Source of the DNA: Streptosporangiales bacterium
GTDB taxonomy: Bacteria; Actinomycetota; Actinomycetes; Streptosporangiales; WHST01
Direction: 5' to 3'
Assembly (NCBI GenBank): GCA_050698355.1
Contig: JBOHBN010000006.1
Coordinates: 13,277 to 77,276 of the forward strand
DNA: 64,000 nucleotides
Shown: positions 1-64,000 of the stretch, piece by piece
How the letters are laid out: the number at the start of each line of letters is the position of its first letter
Position numbering within the stretch: the first letter of the stretch is position 1
Notes under the pieces: model-generated
Seen by the model: the letters and a program-made list of their open reading frames with translations, nothing else
The model's database searches: none
Told to the model about the DNA's origin: nothing
Translations under genes and position numbers: made by a program

Positions 1-288
1 CACCAGCACAGGGCGGCCGGTGTCGAACGCCTCGAAGCACGGGCCCTCGCCGAGGCTGAACTGTAGCTCCTCGACCCGCTCGATGACCGCATCACCGGCA
101 TAGAGCGTCTCGCGATGATCGGTGCCGGCCATCACCGAGATCGAGGCGCCGTCGACCGGCAGCAGTTCGGCGCAGGCGCGGCCAACCCGCACCAGCGGCG
201 ACAGCGCTCCCTCACGCTCGCCCAGCGCGGCGTTCACGACGGCCCGTAGCGCCGGAACTGAGGAGACGATATCCTCGAGGTCGCTCAC
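1..288 (-). CDS. GAF-domain protein, N-terminal 96 codons only (rest of the gene, i.e. its 3' part, lies beyond the left window edge)
   Basis: Reverse frame reads VSDLEDIVSSVPALRAVVNAALGEREGALSPLVRVGRACAELLPVDGASISVMAGTDHRETLYAGDAVIERVEELQFSLGEGPCFEAFDTGRPVLV. This is a GAF core with the EGPC motif, like the gene at 847. The GTG start at 286-288 is a guess. Confidence 0.55.
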   Translation of the reverse strand, partial: MSDLEDIVSSVPALRAVVNAALGEREGALSPLVRVGRACAELLPVDGASISVMAGTDHRETLYAGDAVIERVEELQFSLGEGPCFEAFDTGRPVLV

Positions 289-846
289 CGCCGCTCGCCA
301 TCCCTCCGGGTTGGGGCAACCAGAGGCTTCCAGGCGGCGGGGTCAGAGCAAACCGAGAGGCCTTTACGTCACGTCGACTACCCCCGAGCTTAGCCACTAC
401 CTGGGGTGCTGGTCGAGTAGCGGCCGGACCATCGCCATGACCGCCTGTTTCGCATCGCGCTTCACGTCGGCCGAACAAGTGGGTGGACGATAGGATGCAC
501 AGCAGGTCCGCTCGGTGTAGCAAGGCAAGAGATTGTCTGCCCGTCCGTTCCGGATGGGTTATGCGCCGTGGCGCCCTAGGGCTGTCCCTGACCTTGGCAG
601 TCGTGCACTCGTAAACTTGCGACGGCTTGGTGAAGGACATGGTCCCGCAACATCCGCACCCAGCAAACCGCCGGCGTCATCCGGCCAGGCAGCACCCAAC
701 TCTTTGGGTTCCTGACCCCGGCAGGTGGCGCGCTTCGGACCGCAGTGAGCGTCATCGCTGCGGCGCGGTTGCCGTGGTGACGTGGGGTATAGTGACCCGT
801 CCCGCCACCTCGCGGCCGACGCGGCCCTGGTCGAGGAGGCAATGCA

Positions 847-2034
847 ATGACGACCGAGCAGCACCACCTACCCGACAGCGGTAGCGGCGCCGAGGCAATC
901 GTCGGCGCCGAGTCGGGTGTCGGTGACCGCTTGGTGACGGCGCTGGCCGGCGTGGCAAAAGAGCTGTGCCGACCCGGTAATCAGGACGAGACTCTCGCGG
1001 CGATCGTCGCCGCCGCGATCAACACCGTGCCGGGTGCGGAACAGGCCGGTGTGTCGCTGGTACACCGTGACGGCGCGATCACCTCCCACCACCCGTCCAG
1101 CGAGACCATCGCGACTGTCGACCAGCTGCAATCCACCTACGCCGAGGGCCCGTGCGTGACTGCACTGCGCGAGGAACACATGGTGGTCGTCGACGATCTG
1201 GCCGTCGAGGCCTCCCGGTGGCCACGGTTCGCTCCCGAAGCGGTCTCGCACGGGGTGGCGAGCATGCTGTCGTTCCAGCTGTTCGCCGCCGCGGATACCC
1301 GCGGCGCGCTGAACCTGTACTCGAGCCAGCCCAAGGCGTTCGCCGAGGAGTCGCATTTGGTCGGGGAGTTGTTCGCCTCGCACGCCGCGGTCGCGCTCGC
1401 CGGGGCGCGGCACGCCGGCCAGCTCGAACAGGCCCTGTCCAGCAGGGACGTGATCGGGCAGGCCAAGGGCATCTTGATGGAACGATTCGGTGTCGACGCC
1501 GACGGCGCGTTCACCATGCTGGTGTCGAGCTCCCAGAACACCGACATCAAGGTCGTCGACGTCGCGCGCTGGCTGGCCACCACTGTCGGGGAGAACAGGC
1601 CTGGTCAACACGGTCACGACCGCGATGCGGTCCCGACCAGGCGGGCAGGCGCGGAACAGGTCGAGGCGACGCAACGCACCCACGGCAGCAACGGCCTTGT
1701 CCGCATCGAGCCGCTGGCCGATGATCGTGCCGGACTGCGGCTAACCGGCGAGATCGACCTGTCCAACCGGGAGCAGCTCACCGCCGCGTTGGCGGGTCTG
1801 ACCGCAGCCACCAGCGGACATCAGCAGGTACACCTTGAACTCGCCGGCTTGGACTTCATCGACGTGGCTGGAACCCGAGTCCTGCTCGCCACCGCCGAGC
1901 AGCTGCACGAACACGGCGGACGGCTGATCCTGAATCACCCGTCCCCGGTACTGAGCCGGGTCCTCGCGCTGCTGGTGTCGGACGCCGGTCTCGCCGCCAG
2001 CGAAAACGGGTCCGTGACGCTGCCGTACCACTAA
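847..2034 (+). CDS. GAF + ANTAR + C-terminal STAS fusion regulator
   Basis: GAF core (TYAEGPCVTALRE). ANTAR motif (SRDVIGQAKGILMERFGVDADGAFTMLVSSSQNTDIKVVDVARWL). C-terminal STAS-like block (LRLTGEIDLSNREQL...VHLELAGLDFIDVAGTRVLL). Confidence 0.85.
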   Translation: MTTEQHHLPDSGSGAEAIVGAESGVGDRLVTALAGVAKELCRPGNQDETLAAIVAAAINTVPGAEQAGVSLVHRDGAITSHHPSSETIATVDQLQSTYAEGPCVTALREEHMVVVDDLAVEASRWPRFAPEAVSHGVASMLSFQLFAAADTRGALNLYSSQPKAFAEESHLVGELFASHAAVALAGARHAGQLEQALSSRDVIGQAKGILMERFGVDADGAFTMLVSSSQNTDIKVVDVARWLATTVGENRPGQHGHDRDAVPTRRAGAEQVEATQRTHGSNGLVRIEPLADDRAGLRLTGEIDLSNREQLTAALAGLTAATSGHQQVHLELAGLDFIDVAGTRVLLATAEQLHEHGGRLILNHPSPVLSRVLALLVSDAGLAASENGSVTLPYH

Positions 2035-2106
2035 GCCAGGGTCCTGTGGATCAACAATGCGCCGTCCGAGCCGCCGCTCCGCTCAGCGAACAACACGGTT
2101 GCCTGC

Positions 2107-2895
2107 TCAGCTCTTCCCCGCGACGAGCAGCGTGTAGCCGAGCGTGCCGTCGGCGACGGCGGTGCGAGCTGCGGCGATCACGGGTGCCGCTCGGTCGAGG
2201 TCGAGGCCGAGCTGCTCGGCGCGGCTCCTGGCGGTCATGGCGACGATGCCGAGCCGTGCCTCGATCTGGTCGATCATGCGGCTCAACGCCTGGTCGTGCG
2301 GCTCGGTGCGGCTGACCCGTAGCCCCGCATCACGCAGGATCTGCGCGTACCCCTCGACCGGCCGGGCGTCGGAGATGCAGGCGATCCAGGCGGCGAGGGT
2401 GGCCAGTTCGGGGGGCAGCCGATCCGGCTCGGCGGTGACATCGGTGATGCCGACCCGCCCGCCGGGCCGCAGTACGCGGGCCAGTTCGGCGGCCGCCGTG
2501 GCCTTGTCGGGGAAGGTGCAGAACGCGCACTCGCACAGGGCGGCATCGAAGGTGGCGTCGGGCGCGGGGAGGCGCTCGGCGTCGCCGGTACGGAACCGCA
2601 CGCGGTCGGCGACACCGGCGCTGTCTGCAGCCTCGCGGGCGAGCGCGACGTTGGCGTCGGAGAGGTCGACCCCCTCCACGCACGCGTCGTACTCGCGGGC
2701 GAGCAGCAGCGCGGTGGCGCCGCGGCCGGCGGCGACGTCCAGCACCCGCTCGCCCGCGGACAGGCCGAGCCGGTCGGCCAACCGGCGGGTGAGTGCCAGC
2801 CCGCCGGGGTGGTAGCAGTCGCCGAGCAGCAGCGCGACGGCGTCGGAGCCGTACGCGGCCGCGCAGCACGCCTTGACGTCGTCCGGCGTGCTCAT
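2107..2895 (-). CDS. SAM-dependent methyltransferase, ArsM-like (Cys-rich)
   Basis: Start MSTPDDVKACCAAAYG. SAM motif I VLDVAAGRGATA. RVLRPGGR motif. Cysteine pairs CC and CECAFC. Its ATG overlaps the upstream stop (ATGA at 2892-2895). Confidence 0.8.
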   Translation of the reverse strand: MSTPDDVKACCAAAYGSDAVALLLGDCYHPGGLALTRRLADRLGLSAGERVLDVAAGRGATALLLAREYDACVEGVDLSDANVALAREAADSAGVADRVRFRTGDAERLPAPDATFDAALCECAFCTFPDKATAAAELARVLRPGGRVGITDVTAEPDRLPPELATLAAWIACISDARPVEGYAQILRDAGLRVSRTEPHDQALSRMIDQIEARLGIVAMTARSRAEQLGLDLDRAAPVIAAARTAVADGTLGYTLLVAGKS

Positions 2896-4538
2896 GTCCT
2901 GGGCCCCCACGGAAACGCCGAGCTTGCGGAGCGTTTTCGTGGGGTGGGTCGCAGCGACCTGCCGACGTTGGTGGCGTCGCCGCGCGCACCGGTGCCGTCG
3001 CGGGCGATCTTCGACCCGTACGGCGAATCGGTGAGGGCTGGTCGCAGCGGTGTGGCGTTGGGGACCACGTCGGCGATGTGCACGCCCGACATCTGTTCGC
3101 GGACCTGCTCGCGGTAGCCGACCGAGTTGTAGGCGCAGAAGGGGATGATCCGCCCGTCCGGGGTGATCTCCTCCACACAGCACTTCATCAGCTGCTTGAC
3201 GTTGAGCGTGTACGGGTCCTGGAAGTCCTGCACCACGATCATGAACGCCTTGTCCGCCAGTTGTTGGACGGCTTCGGGCAGGTCGACCCCACAGGCTTCC
3301 GCGCAGTTGAACGCCGCCGCGGTCTCCGCCAGCTTCTCGTTCGTGGTGTCGGTGCCCATGAACGCCGACGCGCTCCACAGCTTCTCCAGCGCCTCGCGGA
3401 CGTCGACGTCGGGCATCACCCGGTTGGTGACGTAGTCCAGGTAGTCCTCCACGTTGACCAACCGCGGGATCGGGATCACCGTGGTACGCGGGCCGCTGTC
3501 GTCGACGAGCAGGTAGGTGATCGACCGGCAGGTGGGGAAGCAGCAAGGGACGGGAAAGAAGTCGTCGGCGCGGAACCACTCGGGCAGCTGCTGCGCCGCG
3601 AGCTCGATGACGTCGGAGTTGGTCAGCCGGGTCAGCGGGTCGAACTCGACGTGCCGTCCCGAATGCGTGACGACCTGGAACGACACCGCGCGTACGGCCG
3701 GGTGCTCGATGCCGTAGGCGATGATCGGTCCGATCTCGTGCTCGTTCACGCCGCGTTCCACGGCCGGAACCAGTGTCACCGCAAGGCCGGCCTCGGCGCA
3801 GTTGTCTAGCGCGCGCCGCTTGATCGCACGCAGGTCACGGCCACGGATCCGCTGGTGTGTGCGTTCGTCCAGGCCGTCGAACTGCAGGTAGATGTGCACC
3901 CGGTGGCCAGGCCGGTCGCGCCGCGCGAGCGCGGCGACAAACCGGTTGTCCGTAGCCAGCCTGATGCCGTTGGTGTTCAGCGTCACCGACTTGATCGGCC
4001 GGGCCTGCGCGAGATCGACGAAGTCCAGGATGTGCTTGTGGATCGTCGGCTCCCCGCCGGACAGCATCACCACCTCCGCCTCGCCCTCGCTGGCCACGAA
4101 CGTGTCCAGCATCCGCTCGCACTGCTCCACCGTGATCTGGTAGCCGTCCGGTTGGTGCCCGGAGTCGGCGAAGCAGACCGGGCAGTCCAGGTTGCAGCCG
4201 GTGTTCACCTCGATGATGCCCAGGCACGCGTGCTGCTTGTGCTCCGGACACAACCCGCAGTCATGTGGGCACCCGTCGCGCACCTCGGTCTGGAACTCCA
4301 GCGGGATCGTCCCCGGCTTGTTGAACCGCGCGGACTCCACGTACATCCGCGCGTCGCCGTACACCAGCGCCTCGAACTCGCCGTGCTCACTACAGCGCTT
4401 GCGCAGGTACACCCTGCCGTCGCGGATGTTCACCTGCGCGTCGACGACGACCTTGCACACCGGGCAGATCGACTTGGTGTACTCGTAGAAGACCTCATCG
4501 CGATCCCGCTTGGCTTGTACTGCCGTTGGTTCCAACAC
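2892..4538 (-). CDS. Radical SAM enzyme with N-terminal zinc-ribbon and extra Cys clusters (COG1964-like)
   Basis: GTG start at 4536-4538. CPVC...CSEHG ribbon. CPHDCGLCPEHKQHAC auxiliary-cluster motif. Canonical CNLDCPVC (CxxxCxxC). GGEPT SAM-binding motif. PVPCCFPTC. Confidence 0.85.
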   Translation of the reverse strand: MLEPTAVQAKRDRDEVFYEYTKSICPVCKVVVDAQVNIRDGRVYLRKRCSEHGEFEALVYGDARMYVESARFNKPGTIPLEFQTEVRDGCPHDCGLCPEHKQHACLGIIEVNTGCNLDCPVCFADSGHQPDGYQITVEQCERMLDTFVASEGEAEVVMLSGGEPTIHKHILDFVDLAQARPIKSVTLNTNGIRLATDNRFVAALARRDRPGHRVHIYLQFDGLDERTHQRIRGRDLRAIKRRALDNCAEAGLAVTLVPAVERGVNEHEIGPIIAYGIEHPAVRAVSFQVVTHSGRHVEFDPLTRLTNSDVIELAAQQLPEWFRADDFFPVPCCFPTCRSITYLLVDDSGPRTTVIPIPRLVNVEDYLDYVTNRVMPDVDVREALEKLWSASAFMGTDTTNEKLAETAAAFNCAEACGVDLPEAVQQLADKAFMIVVQDFQDPYTLNVKQLMKCCVEEITPDGRIIPFCAYNSVGYREQVREQMSGVHIADVVPNATPLRPALTDSPYGSKIARDGTGARGDATNVGRSLRPTPRKRSASSAFPWGPRT

Positions 4539-4622
4539 AGTCAGCCGACCTTCACTCGAGACACGCCAGCAAGCAGTCCACTCCTTCCCGGATGATCACG
4601 AGAAGTAACTACCGGCTAGCGT

Positions 4623-4658
4623 CGTGCACCAGAAGTTCGGGGTTGAACTTGGTGCACG
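4623..4658. promoter_or_regulatory. Imperfect palindrome in the divergent promoter between the radical SAM gene and a methyltransferase
   Basis: CGTGCACCAGAAGTTCGGGGTTGAACTTGGTGCACG: 8-bp perfect outer arms plus partially matching inner arms, in a visibly AT-richer intergenic stretch. Confidence 0.35.
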
Positions 4659-4744
4659 AGTACTTCTCACGACGAAATCGCGCTCACCTCAGCCAGGGCG
4701 GCTACGAGCTGACTTTCGGAGCCGGAACAGGGACACTCTGGAGT

Positions 4745-5374
4745 GTGATCGATCCTGAGGCAACGGAGCGGTCGCGGCGGCTGTACGACGCGTACGCGCC
4801 GCGCTACGACCGGGAGGTTGGTTTCTACGAGCGCGTCCTGCTCGGGGACGGCCGGACATGGGCATGCGCACAGGCGACCGGCGAGGTGCTCGAGGTCGCG
4901 GTCGGCACCGGCCGGAACCTGCCCTTCTACCCTCACGGCGTCCAACTCACCGGGGTCGACCTCAGCCCCGCCATGCTGGCGATCGCCCAGGCGAGGGCGC
5001 GGCATCGCGGCATCGTGGCACGTCTCCAGGCGGGCGACGCGCAGGCCCTATCCTTCGCAGACGGGTCGTTCGACACGGCCTTGTGCACGCTGGGGTTGAG
5101 CAGCATCCCCGACCCGGAGGCCGCCATCCGCGAGATGTCTCGGGTACTACGCCCGGGGGGCCGCATGGTCCTCGTCGGCCATGTCGCCAGCCACCACCGA
5201 GCCGCACGCGCCGGGCAGGCACTGCTCGAACGGCTCTCCGTGCCATTGACCGGCGACTACCAGACCCGCGAGCCGCTCCCGCTCGTCCTCGCCGCCGGCT
5301 TTCTGATCGACCATCGTGAGCGCCGCAGGGCCGGGATCATCGAGCGGCTCGTCGCGGTGAAGCCCGGCAGGTAG
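4745..5374 (+). CDS. Class I SAM-dependent methyltransferase
   Basis: RLYDAYAPRYD N-terminal signature. Motif I VLEVAVGTGRN. RVLRPGGR. Start uncertain: GTG at 4745 chosen, but the ORF is open from 4526. Confidence 0.75.
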   Translation: MIDPEATERSRRLYDAYAPRYDREVGFYERVLLGDGRTWACAQATGEVLEVAVGTGRNLPFYPHGVQLTGVDLSPAMLAIAQARARHRGIVARLQAGDAQALSFADGSFDTALCTLGLSSIPDPEAAIREMSRVLRPGGRMVLVGHVASHHRAARAGQALLERLSVPLTGDYQTREPLPLVLAAGFLIDHRERRRAGIIERLVAVKPGR

Positions 5375-5413
5375 TTCGCGCGGCGCGGACCTCCCTACCG
5401 GCGCGCTCTCGCG

Positions 5414-6011
5414 CTAGCCGCTGGTGACCGCGGCGAGCCCTTCCCGGGATCGTTGCGTGCCGTCGAGGTCGGTGAACCGACCGATGTCGTACACGATGAT
5501 GTGTGCGCAGCCCGCTTGCTCGTAACGCTCCAGCTGTTCGCGAACGTCGGCCGGAGAGCCTGCCATGTTCGCGCAGCGCCCACAGGTCGGCGAGCGCGGG
5601 ACGCATGTAATCGAGGCGGCCGGTGCGTTCCCGTCCGGAGTGCAGCCCGAACGGACGCAGCTGCCCGGGATCACCGACGCCCAGTCCGAGGACCATGCGT
5701 CGGTTGCCGAGCCAGCTTATCGTGCTGGCGGTGTGCGCCAACGCGACCGCGCTGCGGCGTACCGGGTCGGTCACGGCCACGCCGAGGGTGATGCGCTGCG
5801 TGGCGACTGCGCCGACTGAAAGCACCGATAGCGGATCGAGGACCCGATGCGGATCGGCGACGACCGGGGTATCGACGCCGCGCGGAAACCAGCCCTGTAA
5901 GTGATCGAGCATCCATGCGCCGGCGATGCCGGGTTGCGCCTCTGCCCACCGGATATCGTCAATCGGGTTGGCCTCGGGATACACCGAGACACCCATGCCA
6001 ACCTCTACCAC
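5414..6011 (-). pseudogene. LLM-class (luciferase-like) flavin/F420 oxidoreductase, frameshifted with a large internal deletion
   Basis: About 140 N-terminal aa (ITLGVAVTDPVRRSAVALAHTASTISWLGNRRMVLGLGVGDP...ADLWALRE) lie in one frame. The C-terminal tail (GSPADVREQLERYEQAGCAHIIVYD) lies in another frame. The central ~150 aa typical of the family are absent. Confidence 0.55.
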
Positions 6012-6110
6012 GGCGCACTCGCTCCATTCTTGTCGTGAGCACCCGGACGTGGCGTACGTGCCATACGCACAAGGGACATGCTCGCCGATGATCGGTCGCC
6101 GACGACTGCG

Positions 6111-6857
6111 TCAGCCGTCCCGTCGGCAGCAGGGCAGACTCAGGTCCAGGCCGTCCGGCCAGTCCAGGGCGCCGAGCCTGTCTCGGGCGCCGAGAGCGGC
6201 GACGAAGACCTGTACGTCTCGCAGGTCTTGTCCGTAGCCGCGCTCACGCAACTTCTGTACGACCGGACGAACCTCGGCCAGCCACCACGCCGCGGCGAGA
6301 TCGTGTGCGGTGCACGATCCGTCGAGGCCGGAGCGGTAGCCCCAGGCCTGGGCGGCGTCGGCCAGCCGCGCCCAGTCGGCGGGCTTGTCCAGCCAGAAGT
6401 CCCGTGCGAACTCACTCGGCACCGGCAGCCTCTCCAGGAAGCGGCGCTCGGCTGCCTTGCTGTGCAGGTGCTCGGCCCGCAGGCAGCAGAGTGCATAGGC
6501 GACGGTGCAGTAACGAACCACGTTGGCCGGTAACCGGTCGATGCCCAGCGACCGGGCCGCCGACACCCGGTGGTGGCCGTCGCGGACGAAGTACAGATCA
6601 CCGAGTCGCACCAGCTCAACGGGTGTCGTCAGCGGTCCGGCCCGCACACCGTCCAGAACCGTGCGGTGGCGCGGTCTCAGCGAGCGGTTGACGAGCGCGA
6701 AGTCGGCGTCGAAGTCCTGGGCACGTGCTTCACTGCCGACGATGGCCGCGGTGGGGACCTCGTCGGTGTACCTGGCCATCGCCCCGAGACTGCCGAGCGC
6801 ATCCAGCGCGTCCGGCAGCGCCATCAGGGAACCGCGTTCCAGCCTGAACCGCCCCAC
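6111..6857 (-). CDS. ParB/Srx N-terminal-domain protein
   Basis: VELVRLGDLYFVRDGHHRVSAARSLGIDRLPANV matches the ParB-like nuclease-domain box (DGHHR). Confidence 0.7.
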   Translation of the reverse strand: MGRFRLERGSLMALPDALDALGSLGAMARYTDEVPTAAIVGSEARAQDFDADFALVNRSLRPRHRTVLDGVRAGPLTTPVELVRLGDLYFVRDGHHRVSAARSLGIDRLPANVVRYCTVAYALCCLRAEHLHSKAAERRFLERLPVPSEFARDFWLDKPADWARLADAAQAWGYRSGLDGSCTAHDLAAAWWLAEVRPVVQKLRERGYGQDLRDVQVFVAALGARDRLGALDWPDGLDLSLPCCRRDG

Positions 6858-6940
6858 GCGACCAGTATCGCTACTGGACTGTCGGGACGTCGAGCGCGAC
6901 CGGGGCAGCGCCGCCGGTGTGGGTGTGCGTACCGTCGAGC

Positions 6941-7837
6941 ATGGACTTCGACAGGACTGCCGACGACCTGTACGGGCTGCGGCCCGAGGGCTTCACGGCT
7001 GCCCGTAACGAGCGGGCCGCGCGGGCCCGTTCGGATGGGGAGCGCGACCTGGCCAAGCGCATCCGCCAACTGCGCCGGCCGACGGTGAGCGCGTGGGTGG
7101 TCAACCTGCTGGTGCGGGAAGCCGGCGACGTGATCGGTGAGTTGCTCGAGCTGGGCGGCCAACTGCGTGAGGCGCAGGGAAAGCGCCGTGGGGAGCAGCT
7201 TCGTGCCCTGACCGAACGCCGGCGGGAAGTGGTGCCGGCGGTGGCAAGCAAGGGGCAGCGGCTGGCCGGCGACGCCGGGTACTCGGTCGGCGAGTCGGCC
7301 CTGCGAGAGGTCGAGGCCACGCTCGAGGCGGCGCTCGCCGATCCGGACGCGTCAGAAGCCGTTCGTGCCGGACGCCTCACCACGGCACTGTCCTACAGCG
7401 GCCTCGGCCCGCTCGACAGCAAGGTTGGCAGCGACCGGGCGATGCCGCCGACAGGCACGCCCGAGGCGCTTACGGAGCGAACGCGGCCGGCAGGGCGCCA
7501 ACGCGGTGGCGGCAGCAGGGACCATGACGGTAGCAAGGCGGTGAAGGAGGAACGGCAGGCGCTTTCCGACGCCCAGGCCGCGGTCCATCGGCTCGAGCAG
7601 GACGACCAGCGGACACGTACCAACGAGGACGCGGCTCGTGAACGCAAGGACGCTGCGGAGCACCAGGTCACCCAGCTGGAAGCCGACCTCGACCGTGCCC
7701 GTGAGGCCGCCGAGACCGCGGCAAGCGAGCTGCGGGACGCGGCCGGGCGCAGCGAGGATGTCGCGAGCGATCTCGCGGCCGCCCGGCAGCGGGTCGAAGA
7801 CGTCAGAGCCCGACTCGACGAACTGGGCGACCGATAG
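6941..7837 (+). CDS. Hypothetical protein with a long C-terminal coiled coil
   Basis: MDFDRTADDLYGLRPEGFTAARNERA... followed by an E/A/R/L-rich heptad-like C-terminus. Coherent composition, no recognised domain. Confidence 0.55.
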   Translation: MDFDRTADDLYGLRPEGFTAARNERAARARSDGERDLAKRIRQLRRPTVSAWVVNLLVREAGDVIGELLELGGQLREAQGKRRGEQLRALTERRREVVPAVASKGQRLAGDAGYSVGESALREVEATLEAALADPDASEAVRAGRLTTALSYSGLGPLDSKVGSDRAMPPTGTPEALTERTRPAGRQRGGGSRDHDGSKAVKEERQALSDAQAAVHRLEQDDQRTRTNEDAARERKDAAEHQVTQLEADLDRAREAAETAASELRDAAGRSEDVASDLAAARQRVEDVRARLDELGDR

Positions 7838-7923
7838 CCCAGCAGCGTTGGGGAGCGGTGGCCCTCATGCGCATGCGTAGCCACGACAGCTGGGCCCCGG
7901 TCTCGCCGACTGCCGCGGCAGTC

Positions 7924-8115
7924 GGCGAGCGCGATCAACCCGTCGCCGCAGCGGACGTCCAGGGCCGTCGCACCCTCGCTCAGGCGGTCACCGTCGATGA
8001 CCCGGTCCCGTACGGGTGTCAGGTAGTCAAGGGTGCGGTGGAGGAGCTCCGGGTCGCCGCCGTGGCGGCGTCGCGACAGCCAGGCCGCCCACCGATCTTC
8101 CTCAGCCTCGGTCAT
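7924..8115 (-). pseudogene. N-terminal remnant (~64 aa) of a class I SAM methyltransferase
   Basis: MTEAEEDRWAAWLSRRRHGGDPELLHRTLDYLTPVRDRVIDGDRLSEGATALDVRCGDGLIALA ends at motif I. The rest of the 240-aa ORF is S/R-rich antisense of the 6941-7837 gene. Confidence 0.45.
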
Positions 8116-8177
8116 CGCCTACCACCCCCGGGCCGATAGGCACCTCTCGTGCGGACCGAACCTACGGCCTGCGGGTC

Positions 8178-8768
8178 TCAGCGCGGGGCACCGGTCCAGG
8201 ACGGGTCGCGGCCCATGGTGGCGACGAGCCGGTCGAGCGGCGAGGCGTCCGCGCGAACCGGCACGGGACGGCCGAACGCCACATCGTCGCCGACGGGCCG
8301 CTCCTCGCCCGGCTGTGGGCCCATGGCTCGGATGCACTGTTCCGCCTGCTCCGGGTCGACGTCGTACGCCTGGCCGGACGCCCGGGCGATGTCCCACCCG
8401 TGAACCGTCGTCTCGTTGAGCGCGACGAGACCGGCGATCTCGCCCGGCAGCTCCACACCGCCCGCGGCGGTAGCGCCCTCCCACGCCGCTCGGTCGCGCC
8501 AGGCTTCCGCCATTGCCAGCAACCGCTCGGGGATGCGGGTGCGCCAGCCGTCCTCGAGCTGGCGAGCATCGCCGGACGGGTTCGCGGTGCCAACCTCCGG
8601 GAACTGCTTGGTCGCGGCATTCGTGAATGCCTGCGCCAGCCCGTCGACGTGGTGCAGGAGATTGCCGAGGCTGTACTGCGGGCACGGTGTGGGCACGGCG
8701 AGCTGCTCGTCGGTGATGCCGGCGAGCAGGTCGCCGCTGCGGCGCGCCGCGGGTACGAGATCGATCAT
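8178..8768 (-). CDS. DinB/MDMPI-superfamily metal-binding protein (TIGR03086-like)
   Basis: N-terminal LAGITDEQLAVPTPCPQYSLGNLLHHV (TPC...H motif). C-terminal LDRLVATMGRDP. Confidence 0.75.
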   Translation of the reverse strand: MIDLVPAARRSGDLLAGITDEQLAVPTPCPQYSLGNLLHHVDGLAQAFTNAATKQFPEVGTANPSGDARQLEDGWRTRIPERLLAMAEAWRDRAAWEGATAAGGVELPGEIAGLVALNETTVHGWDIARASGQAYDVDPEQAEQCIRAMGPQPGEERPVGDDVAFGRPVPVRADASPLDRLVATMGRDPSWTGAPR

Positions 8769-8837
8769 TACGGCTCCTTTCGGCGTGGTCCTCGCAGGTT
8801 AGGACCACGCCGACGCCGCAAACTCATCGCTCGCCCT

Positions 8838-8962
8838 CCGATGACCACGTCGCTCGTTGCCCGAATGACCACGTTATGTGGGGTTGCGCCGCCTTCTCGA
8901 TGCCTGTAGGCCCCGAGAAGGCCGGTTTGGCATCCATAACGTGGTCGTTTGGAGACCGGCGC
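8838..8962 (+). repeat. Family C structured repeat, copy 1 (~125 bp, nested inverted repeats)
   Basis: CCGATGACCACGTC...GAATGACCACGTTATG...GCCTTCTCGATGCCTGTAGGCCCCGAGAAGGC...CATAACGTGGTCGTTTGGAGACCGGCGC. Near-identical to 9322-9443. Confidence 0.85.
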
Positions 8963-8989
8963 CGACGACGTCGCACTCCCGGGTCGCGC

Positions 8990-9304
8990 ATGATGGATCA
9001 TTGCGAGGTGATCCTTGAACATGCCGTCTTGCCCGTCGTGCCTGGCGAGGAGGCGGAGTTCGAAGCCGCCTTCTCCAGGGCCAAAGAGATCATCGCTGGG
9101 ATGCCCGGCTTCCAACAGCTGACCCTGTCGCGATGCATCGAACGGCCGAACACCTACCTCCTGCTCGTCCAGTGGGAGCGGGTCGAAGACCACATCGACG
9201 GCTTTCGTGGCTCACCTCAGTACGAGCAGTGGCGGGCACTGCTGCACCACTTCTACGACCCGTTCCCGACCGTCGAGCACTACGAAGAGCTACTCGCCGT
9301 CTGA
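8990..9304 (+). CDS. Antibiotic-biosynthesis-monooxygenase (ABM) domain protein
   Basis: MMDHCEVILEHAVLPVVPGEEAEFEAAFSRAKEIIAGMPGFQQLTLSRCIERPNTYLLLVQWERVEDH: typical ~100-aa ferredoxin-like ABM. Confidence 0.8.
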   Translation: MMDHCEVILEHAVLPVVPGEEAEFEAAFSRAKEIIAGMPGFQQLTLSRCIERPNTYLLLVQWERVEDHIDGFRGSPQYEQWRALLHHFYDPFPTVEHYEELLAV

Positions 9305-9321
9305 GAGCTACTTGCCAGCCC

Positions 9322-9443
9322 CCGATGACCACGTCTCTTACCGGAATGACCACGTTATGTGGGGCTGCGTCGCCTTCTCGATGCCTGCAGGCCCCGAGAA
9401 GGCCGGTTTGGCATCCATAACGTGGTCATTCGGAGACCGGCGC
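9322..9443 (+). repeat. Family C structured repeat, copy 2 (~122 bp)
   Basis: Same sequence and orientation as 8838-8962 with a few substitutions or indels. Outer stem AATGACCACGTTATG/CATAACGTGGTCATT, inner stem GCCTTCTCG/CGAGAAGGC, apex GCCTGCAGGCC. Confidence 0.85.
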
Positions 9444-9496
9444 AACGCGCGGAAGCGGCGTGGGTGGGCAGCGCCGAGAGTCGAGCCAAACGGGTG

Positions 9497-10021
9497 TCAG
9501 AAGAACCAGTCGATGCGGGCGTAATCGCCGGCGGCGAACTCGCCGAACTGGCCCGAGTAGAAGGTGAGCGGGTCGCCTTCGCGCTCGCAGCTGGCGACGA
9601 CGGCAGCGAGGAAGAGTACGTGGTCGCCCGCGGGGATCTCGCGTTCGGTCGCGCACTCCAAGTGGGCGAGGGCGTCCGGGACGACCGGCACCTTGTGCGT
9701 GCCGTACTCCAGCGGAAGGCCGTCGAAGTGGTCTTCGCCCTGCCGCGCGAACCGCCGGGCGATCTGTTCCTGGCGGGCAGCGACCACGGAGATGGCGAAG
9801 CGCCCGGCCTCCTGCACCGACTCGGTGGTCCGCGCATGTTCCGCGAGGCTGACGAGCAGCAGCGGAGGGGTCAGGGACACCGACGTCAGCGAGTTCACGG
9901 TCATCCCGAACGCGACACCGTCGACCATGGTGGTCACCACCGCCACCCCGGTGGCGAACCGGCCCATGGTGCGGCGGAGCACTGCAGGGTCGATGCCGTC
10001 ACCGAAAGCAGTCATGCCCAC
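9497..10021 (-). CDS. Flavin reductase (HpaC-like NAD(P)H:flavin oxidoreductase)
   Basis: RFATGVAVVTT...GMTVNSLTSVSLTPPLLLVSL, the flavin_reduct family signature. Confidence 0.85.
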   Translation of the reverse strand: MGMTAFGDGIDPAVLRRTMGRFATGVAVVTTMVDGVAFGMTVNSLTSVSLTPPLLLVSLAEHARTTESVQEAGRFAISVVAARQEQIARRFARQGEDHFDGLPLEYGTHKVPVVPDALAHLECATEREIPAGDHVLFLAAVVASCEREGDPLTFYSGQFGEFAAGDYARIDWFF

Positions 10022-10032
10022 TGGTCGCGTCC

Positions 10033-10386
10033 TCAGCTGGGCGACCGGTACCGCACCTCGAAGGTGAGGCAGCCGTCGTCACTGCGCCAGGGACCGTGCT
10101 CCATTCCCGGCCGACGGCACGCGTACATTCCGGCGGTGAACGTCTCGTCGAGCCGCAGGTCGGTGAGCGATCCGGCGATGATGTAGACCTCTTCCCAGAA
10201 GTCATGGGCCTGGACGCCGTTCGGCGTGGTGTCGGTTCCCGGGGTGAACTTCAGCATCCGGCTAGCGACCTTGCCGTCGTCGTCGGTCGCCAGCACGCGT
10301 TCTGTAAGGGTGTCGACGTCGCCGTCGCAGCGGGTGAACCCGATCCCGCTCGTGTCGAAGAACTCGTACTCGGGCTTGGCCATCAA
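10033..10386 (-). CDS. Cupin-domain protein
   Basis: 117 aa with HDFWEEVYIIAGSL...GMYACRRPGMEHGP cupin motifs, between the HpaB-like and reductase genes. Confidence 0.65.
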   Translation of the reverse strand: MMAKPEYEFFDTSGIGFTRCDGDVDTLTERVLATDDDGKVASRMLKFTPGTDTTPNGVQAHDFWEEVYIIAGSLTDLRLDETFTAGMYACRRPGMEHGPWRSDDGCLTFEVRYRSPS

Positions 10387-10394
10387 TCGCGCTC

Positions 10395-11843
10395 CTAGTC
10401 GTTGACGTCGTACGAGTCGAGGAAGGCATCGACGGCCGCGACGGGCTCCTCGAAGCCATAGTTACGGTACGCGTATCCCTTGGCGACGAAGGGCGCTCCC
10501 GCGTAGAACATCTCGTACTGGTGGTGGCGGCCACCGAACTCGCTGCTCACCGCATCCCACACCAGCTTGAACAGCTTCACACGCTCCTCCGCCGGCACTC
10601 CCGGCGACTGGATGTACCGGTCGATGTCGCTGCGAAGCGCCGGGTTGCGCATGTCCTCAACACTAGACGGCACCTGGAGTACGCCGCCACCCACGAGGTC
10701 ACGGACGGTCGCCAGCACTCGCGGGTAGAGCTCCGCCTGCAGGCCCATAGCGCCGTACAGCGATCGTGGTCGTGGTAGCCACAGTCCCGCGTCGTCCGGC
10801 TCCGCCGCGTACTCGGCGGCGAGCACGGCCGACTCGACGAGCGAGGCGATGCTGGCAAGCTCGCCGAGCTTCTCCTGTACGCCGGGAATGCGGTCGGCAC
10901 CGTTGGTCCGCGCCACCTTCATGGCCAGGCCGGCGAGAAACTGCAGCTTGACGGCGAAGCGGATCTGCGCCTGCCAGTTGCCGAGGATGTGCGCGCCTGT
11001 ACCGAAAAACTGCCGGCGTACGCCGTCGACGTCACGGCACACGAAGACGCGCTCCCACGGCACGAACACGTCGTCGAAGACGAGCAGGGCGTCGGTCTCG
11101 TCGTAACGGGTGCTGAGCGGGTAGTCGTAGCGGCTGGTGGCGGCGGTCGCGTACGGACGGCGGCAGTACAGCTTCAACCCCGGCGCCTGTACGGGAACCA
11201 CGAAGCCGAGCGCGAAGTCGCGGTCCTCCGGTGTGAGCGGCTTGATGCACGACACGAAGATCTCGTCGGCAACGGCACCTCCGGTAGCCAGCATCTGCGC
11301 CCCGCGGACGACGATGCCGTCGTCGCGTTCATCGACCACGCCGACCTGGATGAAGTCGCCTTCCCAGGCGTGCGCCGTGGTCGCGCGCGACACCTGCGGC
11401 GGGATGATCGCGTACGACAGGAACAGGCTCTCCCGCGCCGCGCGCTTGTGGTACGCGGTGACGTTGGCGCCGAGGTCTCGCTCGTCGCTACGGAACGCCT
11501 CCGGATGCGCGGCGAAGCCGGCAAGGAAGGACGCCACGTGGTCGAGGCTACGGCCGACCCATCCGTTGGTCCGCCGGGACCAGGTCTCGATCGCGTGGCG
11601 GCGGGCCGTGAGCTGTTCCCTGCTGCGTGGGATGGAGTAGACGAGGTTCGCGCGCTCGCCCGTCTCCGGCGAGTCGTAGACCATGCCGTTCGCCGGATCC
11701 GCGGCGAGGTCGTACAGGTCGGCCACCGTGGCGGTTATCGGTGCAAACGCGGGATGCTTCACTACGTCCTCGACGCGTTCGCCGTCGACGTAGATCTCCC
11801 GGTCGTCCGACAGAGCCGCGAGGTAGTCCCCTCCTGTGCGCAT
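10395..11843 (-). CDS. 4-hydroxyphenylacetate 3-monooxygenase family oxygenase component (HpaB-type, two-component flavin monooxygenase)
   Basis: 482 aa. N-terminal GGDYLAALSDDREIYVDGERVEDVVKHPAF and full-length family-like layout. Substrate unknown. Confidence 0.88.
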   Translation of the reverse strand: MRTGGDYLAALSDDREIYVDGERVEDVVKHPAFAPITATVADLYDLAADPANGMVYDSPETGERANLVYSIPRSREQLTARRHAIETWSRRTNGWVGRSLDHVASFLAGFAAHPEAFRSDERDLGANVTAYHKRAARESLFLSYAIIPPQVSRATTAHAWEGDFIQVGVVDERDDGIVVRGAQMLATGGAVADEIFVSCIKPLTPEDRDFALGFVVPVQAPGLKLYCRRPYATAATSRYDYPLSTRYDETDALLVFDDVFVPWERVFVCRDVDGVRRQFFGTGAHILGNWQAQIRFAVKLQFLAGLAMKVARTNGADRIPGVQEKLGELASIASLVESAVLAAEYAAEPDDAGLWLPRPRSLYGAMGLQAELYPRVLATVRDLVGGGVLQVPSSVEDMRNPALRSDIDRYIQSPGVPAEERVKLFKLVWDAVSSEFGGRHHQYEMFYAGAPFVAKGYAYRNYGFEEPVAAVDAFLDSYDVND

Positions 11844-11957
11844 CAGCTGCTCCCCAGGTCGACGTCATGGATCCGTGTCTACACTTGTCAGGCTCTCACG
11901 GGGCTATAGTGCTGCGAGGGCCCGACGACTCAGCTGATCCGGCGAAATAACGACCAG

Positions 11958-12428
11958 GTGGCACGCGTTGACCACGGCATGCCACTTCAGGGAGAGTACG
12001 CACCCAGCCCGTCGGCGTGGGCTCGCGAGCACGCCGAACAGTTCGAGAACTCAGGTGGGACCGAAGCAACGACCCTGCGCGGCATGGCGATCGTGCTGCT
12101 GACTTCGGTCGGGGTCAAGACCGGCAAGCTGCGCAAGACGCCGCTGATGCGGGTCGAGCACGAGGGCCGGTACGCGATCGTCGCCTCGCTCGGCGGTGCG
12201 CCGAAGAACCCGGTGTGGTACCACAATGTGAAGGCCAATCCGCGCGTGGAACTCCAGGACGGGACGACAAAGCGGGACATGCTTGCCCGCGAGGTCACCG
12301 GCGAGGAGAAGGCGGTCTGGTGGGCCCGTGCCGTCGAGGCGTATCCCGACTATGCGGATTACCAGGAGAGGACGAGCCGGGAGATCCCGGTGTTCGTGCT
12401 CGAGCCGAAGGACGGGCGGGCGGTTTGA
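11958..12428 (+). CDS. Deazaflavin (F420H2)-dependent nitroreductase family protein (Ddn-like)
   Basis: [56 protein letters not shown] is the family signature. An alternative ATG start is at 11979. Confidence 0.85.
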
Positions 12429-12429
12429 T

Positions 12430-12491
12430 GATCCGTTTCTCGTGGCCGGAACGCGAAGGTTTCTGCGCGCTACGGCCACAGAAAACGGATC
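12430..12491 (+). repeat. Family A palindromic repeat, copy 1 (hairpin directly after a stop codon, between convergent genes)
   Basis: GATCCGTTTCTCGTGGCCGGAACGCGAAGGTTTCTGCGCGCTACGGCCACAGAAAACGGATC. Outer stem GATCCGTTT/AAACGGATC and a GC-rich inner stem. Confidence 0.85.
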
Positions 12492-12500
12492 ATGGTCAGG

Positions 12501-14138
12501 TCAATGGCCGAAGGCCTCTTGCAACCACCAGGCGCCGTGCTCCGAGGTGACCTTCGCGTCGACGAGAAGCGGCTTGTCCCGCGTGCCCGCTACCCATGTA
12601 CGGACGGCGTCGAGGTCCGGCCGGTGGCGCACCGTGGCGGCGTCGAAGCCGTAACCGCGGCCGATCGAGGCGAGGTCGGTGTCGGGGAACCGGACCGCCG
12701 ACAGGTCGTACCCGTCGGGTGCGAAGTGGTGCACCTCGGCGCCGTAGGCCGCGTCGTTGTAGGCCACTACGACCATCGGCAGGCCGAGCCGGCTGACGGT
12801 CTCCAGCTCCGCCGCGGCCATCAGCAGGCCACCGTCGCCGAGGGCCGCTACCGGCAGCCGCTCGGGCTGTGCCAGGGCCGCGCCGATCGCGGTGGCCAGT
12901 CCCAGGCCCACGGACTGGAACGCTTGGCTGAAGCAGAACCCGTTCTCGTCCGGTACGGACAGGAACATGCTCGGGTAGCCCATGAAGTTCCCCGAGTCGA
13001 CCGCGACCACCCGGTCGGCCGGCAGCAGGTCGTCGAGCCCGATGCTGAGCGTCCGCGGGTCGATGCGGTCAGCGGTGCTCGTGTCGTCGTACGCGGCGTC
13101 GCGCCAGCGGACCCCGTGCGCGATGCGCTCCCGCAGGGCGTCACTGTGGTAGCCAGCCGCGGAGATGCCGTCGGACGCGAGAGCCTGGGACGCGGCGCGT
13201 GCGGTCTCGCGTACACCGCCGTTGACCCCGACCTGGATGTCGCGATGCGCGCCGAGCGCGGTCGGGTCGACGTCGACCTGGGCGACGGTCGCTTCGGGGG
13301 CGATCAGGCGCCCGTGCCGCATCGTCCACATGTTCAACGCGCAGCCCCACCCGACGATCAGGTCGGCGTCACGGATGAGCTCGGCGGCCAGCGGGGATGC
13401 GAAGCCGCCGGAGACATCCAGTGACCAGGGGCTGTCATGGAAGAGGCCTTTGGCGACCGCGCTGGTGGCGAGCAGGGCGCCGCAGGTCTCGGCCAGCTCG
13501 TACAGCGCCGCCTTGCTGTCCGGCCCTCGTGCGCCGCGGCCGGCGACGAAGACCGGCCGCTCAGCCCGACGCAGCGCGTGTACGAGTCCGGCGAGCCCCT
13601 CCTGGTCGGGCTCCGTGGGTGCGCGATCCGGCCGATCGGGTGGCTCGAGCGCCGGTGCCTGCTCGGACTGTACGGGCAGCGGCAGGTTGAGCACGACGGT
13701 ACGGGGACCGTCGAGTGCGGTGTAGTAGGCGGCGGCCGCGGTCTGCACCGCATCGGCGGCTGTAGTGACCCGCATGGGTACGGCCCCTACGGCGGCGGCG
13801 AGCGCCTCCTGATCGACGTAGAAGTTCGACCTGCGGTCGGTCGCCTCCGGAGCCAGCACGACTACCGGGGTCCGGCTCTTCGCCGCCTCGGTGATTCCCG
13901 TCATCGCGTTGGTGAGCCCGCATCCCTGGTGGATCGAGACCGCGGCGACTCGCCCGCTCATCCGCGCGTAGGAGTCGGCCATCGTTGCCGCACCGTTCTC
14001 GTGCCGGGCAGCGACGAACCGTGCTCCACCTTGCACCAACGCATTGGTCACGTGGAAGTTGCCGGAGCCGACCAGACCGAAGACATGGTCGACGCCCAGC
14101 TGCGCGAGGCTCCGGCCGACGGCGGTCGCGACATCCAC
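12501..14138 (-). CDS. Thiamine-diphosphate-dependent enzyme (acetolactate synthase / benzoylformate decarboxylase superfamily)
   Basis: HVFGLVGSGNFHV...ARHENGAATMADSYARMSG...GCGLTNAMTGITEA, and C-terminal GDGGLLM TPP-binding motif. Confidence 0.9.
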   Translation of the reverse strand: MDVATAVGRSLAQLGVDHVFGLVGSGNFHVTNALVQGGARFVAARHENGAATMADSYARMSGRVAAVSIHQGCGLTNAMTGITEAAKSRTPVVVLAPEATDRRSNFYVDQEALAAAVGAVPMRVTTAADAVQTAAAAYYTALDGPRTVVLNLPLPVQSEQAPALEPPDRPDRAPTEPDQEGLAGLVHALRRAERPVFVAGRGARGPDSKAALYELAETCGALLATSAVAKGLFHDSPWSLDVSGGFASPLAAELIRDADLIVGWGCALNMWTMRHGRLIAPEATVAQVDVDPTALGAHRDIQVGVNGGVRETARAASQALASDGISAAGYHSDALRERIAHGVRWRDAAYDDTSTADRIDPRTLSIGLDDLLPADRVVAVDSGNFMGYPSMFLSVPDENGFCFSQAFQSVGLGLATAIGAALAQPERLPVAALGDGGLLMAAAELETVSRLGLPMVVVAYNDAAYGAEVHHFAPDGYDLSAVRFPDTDLASIGRGYGFDAATVRHRPDLDAVRTWVAGTRDKPLLVDAKVTSEHGAWWLQEAFGH

Positions 14139-14143
14139 GGCAC

Positions 14144-14917
14144 TTACCTCTCGACCAGTGCGAGCACCCGCGCGGGACTACCGGAGCCGCCGGCGATGGG
14201 TAGCGGTCCAGCGACGATGACCGCGCCGGTGGGCGGCAGCTGCGCGAGGTTCTGCAGCTGGGTCAAGCCGTACTTGCCGGCACCGTGCATCAGCGAGTGG
14301 CACGGAAACATCGGCTCGAAGCCGCCGGCGGCTCCTGCGTCGGTGCCGACGGTCTCGACACCCAACCCGATGACGGGTGACTCCTCGGCGACCCAGCGCG
14401 CACATTCCGGTGACAGTCCGGGCGTGTGCGAGCCGTTCTCGTCGGCGTTCAGGCACTCTTCCTGCGAGCCTGAACGGGCGTCCCAGCCCGTGCGGTACAG
14501 CAGCCAGCCGTCCTCGGGCAGCGGTCCGTGTTGTTCCTGCCAGTCCCTGACGTGCTCGATCTCGAGTAGGAAGTCCGGGTTATCGGCGACATGGTCGGAG
14601 AAGTCCAGCACCGCCGCCGGCGCGAGGAAACTCGTCACGGGCACCGACCCGATGTCGGGTCGGCCCCGCCCGGACACCCAGTGGTTCGGCGCGTCGAAGT
14701 GCGTGCCGGTGTGTTCCCCCGTACGGAAGTTGTTCCAGTACCACGCCGGCCCACGCTCGTCGTACCGGCTGATCTCCTCCAGCTCGAACCGCGCCGTCTG
14801 GCCGAACTCCGCCGGTAGCTGCAGGACGGGCGTGTCGGCGGTGAGCGGCGCGGTGAGGTCGACGACCTCCACCGAACCCGATGAGATGCTGATGACAAGG
14901 TCCTCCAGGACCGACAT
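14144..14917 (-). CDS. Cyclase-family metal hydrolase (kynurenine formamidase / isatin hydrolase family)
   Basis: GEHTGTHFDAPNHW matches the HxGTHxDxPxH cyclase-family motif. Confidence 0.85.
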   Translation of the reverse strand: MSVLEDLVISISSGSVEVVDLTAPLTADTPVLQLPAEFGQTARFELEEISRYDERGPAWYWNNFRTGEHTGTHFDAPNHWVSGRGRPDIGSVPVTSFLAPAAVLDFSDHVADNPDFLLEIEHVRDWQEQHGPLPEDGWLLYRTGWDARSGSQEECLNADENGSHTPGLSPECARWVAEESPVIGLGVETVGTDAGAAGGFEPMFPCHSLMHGAGKYGLTQLQNLAQLPPTGAVIVAGPLPIAGGSGSPARVLALVER

Positions 14918-14947
14918 GGTCGCCTCCCGTCCTGCGCCGCTGCGGCG

Positions 14948-16120
14948 CTACCTAGAACTTCTTAGCAGCTTTGTCGTGACCTCGAGCAGTATGTCGACGT
15001 CGGCGTGCGTGTTGTGACCATGGCACGCCGCGCGAATCCCACCGATACCCGCAACCCCGCGTACGGATACGTGGACTCCCGCGGAGTGAAGTTGATCGAG
15101 GAGCTCGGCCCGGGACTGCCGGCCACCCGGAGGGCTGAACGTGACGATGGCCGAAGGCGAGCCCACGGGCGTCAGAACGTCCTCGACTCCTGACTCCGCC
15201 AGTCCCTCACGCATCCGGTCGGCCAGCGCCCGTGCCGTGGCCTCGACGTGTCCGATGCCCGTTGTCAGCGTCTCGTCGATCGAAGCGGCCAGCCCGACGG
15301 CGCCGAGCCAGTTCGGAGTGCCGCTGATCTCGAACGCGCTGCCGTCCGTTCGTAGCTGTGCCATGTCGAACGCGTCACGCCCGGGGTCGGCGAGATAGAC
15401 GTTCCACCCGCTTCTCGGTGACTCGAGCGCGAAATACCCCTGGTAGGTCGGGCGCAGCTGTTCCCGCAATTCCTCGCTCATCCACAAGAAGCCGGCGCCG
15501 TACGGGTTGCGCAGCCACTTGTGCCCGCCGGCGACGTACGCGGCGATGCCGCTGTCGGCAGGGCGGCGCGCGATGACCCCAGCCTCCTGGATACCGTCCA
15601 CGACCACGTGCGCTCCGACCCGGTGTGCGGCCTCCGCCACGGCGTCCAGATCCACCGGCATCCCGGACACCTCCTGCACGGCGCTGAGCGCGACCACGCG
15701 AGTCCGCGCATCGAGCCTGGCAGCGAGATCGTCGAGGTGCACCGTGCCCCGCCGCGACGGCACCGGGCGAAGCTCGACGCCGCGAGCCGGAGCGTGCCGC
15801 CACACGGTCGTCAGGCCGAGGAATTCGCAGTCCGGGATCACGACGTTGTCCCCGGCTTCCAGTGCGAGCCCGCCTACGAGAATGCCGAGGCCGTGGGTGG
15901 TGCTGTCCACGAGAGTGACCGACTCGCATCCCACTTCCAGCAGTCGCGCGACGTGGGCGCGCGCGTCGTCGCACAGTGCGAGCCACTCAAGCGCCTGCGA
16001 CGTCGCCGATCCGTCCCCGGCGTCACCGAACCGGCTCGCGGCCGCCTGCACCGCCGACACGACGCCGGCGCTCGGCGGGCTCGCGCAGGCGTGGTCCAGG
16101 TAGTGCCAACTGGCTCCCAT
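14948..16120 (-). CDS. Aminotransferase class V-fold PLP enzyme
   Basis: 390 aa. YLDHACASP N-terminus. AAYVAGGHKWL (PLP lysine context). Confidence 0.85.
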   Translation of the reverse strand: MGASWHYLDHACASPPSAGVVSAVQAAASRFGDAGDGSATSQALEWLALCDDARAHVARLLEVGCESVTLVDSTTHGLGILVGGLALEAGDNVVIPDCEFLGLTTVWRHAPARGVELRPVPSRRGTVHLDDLAARLDARTRVVALSAVQEVSGMPVDLDAVAEAAHRVGAHVVVDGIQEAGVIARRPADSGIAAYVAGGHKWLRNPYGAGFLWMSEELREQLRPTYQGYFALESPRSGWNVYLADPGRDAFDMAQLRTDGSAFEISGTPNWLGAVGLAASIDETLTTGIGHVEATARALADRMREGLAESGVEDVLTPVGSPSAIVTFSPPGGRQSRAELLDQLHSAGVHVSVRGVAGIGGIRAACHGHNTHADVDILLEVTTKLLRSSR

Positions 16121-16122
16121 CG

Positions 16123-17586
16123 CTAGTCCGCGCTACCGCCTGCCGCGACGTCCTGCGCTTCGCTCTCCCTTTCGAGCACCTCGCGCTCTTCCTGGAAGGA
16201 ACGTTCGTCCATGTGCTCGCGGCCCCAACCGGTCAGCGTCGCGAAGAAGAAGACGAACATCAGCGCCCAGCAGTACACGACGTACGGCACCAGGTGGACC
16301 GGGTCGAAGCCGGTCAGGTTCGCATCGCGGACCGTCTTGCCGGCGAGCGAGAACGGGATCAGGACGGCCACGCTGTAGGGCACGAAACCGAGGATGGTCG
16401 TCGACGCCGCGTCGAGGATGTTCCCGCGCCGCCACGGCGCGATGCGAAAGGCGTGACCGAGCCGCCTGGCGTACGGCCCGAGCATCACCATCGTCGGAGT
16501 GCCGGCCGTGGTCAGGGCGTTGACGCCGAGCGTCAGCGTATAGATCGTCACTTCCGCGCTGCGCGGGCTGTGGGCGAGGCGGCGGGACCTCTGGATCAGC
16601 CAGTCGATGAGGCCGCCGGCCTGGAATGTGCCGATCATGCCCATCAAGAAGATGGTGAACACCGCGACGCCGACGAAACCGAGGATGCCGTCGATGATCA
16701 CTCCGCCGGCGGTGAAGCTGGAGCTGTCGACGGTGAGCAGGTCCGACCAGCTGAGCAGGCCCGTCACCAGGCCGAGAGCCATGCCGAAGGCGGTGCTGAC
16801 GAGCAGGGATGCGACGAAGTGCCACCGGCGGACCATGAGCACCATCAGCAGTGCTGGGGCGAGCAGCATGATGAGTCCCTGCGGGTCCGCGTCGACGGAG
16901 CCCCGTTCGGCACCGGCCGACCCGAAGATGCCGACGCCGACGTAGACGGCGAGCGTGACGACTCCGGCGACGGCGGCGTATTTCAACCGCGAGCGGACCA
17001 CCTTCGGCACGGTGGTGCCCTGGGAGTAGGCGGACACGATGGTCGTGTCGGAGACGGGCGCGAGGTTGTCACCGACGAAGGCGCCGCCGATGATCGCGCC
17101 GACGAGGAGCAGCGGGTCGGCCCCGATTCCGAAACCGGCGGGGAACAGTATCGGGGTCACCGCGAGGATCGTCCCGATCGAGGTTCCGGTGGAGATCGAA
17201 AGCACGGACGAGGCGAGGAACGTGACCAGCGGGATCCAGGCAGCGGAGAGGCCGATCGACGTCGCGGCCCAGACGAGCCCTTCGATCACGCCGCTTTGGT
17301 TCAGCATCTCGCCGAAAACTCCGGCGAGGAACCATGCGAGCAGGATGACCGCGAGCATCGGCGAGGCGATCCCCGCGATGAGGGCCTCGACGTACGCCTC
17401 CCGGCTCCGGGCGAGCAGAAGCCCGACGAGCAGGCCGAGCAGCACCATCGGCCAGAACGCTTTGGGCAGCGCGAGCCCGTTGAAGCCGAGTACGAGGATG
17501 CCGGCGAGCATCACCGCGAACGGGATGAAGAGCGCGGGTATCCCGCCCCGGAGTCGCAGTGGGGGCGTGGGCGTGGAACTCGTCAT
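16123..17586 (-). CDS. NhaC-family transporter
   Basis: 487-aa polytopic protein with NhaC-like GVFGEMLNQSGVIEGL and repeated G/A-rich TM segments. The next gene starts 2 nt after its stop. Confidence 0.8.
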   Translation of the reverse strand: MTSSTPTPPLRLRGGIPALFIPFAVMLAGILVLGFNGLALPKAFWPMVLLGLLVGLLLARSREAYVEALIAGIASPMLAVILLAWFLAGVFGEMLNQSGVIEGLVWAATSIGLSAAWIPLVTFLASSVLSISTGTSIGTILAVTPILFPAGFGIGADPLLLVGAIIGGAFVGDNLAPVSDTTIVSAYSQGTTVPKVVRSRLKYAAVAGVVTLAVYVGVGIFGSAGAERGSVDADPQGLIMLLAPALLMVLMVRRWHFVASLLVSTAFGMALGLVTGLLSWSDLLTVDSSSFTAGGVIIDGILGFVGVAVFTIFLMGMIGTFQAGGLIDWLIQRSRRLAHSPRSAEVTIYTLTLGVNALTTAGTPTMVMLGPYARRLGHAFRIAPWRRGNILDAASTTILGFVPYSVAVLIPFSLAGKTVRDANLTGFDPVHLVPYVVYCWALMFVFFFATLTGWGREHMDERSFQEEREVLERESEAQDVAAGGSAD

Positions 17587-17707
17587 GGTCGTTCAGCCCC
17601 CTAGACGAGGGATACCAGGAAGAGATGGACTTCTTCACTCTGACTAAATAAGGTCGACCGTAGAGCGCCCATCGTGCCGTGTCAATGACTGCCGTCGGGA
17701 GGACGCG

Positions 17708-18280
17708 ATGGCCGAAGCGAAGAACGCGGGGCAGGGCGACCATGTCGTGGAGATGCGCATCCGTGCGATCCGGACCGAGCGCGGAATCACGCTGACCGAG
17801 CTGGCGGACCGTACCGCTCTGTCCGCGGGCCTGCTCAGCCAGGTGGAACGGCGCCGGACCAACCCCAGCCTGGAAACGCTACGGCGCATCGCCCGCGTGC
17901 TCGAGGTGCCCATCTTCGATCTGTTCGACGCGGAGGCGAATCCGAACGCGGCGGTGGTGCGCCGTAGTCGGCGCATGCTGGTGCGTTCCCCGCATGGCGG
18001 CATCACCTACACGCGGGTGTCGCCTGGCACCGGTCGGCTCGAGGTGCTCGAAGGCACGCTGGAGCCGGGCGGTGCCTCCTCCGCCGACCCGTGGAGCCAC
18101 CCCTCCGAGGAATGCGTCGTGGTGCTGGAGGGACTGCTCGTCGTTGAGATCGGTGACGACACCTACGAGCTCGCGGCCGGTGACAGCTGCTACTTCGACT
18201 CCCGCCGGCTGCACCGCTACCGCAACCCGACCGACCGGCGGGTGTCCTTCCTCCTGACCGTGACGCCGCCCAGCTATTGA
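17708..18280 (+). CDS. XRE-family HTH regulator with C-terminal cupin domain
   Basis: IRAIRTERGITLTELADRTALSAGLLSQVERRRTNPSLETLRRIARVLEV HTH, plus cupin (GDSCYFDSRRLHRYRN). Confidence 0.85.
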   Translation: MAEAKNAGQGDHVVEMRIRAIRTERGITLTELADRTALSAGLLSQVERRRTNPSLETLRRIARVLEVPIFDLFDAEANPNAAVVRRSRRMLVRSPHGGITYTRVSPGTGRLEVLEGTLEPGGASSADPWSHPSEECVVVLEGLLVVEIGDDTYELAAGDSCYFDSRRLHRYRNPTDRRVSFLLTVTPPSY

Positions 18281-18335
18281 TCGTCTCGCAGGGGCGTATC
18301 CTTTTAGGCATAGTGAAACCGGCGAGAGGCGTGCG

Positions 18336-19487
18336 ATGGCCGATGTGACACCTGCGGCACTCGATACGCCCCAGCGGTTCCGGGAGCGGTTTCCGTCGCT
18401 GGCGGACACGGTGCACCTGGCGAGCTGCAGCCAGGGCGCAGCCTCGACCGACCTCCTCGGCGCCTCGTTCGAGTTCCAGGCCACGATGCGCGAACACGGG
18501 GCGCCGTGGGATCTCTGGGTCGGTGAGGTCGAGCGCGCCAGGTCGTTGTTCGCCGCCCTCATCGGAGCCGAACCCACCGAGATCGCCGTCGTGCCGTCTG
18601 CCTCTGTCGGTGCCTACCAGGTCGCGTCGACCAGGAGCTGGACGACGCCGCGAGTAGTTACCACCGACATGGAGTTCCCGTCGGTCGCCCAGGTCTGGCA
18701 CGCTCAGTGTCCCCGGGGCGCCGACATCGTCCACGCTACAGACCACGACGGCATCGTCGCCGCAGAGGACTACGCGGCGGTGCTGGACGAACGGGCCTCC
18801 CTCGTATCGATACCGCTGGCCTCCTACCGCAATGGTGCGCGGCTTCCGGTCGCCGACGTCGCCACCATGGCGCACGACGTCGGGGCCCATGTGTTCGTCG
18901 ACGCGTACCAGGCGGCTGGTGTGCTTCCGACGGATGTGCACCAGCTGGGCTGCGACTACCTCGTGTCGGGTTCGTTGAAGTACCTGCTCGGGCTGCCGGG
19001 CATCGCGTTCTTGTACGTGCGCGACGGTGTGGCCGATCAGGTCGCCCCACAGCTCACCGGATGGTTCGGACGCGTGGACCCGTTCGCCTTCGATCCGTAT
19101 GCCGTCGACTTTCCCGCCGCCGCGCGACGGTTCGAGACGGGGACGCCGTCGATCCCGTCCGCGTACGGCGCGGTCGCGGGCATGACGGCGCTGACCCGTG
19201 TCGACGCGAAGGCGGTCGACCTGTACGTGCGCGAGCTGGGCGCCGAGCTGCACGCGAACCTGCACCGGGTCGGTGAGCGCATCTGGTCGCCGGCGGACCC
19301 CGAGCTGCGCGGAGCGCAGGTCGCCGTCGTGGACGACAACCCGACCGACCTCGCCGCATACCTCGCGCAGCGAAGGATCGTGACCAGCCCCCGCGGTCAC
19401 GTCATACGGCTCTCGTTGCACTACTACAACGACAGTTCAGACGTCGACGCCGTGTGCGCGGCCATCGCCGACTACCGGCGTGGCTAG
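18336..19487 (+). CDS. Aminotransferase class V-fold PLP enzyme (second copy)
   Basis: 383 aa. HLASCSQGA N-terminal motif. CDYLVSGSLKYLLG (PLP lysine context). Confidence 0.85.
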   Translation: MADVTPAALDTPQRFRERFPSLADTVHLASCSQGAASTDLLGASFEFQATMREHGAPWDLWVGEVERARSLFAALIGAEPTEIAVVPSASVGAYQVASTRSWTTPRVVTTDMEFPSVAQVWHAQCPRGADIVHATDHDGIVAAEDYAAVLDERASLVSIPLASYRNGARLPVADVATMAHDVGAHVFVDAYQAAGVLPTDVHQLGCDYLVSGSLKYLLGLPGIAFLYVRDGVADQVAPQLTGWFGRVDPFAFDPYAVDFPAAARRFETGTPSIPSAYGAVAGMTALTRVDAKAVDLYVRELGAELHANLHRVGERIWSPADPELRGAQVAVVDDNPTDLAAYLAQRRIVTSPRGHVIRLSLHYYNDSSDVDAVCAAIADYRRG

Positions 19488-19557
19488 GGCGGGCACGGGC
19501 GCCAGCGGTCGTGCATCCGAAGTTCGGCACATATGTGCGGCACGCCGCATCGGGCGT

Positions 19558-19683
19558 ACTTCCCACGATGAGTTCCTGCTCGGCCGAGGCCCCTACCAAG
19601 ATCCGTTTCTTCCGGCCGCGACGCGCAGGTTTCTGCGCGTTGCGGCCACACCGAACGGATCTTGACCTGATCATTTTGGGCTG
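19558..19683 (+). repeat. Composite repeat: family B left flank + family A palindrome (copy 2, 19598-19663) + shared right flank
   Basis: ACTTCCCACGATGAGTTCCTGCT ... AAGATCCGTTTCTTCCGGCCGCGACGCGCAGGTTTCTGCGCGTTGCGGCCACACCGAACGGATCTT ... TGATCATTTTGGGCTG. Lies between convergent genes. Confidence 0.8.
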
Positions 19684-19724
19684 CGTGGCGGGAGGACTCG
19701 TGCGACAAGTTCTGGCGCATGTCG

Positions 19725-22088
19725 CTAGGTGGGGCGCCAGCGGTCGTGCCGGACGCCGGGGCCGCCCTCGCGTACCAGCTGGAGACGCGGCTTCGGCCCT
19801 TCCATACGCCCGGTCTGTGGCTTGCGCCGGCCGGACCGCCACGGCAGCGGCCAGCGGGCGCCGGGCCCGTCGTAGTCCTGCTCCACTGCGGCATGCAGCG
19901 TCCAGTTGGGGTCGTACAGGTGAGCCCTGGCCAGCGCACACAGATCTGCCCGCCCGGCGAGGATGAGGGAGTTGACGTCGTCGTAGGACGAGATCGCTCC
20001 GACCGCGACGGTGGCGACGCCCACCCGGTTGCGGATCGCGTCGGCGAACGGGGTCTGGAAGGACCTGCCGTATGCCGGCTGCTCGTCGGGCGTGACCTGC
20101 CCGGCTGACACGTCCACGGCATCCGCGCCCGCGTCGGCGAAAGCTTGGGCGATCAACACCGCGTCGTCGGCGTCGATGCCGCCCTCGACCCAATCGGTGG
20201 CCGAGATGCGCACGGTCATCGGCTTGCCCTGTGGCCACACCCCACGCATCGCGGCGAAGACCTCGAGCGGGTAGCGGAGCCGGTTCTGCAACGAGCCGCC
20301 GTACCGGTCGGTGCGGTGGTTGGTGACAGGAGAGATGAAGCTGGAGAGCAGGTAGCCGTGAGCGCAATGCAGCTCGACCAGGTCGAGGCCCGCACGTTCG
20401 GCGCGTCTCGTGGCGTCGACGAACTCCTGCTCGATCCCCTCCAAGTCCGCGCCCGTCAGCTCGCGCGGCACCTGGTTGACGCCCGGCTGGTACGCGAGCG
20501 GCGACGGCGCCACGACCTCCCAGTTGCCGTCAGGCAGCGGCTGGTCGATGCCCTCCCACATCCGTTTGGTGGAGCCCTTCCGGCCGGAGTGGCCGAGCTG
20601 CATCCCCACCTTGGCGTCAGTCTGTTCGTGTACGAAGTCGGTGATCCGGCGGAAGGCGGTCACGTGCTCGTCGGCGTACATCCCGCAGCAGCCAGGGGAT
20701 ATGCGCCCCTCGGGTGAGACGCAGACCATCTCGGTCATCACCAGACCGGCGCCGCCGAGTGCCTTACCGGCAAGGTGCGCGAAGTGGAAGTCGCCGGGTG
20801 TCCCGTCCTGGGCCACGTACATGTCCATCGCCGAGACGATGACGCGGTTGGCCAGCTCCAGCTCGCGCAGGCGGAACGGCTGGAACATCGGCGGGCGTAC
20901 GTCACCCGGCGCCATGCCACGGCGGTGCTCGTGCGCGGCGAACCAGGCGTCGGCGTGCTCGACGAACTCGTGGTCGCGGACGCGCAGGTTGTCGTAGGTG
21001 ACCCGGCGGCTGCGGGTGATGATGTTGAACGCGAACTGGGAGGCGTCCTGGTGCAGGTACTGGCCGAGGTTCTCGAACCACTCCAGGCTCGCCTGCGCTG
21101 CCCGCTGCGTGGACAGCACGACCGGCCTGCGCTCGGTCTCGTACGCGGTCAGCGCCGCCTCGACGCCGTCCTGCTCGTGCAGGCACGCCGCGAGTGCCAG
21201 TGCGTCCTCCATGGCGAGCTTGGTGCCCGAGCCGATGGAGAAGTGCGCGGTGTGCGCGGCATCCCCGAGCAGTACGACGTTCCCGTGCCGCCAGCACTCG
21301 TTTCGTACGGTTGTGAAGCTGATCCACTTGGAGTTGTTGGTGATCACCTTGTGACCGTCGAGGACGTCGCTGAACATCTCCCGCACGATCGCAACCGACT
21401 CCTCGTCCGACTCACCCGGCCGCAGGTCGGTGTCGGCGACCCGGTCGAAGCCCGCGGCGTGCCAGACGCCATCGTGCATCTCCACGATGAACGTGCTGCC
21501 GTGCGTGTCGTACGGGTACCCGTGGGTCTGCATGACACCGTACGGCGTCTGCCTGATGTAGAACTTGAACGCGTCGAACACCCGGTCGGTGCCGAGCCAC
21601 ATGTAGCGGCACTGCCGTACGTCCAGCGTGGGCTGGAAGGTGTCCGCGTAGCGGGCGCGGGTGGCGGAGTTGGCGCCGTCGCCGGCGACGACCAGATCGT
21701 GGCTCGCCGCGATCGTGGCCACGTCGGGTGCTTCGGTGAGAAAGTGCACGGTGATCCCGAGGTCGCGGCACCGCTCCTGCAGGATCTCGAGCAGCCGACG
21801 CCGGCTGATCGCGGCGAACCCGTGGCCGCCGCTGGTGATCACCTCGTCCTTGACGTGGACGTCGATGTCGTCCCAGTGGGCGAACTCGGCTCGCATCGCC
21901 GCGTAGACCGCCGGGTCGGCGTGCTCGATACCACCGAGGGTCTCGTCGGAGAAGACGACGCCGAAGCCGAACGTGTCGCAGGCGGCGTTGCGTTCCCACA
22001 CGGTGATCTCGTGCTGAGGTCCTAGCTGCTTGGCAAGCGCGGCGAAGTACAGGCCACCTGGCCCGCCACCGATCACGGCGATACGCAC
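19725..22088 (-). CDS. Bifunctional aryl-CoA hydroxylase/reductase: N-terminal FAD monooxygenase fused to C-terminal OYE-like NADH:flavin oxidoreductase (salicylyl-CoA 5-hydroxylase / 2-aminobenzoyl-CoA monooxygenase-reductase family)
   Basis: VRIAVIGGGPGGLYFA dinucleotide fold. GDAAHTAHFSIGSGTKLAMEDA. C-terminal OYE half (ELHCAHGYLLSSFISP). GTG at 22088 preferred because GGGAGG lies 6 nt upstream; the ORF is open to a TTG at 22139. Confidence 0.9.
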   Translation of the reverse strand: MRIAVIGGGPGGLYFAALAKQLGPQHEITVWERNAACDTFGFGVVFSDETLGGIEHADPAVYAAMRAEFAHWDDIDVHVKDEVITSGGHGFAAISRRRLLEILQERCRDLGITVHFLTEAPDVATIAASHDLVVAGDGANSATRARYADTFQPTLDVRQCRYMWLGTDRVFDAFKFYIRQTPYGVMQTHGYPYDTHGSTFIVEMHDGVWHAAGFDRVADTDLRPGESDEESVAIVREMFSDVLDGHKVITNNSKWISFTTVRNECWRHGNVVLLGDAAHTAHFSIGSGTKLAMEDALALAACLHEQDGVEAALTAYETERRPVVLSTQRAAQASLEWFENLGQYLHQDASQFAFNIITRSRRVTYDNLRVRDHEFVEHADAWFAAHEHRRGMAPGDVRPPMFQPFRLRELELANRVIVSAMDMYVAQDGTPGDFHFAHLAGKALGGAGLVMTEMVCVSPEGRISPGCCGMYADEHVTAFRRITDFVHEQTDAKVGMQLGHSGRKGSTKRMWEGIDQPLPDGNWEVVAPSPLAYQPGVNQVPRELTGADLEGIEQEFVDATRRAERAGLDLVELHCAHGYLLSSFISPVTNHRTDRYGGSLQNRLRYPLEVFAAMRGVWPQGKPMTVRISATDWVEGGIDADDAVLIAQAFADAGADAVDVSAGQVTPDEQPAYGRSFQTPFADAIRNRVGVATVAVGAISSYDDVNSLILAGRADLCALARAHLYDPNWTLHAAVEQDYDGPGARWPLPWRSGRRKPQTGRMEGPKPRLQLVREGGPGVRHDRWRPT

Positions 22089-22122
22089 AACGGCCCTCCC
22101 ACTTCCGGCATGATATGTTGTG

Positions 22123-22155
22123 TTTTCGACGGTCGTCAATGTGACGGTACGAAAA
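22123..22155. promoter_or_regulatory. Imperfect palindrome in the divergent promoter of the aryl-CoA cluster
   Basis: TTTTCGACGGTCGTCAATGTGACGGTACGAAAA: TTTTCG...CGAAAA arms and TCA/TGA core, in an AT-richer stretch between the start at 22088 and the start at 22192. Confidence 0.3.
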
Positions 22156-22191
22156 GGCGAGCTCGGTCGTCACGAGGGAGGTCGTTCGGCG

Positions 22192-23019
22192 ATGAGTCCG
22201 TTCCGGGCATCCGCGCCCTTCACCCAGGCCTGGAAGCACTTCCGCGTGGAGCGAGACGGCGGCATTGCGACCGTCACCTTCGACCGGCCGGACAAGCTGA
22301 ACGCGCTGACCTTCGAGGTGTACGCGGACCTGCGGGACTTCATCGCCGAGCTGCCGCACCGCGACGACACCCGTGTGGTCGTGCTGCGCGGCGAGGGCAG
22401 GGCGTTCTGCTCGGGCGGCGATGTGAACGAGATCATCGGCGCGACACTGCGGATGCGCCCGGATGAGCTGCTCTCGTTCACCCGGATGAGCGGCGAGGTC
22501 GTACGCGCGATGCGCGAGAGCCCGGTGCCGATCATCGCTGCTGTGCACGGCACAGCAGCGGGCGCCGGTTCGGTACTCGCGCTCGCCAGCGACTTTCGCA
22601 TCATGGCGCGCTCTGCGTCCTTTGCGTTCCTTTTCACTCGCGTCGGGCTGTCCGGTGCGGACATGGGCGCGGCCTACTTGCTCCCCCGGCTGGTCGGACT
22701 CGGCCGCGCCACCCAGCTGCTGATGCTGGGCGACTCGCTGCCGGCGGAACAGGCCGAACGCTGGGGTTTGGTGAGCGAACTCGTCGACGACGGCCGAGCC
22801 GATGAGACCGCGCGGGCGATCGCCGAGCGTCTCGCGCAAGGACCGTGGCAGGCGTACGCCCAGACCAAGGCGTTGCTCACCCGCGAGCTGGACATGAGCC
22901 TCCCCGGCGCGATCGAGCTCGAGGCGATGACCCAGGCGCTGCTGATGAAGGGGGAGGACTACCGCGAGTTCCATGCGGCGTTCACCGGCAAGCGGCAGCC
23001 CGAGTGGCAGGGCCGCTGA
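22192..23019 (+). CDS. Enoyl-CoA hydratase/isomerase family protein
   Basis: VTFDRPDKLNALT...VLRGEGRAFCSGGDV...AVHGTAAGAGSVLAL. RBS GGGAGG upstream of the ATG. Confidence 0.9.
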   Translation: MSPFRASAPFTQAWKHFRVERDGGIATVTFDRPDKLNALTFEVYADLRDFIAELPHRDDTRVVVLRGEGRAFCSGGDVNEIIGATLRMRPDELLSFTRMSGEVVRAMRESPVPIIAAVHGTAAGAGSVLALASDFRIMARSASFAFLFTRVGLSGADMGAAYLLPRLVGLGRATQLLMLGDSLPAEQAERWGLVSELVDDGRADETARAIAERLAQGPWQAYAQTKALLTRELDMSLPGAIELEAMTQALLMKGEDYREFHAAFTGKRQPEWQGR

Positions 23020-23021
23020 GA

Positions 23022-24167
23022 ATGGGCGAGCACCCGTGGGAGCTGAGCCCCGGACAGCGCGAGCTCATGGAATGGGTGCGTGAGGTCGCCCACACGACGT
23101 TGTGCCCGCTGGCCGAGGGTGGCGCGTCTGGGCACGTCAACCGCGAACTCGTACGGGCGCTGGGAGAACTCGGGCTGCTCGCGCGGCTGTTCCCCGGCGT
23201 ACGGGACGGATCGCCGTCCCGCGCTGCCGCCGCCCTGGAGCTGTGCCTGTTGCGTGAGTCGCTCGCCATGGTATCGACCGAGGCGGAGACTGCGCTGGCG
23301 TTGCAGGGGCTCGGCACGTACCCGATCCTGCAGTCGGGTTCGGACGCGCTGGTACGCCGGTGGGTGCCCGCGGTCGCGCGTGGCGAGGCCGTCGCCGCTT
23401 TCGCGTTGACCGAGCCGGAGGCGGGATCGGACGCTGCAGCGCTGTCGCTATCGGCGGACAGCGACGGTGACGGCTGGCGGTTGACCGGCGAGAAGCTGTG
23501 GATCTCCAACGCGCCGGACGCTGACTTCTACACGGTGTTCGCCCGGACGACACCCGACGCGGGCGCCCGTGGCGTGAGCGCATTCGTCCTGCCGGCCGAC
23601 CGGGCTGGGCTCTCCGGGGAGCGGCTCGAGATGCTCTCGCCGCACCCGATCGGGCGGCTGCGGCTCGACGCCGTGCCCGTACACGCCGATGAACTGCTCG
23701 GCGAGCAGGACCGGGGGTTCGCCGTCGCGATGCGCACGCTCGACCTGTTCCGGCCGAGCGTCGGCGCCTTCGCGGTGGGCATGGCACAGGCGGCACTCGA
23801 CTCCGCCGTAGCGCATGCCGACGCCCGTACTGCCTTCGGCGGGCCGCTGCGCCAGTTGCAGTCGGTGGCCCACACCCTTGCCGACATGGCTGCGCGCACC
23901 GAGGCTGCCCGACTCATGGTGTACCGCGCCGGTGCCGCGTACGACGCGGGACGTCCCGGAGTGGCGAGCACCTCGGCGATGGCCAAGCTGTACGCGACCG
24001 AGACCGCGCAGTTCGTGGTGGACGCCGCGATCCAGGTGCACGGCGCTCGGGCGCTCCAGCACGGTCACCTGCTCGAGCACCTCTACCGCGAGGTGCGGGC
24101 GCCGCGCATCTACGAGGGTGCCAGCGAGGTGCAGCGCTCCATCATCGCTCGCGGCCTCTACCGCTGA
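23022..24167 (+). CDS. Acyl-CoA dehydrogenase
   Basis: FALTEPEAGSDAAAL...KLWISNAP...YEGASEVQRSIIAR. Starts 2 nt after the hydratase stop. Confidence 0.9.
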   Translation: MGEHPWELSPGQRELMEWVREVAHTTLCPLAEGGASGHVNRELVRALGELGLLARLFPGVRDGSPSRAAAALELCLLRESLAMVSTEAETALALQGLGTYPILQSGSDALVRRWVPAVARGEAVAAFALTEPEAGSDAAALSLSADSDGDGWRLTGEKLWISNAPDADFYTVFARTTPDAGARGVSAFVLPADRAGLSGERLEMLSPHPIGRLRLDAVPVHADELLGEQDRGFAVAMRTLDLFRPSVGAFAVGMAQAALDSAVAHADARTAFGGPLRQLQSVAHTLADMAARTEAARLMVYRAGAAYDAGRPGVASTSAMAKLYATETAQFVVDAAIQVHGARALQHGHLLEHLYREVRAPRIYEGASEVQRSIIARGLYR

Positions 24168-24175
24168 CCCTGAGC

Positions 24176-24207
24176 CGGAGGCCGTACTCAGCCGAGTACG
24201 GCCTCCG
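24176..24207. terminator. GC-rich hairpin between convergent genes (candidate bidirectional terminator)
   Basis: CGGAGGCCGTACTC-AGCC-GAGTACGGCCTCCG: 14-bp perfect stem, 4-nt loop. Overlaps the last codons of the minus-strand ligase gene. Confidence 0.55.
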
Positions 24208-25810
24208 CACGCAACCGGAACCGCTGCAGCTTGCCAGTGCTGGTCCGGGGCAGCTCGAATAGGAACACCACCCCACGCGGATACTTGTACGGGGCGATAC
24301 GCGTCTTGGTGAAGTCCTGCAGCTCCTTGATCTTCACGTCGTCACCGGGTACCTCCGGCCGCAGGACGACGAACGCGGTGACCAGCTGCCCGCGTGCCTC
24401 ATCCGGCACGCCGACGACCGCGCACTCGGTGACGTCCGGATGGGCGAGCAGCGCCTCTTCCACTTCGGGCGCGGCAATGTTGTACCCGGAGGAGATGATC
24501 ATGTCGTCGCTGCGGGCCTGGTACCAGAAGTAGCCGTCCTGGTCCTGCATGTACGTGTCGCCGGTGATGTTCCAGCCGTTCTGCGCGTACACCTCCTGCC
24601 GGTCGCCCGCCAGATAGCGGCACCCGGTAGGGCCCTTGACCGCAAGCCGACCCACCTCACCGGGCGGAAGCGGATTGCCGGCGGTGTCGACCACGGCGGC
24701 GGTGTACCCGGGAACGGGCTTGCCGGTCGACCCGGGACGGATGCCGTCGTCGGCCGCGGAGATGAATATGTGCAGCATCTCGGTGGACCCGATGCCGTCG
24801 ATGATCCGTACGCCTGTGGCGTCGTGGAACTCGCGCCACGTCTCCGCGGGCAGATGTTCACCGGCCGAGACACAGCGGCGCAGCGTGACCAGTCTTTCCG
24901 GCCACCCCGCGCGGAGCATGGCCCGGTACGCGGTGGGCGCGGTGAAGCAGATCGTGACCCCATGCGCGGCGATGTGGTCGGCCAACTCGTCCGCCGACGC
25001 CTTCTCGATCAGCAGGGACGAGGCGCCGACGCGCAGCGGGAACACCACCAGTCCACCGAGGCCGAAGGTGAAGGCCAGCGGTGGCGTGCCGGTGAACACG
25101 TCGTCCGGTCGCGGTCGGAGCACGTGCTTGGAGAACGTGTCTGCGTTGGCGAGCACATCACGGTGGAAGTGCATCGTCGCCTTCGGGCGTCCCGTCGTGC
25201 CCGAGGTGAACGCGAGCAGGGCGACGTCGTCGGCTGCGGTGTCGACGGCTTCGAACGCGGCATCCAGGTGCTCGGCGCGCCGGGTGAGGTCGTCGGCGCC
25301 ATCACCGCCGTACGTGACGACCCGCGCCGTACCGAGGTCTGCCGCCAACAGATCGGCGATGAAGCGGTGATCGCAGAGTGCGATGTCGACCTGGGCAATC
25401 TCGCGGACTGTGCTGAGCTCGCCGGGACGGAGCAACGGCATCGTCGTGACGACGACGCCGCCCGCCCTGAGCACCGCGATCCAGCAGGCCACGAGCCACG
25501 GATTGTTCGGTCCCCGCAACAGCACCCGGTTGCCCGGTACCAGACCCAGCTCACCGACGAGCACCCGCGCGATCCGGTTGGATACGCGCAGCAGCTCCGC
25601 ATAGCTCCACCGCTCACCGGCCGGCGACAGCACGCACGGGCGATCACCGCCGTGCTCGGTAATGGTGCGCTCCAGCAGTTCGGCCGCGCAGTTCAGCCGG
25701 TCCGGATAACGCACGTCCGGCAGGTCGACGATGAGCTCGGGCCAGGTAGCGGGGGCTGGGAGGTGGTCGCGGCAGAACGTGTCGACGTGCGCCGATCGGG
25801 TCAGCTGCAT
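24188..25810 (-). CDS. Aryl-CoA ligase (AMP-binding; benzoate / 2-aminobenzoate-CoA ligase family)
   Basis: FTSGTTGRPKATMH AMP-binding motif. GDTYMQDQDGYFWYQARSDDMIISSGYNI. C-terminal PRTSTGKLQRF. Confidence 0.9.
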   Translation of the reverse strand: MQLTRSAHVDTFCRDHLPAPATWPELIVDLPDVRYPDRLNCAAELLERTITEHGGDRPCVLSPAGERWSYAELLRVSNRIARVLVGELGLVPGNRVLLRGPNNPWLVACWIAVLRAGGVVVTTMPLLRPGELSTVREIAQVDIALCDHRFIADLLAADLGTARVVTYGGDGADDLTRRAEHLDAAFEAVDTAADDVALLAFTSGTTGRPKATMHFHRDVLANADTFSKHVLRPRPDDVFTGTPPLAFTFGLGGLVVFPLRVGASSLLIEKASADELADHIAAHGVTICFTAPTAYRAMLRAGWPERLVTLRRCVSAGEHLPAETWREFHDATGVRIIDGIGSTEMLHIFISAADDGIRPGSTGKPVPGYTAAVVDTAGNPLPPGEVGRLAVKGPTGCRYLAGDRQEVYAQNGWNITGDTYMQDQDGYFWYQARSDDMIISSGYNIAAPEVEEALLAHPDVTECAVVGVPDEARGQLVTAFVVLRPEVPGDDVKIKELQDFTKTRIAPYKYPRGVVFLFELPRTSTGKLQRFRLRAEAVLG

Positions 25811-25924
25811 GAGGTCCTCCGAGAGCAGTCTGCTGCCTTCAGTATTCCTTGTGAGTGACGGCAGTCAAGGGCACGCAACATAGCGTCAGTGTGACGGGCG
25901 TCGATATCCCGCTATCCTGCTGGC

Positions 25925-26758
25925 GTGACGACGATCGAGGAGGTCGGTGCGGCACGCGCGTCGCAACCGCGTGCGCTGATCGTCACCGTGTACGGGTTGT
26001 ACGCACGCGAGGAGGGCGGCTGGATCAGCATCGCCGCGTTGATCCGGTTGCTCGCCGAGCTGGGCGTGGACGAGCCCGCCGTACGCTCCTCCATCTCCCG
26101 GCTGAAGCGGCGCAGCATCCTCGAGGCCCAGCGGGTGGACGGGGCCGCCGGGTACGGCCTGTCCCGCAGGGCCCGCGACATCCTCGACGAGGGTGACCGG
26201 CGGATCTTCCAGCGGCCACGCGCCCACCTCGGTGACGGCTGGCTGCTCGCCGTGTTCAGTGTGCCCGAGTCGCTGCGACGTAAGCGGCACACGCTGCGCT
26301 CACGGCTGGCGTGGCTCGGGTTCGGCGCCGTCGCGGCCGGAGTGTGGATCGCGCCGGCGCACCTGGACGCCGAGACACGCGACGTGCTCGAGCGCTACGA
26401 GCTGGCCGACTACGTCGACCTGTTCCATGCCGACTACCGCGCGTTCGGTGACGTACGCGAGAAGGTACGAGAGTGGTGGGACCTGGACGAGCTGCAACGG
26501 CTGTACGACGAGTTCCTCGCTGTGTACGCGCCAGTCCTCGGCAAGTGGAAACGTCGCCGCGCGCCCGACGACGCTCAGGCGTTCCACGACTACGTGCGCG
26601 CGCTCACTGCGTGGCGGCAGCTGCCGTTCCTCGATCCGGGCCTCGCCGGCGAGGTGTTGCCCAGCGACTGGCACGGGACCCGGGCGGGCGACCTCTTCTT
26701 CGCTCTGCGTACGCGGTTGGCCGAACCGGCGCACCGGTACGTCGTCGGCGTCCGCTGA
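25925..26758 (+). CDS. PaaX-family transcriptional repressor
   Basis: PRALIVTVYGLYAREEGGWISIAALIRLLAELGVDEPAVRSSISRLKRR...LRSRLAWLGFGAVAAGVWIAP. Confidence 0.85.
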   Translation: MTTIEEVGAARASQPRALIVTVYGLYAREEGGWISIAALIRLLAELGVDEPAVRSSISRLKRRSILEAQRVDGAAGYGLSRRARDILDEGDRRIFQRPRAHLGDGWLLAVFSVPESLRRKRHTLRSRLAWLGFGAVAAGVWIAPAHLDAETRDVLERYELADYVDLFHADYRAFGDVREKVREWWDLDELQRLYDEFLAVYAPVLGKWKRRRAPDDAQAFHDYVRALTAWRQLPFLDPGLAGEVLPSDWHGTRAGDLFFALRTRLAEPAHRYVVGVR

Positions 26759-26767
26759 TCCTCCCGG

Positions 26768-27166
26768 TCAGCCGGACACGACCGCGAACCCCTGCAGCTC
26801 GACCAGCGCCTCGATGTCCCACAGCCGACGTACGCCGACCGCGGCCATCGCTGGGTAGTCGGCACCGACGAGCCGGCGCCACACCGCACCGATGTCACGG
26901 GCGTGTGCCTTGTAGTCGTCCATGTCGACGATGTAGACGCTGAGGCTTGCGAGCTGATCCGGTCGGCCCCCCGCGGCGCGTAGGGTTTCGAGCAGATTCC
27001 CGAGAGCTTGCTCGAACTGTTCAACGACTCCTGCGCCGACGATCCGCCCATCGGCGTCGAGTGCGGTCTGGCCGGCGAGATGGACGGTGCGCCCGTCGGC
27101 GACCACGGCGTGCGAGAAGCCGCTCGGCCGGCCCAGGCTCTCCGGGTTGACGCGTTCGAGGCTCAC
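26768..27166 (-). CDS. RidA/YjgF-family enamine/imine deaminase
   Basis: GFSHAVVADGRTVHLAGQTALDADGRIVG...VEQFEQALGNLLETLRAAG. GTG start at 27164-27166 chosen; upstream in-frame starts are possible (ORF open to 27352). Confidence 0.8.
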   Translation of the reverse strand: MSLERVNPESLGRPSGFSHAVVADGRTVHLAGQTALDADGRIVGAGVVEQFEQALGNLLETLRAAGGRPDQLASLSVYIVDMDDYKAHARDIGAVWRRLVGADYPAMAAVGVRRLWDIEALVELQGFAVVSG

Positions 27167-27341
27167 GACTGCCACGCGTCGCAGGCAACAGTCGCAACAA
27201 GGGCAGCGCGGTGGTTGGGCATTCCTGGAGCGTCGCATGACCTCGTTCCGAGCGTCAACGAGCGACCTGCAGGCGAGCGTGCGTACGCTGCAGGATGGGT
27301 GATGAAGGGCGGCCGGATCGCTTGTGACGACGGAGGCGCGG

Positions 27342-27656
27342 ATGACCGACATGGAGCTCTACGACCTGCGCGTCACGGTCGAGCGCATCGACGGCGAGTC
27401 GGTGTGTGGTCTGCGTGTCGGCGACTACTTCAAGCTGGTGAACAGCTCGCAGCTGCGGCTGCCGCCCGATCGCCACTTCTGCGTCTTCGCCCTGCAAGCG
27501 GTACTACCGCTGCTGCCGGCGAAGCAACGCCAACTGCCAGAGAGTGACTGGCTGGAACGGGACTCGCTGGTGTGCTGCCCGGACCCGGAGGAGCGGGTGG
27601 TGATGCGCATCGAGCGCACACGCCGGCGGCAGCTGGACTCGGCAGACCTGACATGA
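27342..27656 (+). CDS. TIGR04076-like small Cys-containing protein
   Basis: MELYDLRVTVERIDGESVCGLRVGDYF...RHFCVFALQAVLPLLPAKQR...LVCCPDPEERVVMRIERT pattern. Stop overlaps the next ATG (ATGA at 27653-27656). Confidence 0.6.
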   Translation: MTDMELYDLRVTVERIDGESVCGLRVGDYFKLVNSSQLRLPPDRHFCVFALQAVLPLLPAKQRQLPESDWLERDSLVCCPDPEERVVMRIERTRRRQLDSADLT

Positions 27657-28660
27657 CCGAGATCGGCCTCGGCGTCCAGTCCGACAAGCGTGCTGCCGAC
27701 TACGCGCGGCTCGCCGTGCTGGCGGAGAACGCCGGTTTCGATGTGGTCAGCGTGTTCGGTGATCTCATGTTCCAGCCGCCTGTCTTCCCGCTGCTGGAGA
27801 TGGCGCGGACGACGTCGCGGGTGCGGCTGGGTGCGGCGTGCTGGAACCCGTACACCATGCACCCGTACGAGATCGCCGGGCAGCTTGCTGCGGTCGACCA
27901 GGTATCAGGCGGCCGCGCGTACCTCGGGCTGGCGCGGGGTAGCTGGTTGGACGCGATCGGCGTGGCCCAGCCGGGGCCGGTGACTCATCTGTGCGAGGCG
28001 GTGCGCGTGATCCGGGCGCTGTTGCGCGGAGACGACGCGGGTGTCGAGGGTGAGGTGTTCCGGCTCGCGCCCGGTGCCCGGCTGCGCTACCCGCTGCCGG
28101 CGCGCGTACCGCCGCTGCTGTTGGGTGCGTGGGGGCCGCGGGTGGCGGCACTGGCCGGTGAGGTCGCCGACGAGGTGAAGATCGGCGGCACCGCCAATCC
28201 CGCCATGGTCGAGGTCATGCGCGAACGGATCGTGCCCGGACGGCGGGCTGCCGGCCGGCCGGACGACGCGGTCGGCGTCGTCGTCGGCGCGGTAACTGTC
28301 GTCGACGACGATGGTGCTGCCGCCAGGGCGCGGGCGCGCACCGAGGTGGCCATGTACCTGGCTGTGGTCGCAGAGCTTGACCCGACGGTGCAGTTGCCGT
28401 CCGGGTTGCTCGGCATGGTGCGCAAGCACTTGGACGTGGGGGACCACGAGCGCGCGGGTGCGTGTATCCCCGACGATGTGCTCGACCTGTTCGCGTTCGC
28501 AGGCACGCCGGAACAGGTGGCCGCACGGGCGCAGGAACTGGTTGATGCCGGTGCACGCCGGATTGAGTTCGGCACCCCGCATGGCCTGAGCGACGCAAGC
28601 GGGATCGAGCTGCTCGGCCATGCGGTACTCCCGTCGCTCGACCTCGGGGCGCGACGATGA
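27653..28660 (+). CDS. LLM-class F420/flavin-dependent oxidoreductase (methylene-H4MPT reductase-like)
   Basis: RLAVLAENAGFDVVSVFGDL...RAYLGLARGSWLD...AFAGTPEQVAARAQELVDAGARRIEFG. Confidence 0.85.
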   Translation: MTEIGLGVQSDKRAADYARLAVLAENAGFDVVSVFGDLMFQPPVFPLLEMARTTSRVRLGAACWNPYTMHPYEIAGQLAAVDQVSGGRAYLGLARGSWLDAIGVAQPGPVTHLCEAVRVIRALLRGDDAGVEGEVFRLAPGARLRYPLPARVPPLLLGAWGPRVAALAGEVADEVKIGGTANPAMVEVMRERIVPGRRAAGRPDDAVGVVVGAVTVVDDDGAAARARARTEVAMYLAVVAELDPTVQLPSGLLGMVRKHLDVGDHERAGACIPDDVLDLFAFAGTPEQVAARAQELVDAGARRIEFGTPHGLSDASGIELLGHAVLPSLDLGARR

Positions 28661-28703
28661 CTGCGCTCACCGTCCGGCTCGTACGCGAGGAGGCGTGTGC
28701 CAG

Positions 28704-29480
28704 ATGAGCCAACACACCGATGGGCAGCTCACGTACGGGAGCTACCTGCGTCTGGATGACCTGCTGTCGTGCCAATCTCCGCTCACCGACGCGCACGACG
28801 AGCTGCTGTTCGTCACTATCCACCAGGTGTACGAGCTGTGGTTCGCGCAGATCCTGCACGAGGCGGCGTTGCTGCAGGGCCGCCTCGAGTCCGGGGACAG
28901 CGCGGGAGCCCTGCACACAGCACGACGAATCGCGAAGATACTCAAGACCATCGTCGGGCAGCTCGACATCCTGGAGACGATGACGCCGCGGCAGTTCGCG
29001 TCCTTCCGCCCCGAGTTGGGGTCGGCGAGCGGTTTCCAGTCCAACCAGTTCAGGGAGATCGAAGCGGTACTCGGCCGTCGTGACTTCACGCCGTCGGCCA
29101 TGGACGCGCGCCTGGCTGCGGCGACCAGTCGCCGGTCGGTGTTCGATTCGCTGCTCCGCTACCTGGTGACCGCGGGCTTTCACATCCCTGCGGACGCGCT
29201 GGACCGTGACCCGCGGCAGACCTGGCACGCGAATCAACAGGTGCGGGCTGTGCTTGCCGAGGTGTATGCGGACGAGCGGAACCCCGCCGCCGAGATCTGC
29301 GAGGCGTTGGTCGACGTCGACGAGGGTGTGCAGGAGTGGCGGTACCGGCACGTGATGATGGTGGAGCGGATCATCGGCGCCAGGCTCGGCACCGGTGGGT
29401 CGACTGGGGTCGACTACCTGCGCAAGACGCTGTTCCGCCCAGCGTTCCCCGAGCTGTGGGAGGTGCGAAGTGTCCTGTGA
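28704..29480 (+). CDS. kynA: Tryptophan 2,3-dioxygenase
   Basis: LTYGSYLRLDDLLSCQSP...HDELLFVTIHQVYELWFAQILHE...FRPELGSASGFQSNQFREIE...WRYRHVMMVERIIG...GTGGSTGVDYLRKT. Confidence 0.9.
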   Translation: MSQHTDGQLTYGSYLRLDDLLSCQSPLTDAHDELLFVTIHQVYELWFAQILHEAALLQGRLESGDSAGALHTARRIAKILKTIVGQLDILETMTPRQFASFRPELGSASGFQSNQFREIEAVLGRRDFTPSAMDARLAAATSRRSVFDSLLRYLVTAGFHIPADALDRDPRQTWHANQQVRAVLAEVYADERNPAAEICEALVDVDEGVQEWRYRHVMMVERIIGARLGTGGSTGVDYLRKTLFRPAFPELWEVRSVL

Positions 29481-29543
29481 CTCCCGCGTCGACACCGAGG
29501 CCCTCACGTCACGTATGCCGTTGCCCCGAGCTGGAGAGTCACA

Positions 29544-30551
29544 ATGAGGTTGGATACCTTCCCGCGCGAGAAACTGCTGTTCGGCCCGTCGCCTGTCCAC
29601 CCACTTCACCGGTTGTCTGAGCATCTTGGCGGGGCACAGGTATGGGCCAAGCGCGAGGACTGCAACAGCGGATTGGCTTTCGGGGGCAACAAGACCCGCA
29701 AGCTGGAGTACCTTGTCGCTGACGCACGAAGTCAGGGATGCGACACGCTGGTATCGATTGGCGGGGTGCAATCGAATCACACCAGGCAGGTCGCCGCAGT
29801 TGCCGCGAACGCCGGTATGCGGGCCGTGCTGGTCCAGGAAAGCTGGGTGAACTGGCCGGACGCCGTTTACGACCGAGTGGGTAATATCCAGCTCAGCCGC
29901 ATCCTCGGTGCGGACGTACGGCTGGTGCAGGCCGAGTTCGGTATCGGCGTCAAGGATAGCTGGGAGCGGGTGCTTGCCGAGGTCGAGCAAGCGGGGGGCA
30001 AGCCGTACGCGATCCCCGCGGGGGCATCGGACCATCCGTTGGGCGGATTGGGGTTCGCGCGCTGGGCAGGCGAGGTCGAAGAGCAAGAACACGATCTCGG
30101 CCTGTTCTTCGACACGATCGTGGTGTGCTCGGTCACCGGCAGCACACAGGCGGGCATGGTCGCCGGATTCGCCGCCCAGACGCGTCCGCGGCGGGTCATC
30201 GGCATCGACGCTTCCGCCAAGCCGAACGAAACCCGCGATCAGGTTGCGCGGATCGCGCACCGTACCGCCGAGCTCATCGATGCGGGCCGAGACCTTGGCG
30301 ACGCGGAGATCGAGCTCGATGAACGCTTCCATGCCGGCGCCTACGGCATCCCCGATGCGCGGACGCTCGAAGCCATTCGTACCGCGGCCAGGCTGGACGG
30401 CATGGTCACCGACCCGGTGTACGAGGGCAAGTCAATGGCCGGGCTGATCGACCTGGTCGCCAACCGCGAGGTCGACGCCGACTCGACCGTGCTGTACGCC
30501 CATCTCGGCGGGCAACCCGCCTTGAGTGGCTACAGCGCGGTGGTCCATTGA
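29544..30551 (+). CDS. acdS: 1-aminocyclopropane-1-carboxylate deaminase
   Basis: [23 protein letters not shown] (PLP Lys). [30 protein letters not shown] and YAHLGG retain the Glu/Leu pair that distinguishes AcdS from D-cysteine desulfhydrase. Confidence 0.9.
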
Positions 30552-30584
30552 GGACTGGCGCGATCCTCGGCAGCTGAGAACCGA

Positions 30585-31961
30585 TCACAGATCGGGTGGC
30601 CTGCGTCGGCCCGCAGGACAGACCTGCTCGATAGCGTGCCCGATCTCGAGTGCCGCGCGGTCGTTCCCGGGAGCCGTGACAACCTGCAGCCCGACCGGCA
30701 GCCCCTCAGGGGTGAATGCGGCCGGCACTGACAGGGCAGGGCACCCGGTTGCCGAGACCAGCGAACAAGCTCCCATCCACGCCAGGTAGTCGGGCATCTC
30801 GACCCCGGCAACCGAGGTCGGGTAGACCAGCCCCGCGTCGAACGGAACGACCTGGCTTACGGGCGCCAGTAGCGCGTCGTATCGGCCGAAGAACTCCCGC
30901 ACCCGCTGCAGGAGCGTGGCGTACGACCGGTCGGCTCGGTCGATGTCGGCGTCCGTGAGCTTCCGTCCCTGCTCGATGTTCCAGACCGCGTCGGGTTTGA
31001 GCTGCTCGTGGTGCCGGTCCAGCAGGTCGCCATGTGCGCGCTCCAGTTGCCATGCGCGCCGCACACGAAACACCTCGTCGGCGGTCGAGAGATCCGGGCA
31101 GTCGCGTACGACAGTCGCGCTGGCCTGCTCCAGTTGCCGCACCGCGGGCTCCAGAGCCTCGGTCACCGCTGGTTCCACGGGTACCAGACCGCCAAAGTCC
31201 GGAGCCCATGCCAAACGCAGGTCACGCGTGTCTACGTCCAACGGCAGGGTGAACTCGTCGCCACCAGCCGCGAGCACCGACATCAGCAGTGCCGTGTCCG
31301 ACACCGTGCGCCCCATCGGCCCCTTGGTCGAAAGCGACGGCCAAGGCGGCGGGGCCGTCGACGACGGCACCCGGCCCGATGATGGCCGCAGGCCGACGAC
31401 GTTGCAGAACGATGCCGGGTTGCGCAGCGAGCCGCCGGTGTCGCTGCCGTCCGCGAGGGGGGCCATGCCGGTGGTCAGCGCCGCGGCTGCGCCACCACTG
31501 CTGCCGCCGGCGCTCTTGGTCAGGTCGTACGGATTGCGAGTCAGGCCAAACACCGGGTTGAACGTGTGTGACCCGAGGCCGAGTTCGGGGGTGTTGGTCT
31601 TGCCGATCGTGATCGCGCCCGCGGCTCGCATCCGCTGCACGATCGGGTCATCACGGATAGGCACGTGTTTCGCGAACACCGGTGAGCCGTACGTGGTAAG
31701 AATACCCGCGGTGTCGACGAGGTCCTTGTGCGCGATCGGCAAGCCGTGCAACGGACCCAGCTCCGCGCCCGTCGCCACACGATGATCGGCCTCGTCAGCA
31801 CTGGCTCTTGCCTGCTCGGCGACCAGAGTTACCACGGCGTTTACCGCTGAGTTGGTGTCGTCAATGCGCTGCAGGTGCGCATCGAGTACTTCCCGGCAGG
31901 AAACCTCTTTGCGGCGAATGGCCGCAGCCAGTTCGACGGCGTCGCGGAAGTACAGGGTCAC
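30585..31961 (-). CDS. Amidase-signature (AS) family amidase
   Basis: GTG start at 31959-31961, 2 nt after the upstream stop. GLPIAHKDLVDTAGILTTYGS and GGSSGGAAAALTTGMAPLADGSDTGGSLRNPASFCNVVGLRPS signature. Confidence 0.85.
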   Translation of the reverse strand: MTLYFRDAVELAAAIRRKEVSCREVLDAHLQRIDDTNSAVNAVVTLVAEQARASADEADHRVATGAELGPLHGLPIAHKDLVDTAGILTTYGSPVFAKHVPIRDDPIVQRMRAAGAITIGKTNTPELGLGSHTFNPVFGLTRNPYDLTKSAGGSSGGAAAALTTGMAPLADGSDTGGSLRNPASFCNVVGLRPSSGRVPSSTAPPPWPSLSTKGPMGRTVSDTALLMSVLAAGGDEFTLPLDVDTRDLRLAWAPDFGGLVPVEPAVTEALEPAVRQLEQASATVVRDCPDLSTADEVFRVRRAWQLERAHGDLLDRHHEQLKPDAVWNIEQGRKLTDADIDRADRSYATLLQRVREFFGRYDALLAPVSQVVPFDAGLVYPTSVAGVEMPDYLAWMGACSLVSATGCPALSVPAAFTPEGLPVGLQVVTAPGNDRAALEIGHAIEQVCPAGRRRPPDL

Positions 31962-31963
31962 GC

Positions 31964-33253
31964 CTAGACCGTCTCCATCAGCTGGGACACACCCAGGTAG
32001 ATGAACAAAGCGATGATCGCGCAGAGCAACACGTTGGTGATGGTGCGGTTGCGGTGCTCGGTATCGACTCGGCGGGAGTTCAGCAGGAGCAGGAGTGCGA
32101 ACGCGAGAACCGGCATGAATATAGCCCCGGCGATGCCGTAGATGATGATAAGGACGACCGGAGTGTTGAAAAGCAGTAGCAGCATCGGCGGGAACGTCAT
32201 CAGAGCCAGGTAGGCGCGGAAGGACAGGCCCTTGTCCGACGGCGGCTTGACCGTATCCAAACCGGCCTTTCGGTTGCGGACGATCCTGACGAAGTCGGCG
32301 AACAGGTACGAGCACCCGTGCCACGGCCCCACTATGGATGTGAACACGGCGGCCCACACGCCGATGAGTAGGACCCACCTGGCTATGCTTCCGAACCGAT
32401 CGCCGTACGCCTCCGCGAGCTTGACCAGTCCCTCGTTGCCGCTGATGGTGATCCCGGTCCCGAACAGCAGCTCCGCGGCGACGATGAGGACCGCGATGGC
32501 GAAGATCCCGGTCAGGACGTAGGCCGTGCTGATGTCTGCCCGCATCATGCCGACCCACTTCTTGCCACGCCAGCCCTTCGCGGCGATCCAGTACGAGTAG
32601 CAGGTCAACGTGATCGTTCCGCCGACACCGCCGATGACGGCCAAGATCCGAGAGAAGGACCCTGTCGGCATTGACGGAGTGAGACTGTAGGAGATGTCGC
32701 CCAGATTGGCCAGGACCACGGCGGCCGACCCTACGACGGTGACAAACATGACGCCGATCAGCACCGTCATCGCCTTTTCCACCAGGGAATAGCGACCGAA
32801 CCACACCAAGATAAAGCCAGCGAGTGACGACAAGATGGCCCATAGCGCAAAGGGGGTTCCAGGGAACATCGCCGTTAGTATCAGCGCGCAGATCGATGGT
32901 TCGGCTGCGCCGTAGATGATGGCGAAAAAGAGGAGGTATACGCCGAAGTACGCGGTAGCCCACCAGCCCAGAGAATGCCATCCGCGTAGGAAGGACTGGC
33001 CGCTGGCCAGATGCCATCGCCCGATGCCCTCGCTCAGCACGAGTTTGATGCCGGCGCCCGCCACGATGGCCCACATCAGGCTCCAGCCGTAACTCGTGCC
33101 GGCGATCGTGGCCATGACGAAGTCGCCAGCCCCGACCCCGGAGGCGGCGACGACGATCCCGGGTCCGATGAACCGGAGTTTCCCTGCGAATGTGCGGGGA
33201 GGTTCGACTGGAGTATCTACTCCCGATGAGTGCGTGTCAGTGGATTCTGCCAA
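31964..33253 (-). CDS. Nramp-fold transporter lacking the canonical metal-site motifs
   Basis: Polytopic. TM1 region IGPGIVVAASGVGAGDFVMATIAGTSYGWSLMW aligns to the Nramp GPG...DPGN...GY.LLW, but DPGN is replaced. No MPH motif in the TM6-equivalent (IGGVGGTITLTCYSYW). TTG start at 33253 (AAGGA upstream) is tentative; the ORF is open to 33421. Confidence 0.7.
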   Translation of the reverse strand: MAESTDTHSSGVDTPVEPPRTFAGKLRFIGPGIVVAASGVGAGDFVMATIAGTSYGWSLMWAIVAGAGIKLVLSEGIGRWHLASGQSFLRGWHSLGWWATAYFGVYLLFFAIIYGAAEPSICALILTAMFPGTPFALWAILSSLAGFILVWFGRYSLVEKAMTVLIGVMFVTVVGSAAVVLANLGDISYSLTPSMPTGSFSRILAVIGGVGGTITLTCYSYWIAAKGWRGKKWVGMMRADISTAYVLTGIFAIAVLIVAAELLFGTGITISGNEGLVKLAEAYGDRFGSIARWVLLIGVWAAVFTSIVGPWHGCSYLFADFVRIVRNRKAGLDTVKPPSDKGLSFRAYLALMTFPPMLLLLFNTPVVLIIIYGIAGAIFMPVLAFALLLLLNSRRVDTEHRNRTITNVLLCAIIALFIYLGVSQLMETV

Positions 33254-33347
33254 GCTACTGTCCTTCTGCGTGGGGACCGCGTTTGACGACAGACTCGGCC
33301 TAGCCTGTAGCACAGTTAGTAGTCTGTCAACAGTAACCAGAGCGAGC

Positions 33348-33422
33348 CATGTTGACTCGCCCAGTCCGGGTGTGCATACCGGCAAATCAGGGCAGTTGGT
33401 CATGGCATAGCGAGTCAACATG
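33348..33422. promoter_or_regulatory. 13-bp perfect inverted repeat in a divergent promoter
   Basis: CATGTTGACTCGC (33348-33360) and GCGAGTCAACATG (33410-33422), 49-nt spacer, AT-richer region. The right arm overlaps the ATG at 33420. Confidence 0.35.
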
Positions 33423-34433
33423 GCATGGGAAGGCGGCGATGGTACTCGAGCTCACGGGGGACCCGTGACGAACACGTACAGCCAGGTACGCGGGCGTCCC
33501 GACCTGCCCGCCGGGCTGGTGGCGTCGACGCTCGCCGATCGGTACGGCATTGCGGGCTCGCTGCGCCCGTTGCCGTCCGAGCGCGACCAGAACTTCCTCG
33601 TCACCACGACCGATGGCTCCGCATACGTGGCGAAGGTGGCGAACGTCCACGAGCGACGGTGCGTGCTGGACTTGCAGTTGCTGGCGATGCGACGCCTCAC
33701 CGCGGCCGGGGTCGGCTGCCCGACGGTCGTGGAGACCGGCGACGGCGCTCACGTCCTCGACGTGGGCGGTCACCTGTTCCGCGTGCTCACCTACCTCCCG
33801 GGTCGGCTGCTTGCCGACAGGGTCGATCGGACACCAGCTCTGCTCTGGCACCTCGGCGAGTTCCTCGCGAACCTCGTGCGCGGCCTCGCCGGTTTCAGCC
33901 ATCCCGCGGCCGAGCGGCACTTGCAGTGGGACGTACGGCACGCCGCCGACGTGATCGGCGAGTACCTGCCCGATGTCCGCGCCGACTGCCGCGACCTGGT
34001 GCAGGAAACGAGGCGAATGTTCGTGGACCGCGTCGCACCCGTGCTTCCCGAACTGCCGCAAAGCGTCACGCACAACGACGCCAACGACCACAACCTGGTC
34101 CTCGACGGCGACCGCGTGGCGGGCATCATCGACTTCGGCGACATGGTGCGGTCGGTCACCGTCAACGAGCTGGCCGTGGGATGCGCGTACGCCGCACTCG
34201 AGCAGCCGGAACCGGCGGCGGCCGTGGCTCGGGTCGTCGGAGGGTACGAGTCAGTGCTGCCGCTCGGCGACCAGGAGCGGGCGCTGGTACCCGGTCTGGT
34301 GCGGGTGCGGCTCGCGACCAGTGTTGCCGTGTCAGCGCACCAGCAGGCGCTCGCACCGCACGACGCGTACCTGAGCGTGTCCGAGGCACCCGCGTGGGAG
34401 GCGCTCGCGCGGTTAGACGAAGGGAGCCGTTGA
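33420..34433 (+). CDS. APH-fold phosphotransferase (homoserine kinase type II / hydroxylysine kinase-like)
   Basis: LPSERDQNFLV...YVAKVAN. Catalytic VTHNDANDHNLVLD and IIDFGDM motifs. An alternative GTG start is at 33465. Confidence 0.8.
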   Translation: MAWEGGDGTRAHGGPVTNTYSQVRGRPDLPAGLVASTLADRYGIAGSLRPLPSERDQNFLVTTTDGSAYVAKVANVHERRCVLDLQLLAMRRLTAAGVGCPTVVETGDGAHVLDVGGHLFRVLTYLPGRLLADRVDRTPALLWHLGEFLANLVRGLAGFSHPAAERHLQWDVRHAADVIGEYLPDVRADCRDLVQETRRMFVDRVAPVLPELPQSVTHNDANDHNLVLDGDRVAGIIDFGDMVRSVTVNELAVGCAYAALEQPEPAAAVARVVGGYESVLPLGDQERALVPGLVRVRLATSVAVSAHQQALAPHDAYLSVSEAPAWEALARLDEGSR

Positions 34434-35726
34434 ATGTCGGTCGACGAGCTGCTCGCCCGCCGCGCACGCCACTTCTCGAAGGCCATGTCGGTGCACTACG
34501 CCAACCCGATCGAGGTGGTGCGCGGCCAGGGTGCCTACCTGTTCGACCCGCAGGGCCGGGAGTACCTGGATTGCATCAACAACGTGGCGCACGTGGGCCA
34601 CGCCCACCCCAGGGTGGCCGAGGCCGCGTACGAGCAGCTGCGCGTGCTCAACACCAATACCCGGTTCCTGTACGAGCAGCTGGTCGACTACGCCGAGCGC
34701 CTGACCGCGCTGCTGCCCGAGCCGCTCAGCACGTGCTTTCTGGTCAACTCCGGCAGTGAGGCCAACGAGCTTGCGCTGCGGCTTGCCCGTACCCACACCG
34801 GTCGCCGTGGCGTGGTCGTGCTCGAAGGCGCGTACCACGGCAACACCACATCGCTCATCGACCTGAGCCCCTACAAGTTCGACGGGCCGGGCGGCGAGGG
34901 CCGGCAGGCACACGTGCAGGTCGCGGCGACACCGGACCCGTATGGCGGGCGCTATGGCGGAGACGACAGCGGCCAGGCGTACAGCGCCGACGTCGCCGCC
35001 GCGCTCGAGCGGGGCGCCGCGGCGGGACACCCGGCGGGTGCGTTCTTCGCCGAACCGCTGCTCGGCTGCGCGGGCCAGGTCGAACCGCCGCCGGGATACC
35101 TGGCGGGGGCGTTCGCGGCCGTTCGGGCGGCCGGCGCTGTGTGCGTCGCCGACGAGGTCCAGGTCGGCTTCGGCCGGGTGGGCGACCGGTTCTGGGCGTT
35201 CGAAACGCAGCAGGCCGTGCCGGACATCGTCACGCTCGGCAAGCCGATCGGCAACGGTCACCCGCTCGGTGCAGTGGTCACCACTCCGGAGATCGCGGAG
35301 TCGTTCGCGAACGGAATGGAGTACTTCAACACCTTTGGCGGCAACCCGACATCGTGCGCGATCGGCCGTACGGTGCTCGACATCATCGCCGACGAGGGCC
35401 TGCAGGATCATGCCCACGCCGTGGGGAACCGGCTGGTCGCCGGCTTCACCGAGCTGGCCGAACGGCACCAGGTCATCGGCGACGTCCGCGGGCGCGGACT
35501 GTTTCTCGGTGTCGCGCTCGTCAGCGACCGGGATACCCGCGCGCCGGCCGCCGACGTCGCGAGGTCTCTCGTACGCAGGCTCCGTGACGAGCACAGGATC
35601 TTGCTGTCGGTCGAAGGGCCGGGAGACAACGTATTGAAGCTCAAGCCACCACTACCGTTCTCCGTTGCGGATACCGACCGCTTGGTTGCCGCCGTCGACC
35701 GTGAGCTGGAAAGCCGCGCGCTGTAA
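34434..35726 (+). CDS. Class III PLP aminotransferase-fold enzyme of the AGXT2L (phospho-lyase) type
   Basis: ATG directly follows the kinase stop. [57 protein letters not shown] (PLP Lys). Confidence 0.85.
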
Positions 35727-35746
35727 TGCCCTGTCACCATTGGGGC

Positions 35747-36592
35747 ATGCAGCTCGAGGAACGGTTCGCCTGGCGTGGCCGCGAGGTCGCCTGGGGCAGG
35801 TCCGGCAGCGGCCCGGCGCTCGTGTTCTGTCACGGCACTCCCTGGTCGTCAGTGGTCTGGGAACCCTTCGCCGACGCGTTGGCGGGGGAGTTCACCGTGT
35901 ACCTGTGGGACATGCCCGGGTACGGCAGGTCTTCCAAGCATGCCGAGCACGCTGTCGACCTCGGTGTGCAGGGAGAGCTGCTGGCCGAGCTGTTCCAGTA
36001 CTGGCAACTGGACGCACCGCACGTCGTCGCCCATGACTACGGCGGCGCTGTGTCGCTGCGCGCGCGGCTGCTCCATGGAGCGGCGTACTCGTCGCTGTGC
36101 CTGGTGGATGTGGTTGCGCTCCGGCCCTGGGGCTCGCCCTTCTTCACCCTGGTCAAGGAGCACGCCGAGGTCCTCACGCAATTGCCGCCTGCCGTGCACC
36201 GCGGGGCGCTCGAAGCCTACGTCGCTGGCGCGAGCCACCGGGGGTTGCGTGACTCCGCGCTGCGGCAGCTGACCGAGCCGTGGGTGACCGGCGACGGCCA
36301 ATCGGCCTTCTACCGGCAGATCGCGCAGGCCGACGAAGCCCTGACCGCCGAGGCCGAGCCGCTGCTCGGTGAACTCGCCGTACCCACCCATATCGTCTGG
36401 GGCACCGAGGACACCTGGATCCCCGTCGACCGCGCCGAACGGCTGCGCCAGGCGATACCCGGCTCCACGGTGTCACTCATCCCCGAGGCAGGTCACCTCA
36501 TCCAGTACGACGCGCCCGTCGCGTTGGCCAGCGACCTGCACGGTTGGCTGACCGAGCGCGCGTACGTCGCGAGCGGTGTCGCCGACCGGTGA
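35747..36592 (+). CDS. Alpha/beta hydrolase
   Basis: PALVFCHGTPWSS...VVAHDYGGAV (nucleophile elbow with Asp, haloalkane-dehalogenase / epoxide-hydrolase-like)...EAGHLIQYD. Confidence 0.85.
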   Translation: MQLEERFAWRGREVAWGRSGSGPALVFCHGTPWSSVVWEPFADALAGEFTVYLWDMPGYGRSSKHAEHAVDLGVQGELLAELFQYWQLDAPHVVAHDYGGAVSLRARLLHGAAYSSLCLVDVVALRPWGSPFFTLVKEHAEVLTQLPPAVHRGALEAYVAGASHRGLRDSALRQLTEPWVTGDGQSAFYRQIAQADEALTAEAEPLLGELAVPTHIVWGTEDTWIPVDRAERLRQAIPGSTVSLIPEAGHLIQYDAPVALASDLHGWLTERAYVASGVADR

Positions 36593-36616
36593 ACGGCGGC
36601 GTTGGCGTGACAGGCT

Positions 36617-36913
36617 GTGGCCATGTCCGATTCTTCGCGTTCTCAGCCCTTGGTGCTGACCTTCGGTCACGACGAGCTGATCATCCGCAGGCGCTACGAA
36701 GTCATGAGCATCATCAACGACATCCTCGTCGCTGTGTGGTTCCTGATCGGCAGCGTGTTCTTCTTCTACGAGAGCCTGGTCACCGTCGGTACGTGGCTAT
36801 TCGTGGCAGGCAGCGTTGAGCTGATGATCAGGCCGGTCATCCGGTTGTCGCGGAAGATGCACCTGCAGCGCAAGGGCAGCGCCTCCCCGGTGGCGAGCTC
36901 GCAGGATTTCTGA
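36617..36913 (+). CDS. YrhK-like small membrane protein
   Basis: RRRYEVMSIINDILVAVWFLIGSVFFFYESLVTVGTWLFVAGSVELMIRPVIRL: two TM helices in the YrhK pattern. Confidence 0.6.
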   Translation: MAMSDSSRSQPLVLTFGHDELIIRRRYEVMSIINDILVAVWFLIGSVFFFYESLVTVGTWLFVAGSVELMIRPVIRLSRKMHLQRKGSASPVASSQDF

Positions 36914-36950
36914 TCACCCGGGCAGTAGAAGGGGCGGGGACAAGTAGGGA

Positions 36951-37406
36951 CTAGGCCACCCTGCCGTTCCACAGCCACGACATGCCCGGAACCGTGCCCG
37001 GTGGGTCAGCAGGGTGCCACGCCACGGCGGTGGGTCGGTGCCCGGACTGGACGAACTCGTCCACCGCGACACGGGCGACCGTCACCGGGATGGCCTCTTC
37101 GGCCAACACGGCCCTGTCCAGGCCGCGGTCGGTGAAGTCGTAGCTGCCGAGCGCCGTCGGCACGGTGCCGGTGCTGACCATCACAGGCCCGGCTGCCGCA
37201 TTGTCGGTGAACCGCAGTGAGCTGAGGTCATCGCGGCCCAGCGCGACCTGCAACATGGCGCCGTCGCCGCCGGAGATCTCGACCCAGGCCGGCCCGCCGA
37301 CAGCGGCGAGCGCGTCGAGCCACGCGTGGAGTTCCACCAATGTGGCCACCTCGCGCCGCTGGATACCGTCATCGACCGTGACTGGATCCTTCACCGTCTC
37401 TCCCAA
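36951..37406 (-). CDS. Hypothetical protein, possibly Imm1-family immunity protein
   Basis: LVELHAWLDALAAVGGPAWVEISGGDGAMLQVALGRDDLSSLRF...EEAIPVTVARVAVDEFVQSGHRPTAVAWH resembles, from memory, actinobacterial Imm1 proteins (conserved C-terminal Trp). No toxin gene is adjacent. Confidence 0.35.
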   Translation of the reverse strand: MGETVKDPVTVDDGIQRREVATLVELHAWLDALAAVGGPAWVEISGGDGAMLQVALGRDDLSSLRFTDNAAAGPVMVSTGTVPTALGSYDFTDRGLDRAVLAEEAIPVTVARVAVDEFVQSGHRPTAVAWHPADPPGTVPGMSWLWNGRVA

Positions 37407-37512
37407 TGTCGCCGTGTGACAACAATACGCGACTGCCTGACTGCAGGGCGTACACCCACCCGTGTGTCGCGGTGGGCGCGGCGCGGGAGTTCCTGGGTGA
37501 TGGAATAGCCGA

Positions 37513-37968
37513 GTGACGCCGCGAAGGCCGCTTGTCCCGCCGGGGTCCGAGCCGCCAGGCCCTCCCGCTCATCCCAGGTTCCGGTTCGAGCCACTCGGGC
37601 CGGACCACAACGCGGCCGACCTGGAGGCGTGGTCCTCGTCCATCGATCACATTCACGCGACGCCGGGGTTCCGCCCAGACGGGTGGCCGGAGCGGCCGTA
37701 CACGCTCCCCGAGAACCTAACCGACCTGGAGGAGCATCGCGATCGGCACCAGCGCGGTCTCGACTTCGCGTGGACCGTGCTCTACCCGGACGACGGAACC
37801 GTGCTCGGGTGCGTCTATCTGAAGCCCGACCCCACCGAGGCAGCTGACGCGGCAGCGCGCTCCTGGGTCCGTGCAGACCACGCCGAGCTCGACAGCGAGC
37901 TGCGTGCGCACCTGCGTCCGTGGTTCGCGGGGTCGTGGCCCCTGACGATCCGCTACGCGGCCGGGTAG
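37513..37968 (+). CDS. GNAT-like N-acetyltransferase-fold protein
   Basis: FRFEPLGPDHNAADLEAWSSSIDHIHATPGF...WP...NLTDLEEH...FAWTVLYPDDGTVLGCVYLKP matches a recurrent actinobacterial GNAT-like family. From memory only. Confidence 0.5.
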   Translation: MTPRRPLVPPGSEPPGPPAHPRFRFEPLGPDHNAADLEAWSSSIDHIHATPGFRPDGWPERPYTLPENLTDLEEHRDRHQRGLDFAWTVLYPDDGTVLGCVYLKPDPTEAADAAARSWVRADHAELDSELRAHLRPWFAGSWPLTIRYAAG

Positions 37969-38151
37969 CACGGCATTCGTCGTCGGAGCAGGTACGGCAC
38001 ATCTCCCTCGCAGGGAGGGGCCGCTGACTACAGCGGGTGATCCGCCGGGTCGCCGCGACCCTCACCGGCTACCGCGCCAGTTCGCGCCATACCACCTGCG
38101 GCTGGACTGGCTGATGTGGCTGGCGGCGCTGTCGCCCCCGCAGGCGAGACC

Positions 38152-38217
38152 AAGATCCGTTTCTTCCGGCCGCAACGCGCAGAAACCTGCGCGTCGCGGC
38201 CACGCGGAACAGATCTT
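38152..38217 (-). repeat. Family A palindromic repeat, copy 3 (inverted relative to copies 1, 2 and 4)
   Basis: AAGATCCGTTTCTTCCGGCCGCAACGCGCAGAAACCTGCGCGTCGCGGCCACGCGGAACAGATCTT. The central loop reads CAGAAACCTG rather than CAGGTTTCTG. Confidence 0.85.
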
Positions 38218-38273
38218 GACCGGGGACCTGTATGACCGGTTTGCACGCCCAGCGGCGCCCAACCAGGCGGACG

Positions 38274-38335
38274 GACTCAGCTCCTGCTTCCCATGGCCTG
38301 CAGGTCGTGGGAAGCAGGAACTCATCAAGGAAAGT
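38274..38335 (-). repeat. Family B hairpin repeat, copy 1 (inverted relative to copy 2)
   Basis: Reverse complement reads ACTTTCCTTGATGAGTTCCTGCTTCCCACGACCTGCAGGCCATGGGAAGCAGGAG. Stem TCCTGCTTCCCA/TGGGAAGCAGGA, apex CCTGCAGG. Confidence 0.8.
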
Positions 38336-38580
38336 AGCCTGCTTTCGGGCAGTGACTACGGCGCCCTGGTCGGATGACGTGGTGGCGAGGAGCTCGCTGC
38401 CGTCGGCGGTGACGAGCGCCGTGTCGGAGATCGGGTACGTGCCGATCTGCTGGTCGATGACCCACGACTGGACCAGCTGCGCCGAGTAAGGGGGTGTCCT
38501 TGCAAGTAGTACCGCGCGCTGCCAGTGAACTGGGTGGGGTCCACCCCGGGGAGTTTCCCACAGTACGACGCCGGTGAGAC

Positions 38581-39162
38581 CTACGCCGTCGGATGGCTAC
38601 CGGTCTCGCGGTGTACGTGGGCGTGGTGGCCGTCTCGATCGAAGATCATGATGAGTTCGGCCGGGCCGTCGATGGCTGCGAAGGCGTGCGGTGTCATGGT
38701 GGCGAACTCGGCGGCCTCGCCGGTCTCGACGGTGATCTCGCGTTCGCCGAGGGACAAGCGCACGCTTCCCGTGATGACGAAGAACCAGTCGTGACCGGGG
38801 TGGACTCGCTGCTGTGCCGCTCTGCGGGTTGGTTCGAGTCGCATCTTTACGGCGACCGTGCTGCCGGTCGATCGGCTCAACATCCAGGTCGTGCGTTCGC
38901 CCGAGCTGTTCGGCATCGGACGGATGACCACATCGTCGTTGCTGCGTACGTCGAGGAGCGCGTCGAGGTCGACCTGCAAGGCCGTGGCCAACGGCAGCAG
39001 GATGTCGAGACTGATCGTCCGCCTGCCGGTCTCGACGCGGCTGATGGTGGAGGGACTCAGGTTCGTGCGTGCGGCGAGCTCGTCGAGCGACAGGCCGAGC
39101 GTGGTCCGAAGACTCCTCAGTCGTGTCCGGACCACCTGTTCGACCTCGTTGTGCTCCGTCAT
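38581..39162 (-). CDS. XRE-family HTH regulator with C-terminal cupin domain (second copy)
   Basis: LRSLRTTLGLSLDELAARTNLSPSTISRVETGRRTISLDILLPLATAL, plus cupin (HPGHDWFFVITGSVRLSLGE). Start MTEHNEV at 39162. Confidence 0.85.
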   Translation of the reverse strand: MTEHNEVEQVVRTRLRSLRTTLGLSLDELAARTNLSPSTISRVETGRRTISLDILLPLATALQVDLDALLDVRSNDDVVIRPMPNSSGERTTWMLSRSTGSTVAVKMRLEPTRRAAQQRVHPGHDWFFVITGSVRLSLGEREITVETGEAAEFATMTPHAFAAIDGPAELIMIFDRDGHHAHVHRETGSHPTA

Positions 39163-39233
39163 CGCCTCTCCAGATTCTTGCCAATACTGCAAGAAGCTTC
39201 GCACATACCGCAAGGTAACGGTAGTCTCCGGGC

Positions 39234-40823
39234 ATGAGTGATCCCGCTTCTCGTACCGTCGAGCGGCACTGCGACGTCGCCGTCGTCGGCGGATCGGCCG
39301 CCGGACTTGCCGCCGCACTCCAACTCGGTCGTCAGCGCCGGTCGGTGATCGTCATCGATACCGGCGAGGCACGCAACGCGCCCGCGGCGCACATGCACGG
39401 CTACCTCGGTCATGACGGGTCCCCGCCATCGGAGCTGACCACCGTGGGTCGTGAGGAGGTTCGCAGCTACGGCGGCGAGGTCCTCGCCGGTTGCGTGGGT
39501 CGTGTGACCCGCACCGCTGACGACCGCTTCCGGGTCGAACTCGTCGACGGTCACTGCATCATCGCTCGCCGGGTCATCGCCGCCACCGGGCTGGTGGACG
39601 AGCTTCCGGACATCGACGGACTGGCCGAACATTGGGGGCGCGGGGTGATCCACTGCCCGTTCTGCCACGGTTTCGAGGTCCGCGACCGGCGTCTCGTCCA
39701 GATCGTCACCCACTCGATGGGACTGCACCCCACCAGCCTGTTCCGCCAGCTCAGCGATCAGCTCACCGTTGTGCTCCACGACCGCATCGACGTGGACGAC
39801 TCGGAGCTCGACGCGCTGCGTGCGGCCGGCGTGGGTATCCAGCACGGACCAGTGAGCCGCATCGTCACGGACGCCGACGGGTACGTCGCGGCGGTCGAGC
39901 TGGCCGACGACGAACGCATTGACGCCGACGCAGTGGTGGTCGGCCCGCGATTCCGGGCGCGCGCCGAACCGTTCACTTCGCTCGGTCTACGACCGGTGGC
40001 GCACCCGACTGGGCTCGGAGACTTCGTGGAGACCGACGCGACCGGGGCAACCGCAGTACCGGGCCTCTACGCTGCTGGCAACGTCACCGATCCGAGTCAG
40101 CAGGTGTTGCAGGCCGCCGCCGACGGTAGCCGGGTCGGCGCCATGGTCAGCTTCAGTCTCGCCGGCGACGATATCCGAGCCGCCGCCCGTCCGTCGGCCA
40201 ACGCGGCCGACTGGGATCATCGCTACGCCGGTGACCAGATGTGGAGCGGTAACCCGAACGGCACACTCGTCCACGAGACCAGCTGCCTCACGCCTGGCCG
40301 CGTACTCGACGTGGGCGCTGGCGAGGGCGGCGACGCGCTCTGGCTTGCCGAACAAGGCTGGAAAGTGACCGCCAGCGACATCTCGCAGCGCGCGCTGGAC
40401 CGGGTCGACGCCGAGGCCCAACGCCGAGGCCTCCGCGTCGCGTGTCACCACGTGGACGCGAACGCAGTCGATGCATTCGACACCGCAGCATTCGACCTCG
40501 TATCAGCGCAGTACGCATCGATTCCCCGGACACCCGACAACCGGGGTGTTACCAACCTCCTCAACGCAGTTGCTCCGGGCGGCACGCTCCTTGTGGTGAG
40601 CCACGACCTCGAGTCCATGCGTGCGGCGATCGACACACTGGCCCACAGCCAGTCATTCGACCCAGACGCCTACCTACGAGTCGACGACTTCGCAGCCGCG
40701 CTCGCGGCCTCATCGGGATGGGACATCGAGATCCATGAAAAGCGACGTCGGCCGCCGGGGGCAGCCTCTGCTGCGCACCACGTCGAGGACGTCGTGCTTC
40801 GTGCCCGACGCAGCACCAGCTGA
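39234..40823 (+). CDS. Fusion protein: thioredoxin-reductase-like FAD/NAD(P) oxidoreductase + class I SAM methyltransferase
   Basis: N-terminal half DVAVVGGSAAGLAAAL, HCPFCHG, GLYAAGNVTD. C-terminal half WDHRYAGDQMWSGNPN, VLDVGAGEGGDALWLAEQGWKVTASDIS. Confidence 0.85.
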   Translation: MSDPASRTVERHCDVAVVGGSAAGLAAALQLGRQRRSVIVIDTGEARNAPAAHMHGYLGHDGSPPSELTTVGREEVRSYGGEVLAGCVGRVTRTADDRFRVELVDGHCIIARRVIAATGLVDELPDIDGLAEHWGRGVIHCPFCHGFEVRDRRLVQIVTHSMGLHPTSLFRQLSDQLTVVLHDRIDVDDSELDALRAAGVGIQHGPVSRIVTDADGYVAAVELADDERIDADAVVVGPRFRARAEPFTSLGLRPVAHPTGLGDFVETDATGATAVPGLYAAGNVTDPSQQVLQAAADGSRVGAMVSFSLAGDDIRAAARPSANAADWDHRYAGDQMWSGNPNGTLVHETSCLTPGRVLDVGAGEGGDALWLAEQGWKVTASDISQRALDRVDAEAQRRGLRVACHHVDANAVDAFDTAAFDLVSAQYASIPRTPDNRGVTNLLNAVAPGGTLLVVSHDLESMRAAIDTLAHSQSFDPDAYLRVDDFAAALAASSGWDIEIHEKRRRPPGAASAAHHVEDVVLRARRSTS

Positions 40824-40888
40824 CAAGAATCACACCGGTCCAGCGTGGACTCGATCAGTGGCCCCGAGTCGCGATGTTGCGTAAACCC

Positions 40889-41887
40889 CTACGCCTGTTG
40901 GAGTGTGGTACTGGCCTGCTCGGCCAGATCGGTGACGATCTCGGCTGCGGGCACGACGGAGTCGATCAATCCAGCGGCCTGGCCGATGGTGACGTTGGCG
41001 ATGGTGTAGTCGCGGTCGGTCAGGGCCCGCTGGAACTCAGCGGTGGCCGCGTCGAGGTGTTCGCCGAGGGTGGCCCCAGATCCGTGCCACCGGGTGGTGA
41101 ACGCGTTGCTCAGCACGTTCATGGTGTGTCCGGCCGGCCACGGGTAGCCGCGCACACGGTCGTAGACGGTGGTGCGGCAGCAGTCATCCCCGGTCGCGGC
41201 CACGACCTCCGCCTGGGCCTGCGGCGTAGAGAGCGCTTCGGAGGTGGCGTAGAAGCGAGAGCCGACCAGCACCCCGGATGCGCCCAGAACGAGCCCGGCC
41301 GCCAACCCGCGCCCGTCGGCGATCCCTCCAGCGGCCACCACGGGGGTCTCGGCGCCGTGAGAGGCAACGAGGTCGGCGATCTCGGGTACCAGGGTCAGTG
41401 TGGAGCGGGGCCCGTAGCCATGCCCACCGGCTTCGCTGCCCTGGGCCACCAGCACATCGGCGCCGGCCGCCAGCGCTCGCTCTGCCTGGCCACGATCCTG
41501 GATCTGGCAGACCAGCAGTGTCCCGGCAGACTTGATCGTCTCGGCGAACGTGGCGGGGTCCCCGAAGGACAGCATCACCGCCACCGGGCGATGTTCCAAC
41601 GCGAGGTCGAGCAGCCTTGGCTGTCGCGCCAACGACCAGGTGATGAACCCGCAACCGACGCGGGTTCCGGCGGCCAGGTTGAACTGGCGGGCCAGCCATT
41701 TCTCGTCGCCGTAGCCGCCCCCGATCATCCCGAGCCCACCGGCGTCGCTGACCGCGGCGGCAAGCTCACCGCCCGCGACTGCATCCATCGGCGCGGACAG
41801 GATCGGATAGTCGATCCCGAACAACCGAGTCAACGCCGTTGCCAACGCCACCTGCAACCTCCATGGGTCCGTCGTGTCACTCGCCAC
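40889..41887 (-). CDS. Nitronate monooxygenase (NMO / 2-nitropropane dioxygenase family)
   Basis: FGIDYPILSAPMDAVAGGELAAAVSDAGGLGMIG...VLVAQGSEAGGHG...VVAAGGIADGRG. Confidence 0.9.
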   Translation of the reverse strand: MASDTTDPWRLQVALATALTRLFGIDYPILSAPMDAVAGGELAAAVSDAGGLGMIGGGYGDEKWLARQFNLAAGTRVGCGFITWSLARQPRLLDLALEHRPVAVMLSFGDPATFAETIKSAGTLLVCQIQDRGQAERALAAGADVLVAQGSEAGGHGYGPRSTLTLVPEIADLVASHGAETPVVAAGGIADGRGLAAGLVLGASGVLVGSRFYATSEALSTPQAQAEVVAATGDDCCRTTVYDRVRGYPWPAGHTMNVLSNAFTTRWHGSGATLGEHLDAATAEFQRALTDRDYTIANVTIGQAAGLIDSVVPAAEIVTDLAEQASTTLQQA

Positions 41888-42029
41888 GGTAGTTCCGTCG
41901 CGACGGGCAGACCCTTCTCATCGAATCGAGCCCGCATGACTTCGTTGCTGTCACGCTGCTACGACACGGCGCGTCCAACAGCGGCACCGCATCGGGCACC
42001 GGCACGATCACCCGCAGCCATGTGCCATC

Positions 42030-42509
42030 GTGGCGTGCATGGGATTGCCTGGGTCCGCCCGAGACCTGACCGATGATGAGTGGCAGCTCGTGGAGCTCGC
42101 TCGCTCCACCATCGACAGCACCACCGACGCCGGTCCCGACGAGGACGGCGTGCACACGATGGGCGCGGCCGTACGCGCTGCCGACGGACGGATGTTCGCC
42201 GGCGTGAACCTCTATCACTTCACCGGCGGTCCCTGTGCTGAGCTTGTCGCCCTCGGTGCTGCACGCGCCGGCGGTGCCCGTGAGATCACGACGATCGTGG
42301 CCGTCGGCAACCACGGACGTGGCCCGGTCGGACCCTGTGGACGGGACCGCCAGGTGCTGTTCGACTACCACTCGACGGTGCGCGTGATTCTGCCGACGGA
42401 CCAGGGTGTCAAGAGCGTCCTCATCGCCGACCTCATGCCACTCGCCGCGCTCTGGACCGTCGAGGACGGCACGCAGCCCTACAACCCGGACCTCTTCCTC
42501 GACCCGTGA
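42030..42509 (+). CDS. Blasticidin-S-deaminase-like cytidine-deaminase-fold protein with an altered zinc motif
   Basis: GVNLYHFTGGPCAELVALG closely matches BSD. The second motif reads GPCGRDRQ instead of PCGRCRQ. Start could be 42039. Confidence 0.75.
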   Translation: MACMGLPGSARDLTDDEWQLVELARSTIDSTTDAGPDEDGVHTMGAAVRAADGRMFAGVNLYHFTGGPCAELVALGAARAGGAREITTIVAVGNHGRGPVGPCGRDRQVLFDYHSTVRVILPTDQGVKSVLIADLMPLAALWTVEDGTQPYNPDLFLDP

Positions 42510-42522
42510 GCAACGCAACAGA

Positions 42523-43518
42523 TCACGGCCGTACCACCGACTTGACCGTACGGGCGTCGTCGCTGGCGGCGATCGCGTCGACGACACCGTCGAGTGAGTA
42601 ACGACCGGTGACCATGCCGTCGAGGTCAACCGCCCCGGAGGCGGCGAGTTCGATGGCGGTCGGCCAGGTGTTGGCGTAGCGGAAAGTGCCGCATACGGTC
42701 ACCTCGCGCTGCTGCACCGCGGCGGTGGGCAGCGAGACGGTGTCGGCACCCAGCCCGACCAGGACCGCGCGGCCACCCGGGCGTACCGCAGCGACTCCGG
42801 CTTGCACGGCCCCCGCGGCACCCGAACAGTCGATGAACGCGCCCGGGCGTACGTCGGCGACCGCGGCGTCCGCGGGGCGGGTCTCCGTCGCGCCGAGCCG
42901 CCCCGCCGAGTCGAGTCGCTCGGCGGCGATGTCGGTGACCACGACCGTGGCCGCACCGGCGGCGCGGGCCGCCTGGACGGTGGCGATCCCGATCGGGCCC
43001 GCGCCAGCGACCAGTACCCGCGATCCGGTCGTGACCGCGGCCTTGCGGCACGCCCAGATTCCGACGGACAACGGCTCCAGCAGCCCGGCGGCGTCATCGG
43101 ACACGCCTCCGGGCACCGCGTAGGTGAAGTCGGCGTCGTGGGCTACGTACTCGCAGAACGCGCCGTCAACCGGTGGCGTCGCGAAGAACCGGACCTGTGG
43201 GCACAGGTGGTAGCTGCCAGTACGACACTGCTCGCAGCGGCGACACGGCACACCCGGCTCGAGCGACACCCGGCTGCCGAGCCGTTCAGGGTCCGCGCCC
43301 GGGCCCACCGCGACGATGGTGCCGCCGGCCTCGTGCCCCAGGATCAGCGGTTCGCGCACCACGTGCTCGCCGATACGGCCATGCCGGTAGTAGTGCACGT
43401 CCGAACCGCACAGGCCGACGGAGCCCACGCGTACGAGCACCTCGCCACGGCCGGGCTCGGGAACCGGACGGCTCTCCACGACCAGATCGCCGACGCCACG
43501 CAGCACCGCGGCACTCAT
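42523..43518 (-). CDS. Zinc-dependent MDR alcohol/polyol dehydrogenase (sorbitol / L-idonate dehydrogenase-like)
   Basis: GLCGSDVHYY...GHEAGGTIVAVG...CRRCEQCRTGSYHLC...VAGAGPIGIA. Start MSAAVLRG (GGAG 4 nt upstream) preferred over the ORF start at 43560. Confidence 0.9.
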   Translation of the reverse strand: MSAAVLRGVGDLVVESRPVPEPGRGEVLVRVGSVGLCGSDVHYYRHGRIGEHVVREPLILGHEAGGTIVAVGPGADPERLGSRVSLEPGVPCRRCEQCRTGSYHLCPQVRFFATPPVDGAFCEYVAHDADFTYAVPGGVSDDAAGLLEPLSVGIWACRKAAVTTGSRVLVAGAGPIGIATVQAARAAGAATVVVTDIAAERLDSAGRLGATETRPADAAVADVRPGAFIDCSGAAGAVQAGVAAVRPGGRAVLVGLGADTVSLPTAAVQQREVTVCGTFRYANTWPTAIELAASGAVDLDGMVTGRYSLDGVVDAIAASDDARTVKSVVRP

Positions 43519-43628
43519 CGTCTCCGGCACGGATGCCTGCGCTGCAACGACCATGCCCATACCTTTTCACGCCTGAGCATTGACCGTACGGTGATGCCAA
43601 TCGTGCACGGCGGAGTTGGAGGACGCAG

Positions 43629-44909
43629 ATGGCAGGCGCTGGGAACGAGACGGTGTTCACGTGGCGCGCGCCGGCGGTGAAGTTCGGTCCGGGCGCGGTC
43701 GGTGAGGTCGGTCATGACGTCGCGGCGCTTGGGTGCCGGCGCGTTCTGGTGGTGACCGACCAGAGGGTCGCGGCGACGGGCGCCGCGGGCCGTGCCACCG
43801 AAGCAGTCCGTCAGGCGGGTGTGGACGCGACCGTGTACGCCGATGTGCATATCGAGCCGACCGACGTGGGCGTGCGTGCGGCGGCCGACGCGGTGCGCGA
43901 CGGCGGCTGGGACGGTTTCGTCGCGGTCGGCGGTGGCTCGGTCATCGACACCGCGAAGGCGGTGAACTTGCTGACGCACGTCTCGGGTGACCTGCTTGAT
44001 TACGTGAACGCCCCGATCGGGGGCGGCCGGTCGCCGGAGAACCCGCTGGCTCCGCTCGTCGCCGTGCCCACGACGGCGGGCACCGGAGCGGAATGCACGG
44101 CGGTGTGCGTGGTCGACCTGCTCGAGCAGCACGTGAAGAGCGGCATCAGCGATGCCGCACTGCGCCCGGCGCTGGCGGTCGTCGATCCCGAGTTGACGCT
44201 GTCGCTGCCGCCGGAGGTCACCGCTGCATCCGCGTTCGACGTGCTGTGCCACGCGCTGGAATCCTACACCGCCCGGCCCTACAGCGATTTTCCCAGGCAC
44301 GCACCGGAGGCGCGGGTCGCGTACTGCGGTGCCAACCCTGTGTCGGACCTGTGGATCGAGCGCACGATGCCGTTGCTGGCCCGTTCGGTACGCACGGCGG
44401 TCGCCGACGGCTCGGACCTTGCCGCCCGCACCGACCTGCACCTGGCGGCGCTGTTCGCGGGAATGGGGTTCGGCAACGCGGGAGTGCACATCCCGCACGC
44501 GTGCGCGTACCCGATCGCGGGTCGTGTCCGCGAGTACGTGCCCAACGGATACCTCACCGACAGCCCTCTGGTGCCACACGGGCAGTCGGTGGTGCTGACC
44601 GCGCCGGCCACGTTCGCCCGCACCTTCGCGTCCAGCCCCGACCGGCACGCGTGGGCGGCGACGACGCTGGATCCGTCGGTGGCGGACCTGCCGGACAAGT
44701 CCAGCTGGCTACCGACTGCGATCAGGCGGCTGATGCGCGACACCGGCGTGCCCAGCGGTCTCGTCGATGTCGGCTACGGCGAAGCCGACATCGACGGGCT
44801 CGTCGAGGGAGCGCTCGCCCAGCAGCGCCTGCTCGGCCTCGCTCCCGTACCCGTCGACGCGGATCTGCTCGCGGAGGTCTTCCGCTCGTCCATCCAGCCC
44901 GTCGGCTGA
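43629..44909 (+). CDS. Iron-containing alcohol dehydrogenase (hydroxyacid-oxoacid transhydrogenase-like)
   Basis: VAVGGGSVIDTAKAV...VPTTAGTGAECT...NAGVHIPHACAYP. Confidence 0.9.
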   Translation: MAGAGNETVFTWRAPAVKFGPGAVGEVGHDVAALGCRRVLVVTDQRVAATGAAGRATEAVRQAGVDATVYADVHIEPTDVGVRAAADAVRDGGWDGFVAVGGGSVIDTAKAVNLLTHVSGDLLDYVNAPIGGGRSPENPLAPLVAVPTTAGTGAECTAVCVVDLLEQHVKSGISDAALRPALAVVDPELTLSLPPEVTAASAFDVLCHALESYTARPYSDFPRHAPEARVAYCGANPVSDLWIERTMPLLARSVRTAVADGSDLAARTDLHLAALFAGMGFGNAGVHIPHACAYPIAGRVREYVPNGYLTDSPLVPHGQSVVLTAPATFARTFASSPDRHAWAATTLDPSVADLPDKSSWLPTAIRRLMRDTGVPSGLVDVGYGEADIDGLVEGALAQQRLLGLAPVPVDADLLAEVFRSSIQPVG

Positions 44910-44940
44910 CACCCGAACGCTCCGTGCCGATGCCCAGAGC

Positions 44941-45006
44941 AAGATCCGTTTCTCCCGGCCGTAACGCGCAGTTTCCTACGCGTTACGGCCATGCGGAACG
45001 GATCTT
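44941..45006 (+). repeat. Family A palindromic repeat, copy 4
   Basis: AAGATCCGTTTCTCCCGGCCGTAACGCGCAGTTTCCTACGCGTTACGGCCATGCGGAACGGATCTT. Lies after the ADH stop and abuts a truncated regulator remnant. Confidence 0.85.
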
Positions 45007-45022
45007 CACCGGGAGGTCTATA

Positions 45023-45412
45023 CGAGAATTTGGCGTTGATGTCGCGCTCGCCGAGATCGCCGATCAGCTCAACGAGGCGCAGCCCGGTGATGTCGAGGCG
45101 TCGGTGGCGGCCTGGTTCGACCACTACGAGCGGTACGGCGACCTGGTGGTACGCAACCTCGCCGACGAGGCCGATCCCGCGGTGGCCGAGACCGTCCGCA
45201 CCGGCCGGAAGCGCCACCGCCAACGGGTGGTGCGGCAGTTCGCGCCGCAGCTGACGCGCGTACCCGAGCATGCCGTGACGCGGCTGGTCGACGGGCTCGT
45301 CTGTGCGTGTGATGTCTACACCTGGAAGCTGCTGCGACGCGACATTGGCCGGTCACGGGAGCGGGCCGAAGCCACGATGTGCCAGACGGTTCGGGCGCTG
45401 CTGGGAGAGTGA
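45023..45412 (+). pseudogene. TetR-like regulator remnant lacking the N-terminal part of the HTH
   Basis: FGVDVALAEIADQL... then a ligand-domain-like tail ending CDVYTWKLLRRDIGRSRERAEATMCQTVRALLGE (the F.TW..L motif of one TetR subfamily, from memory). No in-frame start and no intact helix-turn-helix upstream; the repeat occupies that space. Confidence 0.35.
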
Positions 45413-45413
45413 G

Positions 45414-46389
45414 ATGCGGTTCTTGTTCACCACCTGGTTCGGAGCGGGCAACCAGGTACCGACGATCGGGCTCGCGCAGAAGCTCGCTGCCCGCGGCCGT
45501 GACGTTTGCATCGCCGGGTACGCGAGTCAGCGCTCGCGGTTCGAAGGGCTCGGATTCGAGGTCACCGTCCTGGAGCGGCGCAGAGAACGACTACCGCGCG
45601 AACACGCCGCCCGAGCATGTGATCGCCGAGCTCGTACGCGGCGTCTGGGCCAGCCACGAGCAGGTGCTCGACATCCGTGAGTTGCTCGACCGGCAACGCT
45701 GCGACGTCGTCGTCGCCGACTGCATGATGTTCGGCGCGCTCGCCGTACTCGGCGGGTTCGGGTGCCGACCGCCGTGCTCGTGCACAGTGCACCCGGCGCG
45801 CTCATGCCGCCGGGCGGTCCCGGTGAGCCGCTCGTACTCGCACCGGTCAACGAGCTGCGCACCGCCACCGGCTGCGCGCCGGTCGACAGCCTCTGGTCGG
45901 CCTGGGCACCGTTCCCCACCCTGTGTGCGACCATTCCCGCCCTCGATCATCTGGCCACCGAGGTGCCGCCGTCGTTTCACTACGTCGGCCCGTTCTTCGA
46001 GCGCACAGAGCCGTCCACGCCACTGCCGTGGCCGCTCGGTGACCCGCGTCCCCTGGTCATGGCGAGCGTTTCCACCGGGTACGCGTGGGACCAGAGGTCG
46101 CGCCTCGACCGGACGCTCGAGGGGCTGGCCGATGCCACCCGCTACCGTGACCCACGCCGGTCACGGCACACTCGCGGCGTCCCTCGCGCACGGCATTCCA
46201 ATCGTGGCGTTGCCGAACCCCGCGGCCGACCAGCCGGCGCTGGCCGCGCGGGTCGCCGAGCTCGGCGCGGGTGTCGCCCTGGACGGCGAGGCCGCCACCC
46301 CGACGGAGATCCGAGCCGCCGTCGACACCGTGCTCGCTTCTGGCAGCTACAGCGCGGCCGCCGACCTGGTCGAGCGCATTGGGCGTTGA
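45414..46389 (+). pseudogene. GT1-family (MGT/UDP-glycosyltransferase-like) gene with multiple frameshifts and a deletion
   Basis: Pieces sit in different frames: MRFLFTTWFGAGNQVPTIGLAQKLAARGRDVCIAGY...; ...EHVIAELVRGVWASHEQVLDIRELLDRQRCDVVVADCMMFGALA; MPTAVLVHSAPG...FHYVGPF...; ...TVTHAGHGTLAASLAHGIPIVALPNPAADQPALAARVAELGAG. Confidence 0.6.
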
Positions 46390-46485
46390 CGGTGAGGACG
46401 TCCTAGTCACCTTGCCACCCGGCACGCGTCGACGGAGACTGGCAGTCTCGCGGGAGTTTCCGATGGCGTGGAGGCGAAAGCCGGG

Positions 46486-46731
46486 ATGGACGACAGCCAG
46501 ATCCTGGATACGATCCACCGGCTCGTCGAGGACGAGCATGAGGCACGTGAGCAGCGACGCGCCGGGCAGCTCAGCCGAGACGGTGAACGGCAGGCGCTGG
46601 GGCGTCTGGAAGAGACGCTTGACCAGTGCTGGGACCTGCTCAGGCAGCGGCGCGCGCGTGCCGACGTCGGCGAGGACCCTGATGCGGCCGCGACGCGGCC
46701 GGTCAGCGAAGTGGAGGGCTACCAGCAGTGA
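46486..46731 (+). CDS. DUF2630-family protein
   Basis: MDDSQILDTIHRLVEDEHEAR...LDQCWDLLRQRRARADVGEDPDAAATRPVSEVEGYQQ. Confidence 0.7.
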   Translation: MDDSQILDTIHRLVEDEHEAREQRRAGQLSRDGERQALGRLEETLDQCWDLLRQRRARADVGEDPDAAATRPVSEVEGYQQ

Positions 46732-47204
46732 CCGACGACAGGGCACCGATCAGCGCGGACGAACGGCGCGGGCTCGAGCAGGAGCTCGCCACCTTGCGGG
46801 GCGAACGCGAGGAGCTCGCCACGTCGTTGCGGGGAACGGACGCGGCGGGTGATACCGGCGACCAGGCCAACCGGATGGAGCGGGCCATGCAGATGGATCC
46901 GCTCGATGGCCGCATTCGCGAGATCGACGACCGACTCAGGTACGCGGGTACCGCTGCGCCGTCCAGCGGCGACGTCATCGGCGTGGGCAGCGCGGTCGAC
47001 GTACGGTTCGCCGACGGCGCGGAGGAGACACTGCACGTCGGCGACGTACCGGAAGAGGCCGACCAGACGCTGGTGACCGCGGACAGCCCGCTCGGCCAGG
47101 CGCTACTCGGCAGCCGTGCCGGCGACACGGTCACCTACGAGGCGCCGGACGGGCAGGAGACCGTCGTGGTGGCTTCCCTGCGTCAGCCGCGCTCGGAGGC
47201 GTGA
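46728..47204 (+). CDS. GreA/GreB-family (Rnk-like) transcription factor
   Basis: GTG overlaps the upstream stop (GTGA). N-terminal coiled coil (LEQELATLRGEREEL). C-terminal FKBP-like domain (IGVGSAVDVRF...TLVTADSPLGQALLGSRAGDTVTYEAPDG). Confidence 0.8.
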   Translation: MTDDRAPISADERRGLEQELATLRGEREELATSLRGTDAAGDTGDQANRMERAMQMDPLDGRIREIDDRLRYAGTAAPSSGDVIGVGSAVDVRFADGAEETLHVGDVPEEADQTLVTADSPLGQALLGSRAGDTVTYEAPDGQETVVVASLRQPRSEA

Positions 47205-47374
47205 GCGGCCGAAATAGGCGCCCGCGGCGAGCCCTGTCAGGCGGCCGGGTGGCCTTGGTCGCGCTCCCTCCGCTCAGCGCGTCGATCGCTGGCGAGAACT
47301 CTCTGTATGCCCGGGTTTGGGGCGGCGTGTGCCGCGTTGAGCCTGCCTTCCGCTTCCGCTGCCGCGTCGACACC

Positions 47375-47839
47375 GTAAAAGTCCCATTCGGTTACGCGTA
47401 CTTCGGCCCGCCAGACACGGTGCGCGAGGCGTTCTTCAACAACGTCGCCCCGCGAGTGTTCCGCACGGCGAAGCCGAATTTCAACAACGATCCGTGCGGC
47501 GATGCGTTCTCCTTCACAGCCGCTGTAAAGGCCGACAAGGCGCACCTGGACGAGATCAATGTGCCGGTACTGTTGGTGTTCGGTCGGGCCGATGCGCTGT
47601 TCCCACCGCCGACCGGTCAGCAGCAGGCCGCCCGGTTCACCGGCAGCGACTCGGTGAGTCTGGCCACCATTCCGACCGCCGCGCACGCGATCGTGCTGGA
47701 ACGCACCCGTCGGCAAGCCCAGCGCACTGTTTCCCGCTGGCTGCACCGGCACATCGAGCGTCAGTACCACGGGGGGTTCAACCTCGTGGTGACTACGCCT
47801 GCCTTCCCGCGCCGACCTGGTGCCGGGGAAGGGAGCTAG
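47375..47839 (+). pseudogene. C-terminal fragment of an alpha/beta hydrolase (no nucleophile-elbow region)
   Basis: INVPVLLVFGRADALFPP...LATIPTAAHAIVLERTRR is a typical C-terminal acid/His segment. The upstream part of the ORF is non-homologous and R-rich. Confidence 0.4.
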
Positions 47840-47935
47840 CCGTGTTGGAAAGGGCACAGGTGCAAACCGAGCCCGTGTATGGAACAACCGTGCGTGCCGC
47901 GATAACGAAAGCCCTCACTGGGTAGAACACCTGGT

Positions 47936-48373
47936 ATGGCACTCGTGACCAGTTCTGGGTTCTCGCACGTACGACTCACCGTCACCGACATTGCGCGGTC
48001 GAAGGCCTTCTATGATGAGGTATTCGGCTGGCCAGTGGTCATCGACGCCTCCGGCTCAGTCGACGAACCGGGCGTGCGAGACTCGCAGGAAAGGTACTAC
48101 GGCGGCACGGTCTACCAGACACCACAAGGCACACTGTTCGGCCTGCGGCCGGTCGGCCGCACCGGTTTCGACTCCCAGCACACCGGGCTGGACCACGTCA
48201 GCTTCGCCGTAACATCGCGCGCCGACCTCGATGAAGCCGCGGCAGCACTGAGCGGTGCCGGTGTCGCGCACGGGGAGGTCATCAGCCTTACTGATGCCCG
48301 CATCGCGATCTTGTCATTTCAAGATCCCGACGACATCAACGTCGAACTGACCGCACCGCTGAAAGACGGATGA
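47936..48373 (+). CDS. VOC/glyoxalase-family protein
   Basis: FSHVRLTVTDIARSKAFYDEVFGW...GLDHVSFAV...ILSFQDPDDINVEL. Confidence 0.85.
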   Translation: MALVTSSGFSHVRLTVTDIARSKAFYDEVFGWPVVIDASGSVDEPGVRDSQERYYGGTVYQTPQGTLFGLRPVGRTGFDSQHTGLDHVSFAVTSRADLDEAAAALSGAGVAHGEVISLTDARIAILSFQDPDDINVELTAPLKDG

Positions 48374-48386
48374 GCCTTGACAGCCA

Positions 48387-48473
48387 ACTTCCCACGGTGA
48401 GTTCCTGCTTCCCACGGCCTGCAGGCCATGGGAAGCAGGAAATGAGTTACATACCGTGATCATTTCGGGCTGG
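48387..48473 (+). repeat. Family B hairpin repeat, copy 2, with both shared flanks
   Basis: ACTTCCCACGGTGAGTTCCTGCTTCCCACGGCCTGCAGGCCATGGGAAGCAGGAAATGAGTT...TGATCATTTCGGGCTG. Confidence 0.8.
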
Positions 48474-48511
48474 CTCACCGGCGGCGCGGGCGGGTCGAGC
48501 TGGGAGGCGAG

Positions 48512-49804
48512 ATGTCCGGACGCAGGCGGCGAACAGCTACCGAACGTCCGCCGCCCGGCCCGTTCCATCCGGGATTCTGGCGGAGCCCGCTGCGCGGGCC
48601 GTGGTTGACCTCGCTGCTCGGGCTCGTCCTGCTGGCCGGCATTGCCACGCTGTTCATCACCGGGCTGCTGTCGTACGCGGCGTACAACCCCGACCTGGCC
48701 GGCGGTCACAACGACACCACGCCGGACAGCGGGTTCCTCGGCTTCGTGGCCTTCGCATGGCCGACGCACCCGGTATGGCTGTACAGGCTTACCCAGGGCG
48801 TGCACGTGATCGGCGGGCTGACCCTGGTTCCGGTGTTGCTGGCCAAGCTGTGGTCGGTCATCCCGAGGTTGTTCGCGTGGCCTCCTGTTCGCTCGCCGGC
48901 TCAACTGATCGAACGCGCGAGCCTGCTGCTGCTCGTCGGTGGTGCGCTTTTCGAGTTCGTCACGGGCATCTTGGATATCCAGTACTGGTACGTGTTCCCG
49001 GTTCGCTTCTATGACGCGCATTTCTACGGTGCCTGGGTCTTCATCGGCGCGTTCGTCGTGCACGTCGGGATACGGCTGCCGCGGATGGTGCGGACGCTCC
49101 GCTCACGGAGCCTGCGCAAGACCCTGCGTACCGACGCTGCCGCCACCCGTCCCGAGCCGCCCGATGCGACCGGCCTTGTGACACCCGCCCCGGCAGGGGC
49201 CACGATGAGCAGGCGTGGGTTGCTCGGCCTGGTCGCGGGCAGCTCGGCGCTGATCGCCGTGCTGTCGGCGGGCCAGACGGTCGGTGGGCCGTTCCGGCGC
49301 GCTGCGCTGCTGGCTCCCCGTAGCGGGCCCTACGGGAGCGGGCCGAACGGGTTCGCGGTGAACAAGACCGCCGCGTACCGGGGCGTCACCCGCAAGCAAA
49401 CGGGATCGTCGTGGCGGCTGGAGCTGCGCGGTAACCGGACGGTACGGCTGTCGCGCGCGGACGTCCTGGACATGCCGCAGCACACCGAGCGGTTGCCGAT
49501 CGCCTGCGTCGAGGGATGGTCGACAGTGCAGGACTGGACCGGCGTGCGGCTGCGTGATCTGGCCGCGCTGGCCGGCACGCCGGGGCCGGGCAGCGTACTC
49601 GTGGAGTCGCTGCAGCAAAGTGGCGCGTTCGGAGCGGCCGTCCTGCGGCGCAACCAGATCCTTGATCCCGCTTCGCTTCTGGCGTTGCGGGTGAACGGGG
49701 GAGACCTGTCCATGGACCACGGGTACCCGGCCCGGGTCATCGTGCCGAACAACCCTGGCGTGCACCAGACCAAGTGGGTGTCGCGGATGAGCTTTCGGAG
49801 CTGA
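48512..49804 (+). CDS. Membrane-anchored molybdopterin-dependent oxidoreductase (sulfite-oxidase / MsrP-like domain fused to an N-terminal multi-TM domain)
   Basis: About 200 aa N-terminal with 4-5 TM helices. C-terminal LPIACVEGWSTVQDWTGVRLRDL...NGGDLSMDHGYPARVIVPNNPGVHQTKWV. Confidence 0.8.
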   Translation: MSGRRRRTATERPPPGPFHPGFWRSPLRGPWLTSLLGLVLLAGIATLFITGLLSYAAYNPDLAGGHNDTTPDSGFLGFVAFAWPTHPVWLYRLTQGVHVIGGLTLVPVLLAKLWSVIPRLFAWPPVRSPAQLIERASLLLLVGGALFEFVTGILDIQYWYVFPVRFYDAHFYGAWVFIGAFVVHVGIRLPRMVRTLRSRSLRKTLRTDAAATRPEPPDATGLVTPAPAGATMSRRGLLGLVAGSSALIAVLSAGQTVGGPFRRAALLAPRSGPYGSGPNGFAVNKTAAYRGVTRKQTGSSWRLELRGNRTVRLSRADVLDMPQHTERLPIACVEGWSTVQDWTGVRLRDLAALAGTPGPGSVLVESLQQSGAFGAAVLRRNQILDPASLLALRVNGGDLSMDHGYPARVIVPNNPGVHQTKWVSRMSFRS

Positions 49805-49809
49805 GCGAC

Positions 49810-50385
49810 ATGCTGCGCCGCCTCCTCGGTTGGTACGGGTCCGGCCCGCTGCACCTGGTCGCTCTGCTCGCCGCGTTCAGCTTGGCCGGGTACGCCGCCA
49901 CCCGGTTCGTTCCCGCGAACCCCGCGGGTGTCGCGGTGTGGTTCGTGGGCGCGGTAGTCGGTCACGACCTGGTCCTGTTGCCCCTCTACAGCCTCGCCGA
50001 CCGCTCGGTCACCGCAGTGCTGCGTCACCGCACCGGCGGTTCGCTCTCCCCGCGTTCTCGACGCTGGCTCAACCACGTACGGGTGCCTGCGGTGATGTCC
50101 GCCTTGCTGTTCCTGGTGTTCTTCCCACTGATCGTGCGGCTGTCGCCCAACTTCTCCGGCATCACCGGACGGTCGACGGATCCGTACCTCGGTCGGTGGC
50201 TGCTCGTCACGGGGATCCTGTTCGCCATCTCGGGAGTAGTGCTCGCGTTGCGGATGCGGCGTGGTTCACCAGTTGATGAGGAGCAGGTGTTGCAGGAGGA
50301 GGGCGGTAGTGACCTGGACGGCGAGCCAGAGCCGCGGCCGCGGCAGCAGGGCGCAGGCGGGAACGAGCCAGAGCGCGAACGGTAG
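49810..50385 (+). CDS. Hypothetical membrane protein
   Basis: Four hydrophobic segments (LHLVALLAAFSLAGYAA, VAVWFVGAVVGHDLVLLPLY, VPAVMSALLFLVFFPLIV, WLLVTGILFAISGVVLAL). Its 3' tail overlaps the convergent gene by 120 nt. Confidence 0.5.
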   Translation: MLRRLLGWYGSGPLHLVALLAAFSLAGYAATRFVPANPAGVAVWFVGAVVGHDLVLLPLYSLADRSVTAVLRHRTGGSLSPRSRRWLNHVRVPAVMSALLFLVFFPLIVRLSPNFSGITGRSTDPYLGRWLLVTGILFAISGVVLALRMRRGSPVDEEQVLQEEGGSDLDGEPEPRPRQQGAGGNEPERER

Positions 50386-51645
50386 CCAGATCCGCGCCAC
50401 CTCGCCCTTGCTGAGCCCGGAGATGGTGGCGACCGCGAGTGCAAGCGCCGCACCGAGCACCACCGCGGCCAGACCCCAACCCGGTGTCCGGCACCTGGTG
50501 CGCGCGGCGGTCACCGCCTGTACGCCGGTCCGGCGCAGGCCGGCCGCCATGGCGGGGCCGGTGCACAGTACGAGCGCGGCCACGTTCGCCCACACCCAGT
50601 ACGCGTACGGCCGCTCGCCGCCGACTCCCTGGTGGTAGCGGATCACGAGATGCTGATACCCGTCCCACCACCAGAAACCGGCGGCCGTCACGGCGACGAC
50701 CACGGCGGCGACGGCAGCGAGCGCGACGAGCCCGGGTCGCACTCGCCGCCCCGCGAGCAGGACCGCACCCGCGATGGCGGCGACGAGGACCAGGCCGTAC
50801 GACAGGTAGACGGTGTAGCCGAACAGCAGCCCGGATCCCACAGCGGCGAGGTCTCCGCGCACGCCGGACGCGTGGGTCGCGACGGCGAGCAGCGCGATGC
50901 CCCACGCGGAGACCGCGAGGAAGAAGGCGTCGGCGGACACCCCGATCCAAAGCGCGGCCGGGACGACGACGAGGTACGGCGCCGCTGACCGGGCCATCTG
51001 CTCGCCGGCCAGGCTGTGCAACGCGATCGCGACCGCGACGCATGCCGATGACCCGGCGAGCATGCACACCGCAGCGGCCCAGCCGCCGCCGCCCAGGCCC
51101 ACGCGATCCAGCAGTACGAAGAACTCCAATGCACCGGGCGGATGGCCGGCCACATGTGTCGCCCACGAATCCGGCTGCCCGTGGATGATCCGGCCGGCAT
51201 AGGTCGATAGCAGTTGCAGCGGCGGTGGTGCGTCGGCCACCTCGGTCAGGTACTCGCCATGGCTGGCCAGGCGCGTCGCCAGCCTCGACCAGCCGTCCAC
51301 GAGACCGAGTGCGAACACCCACGATGCCGACGTCACGTACGCGGCGAGGAGCAGCCACCGCCAGCCGAGCCGGTGTGCAATCGCCGGCCCCCAACCGACC
51401 ACGAGGACGGCGATCGCCACGGCTGCCGGCGTCGTTGGGGCAACCCGCGGTTGCCACGCGGCGAGTAATGGTGCGGCATTCGGCGCGTGCAAGGGAACAC
51501 CGCGGACATTGAGTGCGGCACCGACCAGGAAGGCGACGGCGACGAGCACCAGGGCCACTGCGAACCAGGTGAGATCCAGGGTGGCGCCGGAGAGCGCGGA
51601 CCGCGGCCCGCGGGAAGGACGCGACGCGGGCACCGGGTGACTCAC
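50266..51645 (-). CDS. Polytopic integral membrane protein (possible GT-C-type glycosyltransferase)
   Basis: More than 10 predicted TM helices. Divergent from an epimerase / GT2 / DUF2064 operon. The GTG start at 51645 is tentative. Confidence 0.55.
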   Translation of the reverse strand: MSHPVPASRPSRGPRSALSGATLDLTWFAVALVLVAVAFLVGAALNVRGVPLHAPNAAPLLAAWQPRVAPTTPAAVAIAVLVVGWGPAIAHRLGWRWLLLAAYVTSASWVFALGLVDGWSRLATRLASHGEYLTEVADAPPPLQLLSTYAGRIIHGQPDSWATHVAGHPPGALEFFVLLDRVGLGGGGWAAAVCMLAGSSACVAVAIALHSLAGEQMARSAAPYLVVVPAALWIGVSADAFFLAVSAWGIALLAVATHASGVRGDLAAVGSGLLFGYTVYLSYGLVLVAAIAGAVLLAGRRVRPGLVALAAVAAVVVAVTAAGFWWWDGYQHLVIRYHQGVGGERPYAYWVWANVAALVLCTGPAMAAGLRRTGVQAVTAARTRCRTPGWGLAAVVLGAALALAVATISGLSKGEVARIWLPFALWLVPACALLPRPRLWLAVQVTTALLLQHLLLINW

Positions 51646-51745
51646 CGCGGTCAGTCTATGCGACCGCGTGGGGTTGTGCGGTTGGTGAGCATTTCGCCTC
51701 GCTCGGCTCGTATGCCCACGACGGATTGTGGGTACGTTCACCAGC

Positions 51746-52780
51746 ATGCGCGTACTCGTCACCGGCGGCGCCGGGTTCATCGGCTCGCACGTGGTGACGG
51801 CGCTCGCTTCTGCGGGCCACGACGTTCGCATCCTGGATCTCGCGGCGGACGCCGTGGACGGCGGGCACGACCGGCTGACCGGCGACGTACGTGACGAGGC
51901 GACCGTCGCGCGCGCTCTTGCCGGTGTGCAAGCCGTGGTGCACTTGGCGGGGTTGGTGGGGCTCGAGGCCGACTTGGGTACTGACCTGCCTGCATACGCA
52001 GGACACAACGATCTCGGCACCGCGGTGCTCCTGGGGGGAATGATCCGCCAGCGCGTACCGCGCCTGGTGCTCGCGTCGAGCATGGTGGTGTACGGGGAGG
52101 GTCGCTACCGCTGCCCCACGCACGGCGAGGGCCGTCCATTGCCGCGAGCGGAGGAGGATCTCGCGGCTGGACGGTTCGAGCCGCGGTGTGAGCGCTGCAT
52201 GACTCCGGTGGAGTATGTGCCGGCGACCGAGCAGGACCCGCTCGATCCGCGTAGTGCGTACGCCGCAACGAAGGTGGCGCAAGAGCACCTCGCGAGCGTC
52301 TGGGCCCGGGAGAGCGGCAACAGCGCCTTCGCGTTGCGGTACCACAACGTTTACGGCCCGGGGATGCCGCGCAACACCTCGTACGCGGGCGTCGCGAGCA
52401 TCATGTGCTCGGCGCTGAGACGTGGCGAGCCCGCGCAGGTTTTCGAAGATGGTGGGCAGAGACGCGACTTCGTGCACGTGCGCGACGTCGCCGCCGCAAC
52501 TGCCGTGGCGGTCGACGCGACGGGCACAGCAACAGGACTGCACGCGTACAACGTCGCGAGCGGCGAGCCGCACACGATCGGGGAGCTCGCGACCGAGCTG
52601 ACGCGCGCGCTCGACGGCCCGACGCCGGTGGTGACCGGCGAGTACCGTCTTGGTGACGTGCGGCACCTTGTCGCCACGCCGGAACGGGCAGAACGCGAGC
52701 TGCGGTTCCGGGCGCGGGTGCCGTTCGCCGCGGGCATCGCCGACCTCGCGAGCGAGCTGTCCGAGCCCTCGGCGCGTTGA
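51746..52780 (+). CDS. NAD-dependent epimerase/dehydratase (extended SDR)
   Basis: MRVLVTGGAGFIGSHV...YAATKVAQE (YxxxK). Unusual Cys-containing insert (RYRCPTHG...EPRCERC). Confidence 0.9.
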   Translation: MRVLVTGGAGFIGSHVVTALASAGHDVRILDLAADAVDGGHDRLTGDVRDEATVARALAGVQAVVHLAGLVGLEADLGTDLPAYAGHNDLGTAVLLGGMIRQRVPRLVLASSMVVYGEGRYRCPTHGEGRPLPRAEEDLAAGRFEPRCERCMTPVEYVPATEQDPLDPRSAYAATKVAQEHLASVWARESGNSAFALRYHNVYGPGMPRNTSYAGVASIMCSALRRGEPAQVFEDGGQRRDFVHVRDVAAATAVAVDATGTATGLHAYNVASGEPHTIGELATELTRALDGPTPVVTGEYRLGDVRHLVATPERAERELRFRARVPFAAGIADLASELSEPSAR

Positions 52781-52783
52781 ACC

Positions 52784-53431
52784 GTGGCCGTAGACGTCGT
52801 CCTGCCGTGCCTCGACGAGGCCGCGGCGCTCGGCTGGGTCATCGATCGCATGCCGGCCGGGTACCACGCGGTCGTGGCGGACAACGGCTCGCGCGATGGT
52901 TCGGCCGCGATCGCTGCGGCCCGCGGTGCCGACGTCGTCACCGTCCCGCAACGCGGCTTCGGCGCGGCGTGCCACGCCGGGCTGCTCGCCGCCAGCACCG
53001 ACGTCGTATGCGTCATGGACGCCGATGCGTCCCTCGACCCGGCCGAGCTGCCACGTGTCGCCGGCCCGGTCCTCGACGGCAGCGCCGACCTCGTGCTTGG
53101 TCGGAGGAACGCGCCGCGGGGTACGTTCCCGCCGCACGCGCGGGTGGCCAACGCCGTCCTCGCCTGCGCGCTCGGCATGCGTACCGGCGTGCGTGTGCAC
53201 GACCTCGGTCCGATGCGTGCGGGCAGACGAGCCGCGCTGCTCGACCTCGACCTGCGCGACCGGCGGTTCGGGTACCCGCTTGAAATGCTGCTGCGCGCCG
53301 GCCAGCGAGGCTGGCGCGTCGACGAGGTGCCGGTCGGTTATCGCCTCCGCGCTGGGCGCTCGAAGGTAACCGGCACGGTGCGCGGGACATTGCGGACCAT
53401 CCACGACATGGCGCGGGTGCTCGCCACATGA
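52784..53431 (+). CDS. Glycosyltransferase family 2
   Basis: VVLPCLDEAAALG...VADNGSRDGS...VMDADASLDP (DxD). Confidence 0.85.
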   Translation: MAVDVVLPCLDEAAALGWVIDRMPAGYHAVVADNGSRDGSAAIAAARGADVVTVPQRGFGAACHAGLLAASTDVVCVMDADASLDPAELPRVAGPVLDGSADLVLGRRNAPRGTFPPHARVANAVLACALGMRTGVRVHDLGPMRAGRRAALLDLDLRDRRFGYPLEMLLRAGQRGWRVDEVPVGYRLRAGRSKVTGTVRGTLRTIHDMARVLAT

Positions 53432-54165
53432 GGGCCGGGCCGGACACGGAGTTCGTTGGGGTCCAGATCCTGGTCCTTGCCAAGCGCCCCCGCCCGGGCC
53501 GGGTGAAGACGCGGCTGATCCCCGCGTACACGGCACCGCAGGCCGCCGCGCTCGCTGCCGCGGCCCTCGCGGACACGCTGGACGCCGTCGCCGACACCCG
53601 GTGCGCGGCGCGGGTACTGGCCTTCGACGACTCGCCCGACGGCTGGCTGCCGGCGGGTTTCACCTTCGTGCGTCAGCGCGGTGACGGGCTGGCGGAACGG
53701 CTGAACAACGCCATCGCCGACGCCCACGCCCGAAACCCGCTGCCGACCCTGCTCGTGGGCATGGATACCCCGCAACTGGACGCAGGCAAGCTCACCGGCG
53801 CCGCCCGTAGATTGGTCTCCGGTCCGTACGATGCGGTGCTCGGCCCGGCGACCGACGGCGGTTTCTGGGCGATCGGGATGGGATCGCCGCATCCGGACGC
53901 GTTCAGCAGGGTGCCGATGTCCACCGCGACCACCTGTCGTGCGCAACTCCAGCAACTCACCCGGCTCGGCTTCCGGGTCAGCGAGCTACCGCCGCTCACC
54001 GACGTCGACGACGCGACTACGGCGACGGCCGTCGCCGCGAGCGCGCCGGGCAGCAGGTTCGCTGCACGCCTCGCGACATTCCAGAACGCCGAGCACCCGT
54101 CCACGGACGGGACCGCTCGCCGCGTACGGACCGGCGACGAGCGCCGACCTGTACGCGTGCCATGA
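53428..54165 (+). CDS. DUF2064 / TIGR04282-family glycosyltransferase-like protein
   Basis: ATGA overlap with GT2. ILVLAKRPRPGRVKTRL...LLVGMDTPQL...GPATDGGFWAIGM. Confidence 0.75.
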   Translation: MRAGPDTEFVGVQILVLAKRPRPGRVKTRLIPAYTAPQAAALAAAALADTLDAVADTRCAARVLAFDDSPDGWLPAGFTFVRQRGDGLAERLNNAIADAHARNPLPTLLVGMDTPQLDAGKLTGAARRLVSGPYDAVLGPATDGGFWAIGMGSPHPDAFSRVPMSTATTCRAQLQQLTRLGFRVSELPPLTDVDDATTATAVAASAPGSRFAARLATFQNAEHPSTDGTARRVRTGDERRPVRVP

Positions 54166-54172
54166 TCACGGC

Positions 54173-54934
54173 ATGGACGACGGCAACGGCCGGCCGGTCA
54201 CGATCGTTACGGGCGGCAGCCGCGGCATCGGCGCCGCGACCGCGCTGGCGTTGGCCCGTGCCGGCCACGATGTGGCGATCAGCTACCGCGAGGACGCGGA
54301 CGCCGCCGAGCGCGTCGTCGCATCGGTGACCGCAGAGGGCGCCCGGTGCGTAGCCATCCGCGCAGACGTTACGGGCGAGGACGACGTGGAACGGCTGTTC
54401 GCGGACACGACAAGCGAGCTGGGCATGCCGACCGGGCTGGTCAACAACGCCGGGCTCACCGCGTACATCGGTGACCTCGCCGACACGCCCGTCGACATCA
54501 TCGAGAAGGTGATCGACGTGAACTTCTACGGCGCGGTCCTCTGCGCTCGCCACGCCGCCCAGCTGATGCCGCCGCGGCGGGGCGGCCGGGGCGGAGCGAT
54601 CGTCAACGTCTCCTCGGCTGCTGCCACGCTCGGCTCGGCCCACGAGTACGTGCACTACGCCGCGGCCAAGGCGGCGGTCGAGACCCTCACCGTCGGGCTG
54701 GCCAAGGAGCTGGCCGAGGACGCGATCCGGGTCAACGCGGTGGCACCCGGGATCGTTCGCACCGACATCCACGCGGCGGCCGGGGCTCCAGAACGCGTCG
54801 AGCAGGCCGCGTCCCGCATCCCGCTCGGCCGGGCAGGAGAAACCCAGGAGGTCGCCCCCGCGATCGCGTGGCTGCTCGGCTCTGAGGCGTCCTACGTCAC
54901 CGGCGCGGTCCTGCGCGTCACCGGCGGTCTGTAG
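54173..54934 (+). CDS. SDR-family oxidoreductase
   Basis: TGGSRGIGAATA...NNAG...YAAAKAAV... Confidence 0.9.
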   Translation: MDDGNGRPVTIVTGGSRGIGAATALALARAGHDVAISYREDADAAERVVASVTAEGARCVAIRADVTGEDDVERLFADTTSELGMPTGLVNNAGLTAYIGDLADTPVDIIEKVIDVNFYGAVLCARHAAQLMPPRRGGRGGAIVNVSSAAATLGSAHEYVHYAAAKAAVETLTVGLAKELAEDAIRVNAVAPGIVRTDIHAAAGAPERVEQAASRIPLGRAGETQEVAPAIAWLLGSEASYVTGAVLRVTGGL

Positions 54935-54956
54935 CGGCCGGACCCGTCGGTGCCGT

Positions 54957-55775
54957 TCAGTTGAGCGCGAGTGCGGCGTCCGGCTCGAGTACGCGGAACG
55001 TGAAGCTCTCCTCAAAGTAGAGTTGCACCGCGTCGCTGTCGTGGTGGCTGTAGCCGACGGAGATGTCCTGGCCGACGTCGAGCAGGAAGTCGCCGCCCCT
55101 CTCGCTGACCACCACGGCGCCGTCCACGCCGGGAGCCCACAGGATGCTGCCGCCGACGACCTGCTTGAGATGGTCGAAGAGCAGGTGGCCGCCGTGCTCG
55201 GCGGTCTGGATGATCCTGGTGTACCCGGCCGGGCCGATGGCGAGCGCGTACGGCCCGACGATGCCGTTGCACCGCAGCTGGTCGACGGCGCGGGCCACCA
55301 CACCGGGGTACGCGTCGCAGTCGTCGCCGAGCGTGCCCGACCCGTACGGTGAGGCCTGCGCGATGCCGGTGATGCCCGCGGCCGCCCAGCCGTGGAACAC
55401 CGTACGGTTCTCGACCTCGGCGACCTTGCCGGCGGCGCGGGCGAGGTCGTCGAAGTCCGGGTCGCTCGCACCGCGCTGCAGCTCGTCGATCTCCTGCCTG
55501 CTCACTGTGAACGGCACCGTGTACTCGGCGAGCGGCAGCACGCGGCGCTGCTTGGCGGTCACCCCGTCCGTGCTGATGCCCGGCGGGCCGTCGAGCGCGG
55601 TGGTGCGCCCGAGCGACACCGACGACTGCTGCCAGCCGCTGGGGCCCTTCCAGTCGGCCAGCTTGCGGGCGGCGAGCAGCGGTGTGAGCCGTTCGCGTGC
55701 CTCGTCGTCGATCGCTTGCCACGCCACTGTCGGGATGGGCGCGAGGCCACGAAGAAGGTGGTCGCCGGCACTCAC
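54957..55775 (-). CDS. Family 1 encapsulin nanocompartment shell protein (linocin M18 / Cfp29 type)
   Basis: 272 aa, GTG start. Colinear with the M. tuberculosis Cfp29-type sequence from memory (LAPIPTVAWQAIDDEA..., VPFTVSRQEIDELQRGASDPDFDDL, GPYALAIGPAGYT, WAPGVDGAVVVSERGGDFLLDVGQDISVGYSHHDSDAVQLYFEESFTF). Confidence 0.9.
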   Translation of the reverse strand: MSAGDHLLRGLAPIPTVAWQAIDDEARERLTPLLAARKLADWKGPSGWQQSSVSLGRTTALDGPPGISTDGVTAKQRRVLPLAEYTVPFTVSRQEIDELQRGASDPDFDDLARAAGKVAEVENRTVFHGWAAAGITGIAQASPYGSGTLGDDCDAYPGVVARAVDQLRCNGIVGPYALAIGPAGYTRIIQTAEHGGHLLFDHLKQVVGGSILWAPGVDGAVVVSERGGDFLLDVGQDISVGYSHHDSDAVQLYFEESFTFRVLEPDAALALN

Positions 55776-55782
55776 TTGCGCT

Positions 55783-56361
55783 TCACCGCCTTTTCAGGCT
55801 GCCGATGCCGAGCGAGGTGTCCTCGCCTCCGCCGGCGGCCGGGTTGATCTCGGCTTCGACCTCCCGAACGTACTCCTGCGGGGGCTTGTCGGAGGTGTCG
55901 ACCCCGCGGGCGCCCTTGTGGGCCTCGAGGAACTCCGCGAAGTGCTTGCCGAGCGACTCCCGTAGGCCGATGGGCGCGTTCAGGCGGAAGTCCGCGAGCC
56001 CCTCGCGCTCCTCCTCGGCCATGTGGTCGTCGTTGGCCACCCGCGCCCGCCCGACGGCCTGCCACCACTCGTCGCTGCCGACCGGGTGCCGGTCCGCATC
56101 GTGCGCGCCGTCACGGATGTCGTTGTGGTCGTCGATGGCGTCGAGGGTTTCCTCCTCGGGGTCCTCGCCGCGCTTGAGCAGCTGCGGGTAGAAGATCTCC
56201 TCCTCGGCGACGGCGTGCAGGTCCAGATGCGCGGACAAGGGGTCCCACACCGTGCGCAACGCGTCGGCATCGGCGTTGCGCGCCTGCAGCTCGTCCAGCG
56301 CTGCGAACTGCTCGCGGAACCATTCGTGGTCGTCGAGGATCAGCTGGGTGATGTCGGCCAT
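55783..56361 (-). CDS. Hemerythrin-domain encapsulin cargo protein with C-terminal targeting peptide
   Basis: HHE-type motifs (ILDDHEWFREQF, HAVAEEEIFYPQL, DDHNDIRD, HMAEEEREGL). Flexible G-rich linker, then ...EDTSLGIGSLKRR at the C-terminus. Stops 7 nt before the encapsulin start. Confidence 0.85.
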   Translation of the reverse strand: MADITQLILDDHEWFREQFAALDELQARNADADALRTVWDPLSAHLDLHAVAEEEIFYPQLLKRGEDPEEETLDAIDDHNDIRDGAHDADRHPVGSDEWWQAVGRARVANDDHMAEEEREGLADFRLNAPIGLRESLGKHFAEFLEAHKGARGVDTSDKPPQEYVREVEAEINPAAGGGEDTSLGIGSLKRR

Positions 56362-56367
56362 AGACCC

Positions 56368-56760
56368 TCACGCTATGCCGTACGGGCTGGGACGGCCAGT
56401 TCGGCGGTCAGCGACTGGGGGCAGTGTGAGGATGTCGTCAGCATCGAGGTCGAGGTGGTCGAGCAGCAGCCCCGCGACGCGGCGTAGGGAGTACGGCGGG
56501 TGGTGCAGCGCGAGCCTGGCGCCGCTCGCTTCGTACACCGCATTCGCGGTACGTATCAGTGCCTCGGTGCCGGCCAGGTCGATGAACTCGAGCTCGGCCA
56601 GCTCGAGATGGATGAGCCCCTTGGTGTCGCAGTGCTGACCGGTCACCTTGTCGAGCACGCTGGTGAGCCCCTTACGGCTGGCGAGATCCACCTCGCCAGC
56701 GAGCCGCCAGCCCGGACGACTGTCGGTGAGCGTTTCTGCGGTGAACAGCTGCCCGGTCAC
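56368..56760 (-). CDS. STAS-domain protein (anti-sigma-factor-antagonist fold)
   Basis: WRLAGEVDLASRKGL...IHLELAELEFIDLAGTEALIRTAN, paralogous to the STAS tail of the 847-2034 gene. GTG start with AAGGAAG RBS. Ends 6 nt before the hemerythrin start. Confidence 0.75.
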   Translation of the reverse strand: MTGQLFTAETLTDSRPGWRLAGEVDLASRKGLTSVLDKVTGQHCDTKGLIHLELAELEFIDLAGTEALIRTANAVYEASGARLALHHPPYSLRRVAGLLLDHLDLDADDILTLPPVADRRTGRPSPYGIA

Positions 56761-56956
56761 ATCGCTTCCTTGCCGTTGTCGCTCGGTGACCCGCGCCGAT
56801 CGCACGCGGCAGTGCGCAGTCGCGTTGGGCAGGCCGTCTCGGCTGGACGGCTCAACCGGAGACTCAACGATAGTGAGGCCGGTCAGCACGGGAAAGCCAG
56901 GAAGCGAAGCTCGGTCCCCCGAAACCAGACCAGCAAACGAAACACCGAGTTGGTGC

Positions 56957-57805
56957 TCAGCCGGCACCAGGCAGGCACACCAGTACTCGCCCGCCCTCCA
57001 CGCGGACGTCGAAGGCGGGTTGTGGGGCGGTCGCCGGTCCGCGCACCACCGCGCCGTCGTCCAGCCGGAAGCGGCTGCCGTGCCAGGGGCAGGTGACGCA
57101 CCCGTCGCTGAACTCCCCCTGGTGCAGGGGTCCGGAGAAATGGCTGCAGCGGTCGGAGAGCACCCACACCTGCCCGTCCTGGCGCAGGGCGAGTACGGCT
57201 GCGGTGTCCAGCAGCAGGCGGCGGGGCTGCCCCTCGGGCAGGTCGTCGATGCCGCACAGCTCCTGCCAGCCCGGTGCCACCAGGTGCGGGAACTCCTCCG
57301 CGTGGTTGGCCCCCGTCGCCTGCCGTTGGGACAGGTGGCCGCCGAGGAAACCTCCGAGAGTGGCGACGGCGAGTCCTGCGTAACCAAGGGCCTTGCCTCC
57401 CCGGTTGCGTCGGCGGGCGACGAGCGCGGCGGAGTACAGCGATACCGCGACGACGTTCGCCGCGGCGTGTACGACCCCGACGCGCTGCTGCTGCTCGTGG
57501 CTCTCGCTGAGGTCTGCTGCACCCGCGAGCACGGCCGGTAGCGTCGCCGCGACACCGACCCCGAGCAGCACCTCGGTCTCGCGGTGCGGTCCCGGAAGCA
57601 GGTCGATGATCGCCGTCCCGATGAACGCGCCGAGTGGCAGCTGAACCGCGGGTGGGTGTACCGGGTGTCCGAGCCACACTCCGTGCAGGGCGTCGCGTAC
57701 CGCGCCGGGTGGGAGAACGCGCTGTGTGGCCTTACGGACCGGATCGGCAACACGGTCGAGCACCGTCGCGTGTTCGAGGCGTGCTACCAGGGCACTGAGA
57801 CTCAC
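56957..57805 (-). CDS. Membrane DUF2231-like domain fused to a C-terminal Rieske [2Fe-2S] domain
   Basis: GTG start with AGGAGG 5 nt upstream. 4 TM helices (HGVWLGHPVHP... motif). Rieske CSHFSGPL...CPWHGSRF. Confidence 0.8.
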   Translation of the reverse strand: MSLSALVARLEHATVLDRVADPVRKATQRVLPPGAVRDALHGVWLGHPVHPPAVQLPLGAFIGTAIIDLLPGPHRETEVLLGVGVAATLPAVLAGAADLSESHEQQQRVGVVHAAANVVAVSLYSAALVARRRNRGGKALGYAGLAVATLGGFLGGHLSQRQATGANHAEEFPHLVAPGWQELCGIDDLPEGQPRRLLLDTAAVLALRQDGQVWVLSDRCSHFSGPLHQGEFSDGCVTCPWHGSRFRLDDGAVVRGPATAPQPAFDVRVEGGRVLVCLPGAG

Positions 57806-57925
57806 ATCGGCCTCCTGGTCTCGCCGGTCTCGTCGCGATAGACGTTCCCGTTTCCCCGCCGACGATGCATCGGGGGGCCAGCCGCGACCACGGGTGACCG
57901 GTCGTGAGGTGGGTAGGTAGCTGAC

Positions 57926-58996
57926 ATGGTCACCGATGTGGCGCAGCACGGCCCGGATCGGCGTACGCGCGACGGCACGCTGCCGCAGCGCCTGCTCGGG
58001 TGGGGCGCGGAACGCGACCTCAGCGGGCTGGACGATCCGGAGCTGTGCAAGATCGCGAGTCGTGACCTGTCGGCCGAGGGCCTGCTCGGACTCCCGTACC
58101 CGGCGGGCGGGAACACGCCGGCGCGGCTCGCGGCGTTGCGTACGCTGGGCCGCCTCGACCTGACGCTCGGCCGGTTGGCGGAGGCGCACACCGACGCCGC
58201 GGCGATCCTGGCCGAGCTCGGTGGTGACCCGCCGGCTCGCGGCACTCTGTGGGGAGTGTGGGCTGCCGACCCGCCGCACCAGCGGCTGGGCGCCCGCCAC
58301 GACGCGTCGGGCTGGCGGCTCGACGGGGTGAAGCCGTGGTGCAGCGGCGCCGCGGCGTGCACACACGGCGTGGTGTCGGCGCACGCCGACGACGGCTACC
58401 GGTTGTTCGTCGTCGACACGGCCGACCCGAGCGTGCGGCCGGTCGAGGGCACCTGGCCGGCGTACGCGATGCCCGGCAGTGACAGCCGCAGCCTGCGTTT
58501 CGACGGCGCACCCGCCGCTGTTCTGGGCGGTCCCGGTGCCTACCTCGACCGGCCGGGCTTCTGGTACGGCGCGATCGGCGTCGCCGCCGTGTGGTTGGGC
58601 GGTGCCGAGGGCGTGGCGGACGCCCTGCACGGCGCCCACGCCCGCCGGCCGCTGCACGAGCACGCCCTCGCTCACGCGGGAGCAGTTGATGCCGCGCTCC
58701 ATGCCGCGCGGGTCGTCGTCGAACGCGCCGGTGCCGAGATCGACGCCGACCCGAAGGATGCGGACGGGCAAGCATGCGTGCGCGCTCTGCGTACCCGTGC
58801 GGTCGTCGAGTCCGCCGCGACCGACACCGTGGAACGGGTCGGCCGGGCGTTGGGTGCCGCCCCGCTCGCCCTCGACCGCGCCCACGGCCGCCGGGTCGCC
58901 GACCTCGCCCTGTACCTGCGGCAGAGCCATGCCGAGCGAGACCTCGCCGACCTGGGGGAGCGTGTCCTGCCCACGGCGGAGGAGAGCGTCCAGTGA
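57926..58996 (+). CDS. Acyl-CoA dehydrogenase-fold protein (short form)
   Basis: GWRLDGVKPWCSGAAACTH..., ACAD middle and C-terminal domain layout. Function unknown. Confidence 0.65.
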   Translation: MVTDVAQHGPDRRTRDGTLPQRLLGWGAERDLSGLDDPELCKIASRDLSAEGLLGLPYPAGGNTPARLAALRTLGRLDLTLGRLAEAHTDAAAILAELGGDPPARGTLWGVWAADPPHQRLGARHDASGWRLDGVKPWCSGAAACTHGVVSAHADDGYRLFVVDTADPSVRPVEGTWPAYAMPGSDSRSLRFDGAPAAVLGGPGAYLDRPGFWYGAIGVAAVWLGGAEGVADALHGAHARRPLHEHALAHAGAVDAALHAARVVVERAGAEIDADPKDADGQACVRALRTRAVVESAATDTVERVGRALGAAPLALDRAHGRRVADLALYLRQSHAERDLADLGERVLPTAEESVQ

Positions 58997-59781
58997 GCCG
59001 GGTGATCGCGGGTTCGGGCACACCCGAGCAGGAGTGGCGGCCCTGGCTGGCGAGCCGTCGATGGCCCGTGCTCGACGTGGACGCGCTGGCGCGAGCAGGT
59101 CGGGTCGTGGTGCTGGCCGCGCATCCAGACGACGAGGTCCTCGGCGTCGGCGGGCTGTTGCGGATACTCGCCGACCGTGGCGTACCGCTCGCCGTGGTCT
59201 GGGCCACGGACGGCGAGGCGTCGCATCCCGACTCGACGGCGATCACGGCGGACGCGCTGCGCGAGCTACGGCGCGGCGAGGCGGTGCGAGCGCTGACGGC
59301 ACTCGGCGTGCAGGTACGCGAATCCACGCGCCTGTGCCTCCCCGATTCCGGTGTGGCCGCGTGTACGGCTGATCTGGTCGACGGCATCACTCGCGCATCC
59401 GGGCTCGACGAGCCAGGTACGGTGCTGATCGCTCCGTGGCGGTACGACGGGCATCCCGACCACGAGGCCTGCGGCCATGCCGCAAGCGACCTCGCCGCGG
59501 CGGCGGGCGCGGCCCTGATCGAATATCCCATCTGGGGTTGGCACTGGGCGGCGCCCGGCGATGGGCGGGTGCCGTGGCGGAGTGCCCGGCGAGTGCTGTT
59601 GCCCGCCACGGTCGCCGCGGCGAAGGAACATGCGATCGCGGAGTTCCGGACCCAGACGGTTCCGCTCGGTGACCAGCCGGCGGACGCGCCCGTCCTGCCA
59701 TCGGACGTCGTGACTCGGTTCACCCGGGGGGAGGAGGTCGTGTTCACGTGCGAGCAGAAGAGCGGGAACGCGAACCGGTGA
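58993..59781 (+). CDS. PIG-L-family deacetylase
   Basis: GTGA overlap with the upstream stop. VVVLAAHPDDEVLGVGG...DGHPDHEA zinc-site motifs. Confidence 0.85.
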   Translation: MSRVIAGSGTPEQEWRPWLASRRWPVLDVDALARAGRVVVLAAHPDDEVLGVGGLLRILADRGVPLAVVWATDGEASHPDSTAITADALRELRRGEAVRALTALGVQVRESTRLCLPDSGVAACTADLVDGITRASGLDEPGTVLIAPWRYDGHPDHEACGHAASDLAAAAGAALIEYPIWGWHWAAPGDGRVPWRSARRVLLPATVAAAKEHAIAEFRTQTVPLGDQPADAPVLPSDVVTRFTRGEEVVFTCEQKSGNANR

Positions 59782-60386
59782 GCGTGCTGGATGCGTACTT
59801 CGACCATCTCTACGCCGACTCGGACGACCCGTGGGGCATCGAGACGCGGTGGTACGAGCAGCGCAAGCGCGCGCTCACCCTGGCGTCCCTTCCCGAGGCG
59901 CGTTTCCGCAGCGCGTTCGAGCCAGGGTGCTCGACCGGGGTGTTGACCCGTGCGCTGGCGGAACGTTGCGACCGGCTGCTTGCTACCGACATCGCCGGCC
60001 GCCCGCTCCATCTCGCCCGCAAGCGACTGTCGGGCTGTTCGCAGGTGCGCGTCGAGCGGATGGCCGTGCCGTACGAGTGGCCGGAGGGCGAGCGCTTCGA
60101 CCTGATCGTGCTCAGCGAACTCGGCTACTACCTCGACCGCGACGCGGTCGTACGACTGATGAAGCTGACCGCGGAGAGCCTCGATCCCGGCGGCACTGTC
60201 GTGGCTTGCCACTGGCGGCATCCGGTAGAGGGCTACCCGCTACGGGGTGACGAGGTGCACGACGTTCTGGCCGCCGCCCGTGGACTCGCCCGGCTCGCTC
60301 GCCACGAGGAGGACGACTTCCTGCTCGACGTGATGACGCCGGCACCGGCTACATCGGTGGCCCGGCGGACGGGGGTGGTCGGTTGA
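59778..60386 (+). CDS. Class I SAM methyltransferase (NodS-like)
   Basis: GTGA overlap. DPWGIETRWYEQRKRAL...AFEPGCSTGVLTRALAERC. The ORF is also open from 59748. Confidence 0.8.
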   Translation: MSVLDAYFDHLYADSDDPWGIETRWYEQRKRALTLASLPEARFRSAFEPGCSTGVLTRALAERCDRLLATDIAGRPLHLARKRLSGCSQVRVERMAVPYEWPEGERFDLIVLSELGYYLDRDAVVRLMKLTAESLDPGGTVVACHWRHPVEGYPLRGDEVHDVLAAARGLARLARHEEDDFLLDVMTPAPATSVARRTGVVG

Positions 60387-60979
60387 CATCCGCGGTCGGC
60401 GTCGTGGTGCCTGCCCACGATGAGGAAGAGCTGCTGCCCAGGTGTCTCGCCGCATTGCGGAAGGCGACCGCCAACCTCGCCGCACGCCCCGCACCGCCGC
60501 GCGTGCACGTGGTCGTCGTCCTGGCCCGGGCGGTCGGGATGCGACACCTGCTCGACCTGGAGGCGGAGCTGGTGCCGGAGCGGCTGTGGCTGGCGACGAC
60601 CGATGCCGACTCGGCGGTCCCGCCGCACTGGCTGACCCGGCAGGTGGACCTGGCCGCGTGCGGTGCCGACGCGGTCGTCGGAACCGTGGACGTCCATCCC
60701 GAGGATGGGGCCGACCGGCATCTGGTACGGCGGTGGGCGTCGCGCTACATGGTCGGCAACCCGCATCCCCACGCGCACGGTGCCAACCTGGGCGTCACCG
60801 CGGCCAGGTACCTCGCGGTCGGCGGTTTCCCACCGCTGCCGAGCGGGGAGGACGTCGCCTTCGTCACCGCGCTGGGGCAACGGGGAGTCGCGCGCGAGCG
60901 AGACCTGGCGGTCAGGACGAGCCCGCGCCGCCACAGCCGCGCCCCGTCCGGGTTCGCCGGCACCCTCGCCGCGATCTGA
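60383..60979 (+). CDS. GT2-like glycosyltransferase (short; possible internal deletion)
   Basis: TTGA overlap. VVVPAHDEEELLPRCL...WLATTDADSAVPPHWL...HAHGANLGV...GGFPPLPSGEDVAFV. Confidence 0.7.
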   Translation: MTSAVGVVVPAHDEEELLPRCLAALRKATANLAARPAPPRVHVVVVLARAVGMRHLLDLEAELVPERLWLATTDADSAVPPHWLTRQVDLAACGADAVVGTVDVHPEDGADRHLVRRWASRYMVGNPHPHAHGANLGVTAARYLAVGGFPPLPSGEDVAFVTALGQRGVARERDLAVRTSPRRHSRAPSGFAGTLAAI

Positions 60980-61076
60980 CCGCATCCGGTTACCGTGATC
61001 ATCGGCGTATCGGGCACGGTTCGGCGCGAGCCGTGGCCGGAATGACGATGATCGCCGCGGAGGGGCGACCGGTGGC

Positions 61077-62591
61077 TCAGTCCAGCGCCTGGTTCCGCGC
61101 GCCCTCGAAGTCGCTGAGCGAGGTGTCGTAGTCCTTGGCGCCGACGGGGTACATCGTCGCCATCCAGTGGTGGAAGTTGTCGCCCCGCGCTCGCAGGTCG
61201 GTGTAGAGGCGGTGCAGCATGCCGTCGCGCAGGCTCCGGTACGCGGGGTCCGGGTAGACGTTGGTGAGCTCGTCGGGGTCGGTGGTGAGGTCGTACAGCT
61301 CGTTGACGCTCTCGGGGTTGACGACGAGCTTCGCTGCCTCTGTGCGCAGCATCCGTTGCGGGTACGGGAAGTGGTGCCCGTGGAACTCCGCGACTATCGC
61401 GTCGCGCCAGTAACCGACGTCCTCGCCGCGGGTGAGCGGCAGCACGCTGCGGCCGTCCGCGTCGGGGTCGGGTGGCAGGCCGGCGAGATCGAGGATCGTC
61501 GCGGTGTAGTCGACCAGGCTGACGAAGCGCTGTTCGCGGTGCCCGCGCAGACCGTCGGGTGTGCGCAGCAGGCCGGGGATGCGGTAGATGTCGTCGTACA
61601 TCGCCGGGCCCTTGTCGTGGAGCCGGTGCGCGCCGGTGAACTCCCCGTGGTCGGCGGTGAACGCCACGCCGGTCGTGTCCCACAGGTCGAGCTCGCGCAG
61701 CGCGCGCAGCAGCCGGGCGACCTGCTCGTCGATCAGCGTGACGTAGCCCCAGTACGCCGCGATCAACCACCGCCACGTCTCGGCGGGCAGGGTGTCGTAG
61801 GTCCAGTGCTCGCAGTACCGCTGCTGGACCGGCGGCTTGCCGGCGAACGTCTCGCTGACCGACGCGGGCAGCGTGACGTCGTCGGGGGCGTACATGTGCA
61901 GGTATTCGGCGGGCAGCAGGTAGGGCAGGTGTGGGCCGAAGTAGTGCATGGCCAGGAAGAACGGCCGGTCGGTCGTGTGCCGGTCCCGTGCGTACGCGGT
62001 GAGCGAGGCGATGGCCTGGTCGGTCAGGAACTGCTCGAAGGTCGCATCGGCCGGCTGGACCAGCCGCCCGGCGAGCAGGTTGCCCGGCTCGCCGTTGGGA
62101 AAGGTGCCGCGGACCTCGTCGCGGACCTCTGGGACGGAAAGGCCGCGGTCGGCGAGCCACTCGACGTACGCGGGGTGGTGGATCGGGTTGTGCCAGCCCG
62201 GGTAGTGGGTCGCGTCGAAGCCGAACTCCGCCGGCCCGCGCTGCCGCCCGACGTGCCACTTGCCGACGTGGCCCACGTTGTAGCCGGCCCGGCGCAACCG
62301 GCTGGAGAACGGCGTGAACGTGTCCGGCAGCTCTTCCTGGTAGCCGACGTTGCGCTCGTAGTTGGCCAGCAGCTGGTGCCGGAACGGCATTACGCCGGTG
62401 AGCAGGCTCGCCCGCGCGGGCGTGCAGATCGCTGACGGGGTGAAACAGTTGTCGAAGACCGTGCCGTCGGCCGCGAGGCCGTCGAGTGCGGGTGTTCGTA
62501 CGTGCGGGTTTCCGTAGCATCCGAGGGTGTCGACGCGGTGCTGGTCGGTCATCACGAACAGGATGTTCGTGGGGTCCGGCATGCGGCGCAC
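61077..62591 (-). CDS. Sulfatase (formylglycine-dependent arylsulfatase family), no signal peptide evident
   Basis: NILFVMTDQHR...SAICTPARASLLTG (CxPxR FGly motif)...GKWH. Confidence 0.9.
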   Translation of the reverse strand: MRRMPDPTNILFVMTDQHRVDTLGCYGNPHVRTPALDGLAADGTVFDNCFTPSAICTPARASLLTGVMPFRHQLLANYERNVGYQEELPDTFTPFSSRLRRAGYNVGHVGKWHVGRQRGPAEFGFDATHYPGWHNPIHHPAYVEWLADRGLSVPEVRDEVRGTFPNGEPGNLLAGRLVQPADATFEQFLTDQAIASLTAYARDRHTTDRPFFLAMHYFGPHLPYLLPAEYLHMYAPDDVTLPASVSETFAGKPPVQQRYCEHWTYDTLPAETWRWLIAAYWGYVTLIDEQVARLLRALRELDLWDTTGVAFTADHGEFTGAHRLHDKGPAMYDDIYRIPGLLRTPDGLRGHREQRFVSLVDYTATILDLAGLPPDPDADGRSVLPLTRGEDVGYWRDAIVAEFHGHHFPYPQRMLRTEAAKLVVNPESVNELYDLTTDPDELTNVYPDPAYRSLRDGMLHRLYTDLRARGDNFHHWMATMYPVGAKDYDTSLSDFEGARNQALD

Positions 62592-62614
62592 CTCCGGTCG
62601 GTCCGTGCCAACCT

Positions 62615-62705
62615 ACCAAGGGGATCATTCGTTCTCCGACAGTCGAGGCCCCCCCACCTGCAGCGATAGCGTCTCGGCTGTTCAGCTAGGAATGATCCCC
62701 TTGGT
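62615..62705. repeat. 91-bp element bounded by 16-bp perfect inverted repeats
   Basis: ACCAAGGGGATCATTC (62615-62630) ... GAATGATCCCCTTGGT (62690-62705). Lies between the ureC stop and the sulfatase start. Confidence 0.6.
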
Positions 62706-62722
62706 TCCGGCTACCGCGGTTC

Positions 62723-64000
62723 TCAGGCGAAGTGGTGCAGCCGGGTGAGCGGCAGCGCGGTGGCCGCCGGTAGCCCCGTAGGCGTGCCGTCGACGAGTAC
62801 GGGGCTCCCGTCGGTGGGCACGGTCACGGCGGGCACCGCGGTGTTGCGCAGTAGGTTCCGACGCGAAAGCCTGCGGGCGGAGGCGATGGGCAGGTAGCTC
62901 GCGCCTGCCGGGAGCCGCCGGGCCGCGCCCTCGTACGCCTCGCGGGCGACGAACACGTGCGCGAGCCGGCGCGGCGCGCCGCCCATGCCGCCGAAGAAGG
63001 ACCGGTACCGGCGCGGCTGCCCCAGTCGGGTCGAGGCGGCACCCGACCCGCTCAATCCCCACGCGACGAAGCCGGACTTGAGTACGAGGTCGGGTTTCGC
63101 CCCGAACCATGCCGGGTGCCAGAGCACCAGGTCGGCGAGCTTGCCGGGGGAGATGCTGCCGACGTGCTCGGCCATCCCGTGCGCGATCGCCGGGTTGATG
63201 GTGATCTTGGCGAGGTAGCGCAGCACCCGGGCGTTGTCGTTGCCGCCGGCAGGTTCTCCCGCGCATGCCTTGGCGTGCGCGGCCAGCTGCCAGGTGCGCC
63301 GTATCGTCTCGCCGACGCGGCCCATGCCCATCGAGTCGGAGTTGACGATGCTCACCGCGCCCATGTCGTGCAGCGCGTTCTCCGCCGCGATGGCGTGGCC
63401 GCGGATGCGGCTGCGGGATACCTCGAGGTCACCAGGGGATAGCGCGTTCTGCCGGTGCACGGTCATCGTCATCGGCAGCAGCTCCGCAACCGTGTTCGTC
63501 GTGTACGGCAGCGTCGGCGTCGTCGACGACGCGAGCACGTGCGGGTGGGCGAGTATCTCCAGCAGGTTGGGATGACCGCCGCCGCCTTCGACGTGGTACG
63601 CGTGCACGGTGCGGCCGCGGGTCGCGTCGAGGGTGTCGGCGAGCAGGCCGGATTCGTTCAGCGAGTCGGTGTGCAGGGCGACCGGCAGGTCGGCGGAGTC
63701 GGCCACGGACAGGCACGTGTCCACGACGGCGGGCTGGGCACCGAAGTCCTCGTGCACCTTGAAGCCGCCGGCGCCGGCGAGCACCGCGGCCTCCAGCACT
63801 TCCGGGCGCGCCGATGAACCGCGGGCGAGGAACGCGACGTTCAGCGGTACGTCCGCCCACGCCTCGATCATCAGGTCGAGGTTGCGCTTCGGGTTCACGC
63901 CGACGTCCCACACACCGCCGATGCCCATGCCGACGACGGTCGTGACGCCTGCGGAGAGGCCGACGTCGAGCAGGCTGGGACTGGAGAGGTGGACGTGGGA
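62723..64000 (-). CDS. ureC: Urease alpha subunit, C-terminal ~425 aa (5' end beyond the window)
   Basis: SHVHLSSP, GFKVHEDFGA, HTDSLNESG, YHVEGGGGHPN, VNSDSMGMGRVGE correspond to the urease nickel-site and flap motifs in a divergent form. Confidence 0.9.
   Translation of the reverse strand, partial: SHVHLSSPSLLDVGLSAGVTTVVGMGIGGVWDVGVNPKRNLDLMIEAWADVPLNVAFLARGSSARPEVLEAAVLAGAGGFKVHEDFGAQPAVVDTCLSVADSADLPVALHTDSLNESGLLADTLDATRGRTVHAYHVEGGGGHPNLLEILAHPHVLASSTTPTLPYTTNTVAELLPMTMTVHRQNALSPGDLEVSRSRIRGHAIAAENALHDMGAVSIVNSDSMGMGRVGETIRRTWQLAAHAKACAGEPAGGNDNARVLRYLAKITINPAIAHGMAEHVGSISPGKLADLVLWHPAWFGAKPDLVLKSGFVAWGLSGSGAASTRLGQPRRYRSFFGGMGGAPRRLAHVFVAREAYEGAARRLPAGASYLPIASARRLSRRNLLRNTAVPAVTVPTDGSPVLVDGTPTGLPAATALPLTRLHHFA

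Follow-up and report, generated by a model that had tools for sequence, protein, structure and literature searches.

Genes and promoters of the locus

The genes of interest lie at 19.7–27.2 kb of the window, by which we mean the whole 64-kb stretch of DNA that was analysed, and are listed in Table 1 with their promoter regions and with three neighbouring genes considered as sources of substrate. The original prediction had described a fusion gene of about 790 aa, a hydratase and a dehydrogenase that are divergent from it and 2 nt apart, a convergent aryl-CoA ligase and a PaaX-family repressor, and all of these are present in exactly that arrangement.

Table 1. Features of the locus and its surroundings (window coordinates)
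Feature	Position	Strand	Remarks
Thiamine-diphosphate enzyme	12501..14138	-	Three TPP Pfam domains; 5 nt downstream of isatin hydrolase; candidate isatinate-converting enzyme
Isatin hydrolase homologue (cyclase-family gene)	14147..14917	-	Upstream of cluster; likely pathway feeder
Fusion enzyme, 787 aa	19725..22088	-	GTG start; FAD monooxygenase (FAD_binding_3) and OYE (FMN) reductase (Oxidored_FMN); predicted 2-aminobenzoyl-CoA monooxygenase/reductase
Fusion/hydratase divergent promoter region	22089..22192	.	PaaX-type operator box cGACGGTCGTCA, 12 nt, 22127-22138
Enoyl-CoA hydratase, crotonase family (PRK08258)	22193..23019	+	Family accompanies such fusion enzymes
Acyl-CoA dehydrogenase	23022..24167	+	Begins 2 nt past hydratase stop; four ACAD Pfam domains, complete
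AMP-forming aryl-CoA ligase	24188..25810	-	Convergent on dehydrogenase; predicted anthranilate-CoA ligase
Ligase/PaaX divergent promoter region	25811..25924	.	Boxes 25856-25867 TGACGGCAGTCA and 25892-25903 TGACGGGCGTCG
PaaX-family repressor	25925..26758	+	Pfam PaaX, PaaX_M and PaaX_C
Rid (YjgF/RidA) family protein, non-archetypal	26768..27166	-	Pfam Ribonuc_L-PSP
Tryptophan 2,3-dioxygenase family gene	28620/28704-29480		Downstream of cluster, at a distance of ~1.5 kb

The fusion enzyme is 100% identical to a protein in a Streptosporangiales MAG, and relatives with 71–81% identity are common in Actinomycetota. Its cofactor and catalytic motifs (GGGPGGLY, HFSIGSGTKLAMEDA and ELHCAHGYLLSSF) are unbroken. 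In a tree of fusion enzymes the window protein belongs to a clade recovered in 95 of 100 bootstraps, which is apart from the clade of enzymes that act in hydroxylate-and-cleave pathways such as that of Arthrobacter plasmid pAL1 (96 of 100). The motifs are the same in both clades, so that actual ring reduction is not readable from the sequence.

The ligase is 59.5% identical to ARUE_113p00220 of Arthrobacter, for which anthranilate-CoA ligase activity has been demonstrated by assay (PMC3534580), and 60.5% identical to a Ralstonia protein annotated as 2-aminobenzoate-CoA ligase. Its top match in the PDB is the anthranilate-CoA ligase 4wv3 (E 2.5e-86). In the profile search it matches no model specific for anthranilate-CoA ligases, and with the benzoate-CoA ligase family model it scores 343, below the cutoff of 375. 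For the hydratase, the relevant model is the NCBIfam equivalog NF006107, which is passed both by the window protein (397.5; cutoff, 330) and by hydratases of Azoarcus-type clusters (487 and 502 for Paracoccus and Ralstonia, respectively). The protein at the far end of the cluster had been called a RidA deaminase; it does belong to the Rid family, but it is not an archetypal RidA, scoring 44 against a TIGR00004 cutoff of 106 and carrying Met at the position of Arg105 in E. coli RidA, and thus it does not have the arginine required for canonical imino-acid deaminase activity.

Likeness to known clusters

Because the abm clusters of Azoarcus evansii are represented here by proxies, namely the annotated clusters of Paracoccus denitrificans, Ralstonia solanacearum and Deinococcus psychrotolerans, likeness to the Azoarcus type is to be understood through these. 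Their annotated order is fusion-SDR-MarR-hydratase-dehydrogenase-ligase-Rid, and they share with the window a ligase, a FAD/OYE fusion, a PRK08258 hydratase, a dehydrogenase and a Rid protein, with identities of 46–60% across phyla (55–60% for the ligase, 53% for the fusion enzyme, 47–48% for the dehydrogenase, and 46% to the Paracoccus and Ralstonia hydratases). The differences are that the window regulator is of the PaaX rather than the MarR type, that its genes do not make up a single operon but lie in divergent and convergent units, and that it lacks the 3-hydroxyacyl-CoA dehydrogenase, the hotdog thioesterase and the cluster-associated short-chain dehydrogenase (SDR). The SDR, absent from the whole window, is a partner in all three proxy clusters and in 34 of 80 actinobacterial loci. 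The statement in the original prediction that the Azoarcus clusters encode beta-oxidation enzymes is confirmed by a review, according to which the Azoarcus product is degraded onward by such enzymes (PMC4539516), and in Cupriavidus SHE a 2-aminobenzoyl-CoA cluster is reported to be vital for the degradation of both anthranilate and indole (PMC6221969).

The pAL1 cluster of Arthrobacter sp. Rue61a (ARUE_113p00210-00240) resembles the window in its ligase, its fusion enzyme (62% identity) and its Rid protein (52%), and each of its two PaaX-type regulators, MeqR1 and MeqR2, is 46% identical to the window PaaX. In clusters of this type, which are also found in Rhodococcus and Tsukamurella, an acyl-CoA thioesterase, a small cupin and a FAH-family (fumarylacetoacetate-hydrolase) protein replace the hydratase and dehydrogenase. 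In Arthrobacter cells grown on anthranilate there is a C7H8O4-CoA ester, consistent with a dioxocyclohexane-carboxyl-CoA that has lost its amino group (PMC3534580). The salicylyl-CoA 5-hydroxylase SdgC of Streptomyces sp. WA46, compared here by architecture and model name, has the same FAD monooxygenase/OYE architecture and the same NCBIfam name; genes for gentisate cleavage are missing from the window, whose context suggests an amino-substituted substrate.

We also surveyed 80 genome loci of the fusion clade (71–79% identity in the fusion enzyme), in which the neighbouring genes are Rid (62), ligase (57), PaaX (49), dehydrogenase (42), hydratase (40) and SDR (34). In roughly half of the related loci, neither a hydratase nor a dehydrogenase occurs within 10 kb. 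In the 42 loci with a dehydrogenase, this enzyme is 60–78% identical to that of the window, and the nearest relatives (L006-L012, L018 and L022) have the same divergent dehydrogenase-hydratase/fusion layout.

Operator boxes and substrate supply

Both divergent promoters contain a conserved motif, TGACGNNCGTCA, and three of its five matches in the window fall in these two regions. Among 88 loci, 92 of 179 matches are concentrated in the 5.6% of sequence that lies upstream of cluster genes (P ~1e-65); many related loci have the box approximately 35–80 bp upstream of the fusion gene, and it recurs in their ligase/PaaX intergenic regions. On pAL1 the same box precedes both the PaaX gene and the catabolic operon. 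On the basis of this comparative enrichment, the box is the predicted operator of the PaaX cluster. The window regulator scores 166.7 with the phenylacetate PaaX equivalog, below the cutoff of 264.55, and the PaaX-type MeqR2 is reportedly responsive to anthraniloyl-CoA. The palindrome that had been proposed at 22123-22155 is real only in part: 6-nt outer arms (TTTTCG/CGAAAA) do enclose cGACGGTCGTCA, but the repeat finder detects no inverted repeat of 8 nt or longer.

Two feeder genes had been put forward, a kynurenine-formamidase/isatin-hydrolase gene upstream and a tryptophan 2,3-dioxygenase downstream. The upstream product is an isatin hydrolase homologue, with full-length matches (E 1e-70 to 3e-87) to the enzymes of Labrenzia (Roseibium) aggregata and Ralstonia solanacearum (5nmp, the best at 3e-87, 5nnb, 5nna and 4j0n); none of its seven PDB matches at E ≤ 1e-3 is a chain with the name kynurenine formamidase. 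It keeps the isatin hydrolase metal motif HxG[T/A]HxDxPxH (PMC6117287) as HTGTHFDAPNH. In Roseibium, the isatin hydrolase sits in a cluster of Rieske-oxygenase, ligase, thiolase and SDR genes with no thiamine enzyme, whereas in the window it is translationally coupled to a thiamine enzyme near the anthranilate-CoA cluster. We found no characterised close relative of this thiamine enzyme. The hydrolase gene lies directly upstream of it in 53 of the 55 metagenome loci where it would fit, and the Deinococcus operon embeds the pair (fusion-SDR-MarR-hydratase-dehydrogenase-ligase-IH-TPP-Rid). The tryptophan dioxygenase gene is where it was expected, but its linkage is rare (beside the fusion gene in only one of 80 loci), it scores 264 against an NCBIfam cutoff of 390.7, and the window has no canonical kynureninase (score 50; cutoff, 246). 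Anthranilate would thus probably come at least partly from isatin by way of the pair at 12.5–14.9 kb, rather than via tryptophan dioxygenase. Further oxygenases nearby are one of the HpaB family, which comes with a flavin reductase, and an enzyme of the LLM family.

Assignment of the pathway

The most closely related alternative is the anthranilate CoA path of Arthrobacter pAL1 and Rhodococcus, the best-documented variant in Actinobacteria, in which the fusion enzyme would form 5-hydroxyanthraniloyl-CoA, to be hydrolysed and ring-cleaved through a thioesterase, cupin dioxygenase and FAH protein encoded outside the window, with the hydratase and dehydrogenase otherwise employed. The two systems have the operator in common as well as the set of PaaX, Rid and ligase genes, the catalytic motifs fail to split the two clades, and one member of the window clade (Nonomuraea L071) has such a neighbourhood. 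However, this is the only one of the 80 clade loci with these genes near the fusion gene, as compared with 40–42 that have the hydratase or dehydrogenase; none of the three marker genes occurs anywhere in the 64 kb; the clades are well separated in the tree; and the window hydratase comes from a family specific to Azoarcus-type clusters. We regard this path as unlikely. Even less probable is a Sdg-type salicylate path as in Streptomyces, in which salicylyl-CoA from the ligase would be converted to gentisyl-CoA by the fusion enzyme, with gentisate then cleaved by enzymes whose genes lie elsewhere and the hydratase and dehydrogenase as bystanders. The fusion enzyme passes NCBIfam model NF006101 (1238.7 bits; cutoff, 1078), which is titled ‘bifunctional salicylyl-CoA 5-hydroxylase/oxidoreductase’, and an SdgC-annotated Massilia homologue is reported to be induced by salicylate (PMC13215587). 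The pAL1 and Paracoccus enzymes pass this model equally, so its name is not discriminating, and the pAL1 strain degrades anthranilate but does not grow on salicylate or gentisate (PMC3534580). Further points against salicylate are that the 64 kb contain no gentisate dioxygenase in addition to no cupin, FAH or thioesterase gene, that the Rid gene is so widely kept, that the isatin hydrolase pair is a recurrent neighbour and lies within the Deinococcus operon, and that one divergent promoter with an operator box serves both the hydratase and the fusion gene.

It is very improbable that the substrate is some other ortho-substituted or related aryl acid, such as a substituted anthranilate or a breakdown product of indole or quinolone, given the closeness of the ligase to the assayed anthranilate-CoA ligase, the operator in common with the pAL1 regulon, and an isatin hydrolase whose product is a direct anthranilate precursor. 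The ligase profile scores and the additional oxygenases would be compatible with such a compound.

The reading of the cluster as an aerobic CoA-thioester pathway for anthranilate (2-aminobenzoate) of a Streptosporangiales bacterium, regulated by PaaX and fed partly by isatin, has in our judgement a probability of roughly 75%. The preference for 2-aminobenzoyl-CoA over simple salicylyl-CoA hydroxylation, as originally predicted, is upheld because four independent lines agree, namely gene content, the absence of the rival genes, phylogeny and the links to anthranilate. The substrate of the ligase would then be anthranilate, converted to 2-aminobenzoyl-CoA as by its verified homologue, and this thioester would be what the fusion enzyme acts on. 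By analogy with the Azoarcus enzyme, the FAD domain would hydroxylate C5 and the OYE/FMN domain would then reduce the ring to give the non-aromatic 2-amino-5-oxocyclohex-1-ene-1-carbonyl-CoA. The Rid-family protein may aid enamine/imine hydrolysis with release of ammonia, and the crotonase-family hydratase and acyl-CoA dehydrogenase are candidates for opening and oxidising the alicyclic CoA ester toward central metabolism. The PaaX-type repressor would act on the boxes of both divergent promoters and presumably be released by 2-aminobenzoyl-CoA. The cluster is an ordinary, well-preserved actinobacterial copy of a known pathway, placed under PaaX-type control.

Gene content of the cluster and two kinds of neighbourhood

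The genes of the cluster, mapped by third-position G+C analysis (the window is about 69% G+C), Pfam and NCBIfam matches and direct reading of the junctions, are given in the table below together with their neighbours. Every gene that the original prediction had listed for the cluster is present.

Features of the window, with coordinates, strand and basis or context
Feature	Coordinates	Strand	Remarks
ANTAR-GAF-STAS regulator, radical SAM protein with HMPTM zinc ribbon, Imm1 immunity protein	796-4595 and 36951-37568		unrelated to the cluster
HpaB-family two-component oxygenase, small cupin-like ORF, flavin reductase	9497-12428	-	F420H2-dependent quinone reductase on the plus strand within the interval
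Thiamine-diphosphate enzyme	12501-14138	-	begins 5 nt downstream of isatin hydrolase gene
Isatin hydrolase-like protein (cyclase family)	14147-14917	-	Pair with preceding row: 12501-14917
Second class-V PLP enzyme, NhaC-family transporter	14948-17592	-	directly upstream of isatin hydrolase gene
HTH-cupin regulator (PuuR-like), then class-V PLP enzyme	17648-19487	+	between transporter gene and fusion gene
Fusion enzyme, 787 aa	19725-22088	-	GTG start; Pfam/NCBIfam
Divergent promoter region, 104 bp	22089-22192		between fusion gene and hydratase gene
Enoyl-CoA hydratase	22193-23019	+	Pfam/NCBIfam
Acyl-CoA dehydrogenase	23022-24167	+	begins 2 nt past hydratase stop
Aryl-CoA ligase	24188-25810	-	convergent
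Divergent promoter region, 114 bp	25811-25924		between ligase and PaaX genes
PaaX-family regulator	25925-26758	+	Pfam
Rid-family protein	26768-27166	-	convergent
Operator-motif matches in the two promoter regions	22127-22138, 25856-25867, 25892-25903		at most one mismatch
Possible operon	27342-30551	+	divergent from Rid gene

Fusion enzymes occur in two kinds of neighbourhood. In the Azoarcus-type layout, seen in annotated records of Paracoccus, Ralstonia and Deinococcus, the order is fusion-SDR-MarR-hydratase-dehydrogenase-ligase, with a hotdog thioesterase and a Rid gene in addition. The hydroxylate-and-cleave layout (PaaX-Rid-FAH-cupin-thioesterase-ligase-fusion) is that of the Arthrobacter plasmid pAL1, two Rhodococcus plasmids, Tsukamurella and Streptantibioticus. 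The window combines enzymes of the Azoarcus type with a regulator of the hydroxylate-and-cleave type, and differs from the Azoarcus-type clusters in having a PaaX-family regulator and no MarR match. The acyl-CoA thioesterase, small cupin and FAH-family hydrolase that mark the pAL1 type have no match anywhere in the 64 kb. This enzyme set, in a window free of hydroxylate-and-cleave markers, supports the original reading of the genes as an anthranilate-CoA (2-aminobenzoyl-CoA) pathway, and we consider the cluster, as judged from its sequences, to be a probable actinobacterial, PaaX-regulated version of the Azoarcus-type pathway.

The conservation of this arrangement was assessed in a scan that took a single genome from each species and gave 80 loci with fusion enzymes 71-79% identical to that of the window, mostly from Actinomycetota and some from Dormibacterota. 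Reference proteins were mapped onto these loci and onto the 41 of them that span at least 20 kb (see the table of neighbours). The divergent placement of the dehydrogenase-hydratase pair and the fusion gene is also found in the nearest relatives. Hydroxylate-and-cleave genes were found at a single locus. In Nonomuraea maritima (L071) the fusion enzyme belongs to the clade of the window, yet the thioesterase, cupin and FAH genes lie next to it, and therefore the two downstream modules must have been swapped on one occasion or more.

Neighbours of the fusion gene, as loci with the gene
Neighbour	All 80 loci	Subset of 41 (20 kb or longer)
Rid	62	37
Ligase	57	32
PaaX	49	29
Dehydrogenase	42	23
Hydratase	40	23
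SDR	34	17
Hydroxylate-and-cleave genes	1	1

The fusion enzyme: names, phylogeny and product

The fusion enzyme joins an FAD monooxygenase, at its N-terminus, to a C-terminal OYE/FMN reductase in one polypeptide chain; the motifs of both domains are intact. It is 100% identical to a protein from a Streptosporangiales metagenome-assembled genome. An alternative to the anthranilate reading is that it hydroxylates salicylyl-CoA, as its NCBI name, "salicylyl-CoA 5-hydroxylase", says. The protein does pass the NCBIfam model NF006101 ("bifunctional salicylyl-CoA 5-hydroxylase/oxidoreductase") with 1238.7 bits, but so do the enzymes of pAL1 (1228.5) and Paracoccus (1293.8), and in JGI these proteins go by "anthraniloyl-CoA monooxygenase", which is also the JGI/KEGG label of the protein family. 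The names therefore do not decide the function. Arthrobacter sp. Rue61a, the host of pAL1, degrades anthranilate solely via CoA thioesters, can use neither salicylate nor gentisate for growth, and has ligases that are anthranilate-CoA ligases by assay (PMC3534580). A salicylate route of the Sdg type would bring a gentisate-cleaving dioxygenase and a downstream hydrolase beside the hydroxylase, and no cupin dioxygenase, FAH or thioesterase match was found in the 64 kb; a maleylpyruvate-isomerase-family match at 8178-8798 was discarded as a sign of the gentisate route, being just a generic DinB-type domain match. Because genomic context ties the widespread actinobacterial clade that holds the window gene to anthranilate, the NCBI name is probably misleading for this clade.

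The hydroxylate-and-cleave clusters adjoin anthranilate-producing genes (pAL1, R. erythropolis BG43 and Rhodococcus NJ-530). The quinaldine degradation genes of pAL1 are carried beside its anthranilate-CoA cluster (PMC3534580), and a tryptophan dioxygenase gene lies beside that of NJ-530. In the BG43 plasmid (L088), the neighbour is aqdC1 (13785-14621), a Pseudomonas quinolone signal dioxygenase gene, and this adjacency ties quorum-signal degradation to the anthranilate-CoA pathway.

A neighbour-joining tree, in which proxies took the place of authentic AbmA (the Azoarcus evansii enzyme) and SdgC (the Streptomyces sp. WA46 salicylyl-CoA 5-hydroxylase), separates the window's clade of 81 sequences (95/100 bootstraps) from the hydroxylate-and-cleave clade (96/100) and a proteobacterial pair (100/100), and places the window enzyme outside the pAL1-type clade. 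The 120 matches listed in a search for SdgC through a Streptomyces-lineage homologue were all generically named, and none came from strain WA46. All clades have the same cofactor and catalytic motifs in the two domains, with no difference between hydroxylase-only and hydroxylase/reductase enzymes, and therefore sequence by itself does not reveal whether the ring is reduced. The non-aromatic 2-amino-5-oxocyclohex-1-ene-1-carbonyl-CoA is a product predicted by analogy, from among possible products that the motifs do not separate.

Downstream enzymes, the Rid protein and the regulator

The ligase, whose predicted substrate is anthranilate, shares 59.5% identity with an Arthrobacter anthranilate-CoA ligase verified by assay (PMC3534580) and 60.5% with a Ralstonia protein annotated as 2-aminobenzoate-CoA ligase. 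Compared with Paracoccus and Ralstonia, identities are 46% for the hydratase, 47-48% for the dehydrogenase, 55-60% for the ligase and 53% for the fusion enzyme. The fusion gene adjoins a beta-oxidation-type pair, namely the acyl-CoA dehydrogenase and an enoyl-CoA hydratase of the PRK08258 family, whose window, Paracoccus and Ralstonia members all pass the equivalog NF006107. The link between the Azoarcus pathway and beta-oxidation, on which the original prediction had drawn, is borne out by a review in which the Azoarcus product is thought to be broken down further by beta-oxidation enzymes (PMC4539516). The SDR (3-hydroxyacyl-CoA dehydrogenase) associated with such clusters has neither orthologue nor remnant in the window (best match 31% identity, 54197-54928), and its gene could sit elsewhere in the genome. 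No decaying SDR remnant adjoins the Rid gene either; the interval 27342-27656 is a small ORF preceding the LLM gene. The conserved core of hydratase, dehydrogenase and Rid protein, with the SDR in other genomes, provides defined candidates for the steps past dearomatisation of the ring.

The Rid protein had been called a RidA, a label that does not hold: it scores 44.1 against TIGR00004, the archetypal RidA model (cutoff 106.25), and all cluster-associated Rid proteins have Met at the position aligned to Arg105 of E. coli RidA, the conserved arginine essential in archetypal RidA. Therefore its proposed deaminating role is drawn from conservation, not from catalytic residues. The fusion-linked Rid proteins (those of the window, L001-L004 and L006) share the motif YPAMA, which suggests a distinct Rid subfamily that would act on a CoA-bound enamine or imine.

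The regulator has all three PaaX Pfam domains, yet scores 166.7 against TIGR02277, the equivalog for the phenylacetate catabolon repressor (cutoff 264.55), and is thus a family member and not the phenylacetate regulator. The pAL1 PaaX-type repressor MeqR2 reportedly binds TGACGNNCGTcA and responds to anthraniloyl-CoA. Predicted PaaX-type operators, TGACGNNCGTCA, are present in the catabolic and regulator promoters of the window, as in pAL1-type clusters; in pAL1 itself, one PaaX gene is preceded by a perfect match, and the divergent region between the Rid and FAH genes holds a further match with one mismatch. The window has five matches at no more than one mismatch, a number not above chance, three of which lie in the two short promoter regions. 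In a set of 88 loci, the stretches upstream of cluster genes, which make up 5.6% of the sequence, contain 92 of the 179 matches and 19 of the 22 exact ones (binomial P about 1e-65), at stereotyped distances from the start codons. The 33-nt palindrome proposed at 22123-22155 does hold an operator box, but the repeat finder does not recover it as a strong inverted repeat. The predicted operator is a candidate control element.

Possible sources of anthranilate and the proposed isatin hydrolase module

The original prediction had anthranilate supplied by the tryptophan 2,3-dioxygenase gene downstream and a gene upstream of the cluster. A kynurenine route is weak, because the dioxygenase (tryptophan 2,3-dioxygenase family) falls short of its model cutoff (264.4 against 390.7), adjoins the fusion gene in just one of the 80 genome loci and has no PaaX box upstream of its putative operon, and because no canonical kynureninase was found in the window by NCBIfam (best score 50, cutoff 246.4). 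The putative operon holds a 104-aa ORF without Pfam match, an F420/LLM-family oxidoreductase gene (start overlapping at 27654), the dioxygenase gene and a gene whose product scores 550.6 on the ACC deaminase equivalog (cutoff 392). These genes make an unusual set. Near the fusion gene of Rhodococcus NJ-530 (L002), too, there is an LLM gene, accompanied by small genes of the TIGR04076 family.

The upstream gene, taken at first for a kynurenine-formamidase/isatin-hydrolase-family member, is isatin hydrolase-like: its product matches solved isatin hydrolases over its full length (E 3e-87 to 1e-70) and keeps the metal motif HTGTHFDAPNH, which fits HxG[T/A]HxDxPxH. The latter by itself also occurs in kynurenine formamidases (PMC6117287). 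The kynurenine formamidase half of the assignment was rejected, as no chain of that name is among the seven PDB matches (E at most 1e-3).

Its partner, the thiamine-diphosphate enzyme, has no close characterised relative. In a metagenome scan, isatin hydrolase lies directly upstream of it in 53 of the 55 loci with room for it, and 7 of the 31 loci that reach 9 kb have anthranilate-CoA genes close by; clustering of the neighbours gave no frequent further partner. Of the 80 genome loci, 6 have the pair next to the fusion gene. The entire 12.5-27 kb layout of the window recurs in Amycolatopsis alkalitolerans, and in Deinococcus psychrotolerans the pair is part of a single co-directional operon (fusion-SDR-MarR-hydratase-dehydrogenase-ligase-hydrolase-thiamine enzyme-Rid), that is, a complete Azoarcus-type operon. 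The pair was also located at 7001-9414 in L170, at 5315-7773 in L169 and in L089-L168.

Several genes surround the pair. The second PLP enzyme and the transporter may share a transcription unit with isatin hydrolase. The other PLP enzyme is a clear match to neither cysteine desulfurase nor kynureninase, and recurs with the PuuR-like regulator and the pair in L055, L092 and L113 (55-63% identity). Just beyond the pair, the HpaB-family oxygenase falls below the 4-hydroxyphenylacetate hydroxylase cutoffs; it, the cupin-like ORF, the flavin reductase and the quinone reductase may have indole, isatin or anthranilate as substrates.

The product of isatin hydrolase is isatinate (2-aminophenylglyoxylate). 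We give even odds that the thiamine enzyme is the missing enzyme leading from isatinate toward anthranilate, and that with the hydrolase it forms a closely coupled module of two genes, through which isatin and indole degradation would feed the anthranilate-CoA pathway; it may be an isatinate decarboxylase, an enzyme that is named nowhere in the literature searched. In Cupriavidus SHE, indole is reported to be converted through isatin and isatic acid to anthranilate, dependent on a 2-aminobenzoyl-CoA cluster (PMC6221969). The conserved module is the most interesting by-product of the cluster analysis, as it points to an undescribed enzymatic step from isatin to anthranilate, one that is relevant to how indole and auxin are turned over in soil.

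Follow-up and report, generated by a model that had tools for sequence, protein, structure and literature searches.

A 64,000-nt stretch of Streptosporangiales DNA (hereafter the window) harbors a hemerythrin-cargo encapsulin locus that is a lineage-restricted variant of a known encapsulin system. The overall reading, to which we give an even chance of being correct, is that an ordinary hemerythrin–encapsulin core is headed by a clade-specific STAS gene, the likely partner of the hemerythrin, and that the neighboring Rieske gene is separate. A preliminary description of this DNA had placed the four genes correctly; all of them lie on the minus strand. The features of the locus are as follows.

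54957..55775, minus strand: family 1 encapsulin shell gene, 272 aa (PF04454, NF041155)
55783..56361, minus strand: hemerythrin cargo gene, 192 aa (PF01814, 3.3e-10)
55786..55815, minus strand: cargo-loading (targeting) peptide SLGIGSLKRR at the hemerythrin C-terminus, following a Gly-rich linker (read from the sequence)
56368..56760, minus strand: single-domain STAS gene, 130 aa, heading the STAS–hemerythrin–encapsulin unit (STAS_2, 5.2e-7, marginal; AF2 model and Foldseek)
56761..56956, minus strand: non-coding leader, 196 nt, from the Rieske stop to the STAS start (sequence, alignment)
56817..56869, minus strand: conserved non-coding block within the leader (alignment and blastn)
56841..56857, minus strand: cis-element GGTTGAGCCGTCCAGCC, that is, GGTTGAG-N5-CAGCC (pattern comparison among STAS-family genes)
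56944..56961, minus strand: weak terminator-like hairpin with a T-rich tail, spanning the Rieske stop and the positions just beyond (pattern scan)
56957..57805, minus strand: gene for a fusion of a DUF2231 membrane domain and a Rieske 2Fe-2S domain, 282 aa (PF00355, 8e-17; PF09990, 6e-9)

The hemerythrin–encapsulin core

The encapsulin, hemerythrin, Rieske and DUF2231 assignments made earlier are all borne out by profile matches (PF04454, PF01814, PF00355 and PF09990), and so is the placement of the operon in the known class of hemerythrin-cargo family 1 systems described by Giessen & Silver. The shell protein matches PF04454 at 1.4e-77 and the NF041155 model 'family 1 encapsulin shell protein' (encap_f1) at 6.8e-84, scoring 281 bits where the model requires 100. 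It is 83–88% identical to the shell proteins of its nearest relatives, L001 and L008, and 56–75% identical to those of the other full-length hemerythrin–encapsulin loci. The hemerythrin ends in ...GGGEDTSLGIGSLKRR and is followed after 7 nt by the encapsulin start; both the C-terminal ...PAAGGGEDTSLGIGSLKRR targeting peptide behind a flexible linker and the adjacency to the shell gene mark it as a cargo protein. SLGIGSLK is kept in nearly all of the 23 aligned homologues and in most loci of the genome scan. Residues H12, H49/E53, H79 and H113/E117, which we take to be the diiron ligands (an H...HxxxE...H...HxxxE set), are invariant across the homologue alignment. The hemerythrin has 3690 homologues at E<1e-5, hundreds of which are 60–82% identical to it.

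The shell protein would be expected to assemble into a nanocompartment, and the SLGIGSLK peptide at the C-terminus of the diiron hemerythrin to direct its packaging. Only with the homologue from Streptomyces sp. AA4 have experiments demonstrated a self-assembling icosahedral shell whose cargo loading depends on the targeting peptide (10.1101/085266), and the characterized hemerythrin–encapsulin homologue is protective against peroxide and NO stress. The window locus resembles such AA4-type systems (Giessen & Silver 2016/2017; Andreas & Giessen 2021) in its actinobacterial host and in having a T=1-class shell gene directly downstream of a hemerythrin gene of about 190 codons ending in ...SLGIGSLK. 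However, the AA4-type core operon consists of two genes, whereas the unit in the window has three, with STAS first. If the STAS gene were merely a passenger, the locus would be one more member of this known class. Even so, our survey shows that hemerythrins bearing the targeting peptide have a much wider distribution than the 2021 catalogue of 45 systems, and that they are unlinked from a shell gene far more often.

A clade-specific STAS gene with its own leader

The tight coupling of a STAS gene ahead of the hemerythrin–encapsulin pair, noticed in the preliminary description, is confirmed: gene order and close spacing are shared by three lineages, represented by the window, L008 and L001–L007. 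The STAS orthologues in the same position are 78% identical to the window protein in L008 and 72% in L001–L007. The arrangement has persisted at dS of about 0.4–0.6, and the STAS gene is under purifying selection (dN/dS across lineages 0.31–0.42, with 0.15–0.25 for the encapsulin and 0.05–0.10 for the hemerythrin). Beyond these lineages the co-occurrence does not extend, as a STAS gene lies directly upstream in none of the 61 other hemerythrin–encapsulin loci surveyed and is absent from L177–L182, which hold the closest outgroup hemerythrins (79–82% identical). STAS is thus clearly not needed for the encapsulin system to work. The literature searched makes no mention of STAS proteins alongside encapsulins, nor does a STAS gene appear in the hemerythrin rows of a partial copy of the neighborhood tables of Andreas & Giessen.

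The STAS gene starts with GTG behind AAGGAAG and stops 6 nt ahead of the hemerythrin ATG; judging from the sequence, the GTGAGGG that contains its stop codon may double as the hemerythrin Shine–Dalgarno site. Its Pfam STAS_2 match, at 30.2 bits, clears the cut-off of 29.2 only marginally, and the AF2 model is of low confidence (pLDDT 63.6), with the element order β-β-α-β-α-β-α-β. Yet in a Foldseek search of the PDB with this model, nearly all of the top ~30 matches are STAS proteins (TM about 0.5–0.65), RsfB, TM1442, RsbV, SpoIIAA and MlaB among them, so that, as modeled, the gene product has a STAS fold. The family is tiny: an indexed search gave 17 members, and a search of 1.84e9 proteins gave five representatives at E<=1e-30. 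After the family itself, the next-best matches are GAF-ANTAR-STAS proteins. One of these is encoded in the window (847–2034) and matches along its entire STAS domain, with 44% identity over 112 aa and the terminal TLP motif included. The STAS protein belongs to a lineage-specific set of paralogues that descends from, or is akin to, the STAS domain at the C-terminus of GAF-ANTAR-STAS regulators, to which it is closer in sequence than to anti-sigma antagonists. Unlike the regulators of the GAF-ANTAR-STAS_2 architecture, which is listed in PMC12591593, the operon protein is a STAS domain alone, with neither a GAF sensor nor an RNA-binding ANTAR domain. The dN of STAS is 3–6 times that of the hemerythrin, its GC3 is 0.81 (0.93 for the hemerythrin), and the C-terminal tail is gone from the copy in L008; together these traits fit a loosely constrained add-on. 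Paralogous STAS genes occupy unrelated contexts within the same samples.

The conserved block of the leader (56817..56869) is retained in L008 and, behind a different upstream gene, in L001: whether STAS is preceded by the Rieske gene (window, L008) or by a sulfatase gene (L001), it keeps both the block and the GGTTGAG-N5-CAGCC element. The element occurs once in the window and, among 176 loci, its exact form is found solely upstream of STAS-family genes (L001–L008 and a paralogue in L096). Variants precede STAS paralogues in L009, L010 and L091 and a STAS–hemerythrin fusion gene in L183. The element resembles no promoter type that we recognize. A pattern scan of the leader detected no sigma-70-type consensus promoter, Rfam returned no match for its 196 nt, and its predicted folding does not surpass that of shuffled sequence (z = −0.25).

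Taken together, it appears that in a narrow clade of soil actinobacteria, comprising a Streptosporangiales MAG and two metagenomic relatives, STAS became the first gene of the operon, with its own conserved cis-element. Hemerythrin and encapsulin would then most likely depend on the STAS promoter for transcription, with translation passing closely from gene to gene across gaps of 6 and 7 nt, although a promoter internal to the STAS gene may drive the pair instead. The identities and order of the genes, their conservation and selection, the loss of the phospho-site and the STAS–hemerythrin fusions described below are observed directly; co-transcription of the three genes, binding between STAS and hemerythrin, and a regulatory role are what we infer.

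STAS as a probable partner of the hemerythrin

The evidence pointing to the hemerythrin as the STAS partner comes from two proteins, P0167 and P0177 (annotated by JGI as 'STAS domain/Hemerythrin HHE cation binding domain'), in which a STAS_2 domain is fused to a hemerythrin domain, colinear with the STAS and hemerythrin genes of the window. The STAS part of P0167 is 35% identical over 113 aa (E 2e-11) and its hemerythrin part 34% identical over 156 aa (E 6e-18); the latter scores 78 bits on the cargo-hemerythrin profile versus 36.6 bits on generic PF01814. The hemerythrin domain of P0177 is degenerate and reaches 27 bits on the cargo profile. Both fusions have the STAS subtype with the FID[LV] and HHPP motifs, and P0167 carries the AEEEI[FC]YP and WWxAV motifs of the cargo hemerythrin subfamily. 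In contrast to the window genes, however, they are single polypeptides without a targeting peptide, and in L183, the sole context seen, no encapsulin gene lies downstream. Both are singleton metagenomic sequences. As the fusions involve the same STAS type, and a hemerythrin that in P0167 is clearly of the cargo subfamily, they lend independent support to a functional link. This evidence is weaker than it would be for non-promiscuous domains, since STAS and hemerythrin are both promiscuous signaling domains; the fusions hint that the two work together.

Because the same STAS type occurs elsewhere fused to hemerythrin in the same order, we consider the STAS protein most likely to be a protein–protein partner of the hemerythrin itself. 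In our working model, STAS would bind hemerythrin that is not encapsulated, or read its state, and in this way link the encapsulin system with a regulatory partner. The locus offers a concrete test case, combining a STAS gene kept ahead of the hemerythrin–encapsulin pair, STAS–hemerythrin fusions and a cis-element common to STAS paralogues.

An alternative that deserves serious attention, though we think it rather unlikely, is that the juxtaposition is neutral: a somewhat mobile STAS paralogue landed, together with its promoter, before a two-gene hemerythrin–encapsulin operon, and the relation is limited to transcription. The gene upstream of hemerythrin is indeed highly variable across hemerythrin–encapsulin loci (PEBP, DUF1990, EamA, baeRF or none), and the hemerythrin lies apart from an encapsulin gene in 105 of the 166 loci surveyed. 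STAS paralogues with the same cis-element reside in unrelated contexts, and the relaxed dN/dS and lower GC3 of STAS point in the same direction. STAS genes of any kind have a density of about 4.5 per Mb around hemerythrin loci, which is not a clear enrichment over our rough estimate of the actinobacterial background density. What speaks against neutrality is the persistence of a selected STAS gene in all three lineages at the divergence given above. The match of both halves of P0167 to the two subfamilies in the same order also counts against it, as does the same-strand run hemerythrin–encapsulin–DUF6328–STAS that L016 has independently.

A more ambitious version of the partnership would make STAS and the cargo-type hemerythrin a dedicated sensor–output pair wired to the encapsulin, in which encapsulation, or STAS riding piggy-back, is controlled by O2, NO or redox state or reports it to a GAF-ANTAR or sigma-factor pathway. 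We regard this as a long shot. The usual account of an encapsulin operon is a cargo gene with its shell gene, at times joined by a secondary cargo, and we know of no regulatory or signaling protein tied to one. If true, this reading would make the locus the first encapsulin with a built-in signaling component, possibly serviced by the neighboring membrane Rieske protein.

The earlier characterization of STAS as a partner-switching-type module, on the other hand, does not hold up well. Under the classical scheme, STAS would sequester an RsbW-like anti-sigma factor encoded elsewhere and free a stress sigma factor, which would act on promoters with the GGTTGAG element, its own operon included, in a positive feedback. 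The closest solved structures are those of the anti-sigma antagonists RsfB, RsbV and SpoIIAA, which share the STAS fold of about 110 residues, and the upstream element common to STAS paralogues suggests a regulon. Yet, compared with the single-domain antagonists of partner-switching systems (SpoIIAA, RsbV and the mycobacterial RsfA and RsfB as a class), the STAS protein of the window has Leu in place of the phosphorylatable Ser: the SpoIIAA motif FMDSSG aligns with FIDLAG, placing Leu62 at the position of the phosphorylated Ser58. The four closest homologues likewise have Leu at this site, which makes five aligned family members in all. STAS would therefore not be phosphorylatable at the canonical position, although there is precedent for non-phosphorylated, redox-controlled actinobacterial antagonists, M. 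tuberculosis RsfA reportedly being one. Moreover, no gene for an RsbW-like (HATPase-type) kinase, a PP2C phosphatase or a sigma factor is present among the 10 flanking genes (48.6–61 kb, within about 6 kb of the locus) or the scanned genes at 0.1–12.4 and 61–64 kb. The nearest relatives belong to RNA-binding GAF-ANTAR regulators and not to sigma modules, and a cis-element unlike a recognizable promoter, with an empty sigma-70 scan, does not help this scheme either. We judge it highly improbable.

The DUF2231-Rieske neighbor

The Rieske protein possesses the cluster ligands (CSH-x16-CPWH, of the CxH...CxxH type), and its gene, with AGGAGG 6 nt ahead of a GTG start, ends 196 nt upstream of STAS. 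The hairpin at its stop codon is a consensus match only, but its GTTTCGTTT tail is conserved in L008. Proposed earlier as a companion of the operon, the gene does recur next to hemerythrin–encapsulin pairs: at 93% identity in L008, as a divergently oriented homologue in L181/L182 (50% identical) and as a convergent one downstream of the pair in L016 (46%). On the other hand, it was found neither in the L001 lineage nor in 58 of the 61 surveyed hemerythrin–encapsulin loci. Given this absence in L001, the 196-nt gap and the hairpin, the Rieske gene appears to lie outside the conserved STAS–hemerythrin–encapsulin unit; it is probably transcribed on its own, as a neighbor that recurs but is dispensable. 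The Rieske-bearing loci are among the closest by hemerythrin identity (68–79%) and also share an ACAD-like/PIG-L/methyltransferase/GT2 cluster, so that much of the recurrence can be put down to inherited synteny.

The least probable of the readings is an extended machinery, in which STAS rides piggy-back into the shell on the peptide-bearing hemerythrin, as a co-cargo or as a loading factor, and the membrane Rieske protein re-reduces met-hemerythrin through the shell pores. The fusions argue for physical STAS–hemerythrin contact, Rieske orthologues adjoin the pair in three orientations, and there is precedent in the IMEF encapsulin operons of Firmicutes, which likewise combine a family 1 cargo–shell pair with a gene for an Fe-S redox protein, a ferredoxin acting as secondary cargo (PMC8346489). 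That ferredoxin, however, is a soluble protein with a targeting motif at its N-terminus, and it is recovered together with the purified shell, whereas the Rieske protein is membrane-anchored, is encoded 196 nt away and is not conserved. As already noticed in the preliminary description, neither STAS nor the Rieske protein has a targeting-peptide-like C-terminus. Rarity among the surveyed loci and inherited synteny weigh against this reading as well. Finally, an RRRNRGGK motif ahead of the last TM helix may place the Rieske domain on the outer side of the cell membrane.

The gene block and its hemerythrin-encapsulin core

The four minus-strand genes lie exactly where the preliminary description had placed them.

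Genes of the block in the window
54957-55775, minus strand: encapsulin shell gene, 272 aa (PF04454, 1.4e-77; NCBIfam 'family 1 encapsulin shell protein', 6.8e-84)
55783-56361, minus strand: hemerythrin cargo gene, 192 aa (PF01814, 3.3e-10), C-terminal end ...GGGEDTSLGIGSLKRR
56368-56760, minus strand: small single-domain STAS gene, 130 aa (STAS_2, 30.2 bits against a cut-off of 29.2)
56957-57805, minus strand: DUF2231-Rieske membrane protein gene, 282 aa (Rieske, 8e-17; DUF2231, 6e-9)

The gaps are 7 nt between hemerythrin and encapsulin, 6 nt between STAS and hemerythrin, and 196 nt between Rieske and STAS. An AGGAGG ribosome-binding site precedes the Rieske gene, whose product has the CxH...CxxH cluster ligands. 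The block is bordered on one side by a convergent SDR gene, the last of an epimerase/GT2/DUF2064/SDR run, and on the other by a divergent ACAD-like/PIG-L/NodS-methyltransferase/GT2 cluster.

The locus is a variant of the known hemerythrin-encapsulin system, and the addition of STAS is what is new. Giessen & Silver described family-1 encapsulins with hemerythrin cargo and tested them, showing for Streptomyces sp. AA4 both loading that depends on the targeting peptide and protection against H2O2 and NO (10.1101/085266). In 2021, Andreas & Giessen catalogued 45 such systems (PMC8346489), whereas more than 480 hemerythrin relatives were confirmed in each of our two scans. A search at E<1e-5 gives 3690 homologues of the window hemerythrin; across 23 of these, aligned, the targeting peptide SLGIGSLK is nearly invariant, and the residues that we read as diiron ligands are invariant. 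Our survey covered 166 further hemerythrin loci (1.33 Mb; one genome per species, plus metagenomes); in 61 of these the encapsulin gene is next to the hemerythrin gene.

The hemerythrin gene adjoins no encapsulin gene in the other 105, many of them from Mycobacterium, Mycolicibacterium or Rhodococcus (within L038-L090 and L109-L176, e.g. L038:6001-6567 and L072:6001-6567). Almost all of the 80 genome-scan loci read carry SL[GR]IGSLKG at the C-terminus, and the unlinked hemerythrins resemble cargo whose shell gene lies at another locus. Two hemerythrin-encapsulin loci look decayed: at L025:6583-7017 the encapsulin match falls into three short pieces, and at L030:6001-6933 into two, where the hemerythrin ORF has 310 aa; neither hemerythrin ORF has a targeting peptide. 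Pseudogene formation or frameshifts from assembly may account for this. The closest outgroup hemerythrin (82% identical; L177:1298-2870 and L178:741-2313) has an intact targeting peptide and is followed after 35 nt by an alpha/beta-hydrolase gene in place of the encapsulin gene.

A lineage-restricted STAS gene with its own leader

The tight coupling of STAS to the hemerythrin-encapsulin pair, proposed in the preliminary description, is real, lineage-restricted and previously undescribed. The two closest relatives of the window STAS, both metagenomic, keep the same position: the gene order is Rieske-STAS-hemerythrin-encapsulin in L008, and in L001-L007 a sulfatase gene and 300 nt precede STAS-hemerythrin-encapsulin. 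Comparing the three lineages gives dS of about 0.25-0.6 and dN/dS of 0.05-0.10 (hemerythrin), 0.10 (Rieske), 0.15-0.25 (encapsulin) and 0.31-0.42 (STAS). STAS is thus a real gene under selection, yet the least constrained of the block. Found in the three lineages, a window-type STAS occurs in none of the 61 surveyed hemerythrin-encapsulin loci, no STAS of any type lies directly upstream of hemerythrin in those 61, and the nearest outgroup hemerythrins (79-82% identical) have none either. The insertion is therefore a single event in one narrow clade, and the coupling is not general.

A STAS gene in this position could be a neutral juxtaposition or a case of promoter capture; this is the main rival explanation, and we consider it rather unlikely. 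In its favour, STAS genes show no general enrichment around hemerythrin loci: there are 6 in 1.33 Mb, which about matches the background density in actinobacteria by our own rough estimate. The weak constraint fits it too, as does a GC3 of 0.81 for STAS against 0.92-0.93 for hemerythrin and encapsulin. Selection on STAS with its position kept in three lineages speaks against it, and STAS-hemerythrin fusion proteins (see below) lend the coupling indirect support. The reading that we favour, and to which we give about an even chance, is that STAS would be a partner of the hemerythrin, regulating or binding it, and that the two would be expressed together from the STAS promoter region.

Within the 196-nt leader upstream of STAS, about 55 nt form a conserved block, kept in L001 despite the different upstream gene. 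The block's core, GGTTGAG-N5-CAGCC, occurs once in the window, and among the 176 loci examined the exact element is found only upstream of STAS-family genes, including a paralogue in L096.

Occurrences of GGTTGAG-N5-CAGCC
Window 56841-56857, minus strand: upstream of STAS
L001:1404-1420: upstream of STAS
L008:2021-2037: upstream of STAS
L096:1756-1772: upstream of a STAS paralogue

Variant forms stand before the paralogous genes of L009, L010 and L091 and before the fusion gene of L183, where a GGTTGAA form lies 18 nt before the ATG. Since this conserved element stands before STAS, the STAS-hemerythrin-encapsulin genes have an upstream region of their own that excludes the Rieske gene. The element is a candidate promoter, operator or 5'-UTR element. 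Rfam, scanned over 54-59 kb with a threshold of E<=1, gave nothing relevant and no ANTAR-target or riboswitch match, the leader folds no better than shuffles (z = -0.25), and a scan of its 196 nt found no sigma-70 consensus promoter. A second GT[TG]GA[GAC] copy often lies 10-12 nt upstream of the element, giving the appearance of a direct repeat. In L008 the C-terminal tail of STAS is lost, while the last ~35 nt before the hemerythrin ATG are still conserved; we read them as the hemerythrin ribosome-binding region.

The STAS protein and its fusions to hemerythrin

Relatives of the window STAS are few: an initial indexed search gave 5 and a profile search 17, while exhaustive HMMER over 1.84 billion representatives gave 5 clusters at E<=1e-30, rising to 578 at E<=1e-3. 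The marginal STAS_2 assignment is backed, at low confidence, by an AF2 model (pLDDT 63.6), whose best PDB matches are nearly all STAS proteins, among them RsfB, TM1442, RsbV, SpoIIAA and MlaB. The same metagenome samples yield members at 53-58% identity whose surroundings are unrelated (Meth_synt_2 as a neighbour, or Lsr2 and sulfotransferase genes on either side), and by sequence the window STAS is assigned to this small paralogue family.

The label 'partner-switching-type', originally attached to this protein, is unsupported. Where SpoIIAA has FMDS58SG, the window STAS and the four homologues closest to it show FIDL(A/D)G, with leucine at the canonical phospho-serine position. No RsbW-type kinase, PP2C phosphatase or sigma factor gene was found within ~6 kb of STAS or in the other window stretches scanned, and the best matches outside the family are the C-terminal STAS domains of GAF-ANTAR-STAS proteins. 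One such protein, GAF-ANTAR-STAS_2 of 395 aa, is encoded in the window itself (847-2034, plus strand); its STAS domain is 44% identical to the operon STAS over the whole domain, and the STAS-family cis-element was not found upstream of its gene. MsmHr (MSMEG_2415), a mycobacterial hemerythrin-like SigF modulator, was considered as a precedent and rejected: its motifs mark a different hemerythrin-like family, leaving a loose analogy only. Nor can the STAS of L016, a Mycobacteriales MAG locus, be claimed as an orthologue, because it is only 27% identical and its 32 bits against the STAS-family HMM would, in our judgement, be unremarkable in a global search; it too lacks the phospho-serine.

Two of the best 150 matches to the STAS profile are metagenomic STAS_2-hemerythrin fusions, P0167 (319 aa; L183:171-1130) and P0177 (357 aa), both annotated by JGI as STAS plus hemerythrin. 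In P0167 the STAS part shares 35% identity with the window STAS (E 2e-11), and the hemerythrin part matches the window cargo across the whole domain at 34% identity (E 6e-18). The latter scores 78 bits against the cargo-hemerythrin profile and 36.6 bits against generic PF01814, which places it, on profile scores, in the encapsulin-cargo subfamily. The domain order equals the window gene order, STAS then hemerythrin, and the alignment is colinear. Neither fusion has a targeting peptide, and in the one fusion context seen (L183) no encapsulin gene lies downstream. These fusions are the strongest argument that STAS may cooperate physically with a cargo-type hemerythrin, an argument weakened in that both domains are promiscuous, each fusion is a singleton sequence and the hemerythrin domain of P0177 is degenerate.

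In the window, the STAS stop (TGA) and the hemerythrin ATG are in frame, two codons apart (56359-56370, minus strand), and read-through would give a fusion like P0167. The shared frame is probably a coincidence, since it is not common to L001 (5-nt gap) or L008 (47-nt gap).

The Rieske gene and other neighbours

The Rieske protein had been proposed as a possible membrane redox partner encoded upstream; membership of its gene in the operon is unsupported. The 196-nt gap and a terminator-like hairpin argue for a separate Rieske transcript. L008 has the gene in the corresponding position at 93% identity; it is absent in L001 and in 58 of the 61 surveyed hemerythrin-encapsulin loci. L181/L182, whose hemerythrin is 79% identical, lack STAS and carry a Rieske orthologue at 50% identity, which heads an ACAD-like/GT2/PIG-L/NodS operon divergent from hemerythrin-encapsulin. 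In L016 (hemerythrin 69% identical) a 46%-identical orthologue is convergent, ~0.75 kb beyond a same-strand hemerythrin-encapsulin-DUF6328-STAS run. Inherited synteny explains much of this recurrence, because the carrier loci are among the closest by hemerythrin identity.

A literature search on DUF2231 returned no functional information. The motif RRRNRGGK (window 57397-57420, minus strand; Rieske residues 129-136) lies directly before the last predicted TM helix. Internal twin-arginine signals export the Rieske domain of actinobacterial QcrA, and RRRNRGGK resembles such signals; by analogy, the Rieske domain might possibly be exported, and its 2Fe-2S domain would then point away from the encapsulin in the cytoplasm.

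Next to hemerythrin-encapsulin, in differing orientations, the window, L181/L182 and L020 carry a cluster of four genes (ACAD-like, PIG-L deacetylase, NodS-type methyltransferase, GT2 glycosyltransferase); L020 has no Rieske gene.

Cluster positions
Window 57926-60979, plus strand: four-gene cluster
L181:308-3487, minus strand: four-gene cluster
L020:7439-10316, minus strand: four-gene cluster
L008:2-955, minus strand: ACAD-like gene on a short contig, placed as in the window

The gene upstream of hemerythrin varies among hemerythrin-encapsulin loci (PEBP/YbhB, DUF1990, EamA, baeRF or nothing). The most frequent conserved neighbour is a PEBP/YbhB gene (PF01161, ~177 aa), co-directional and directly upstream with gaps of 37-62 nt in about a dozen loci, mostly Pseudonocardia, and present in ~22 when those within a few kb are included (L019:1485-2015, L022:5418-5957, L025:5409-5942, L026:5405-5938, L058:5430-5963, L111:3390-3917, L149:578-1102 and others). 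In the available portions of the encapsulin papers we found no discussion of it. Finally, four loci that otherwise differ have a DUF6328 gene no more than ~2 kb from a cargo-type hemerythrin gene (L016:7403-7924, L030:5300-5554, L040:8402-8659 and L127:4343-4573); the one in L016 starts 12 nt after the encapsulin stop.
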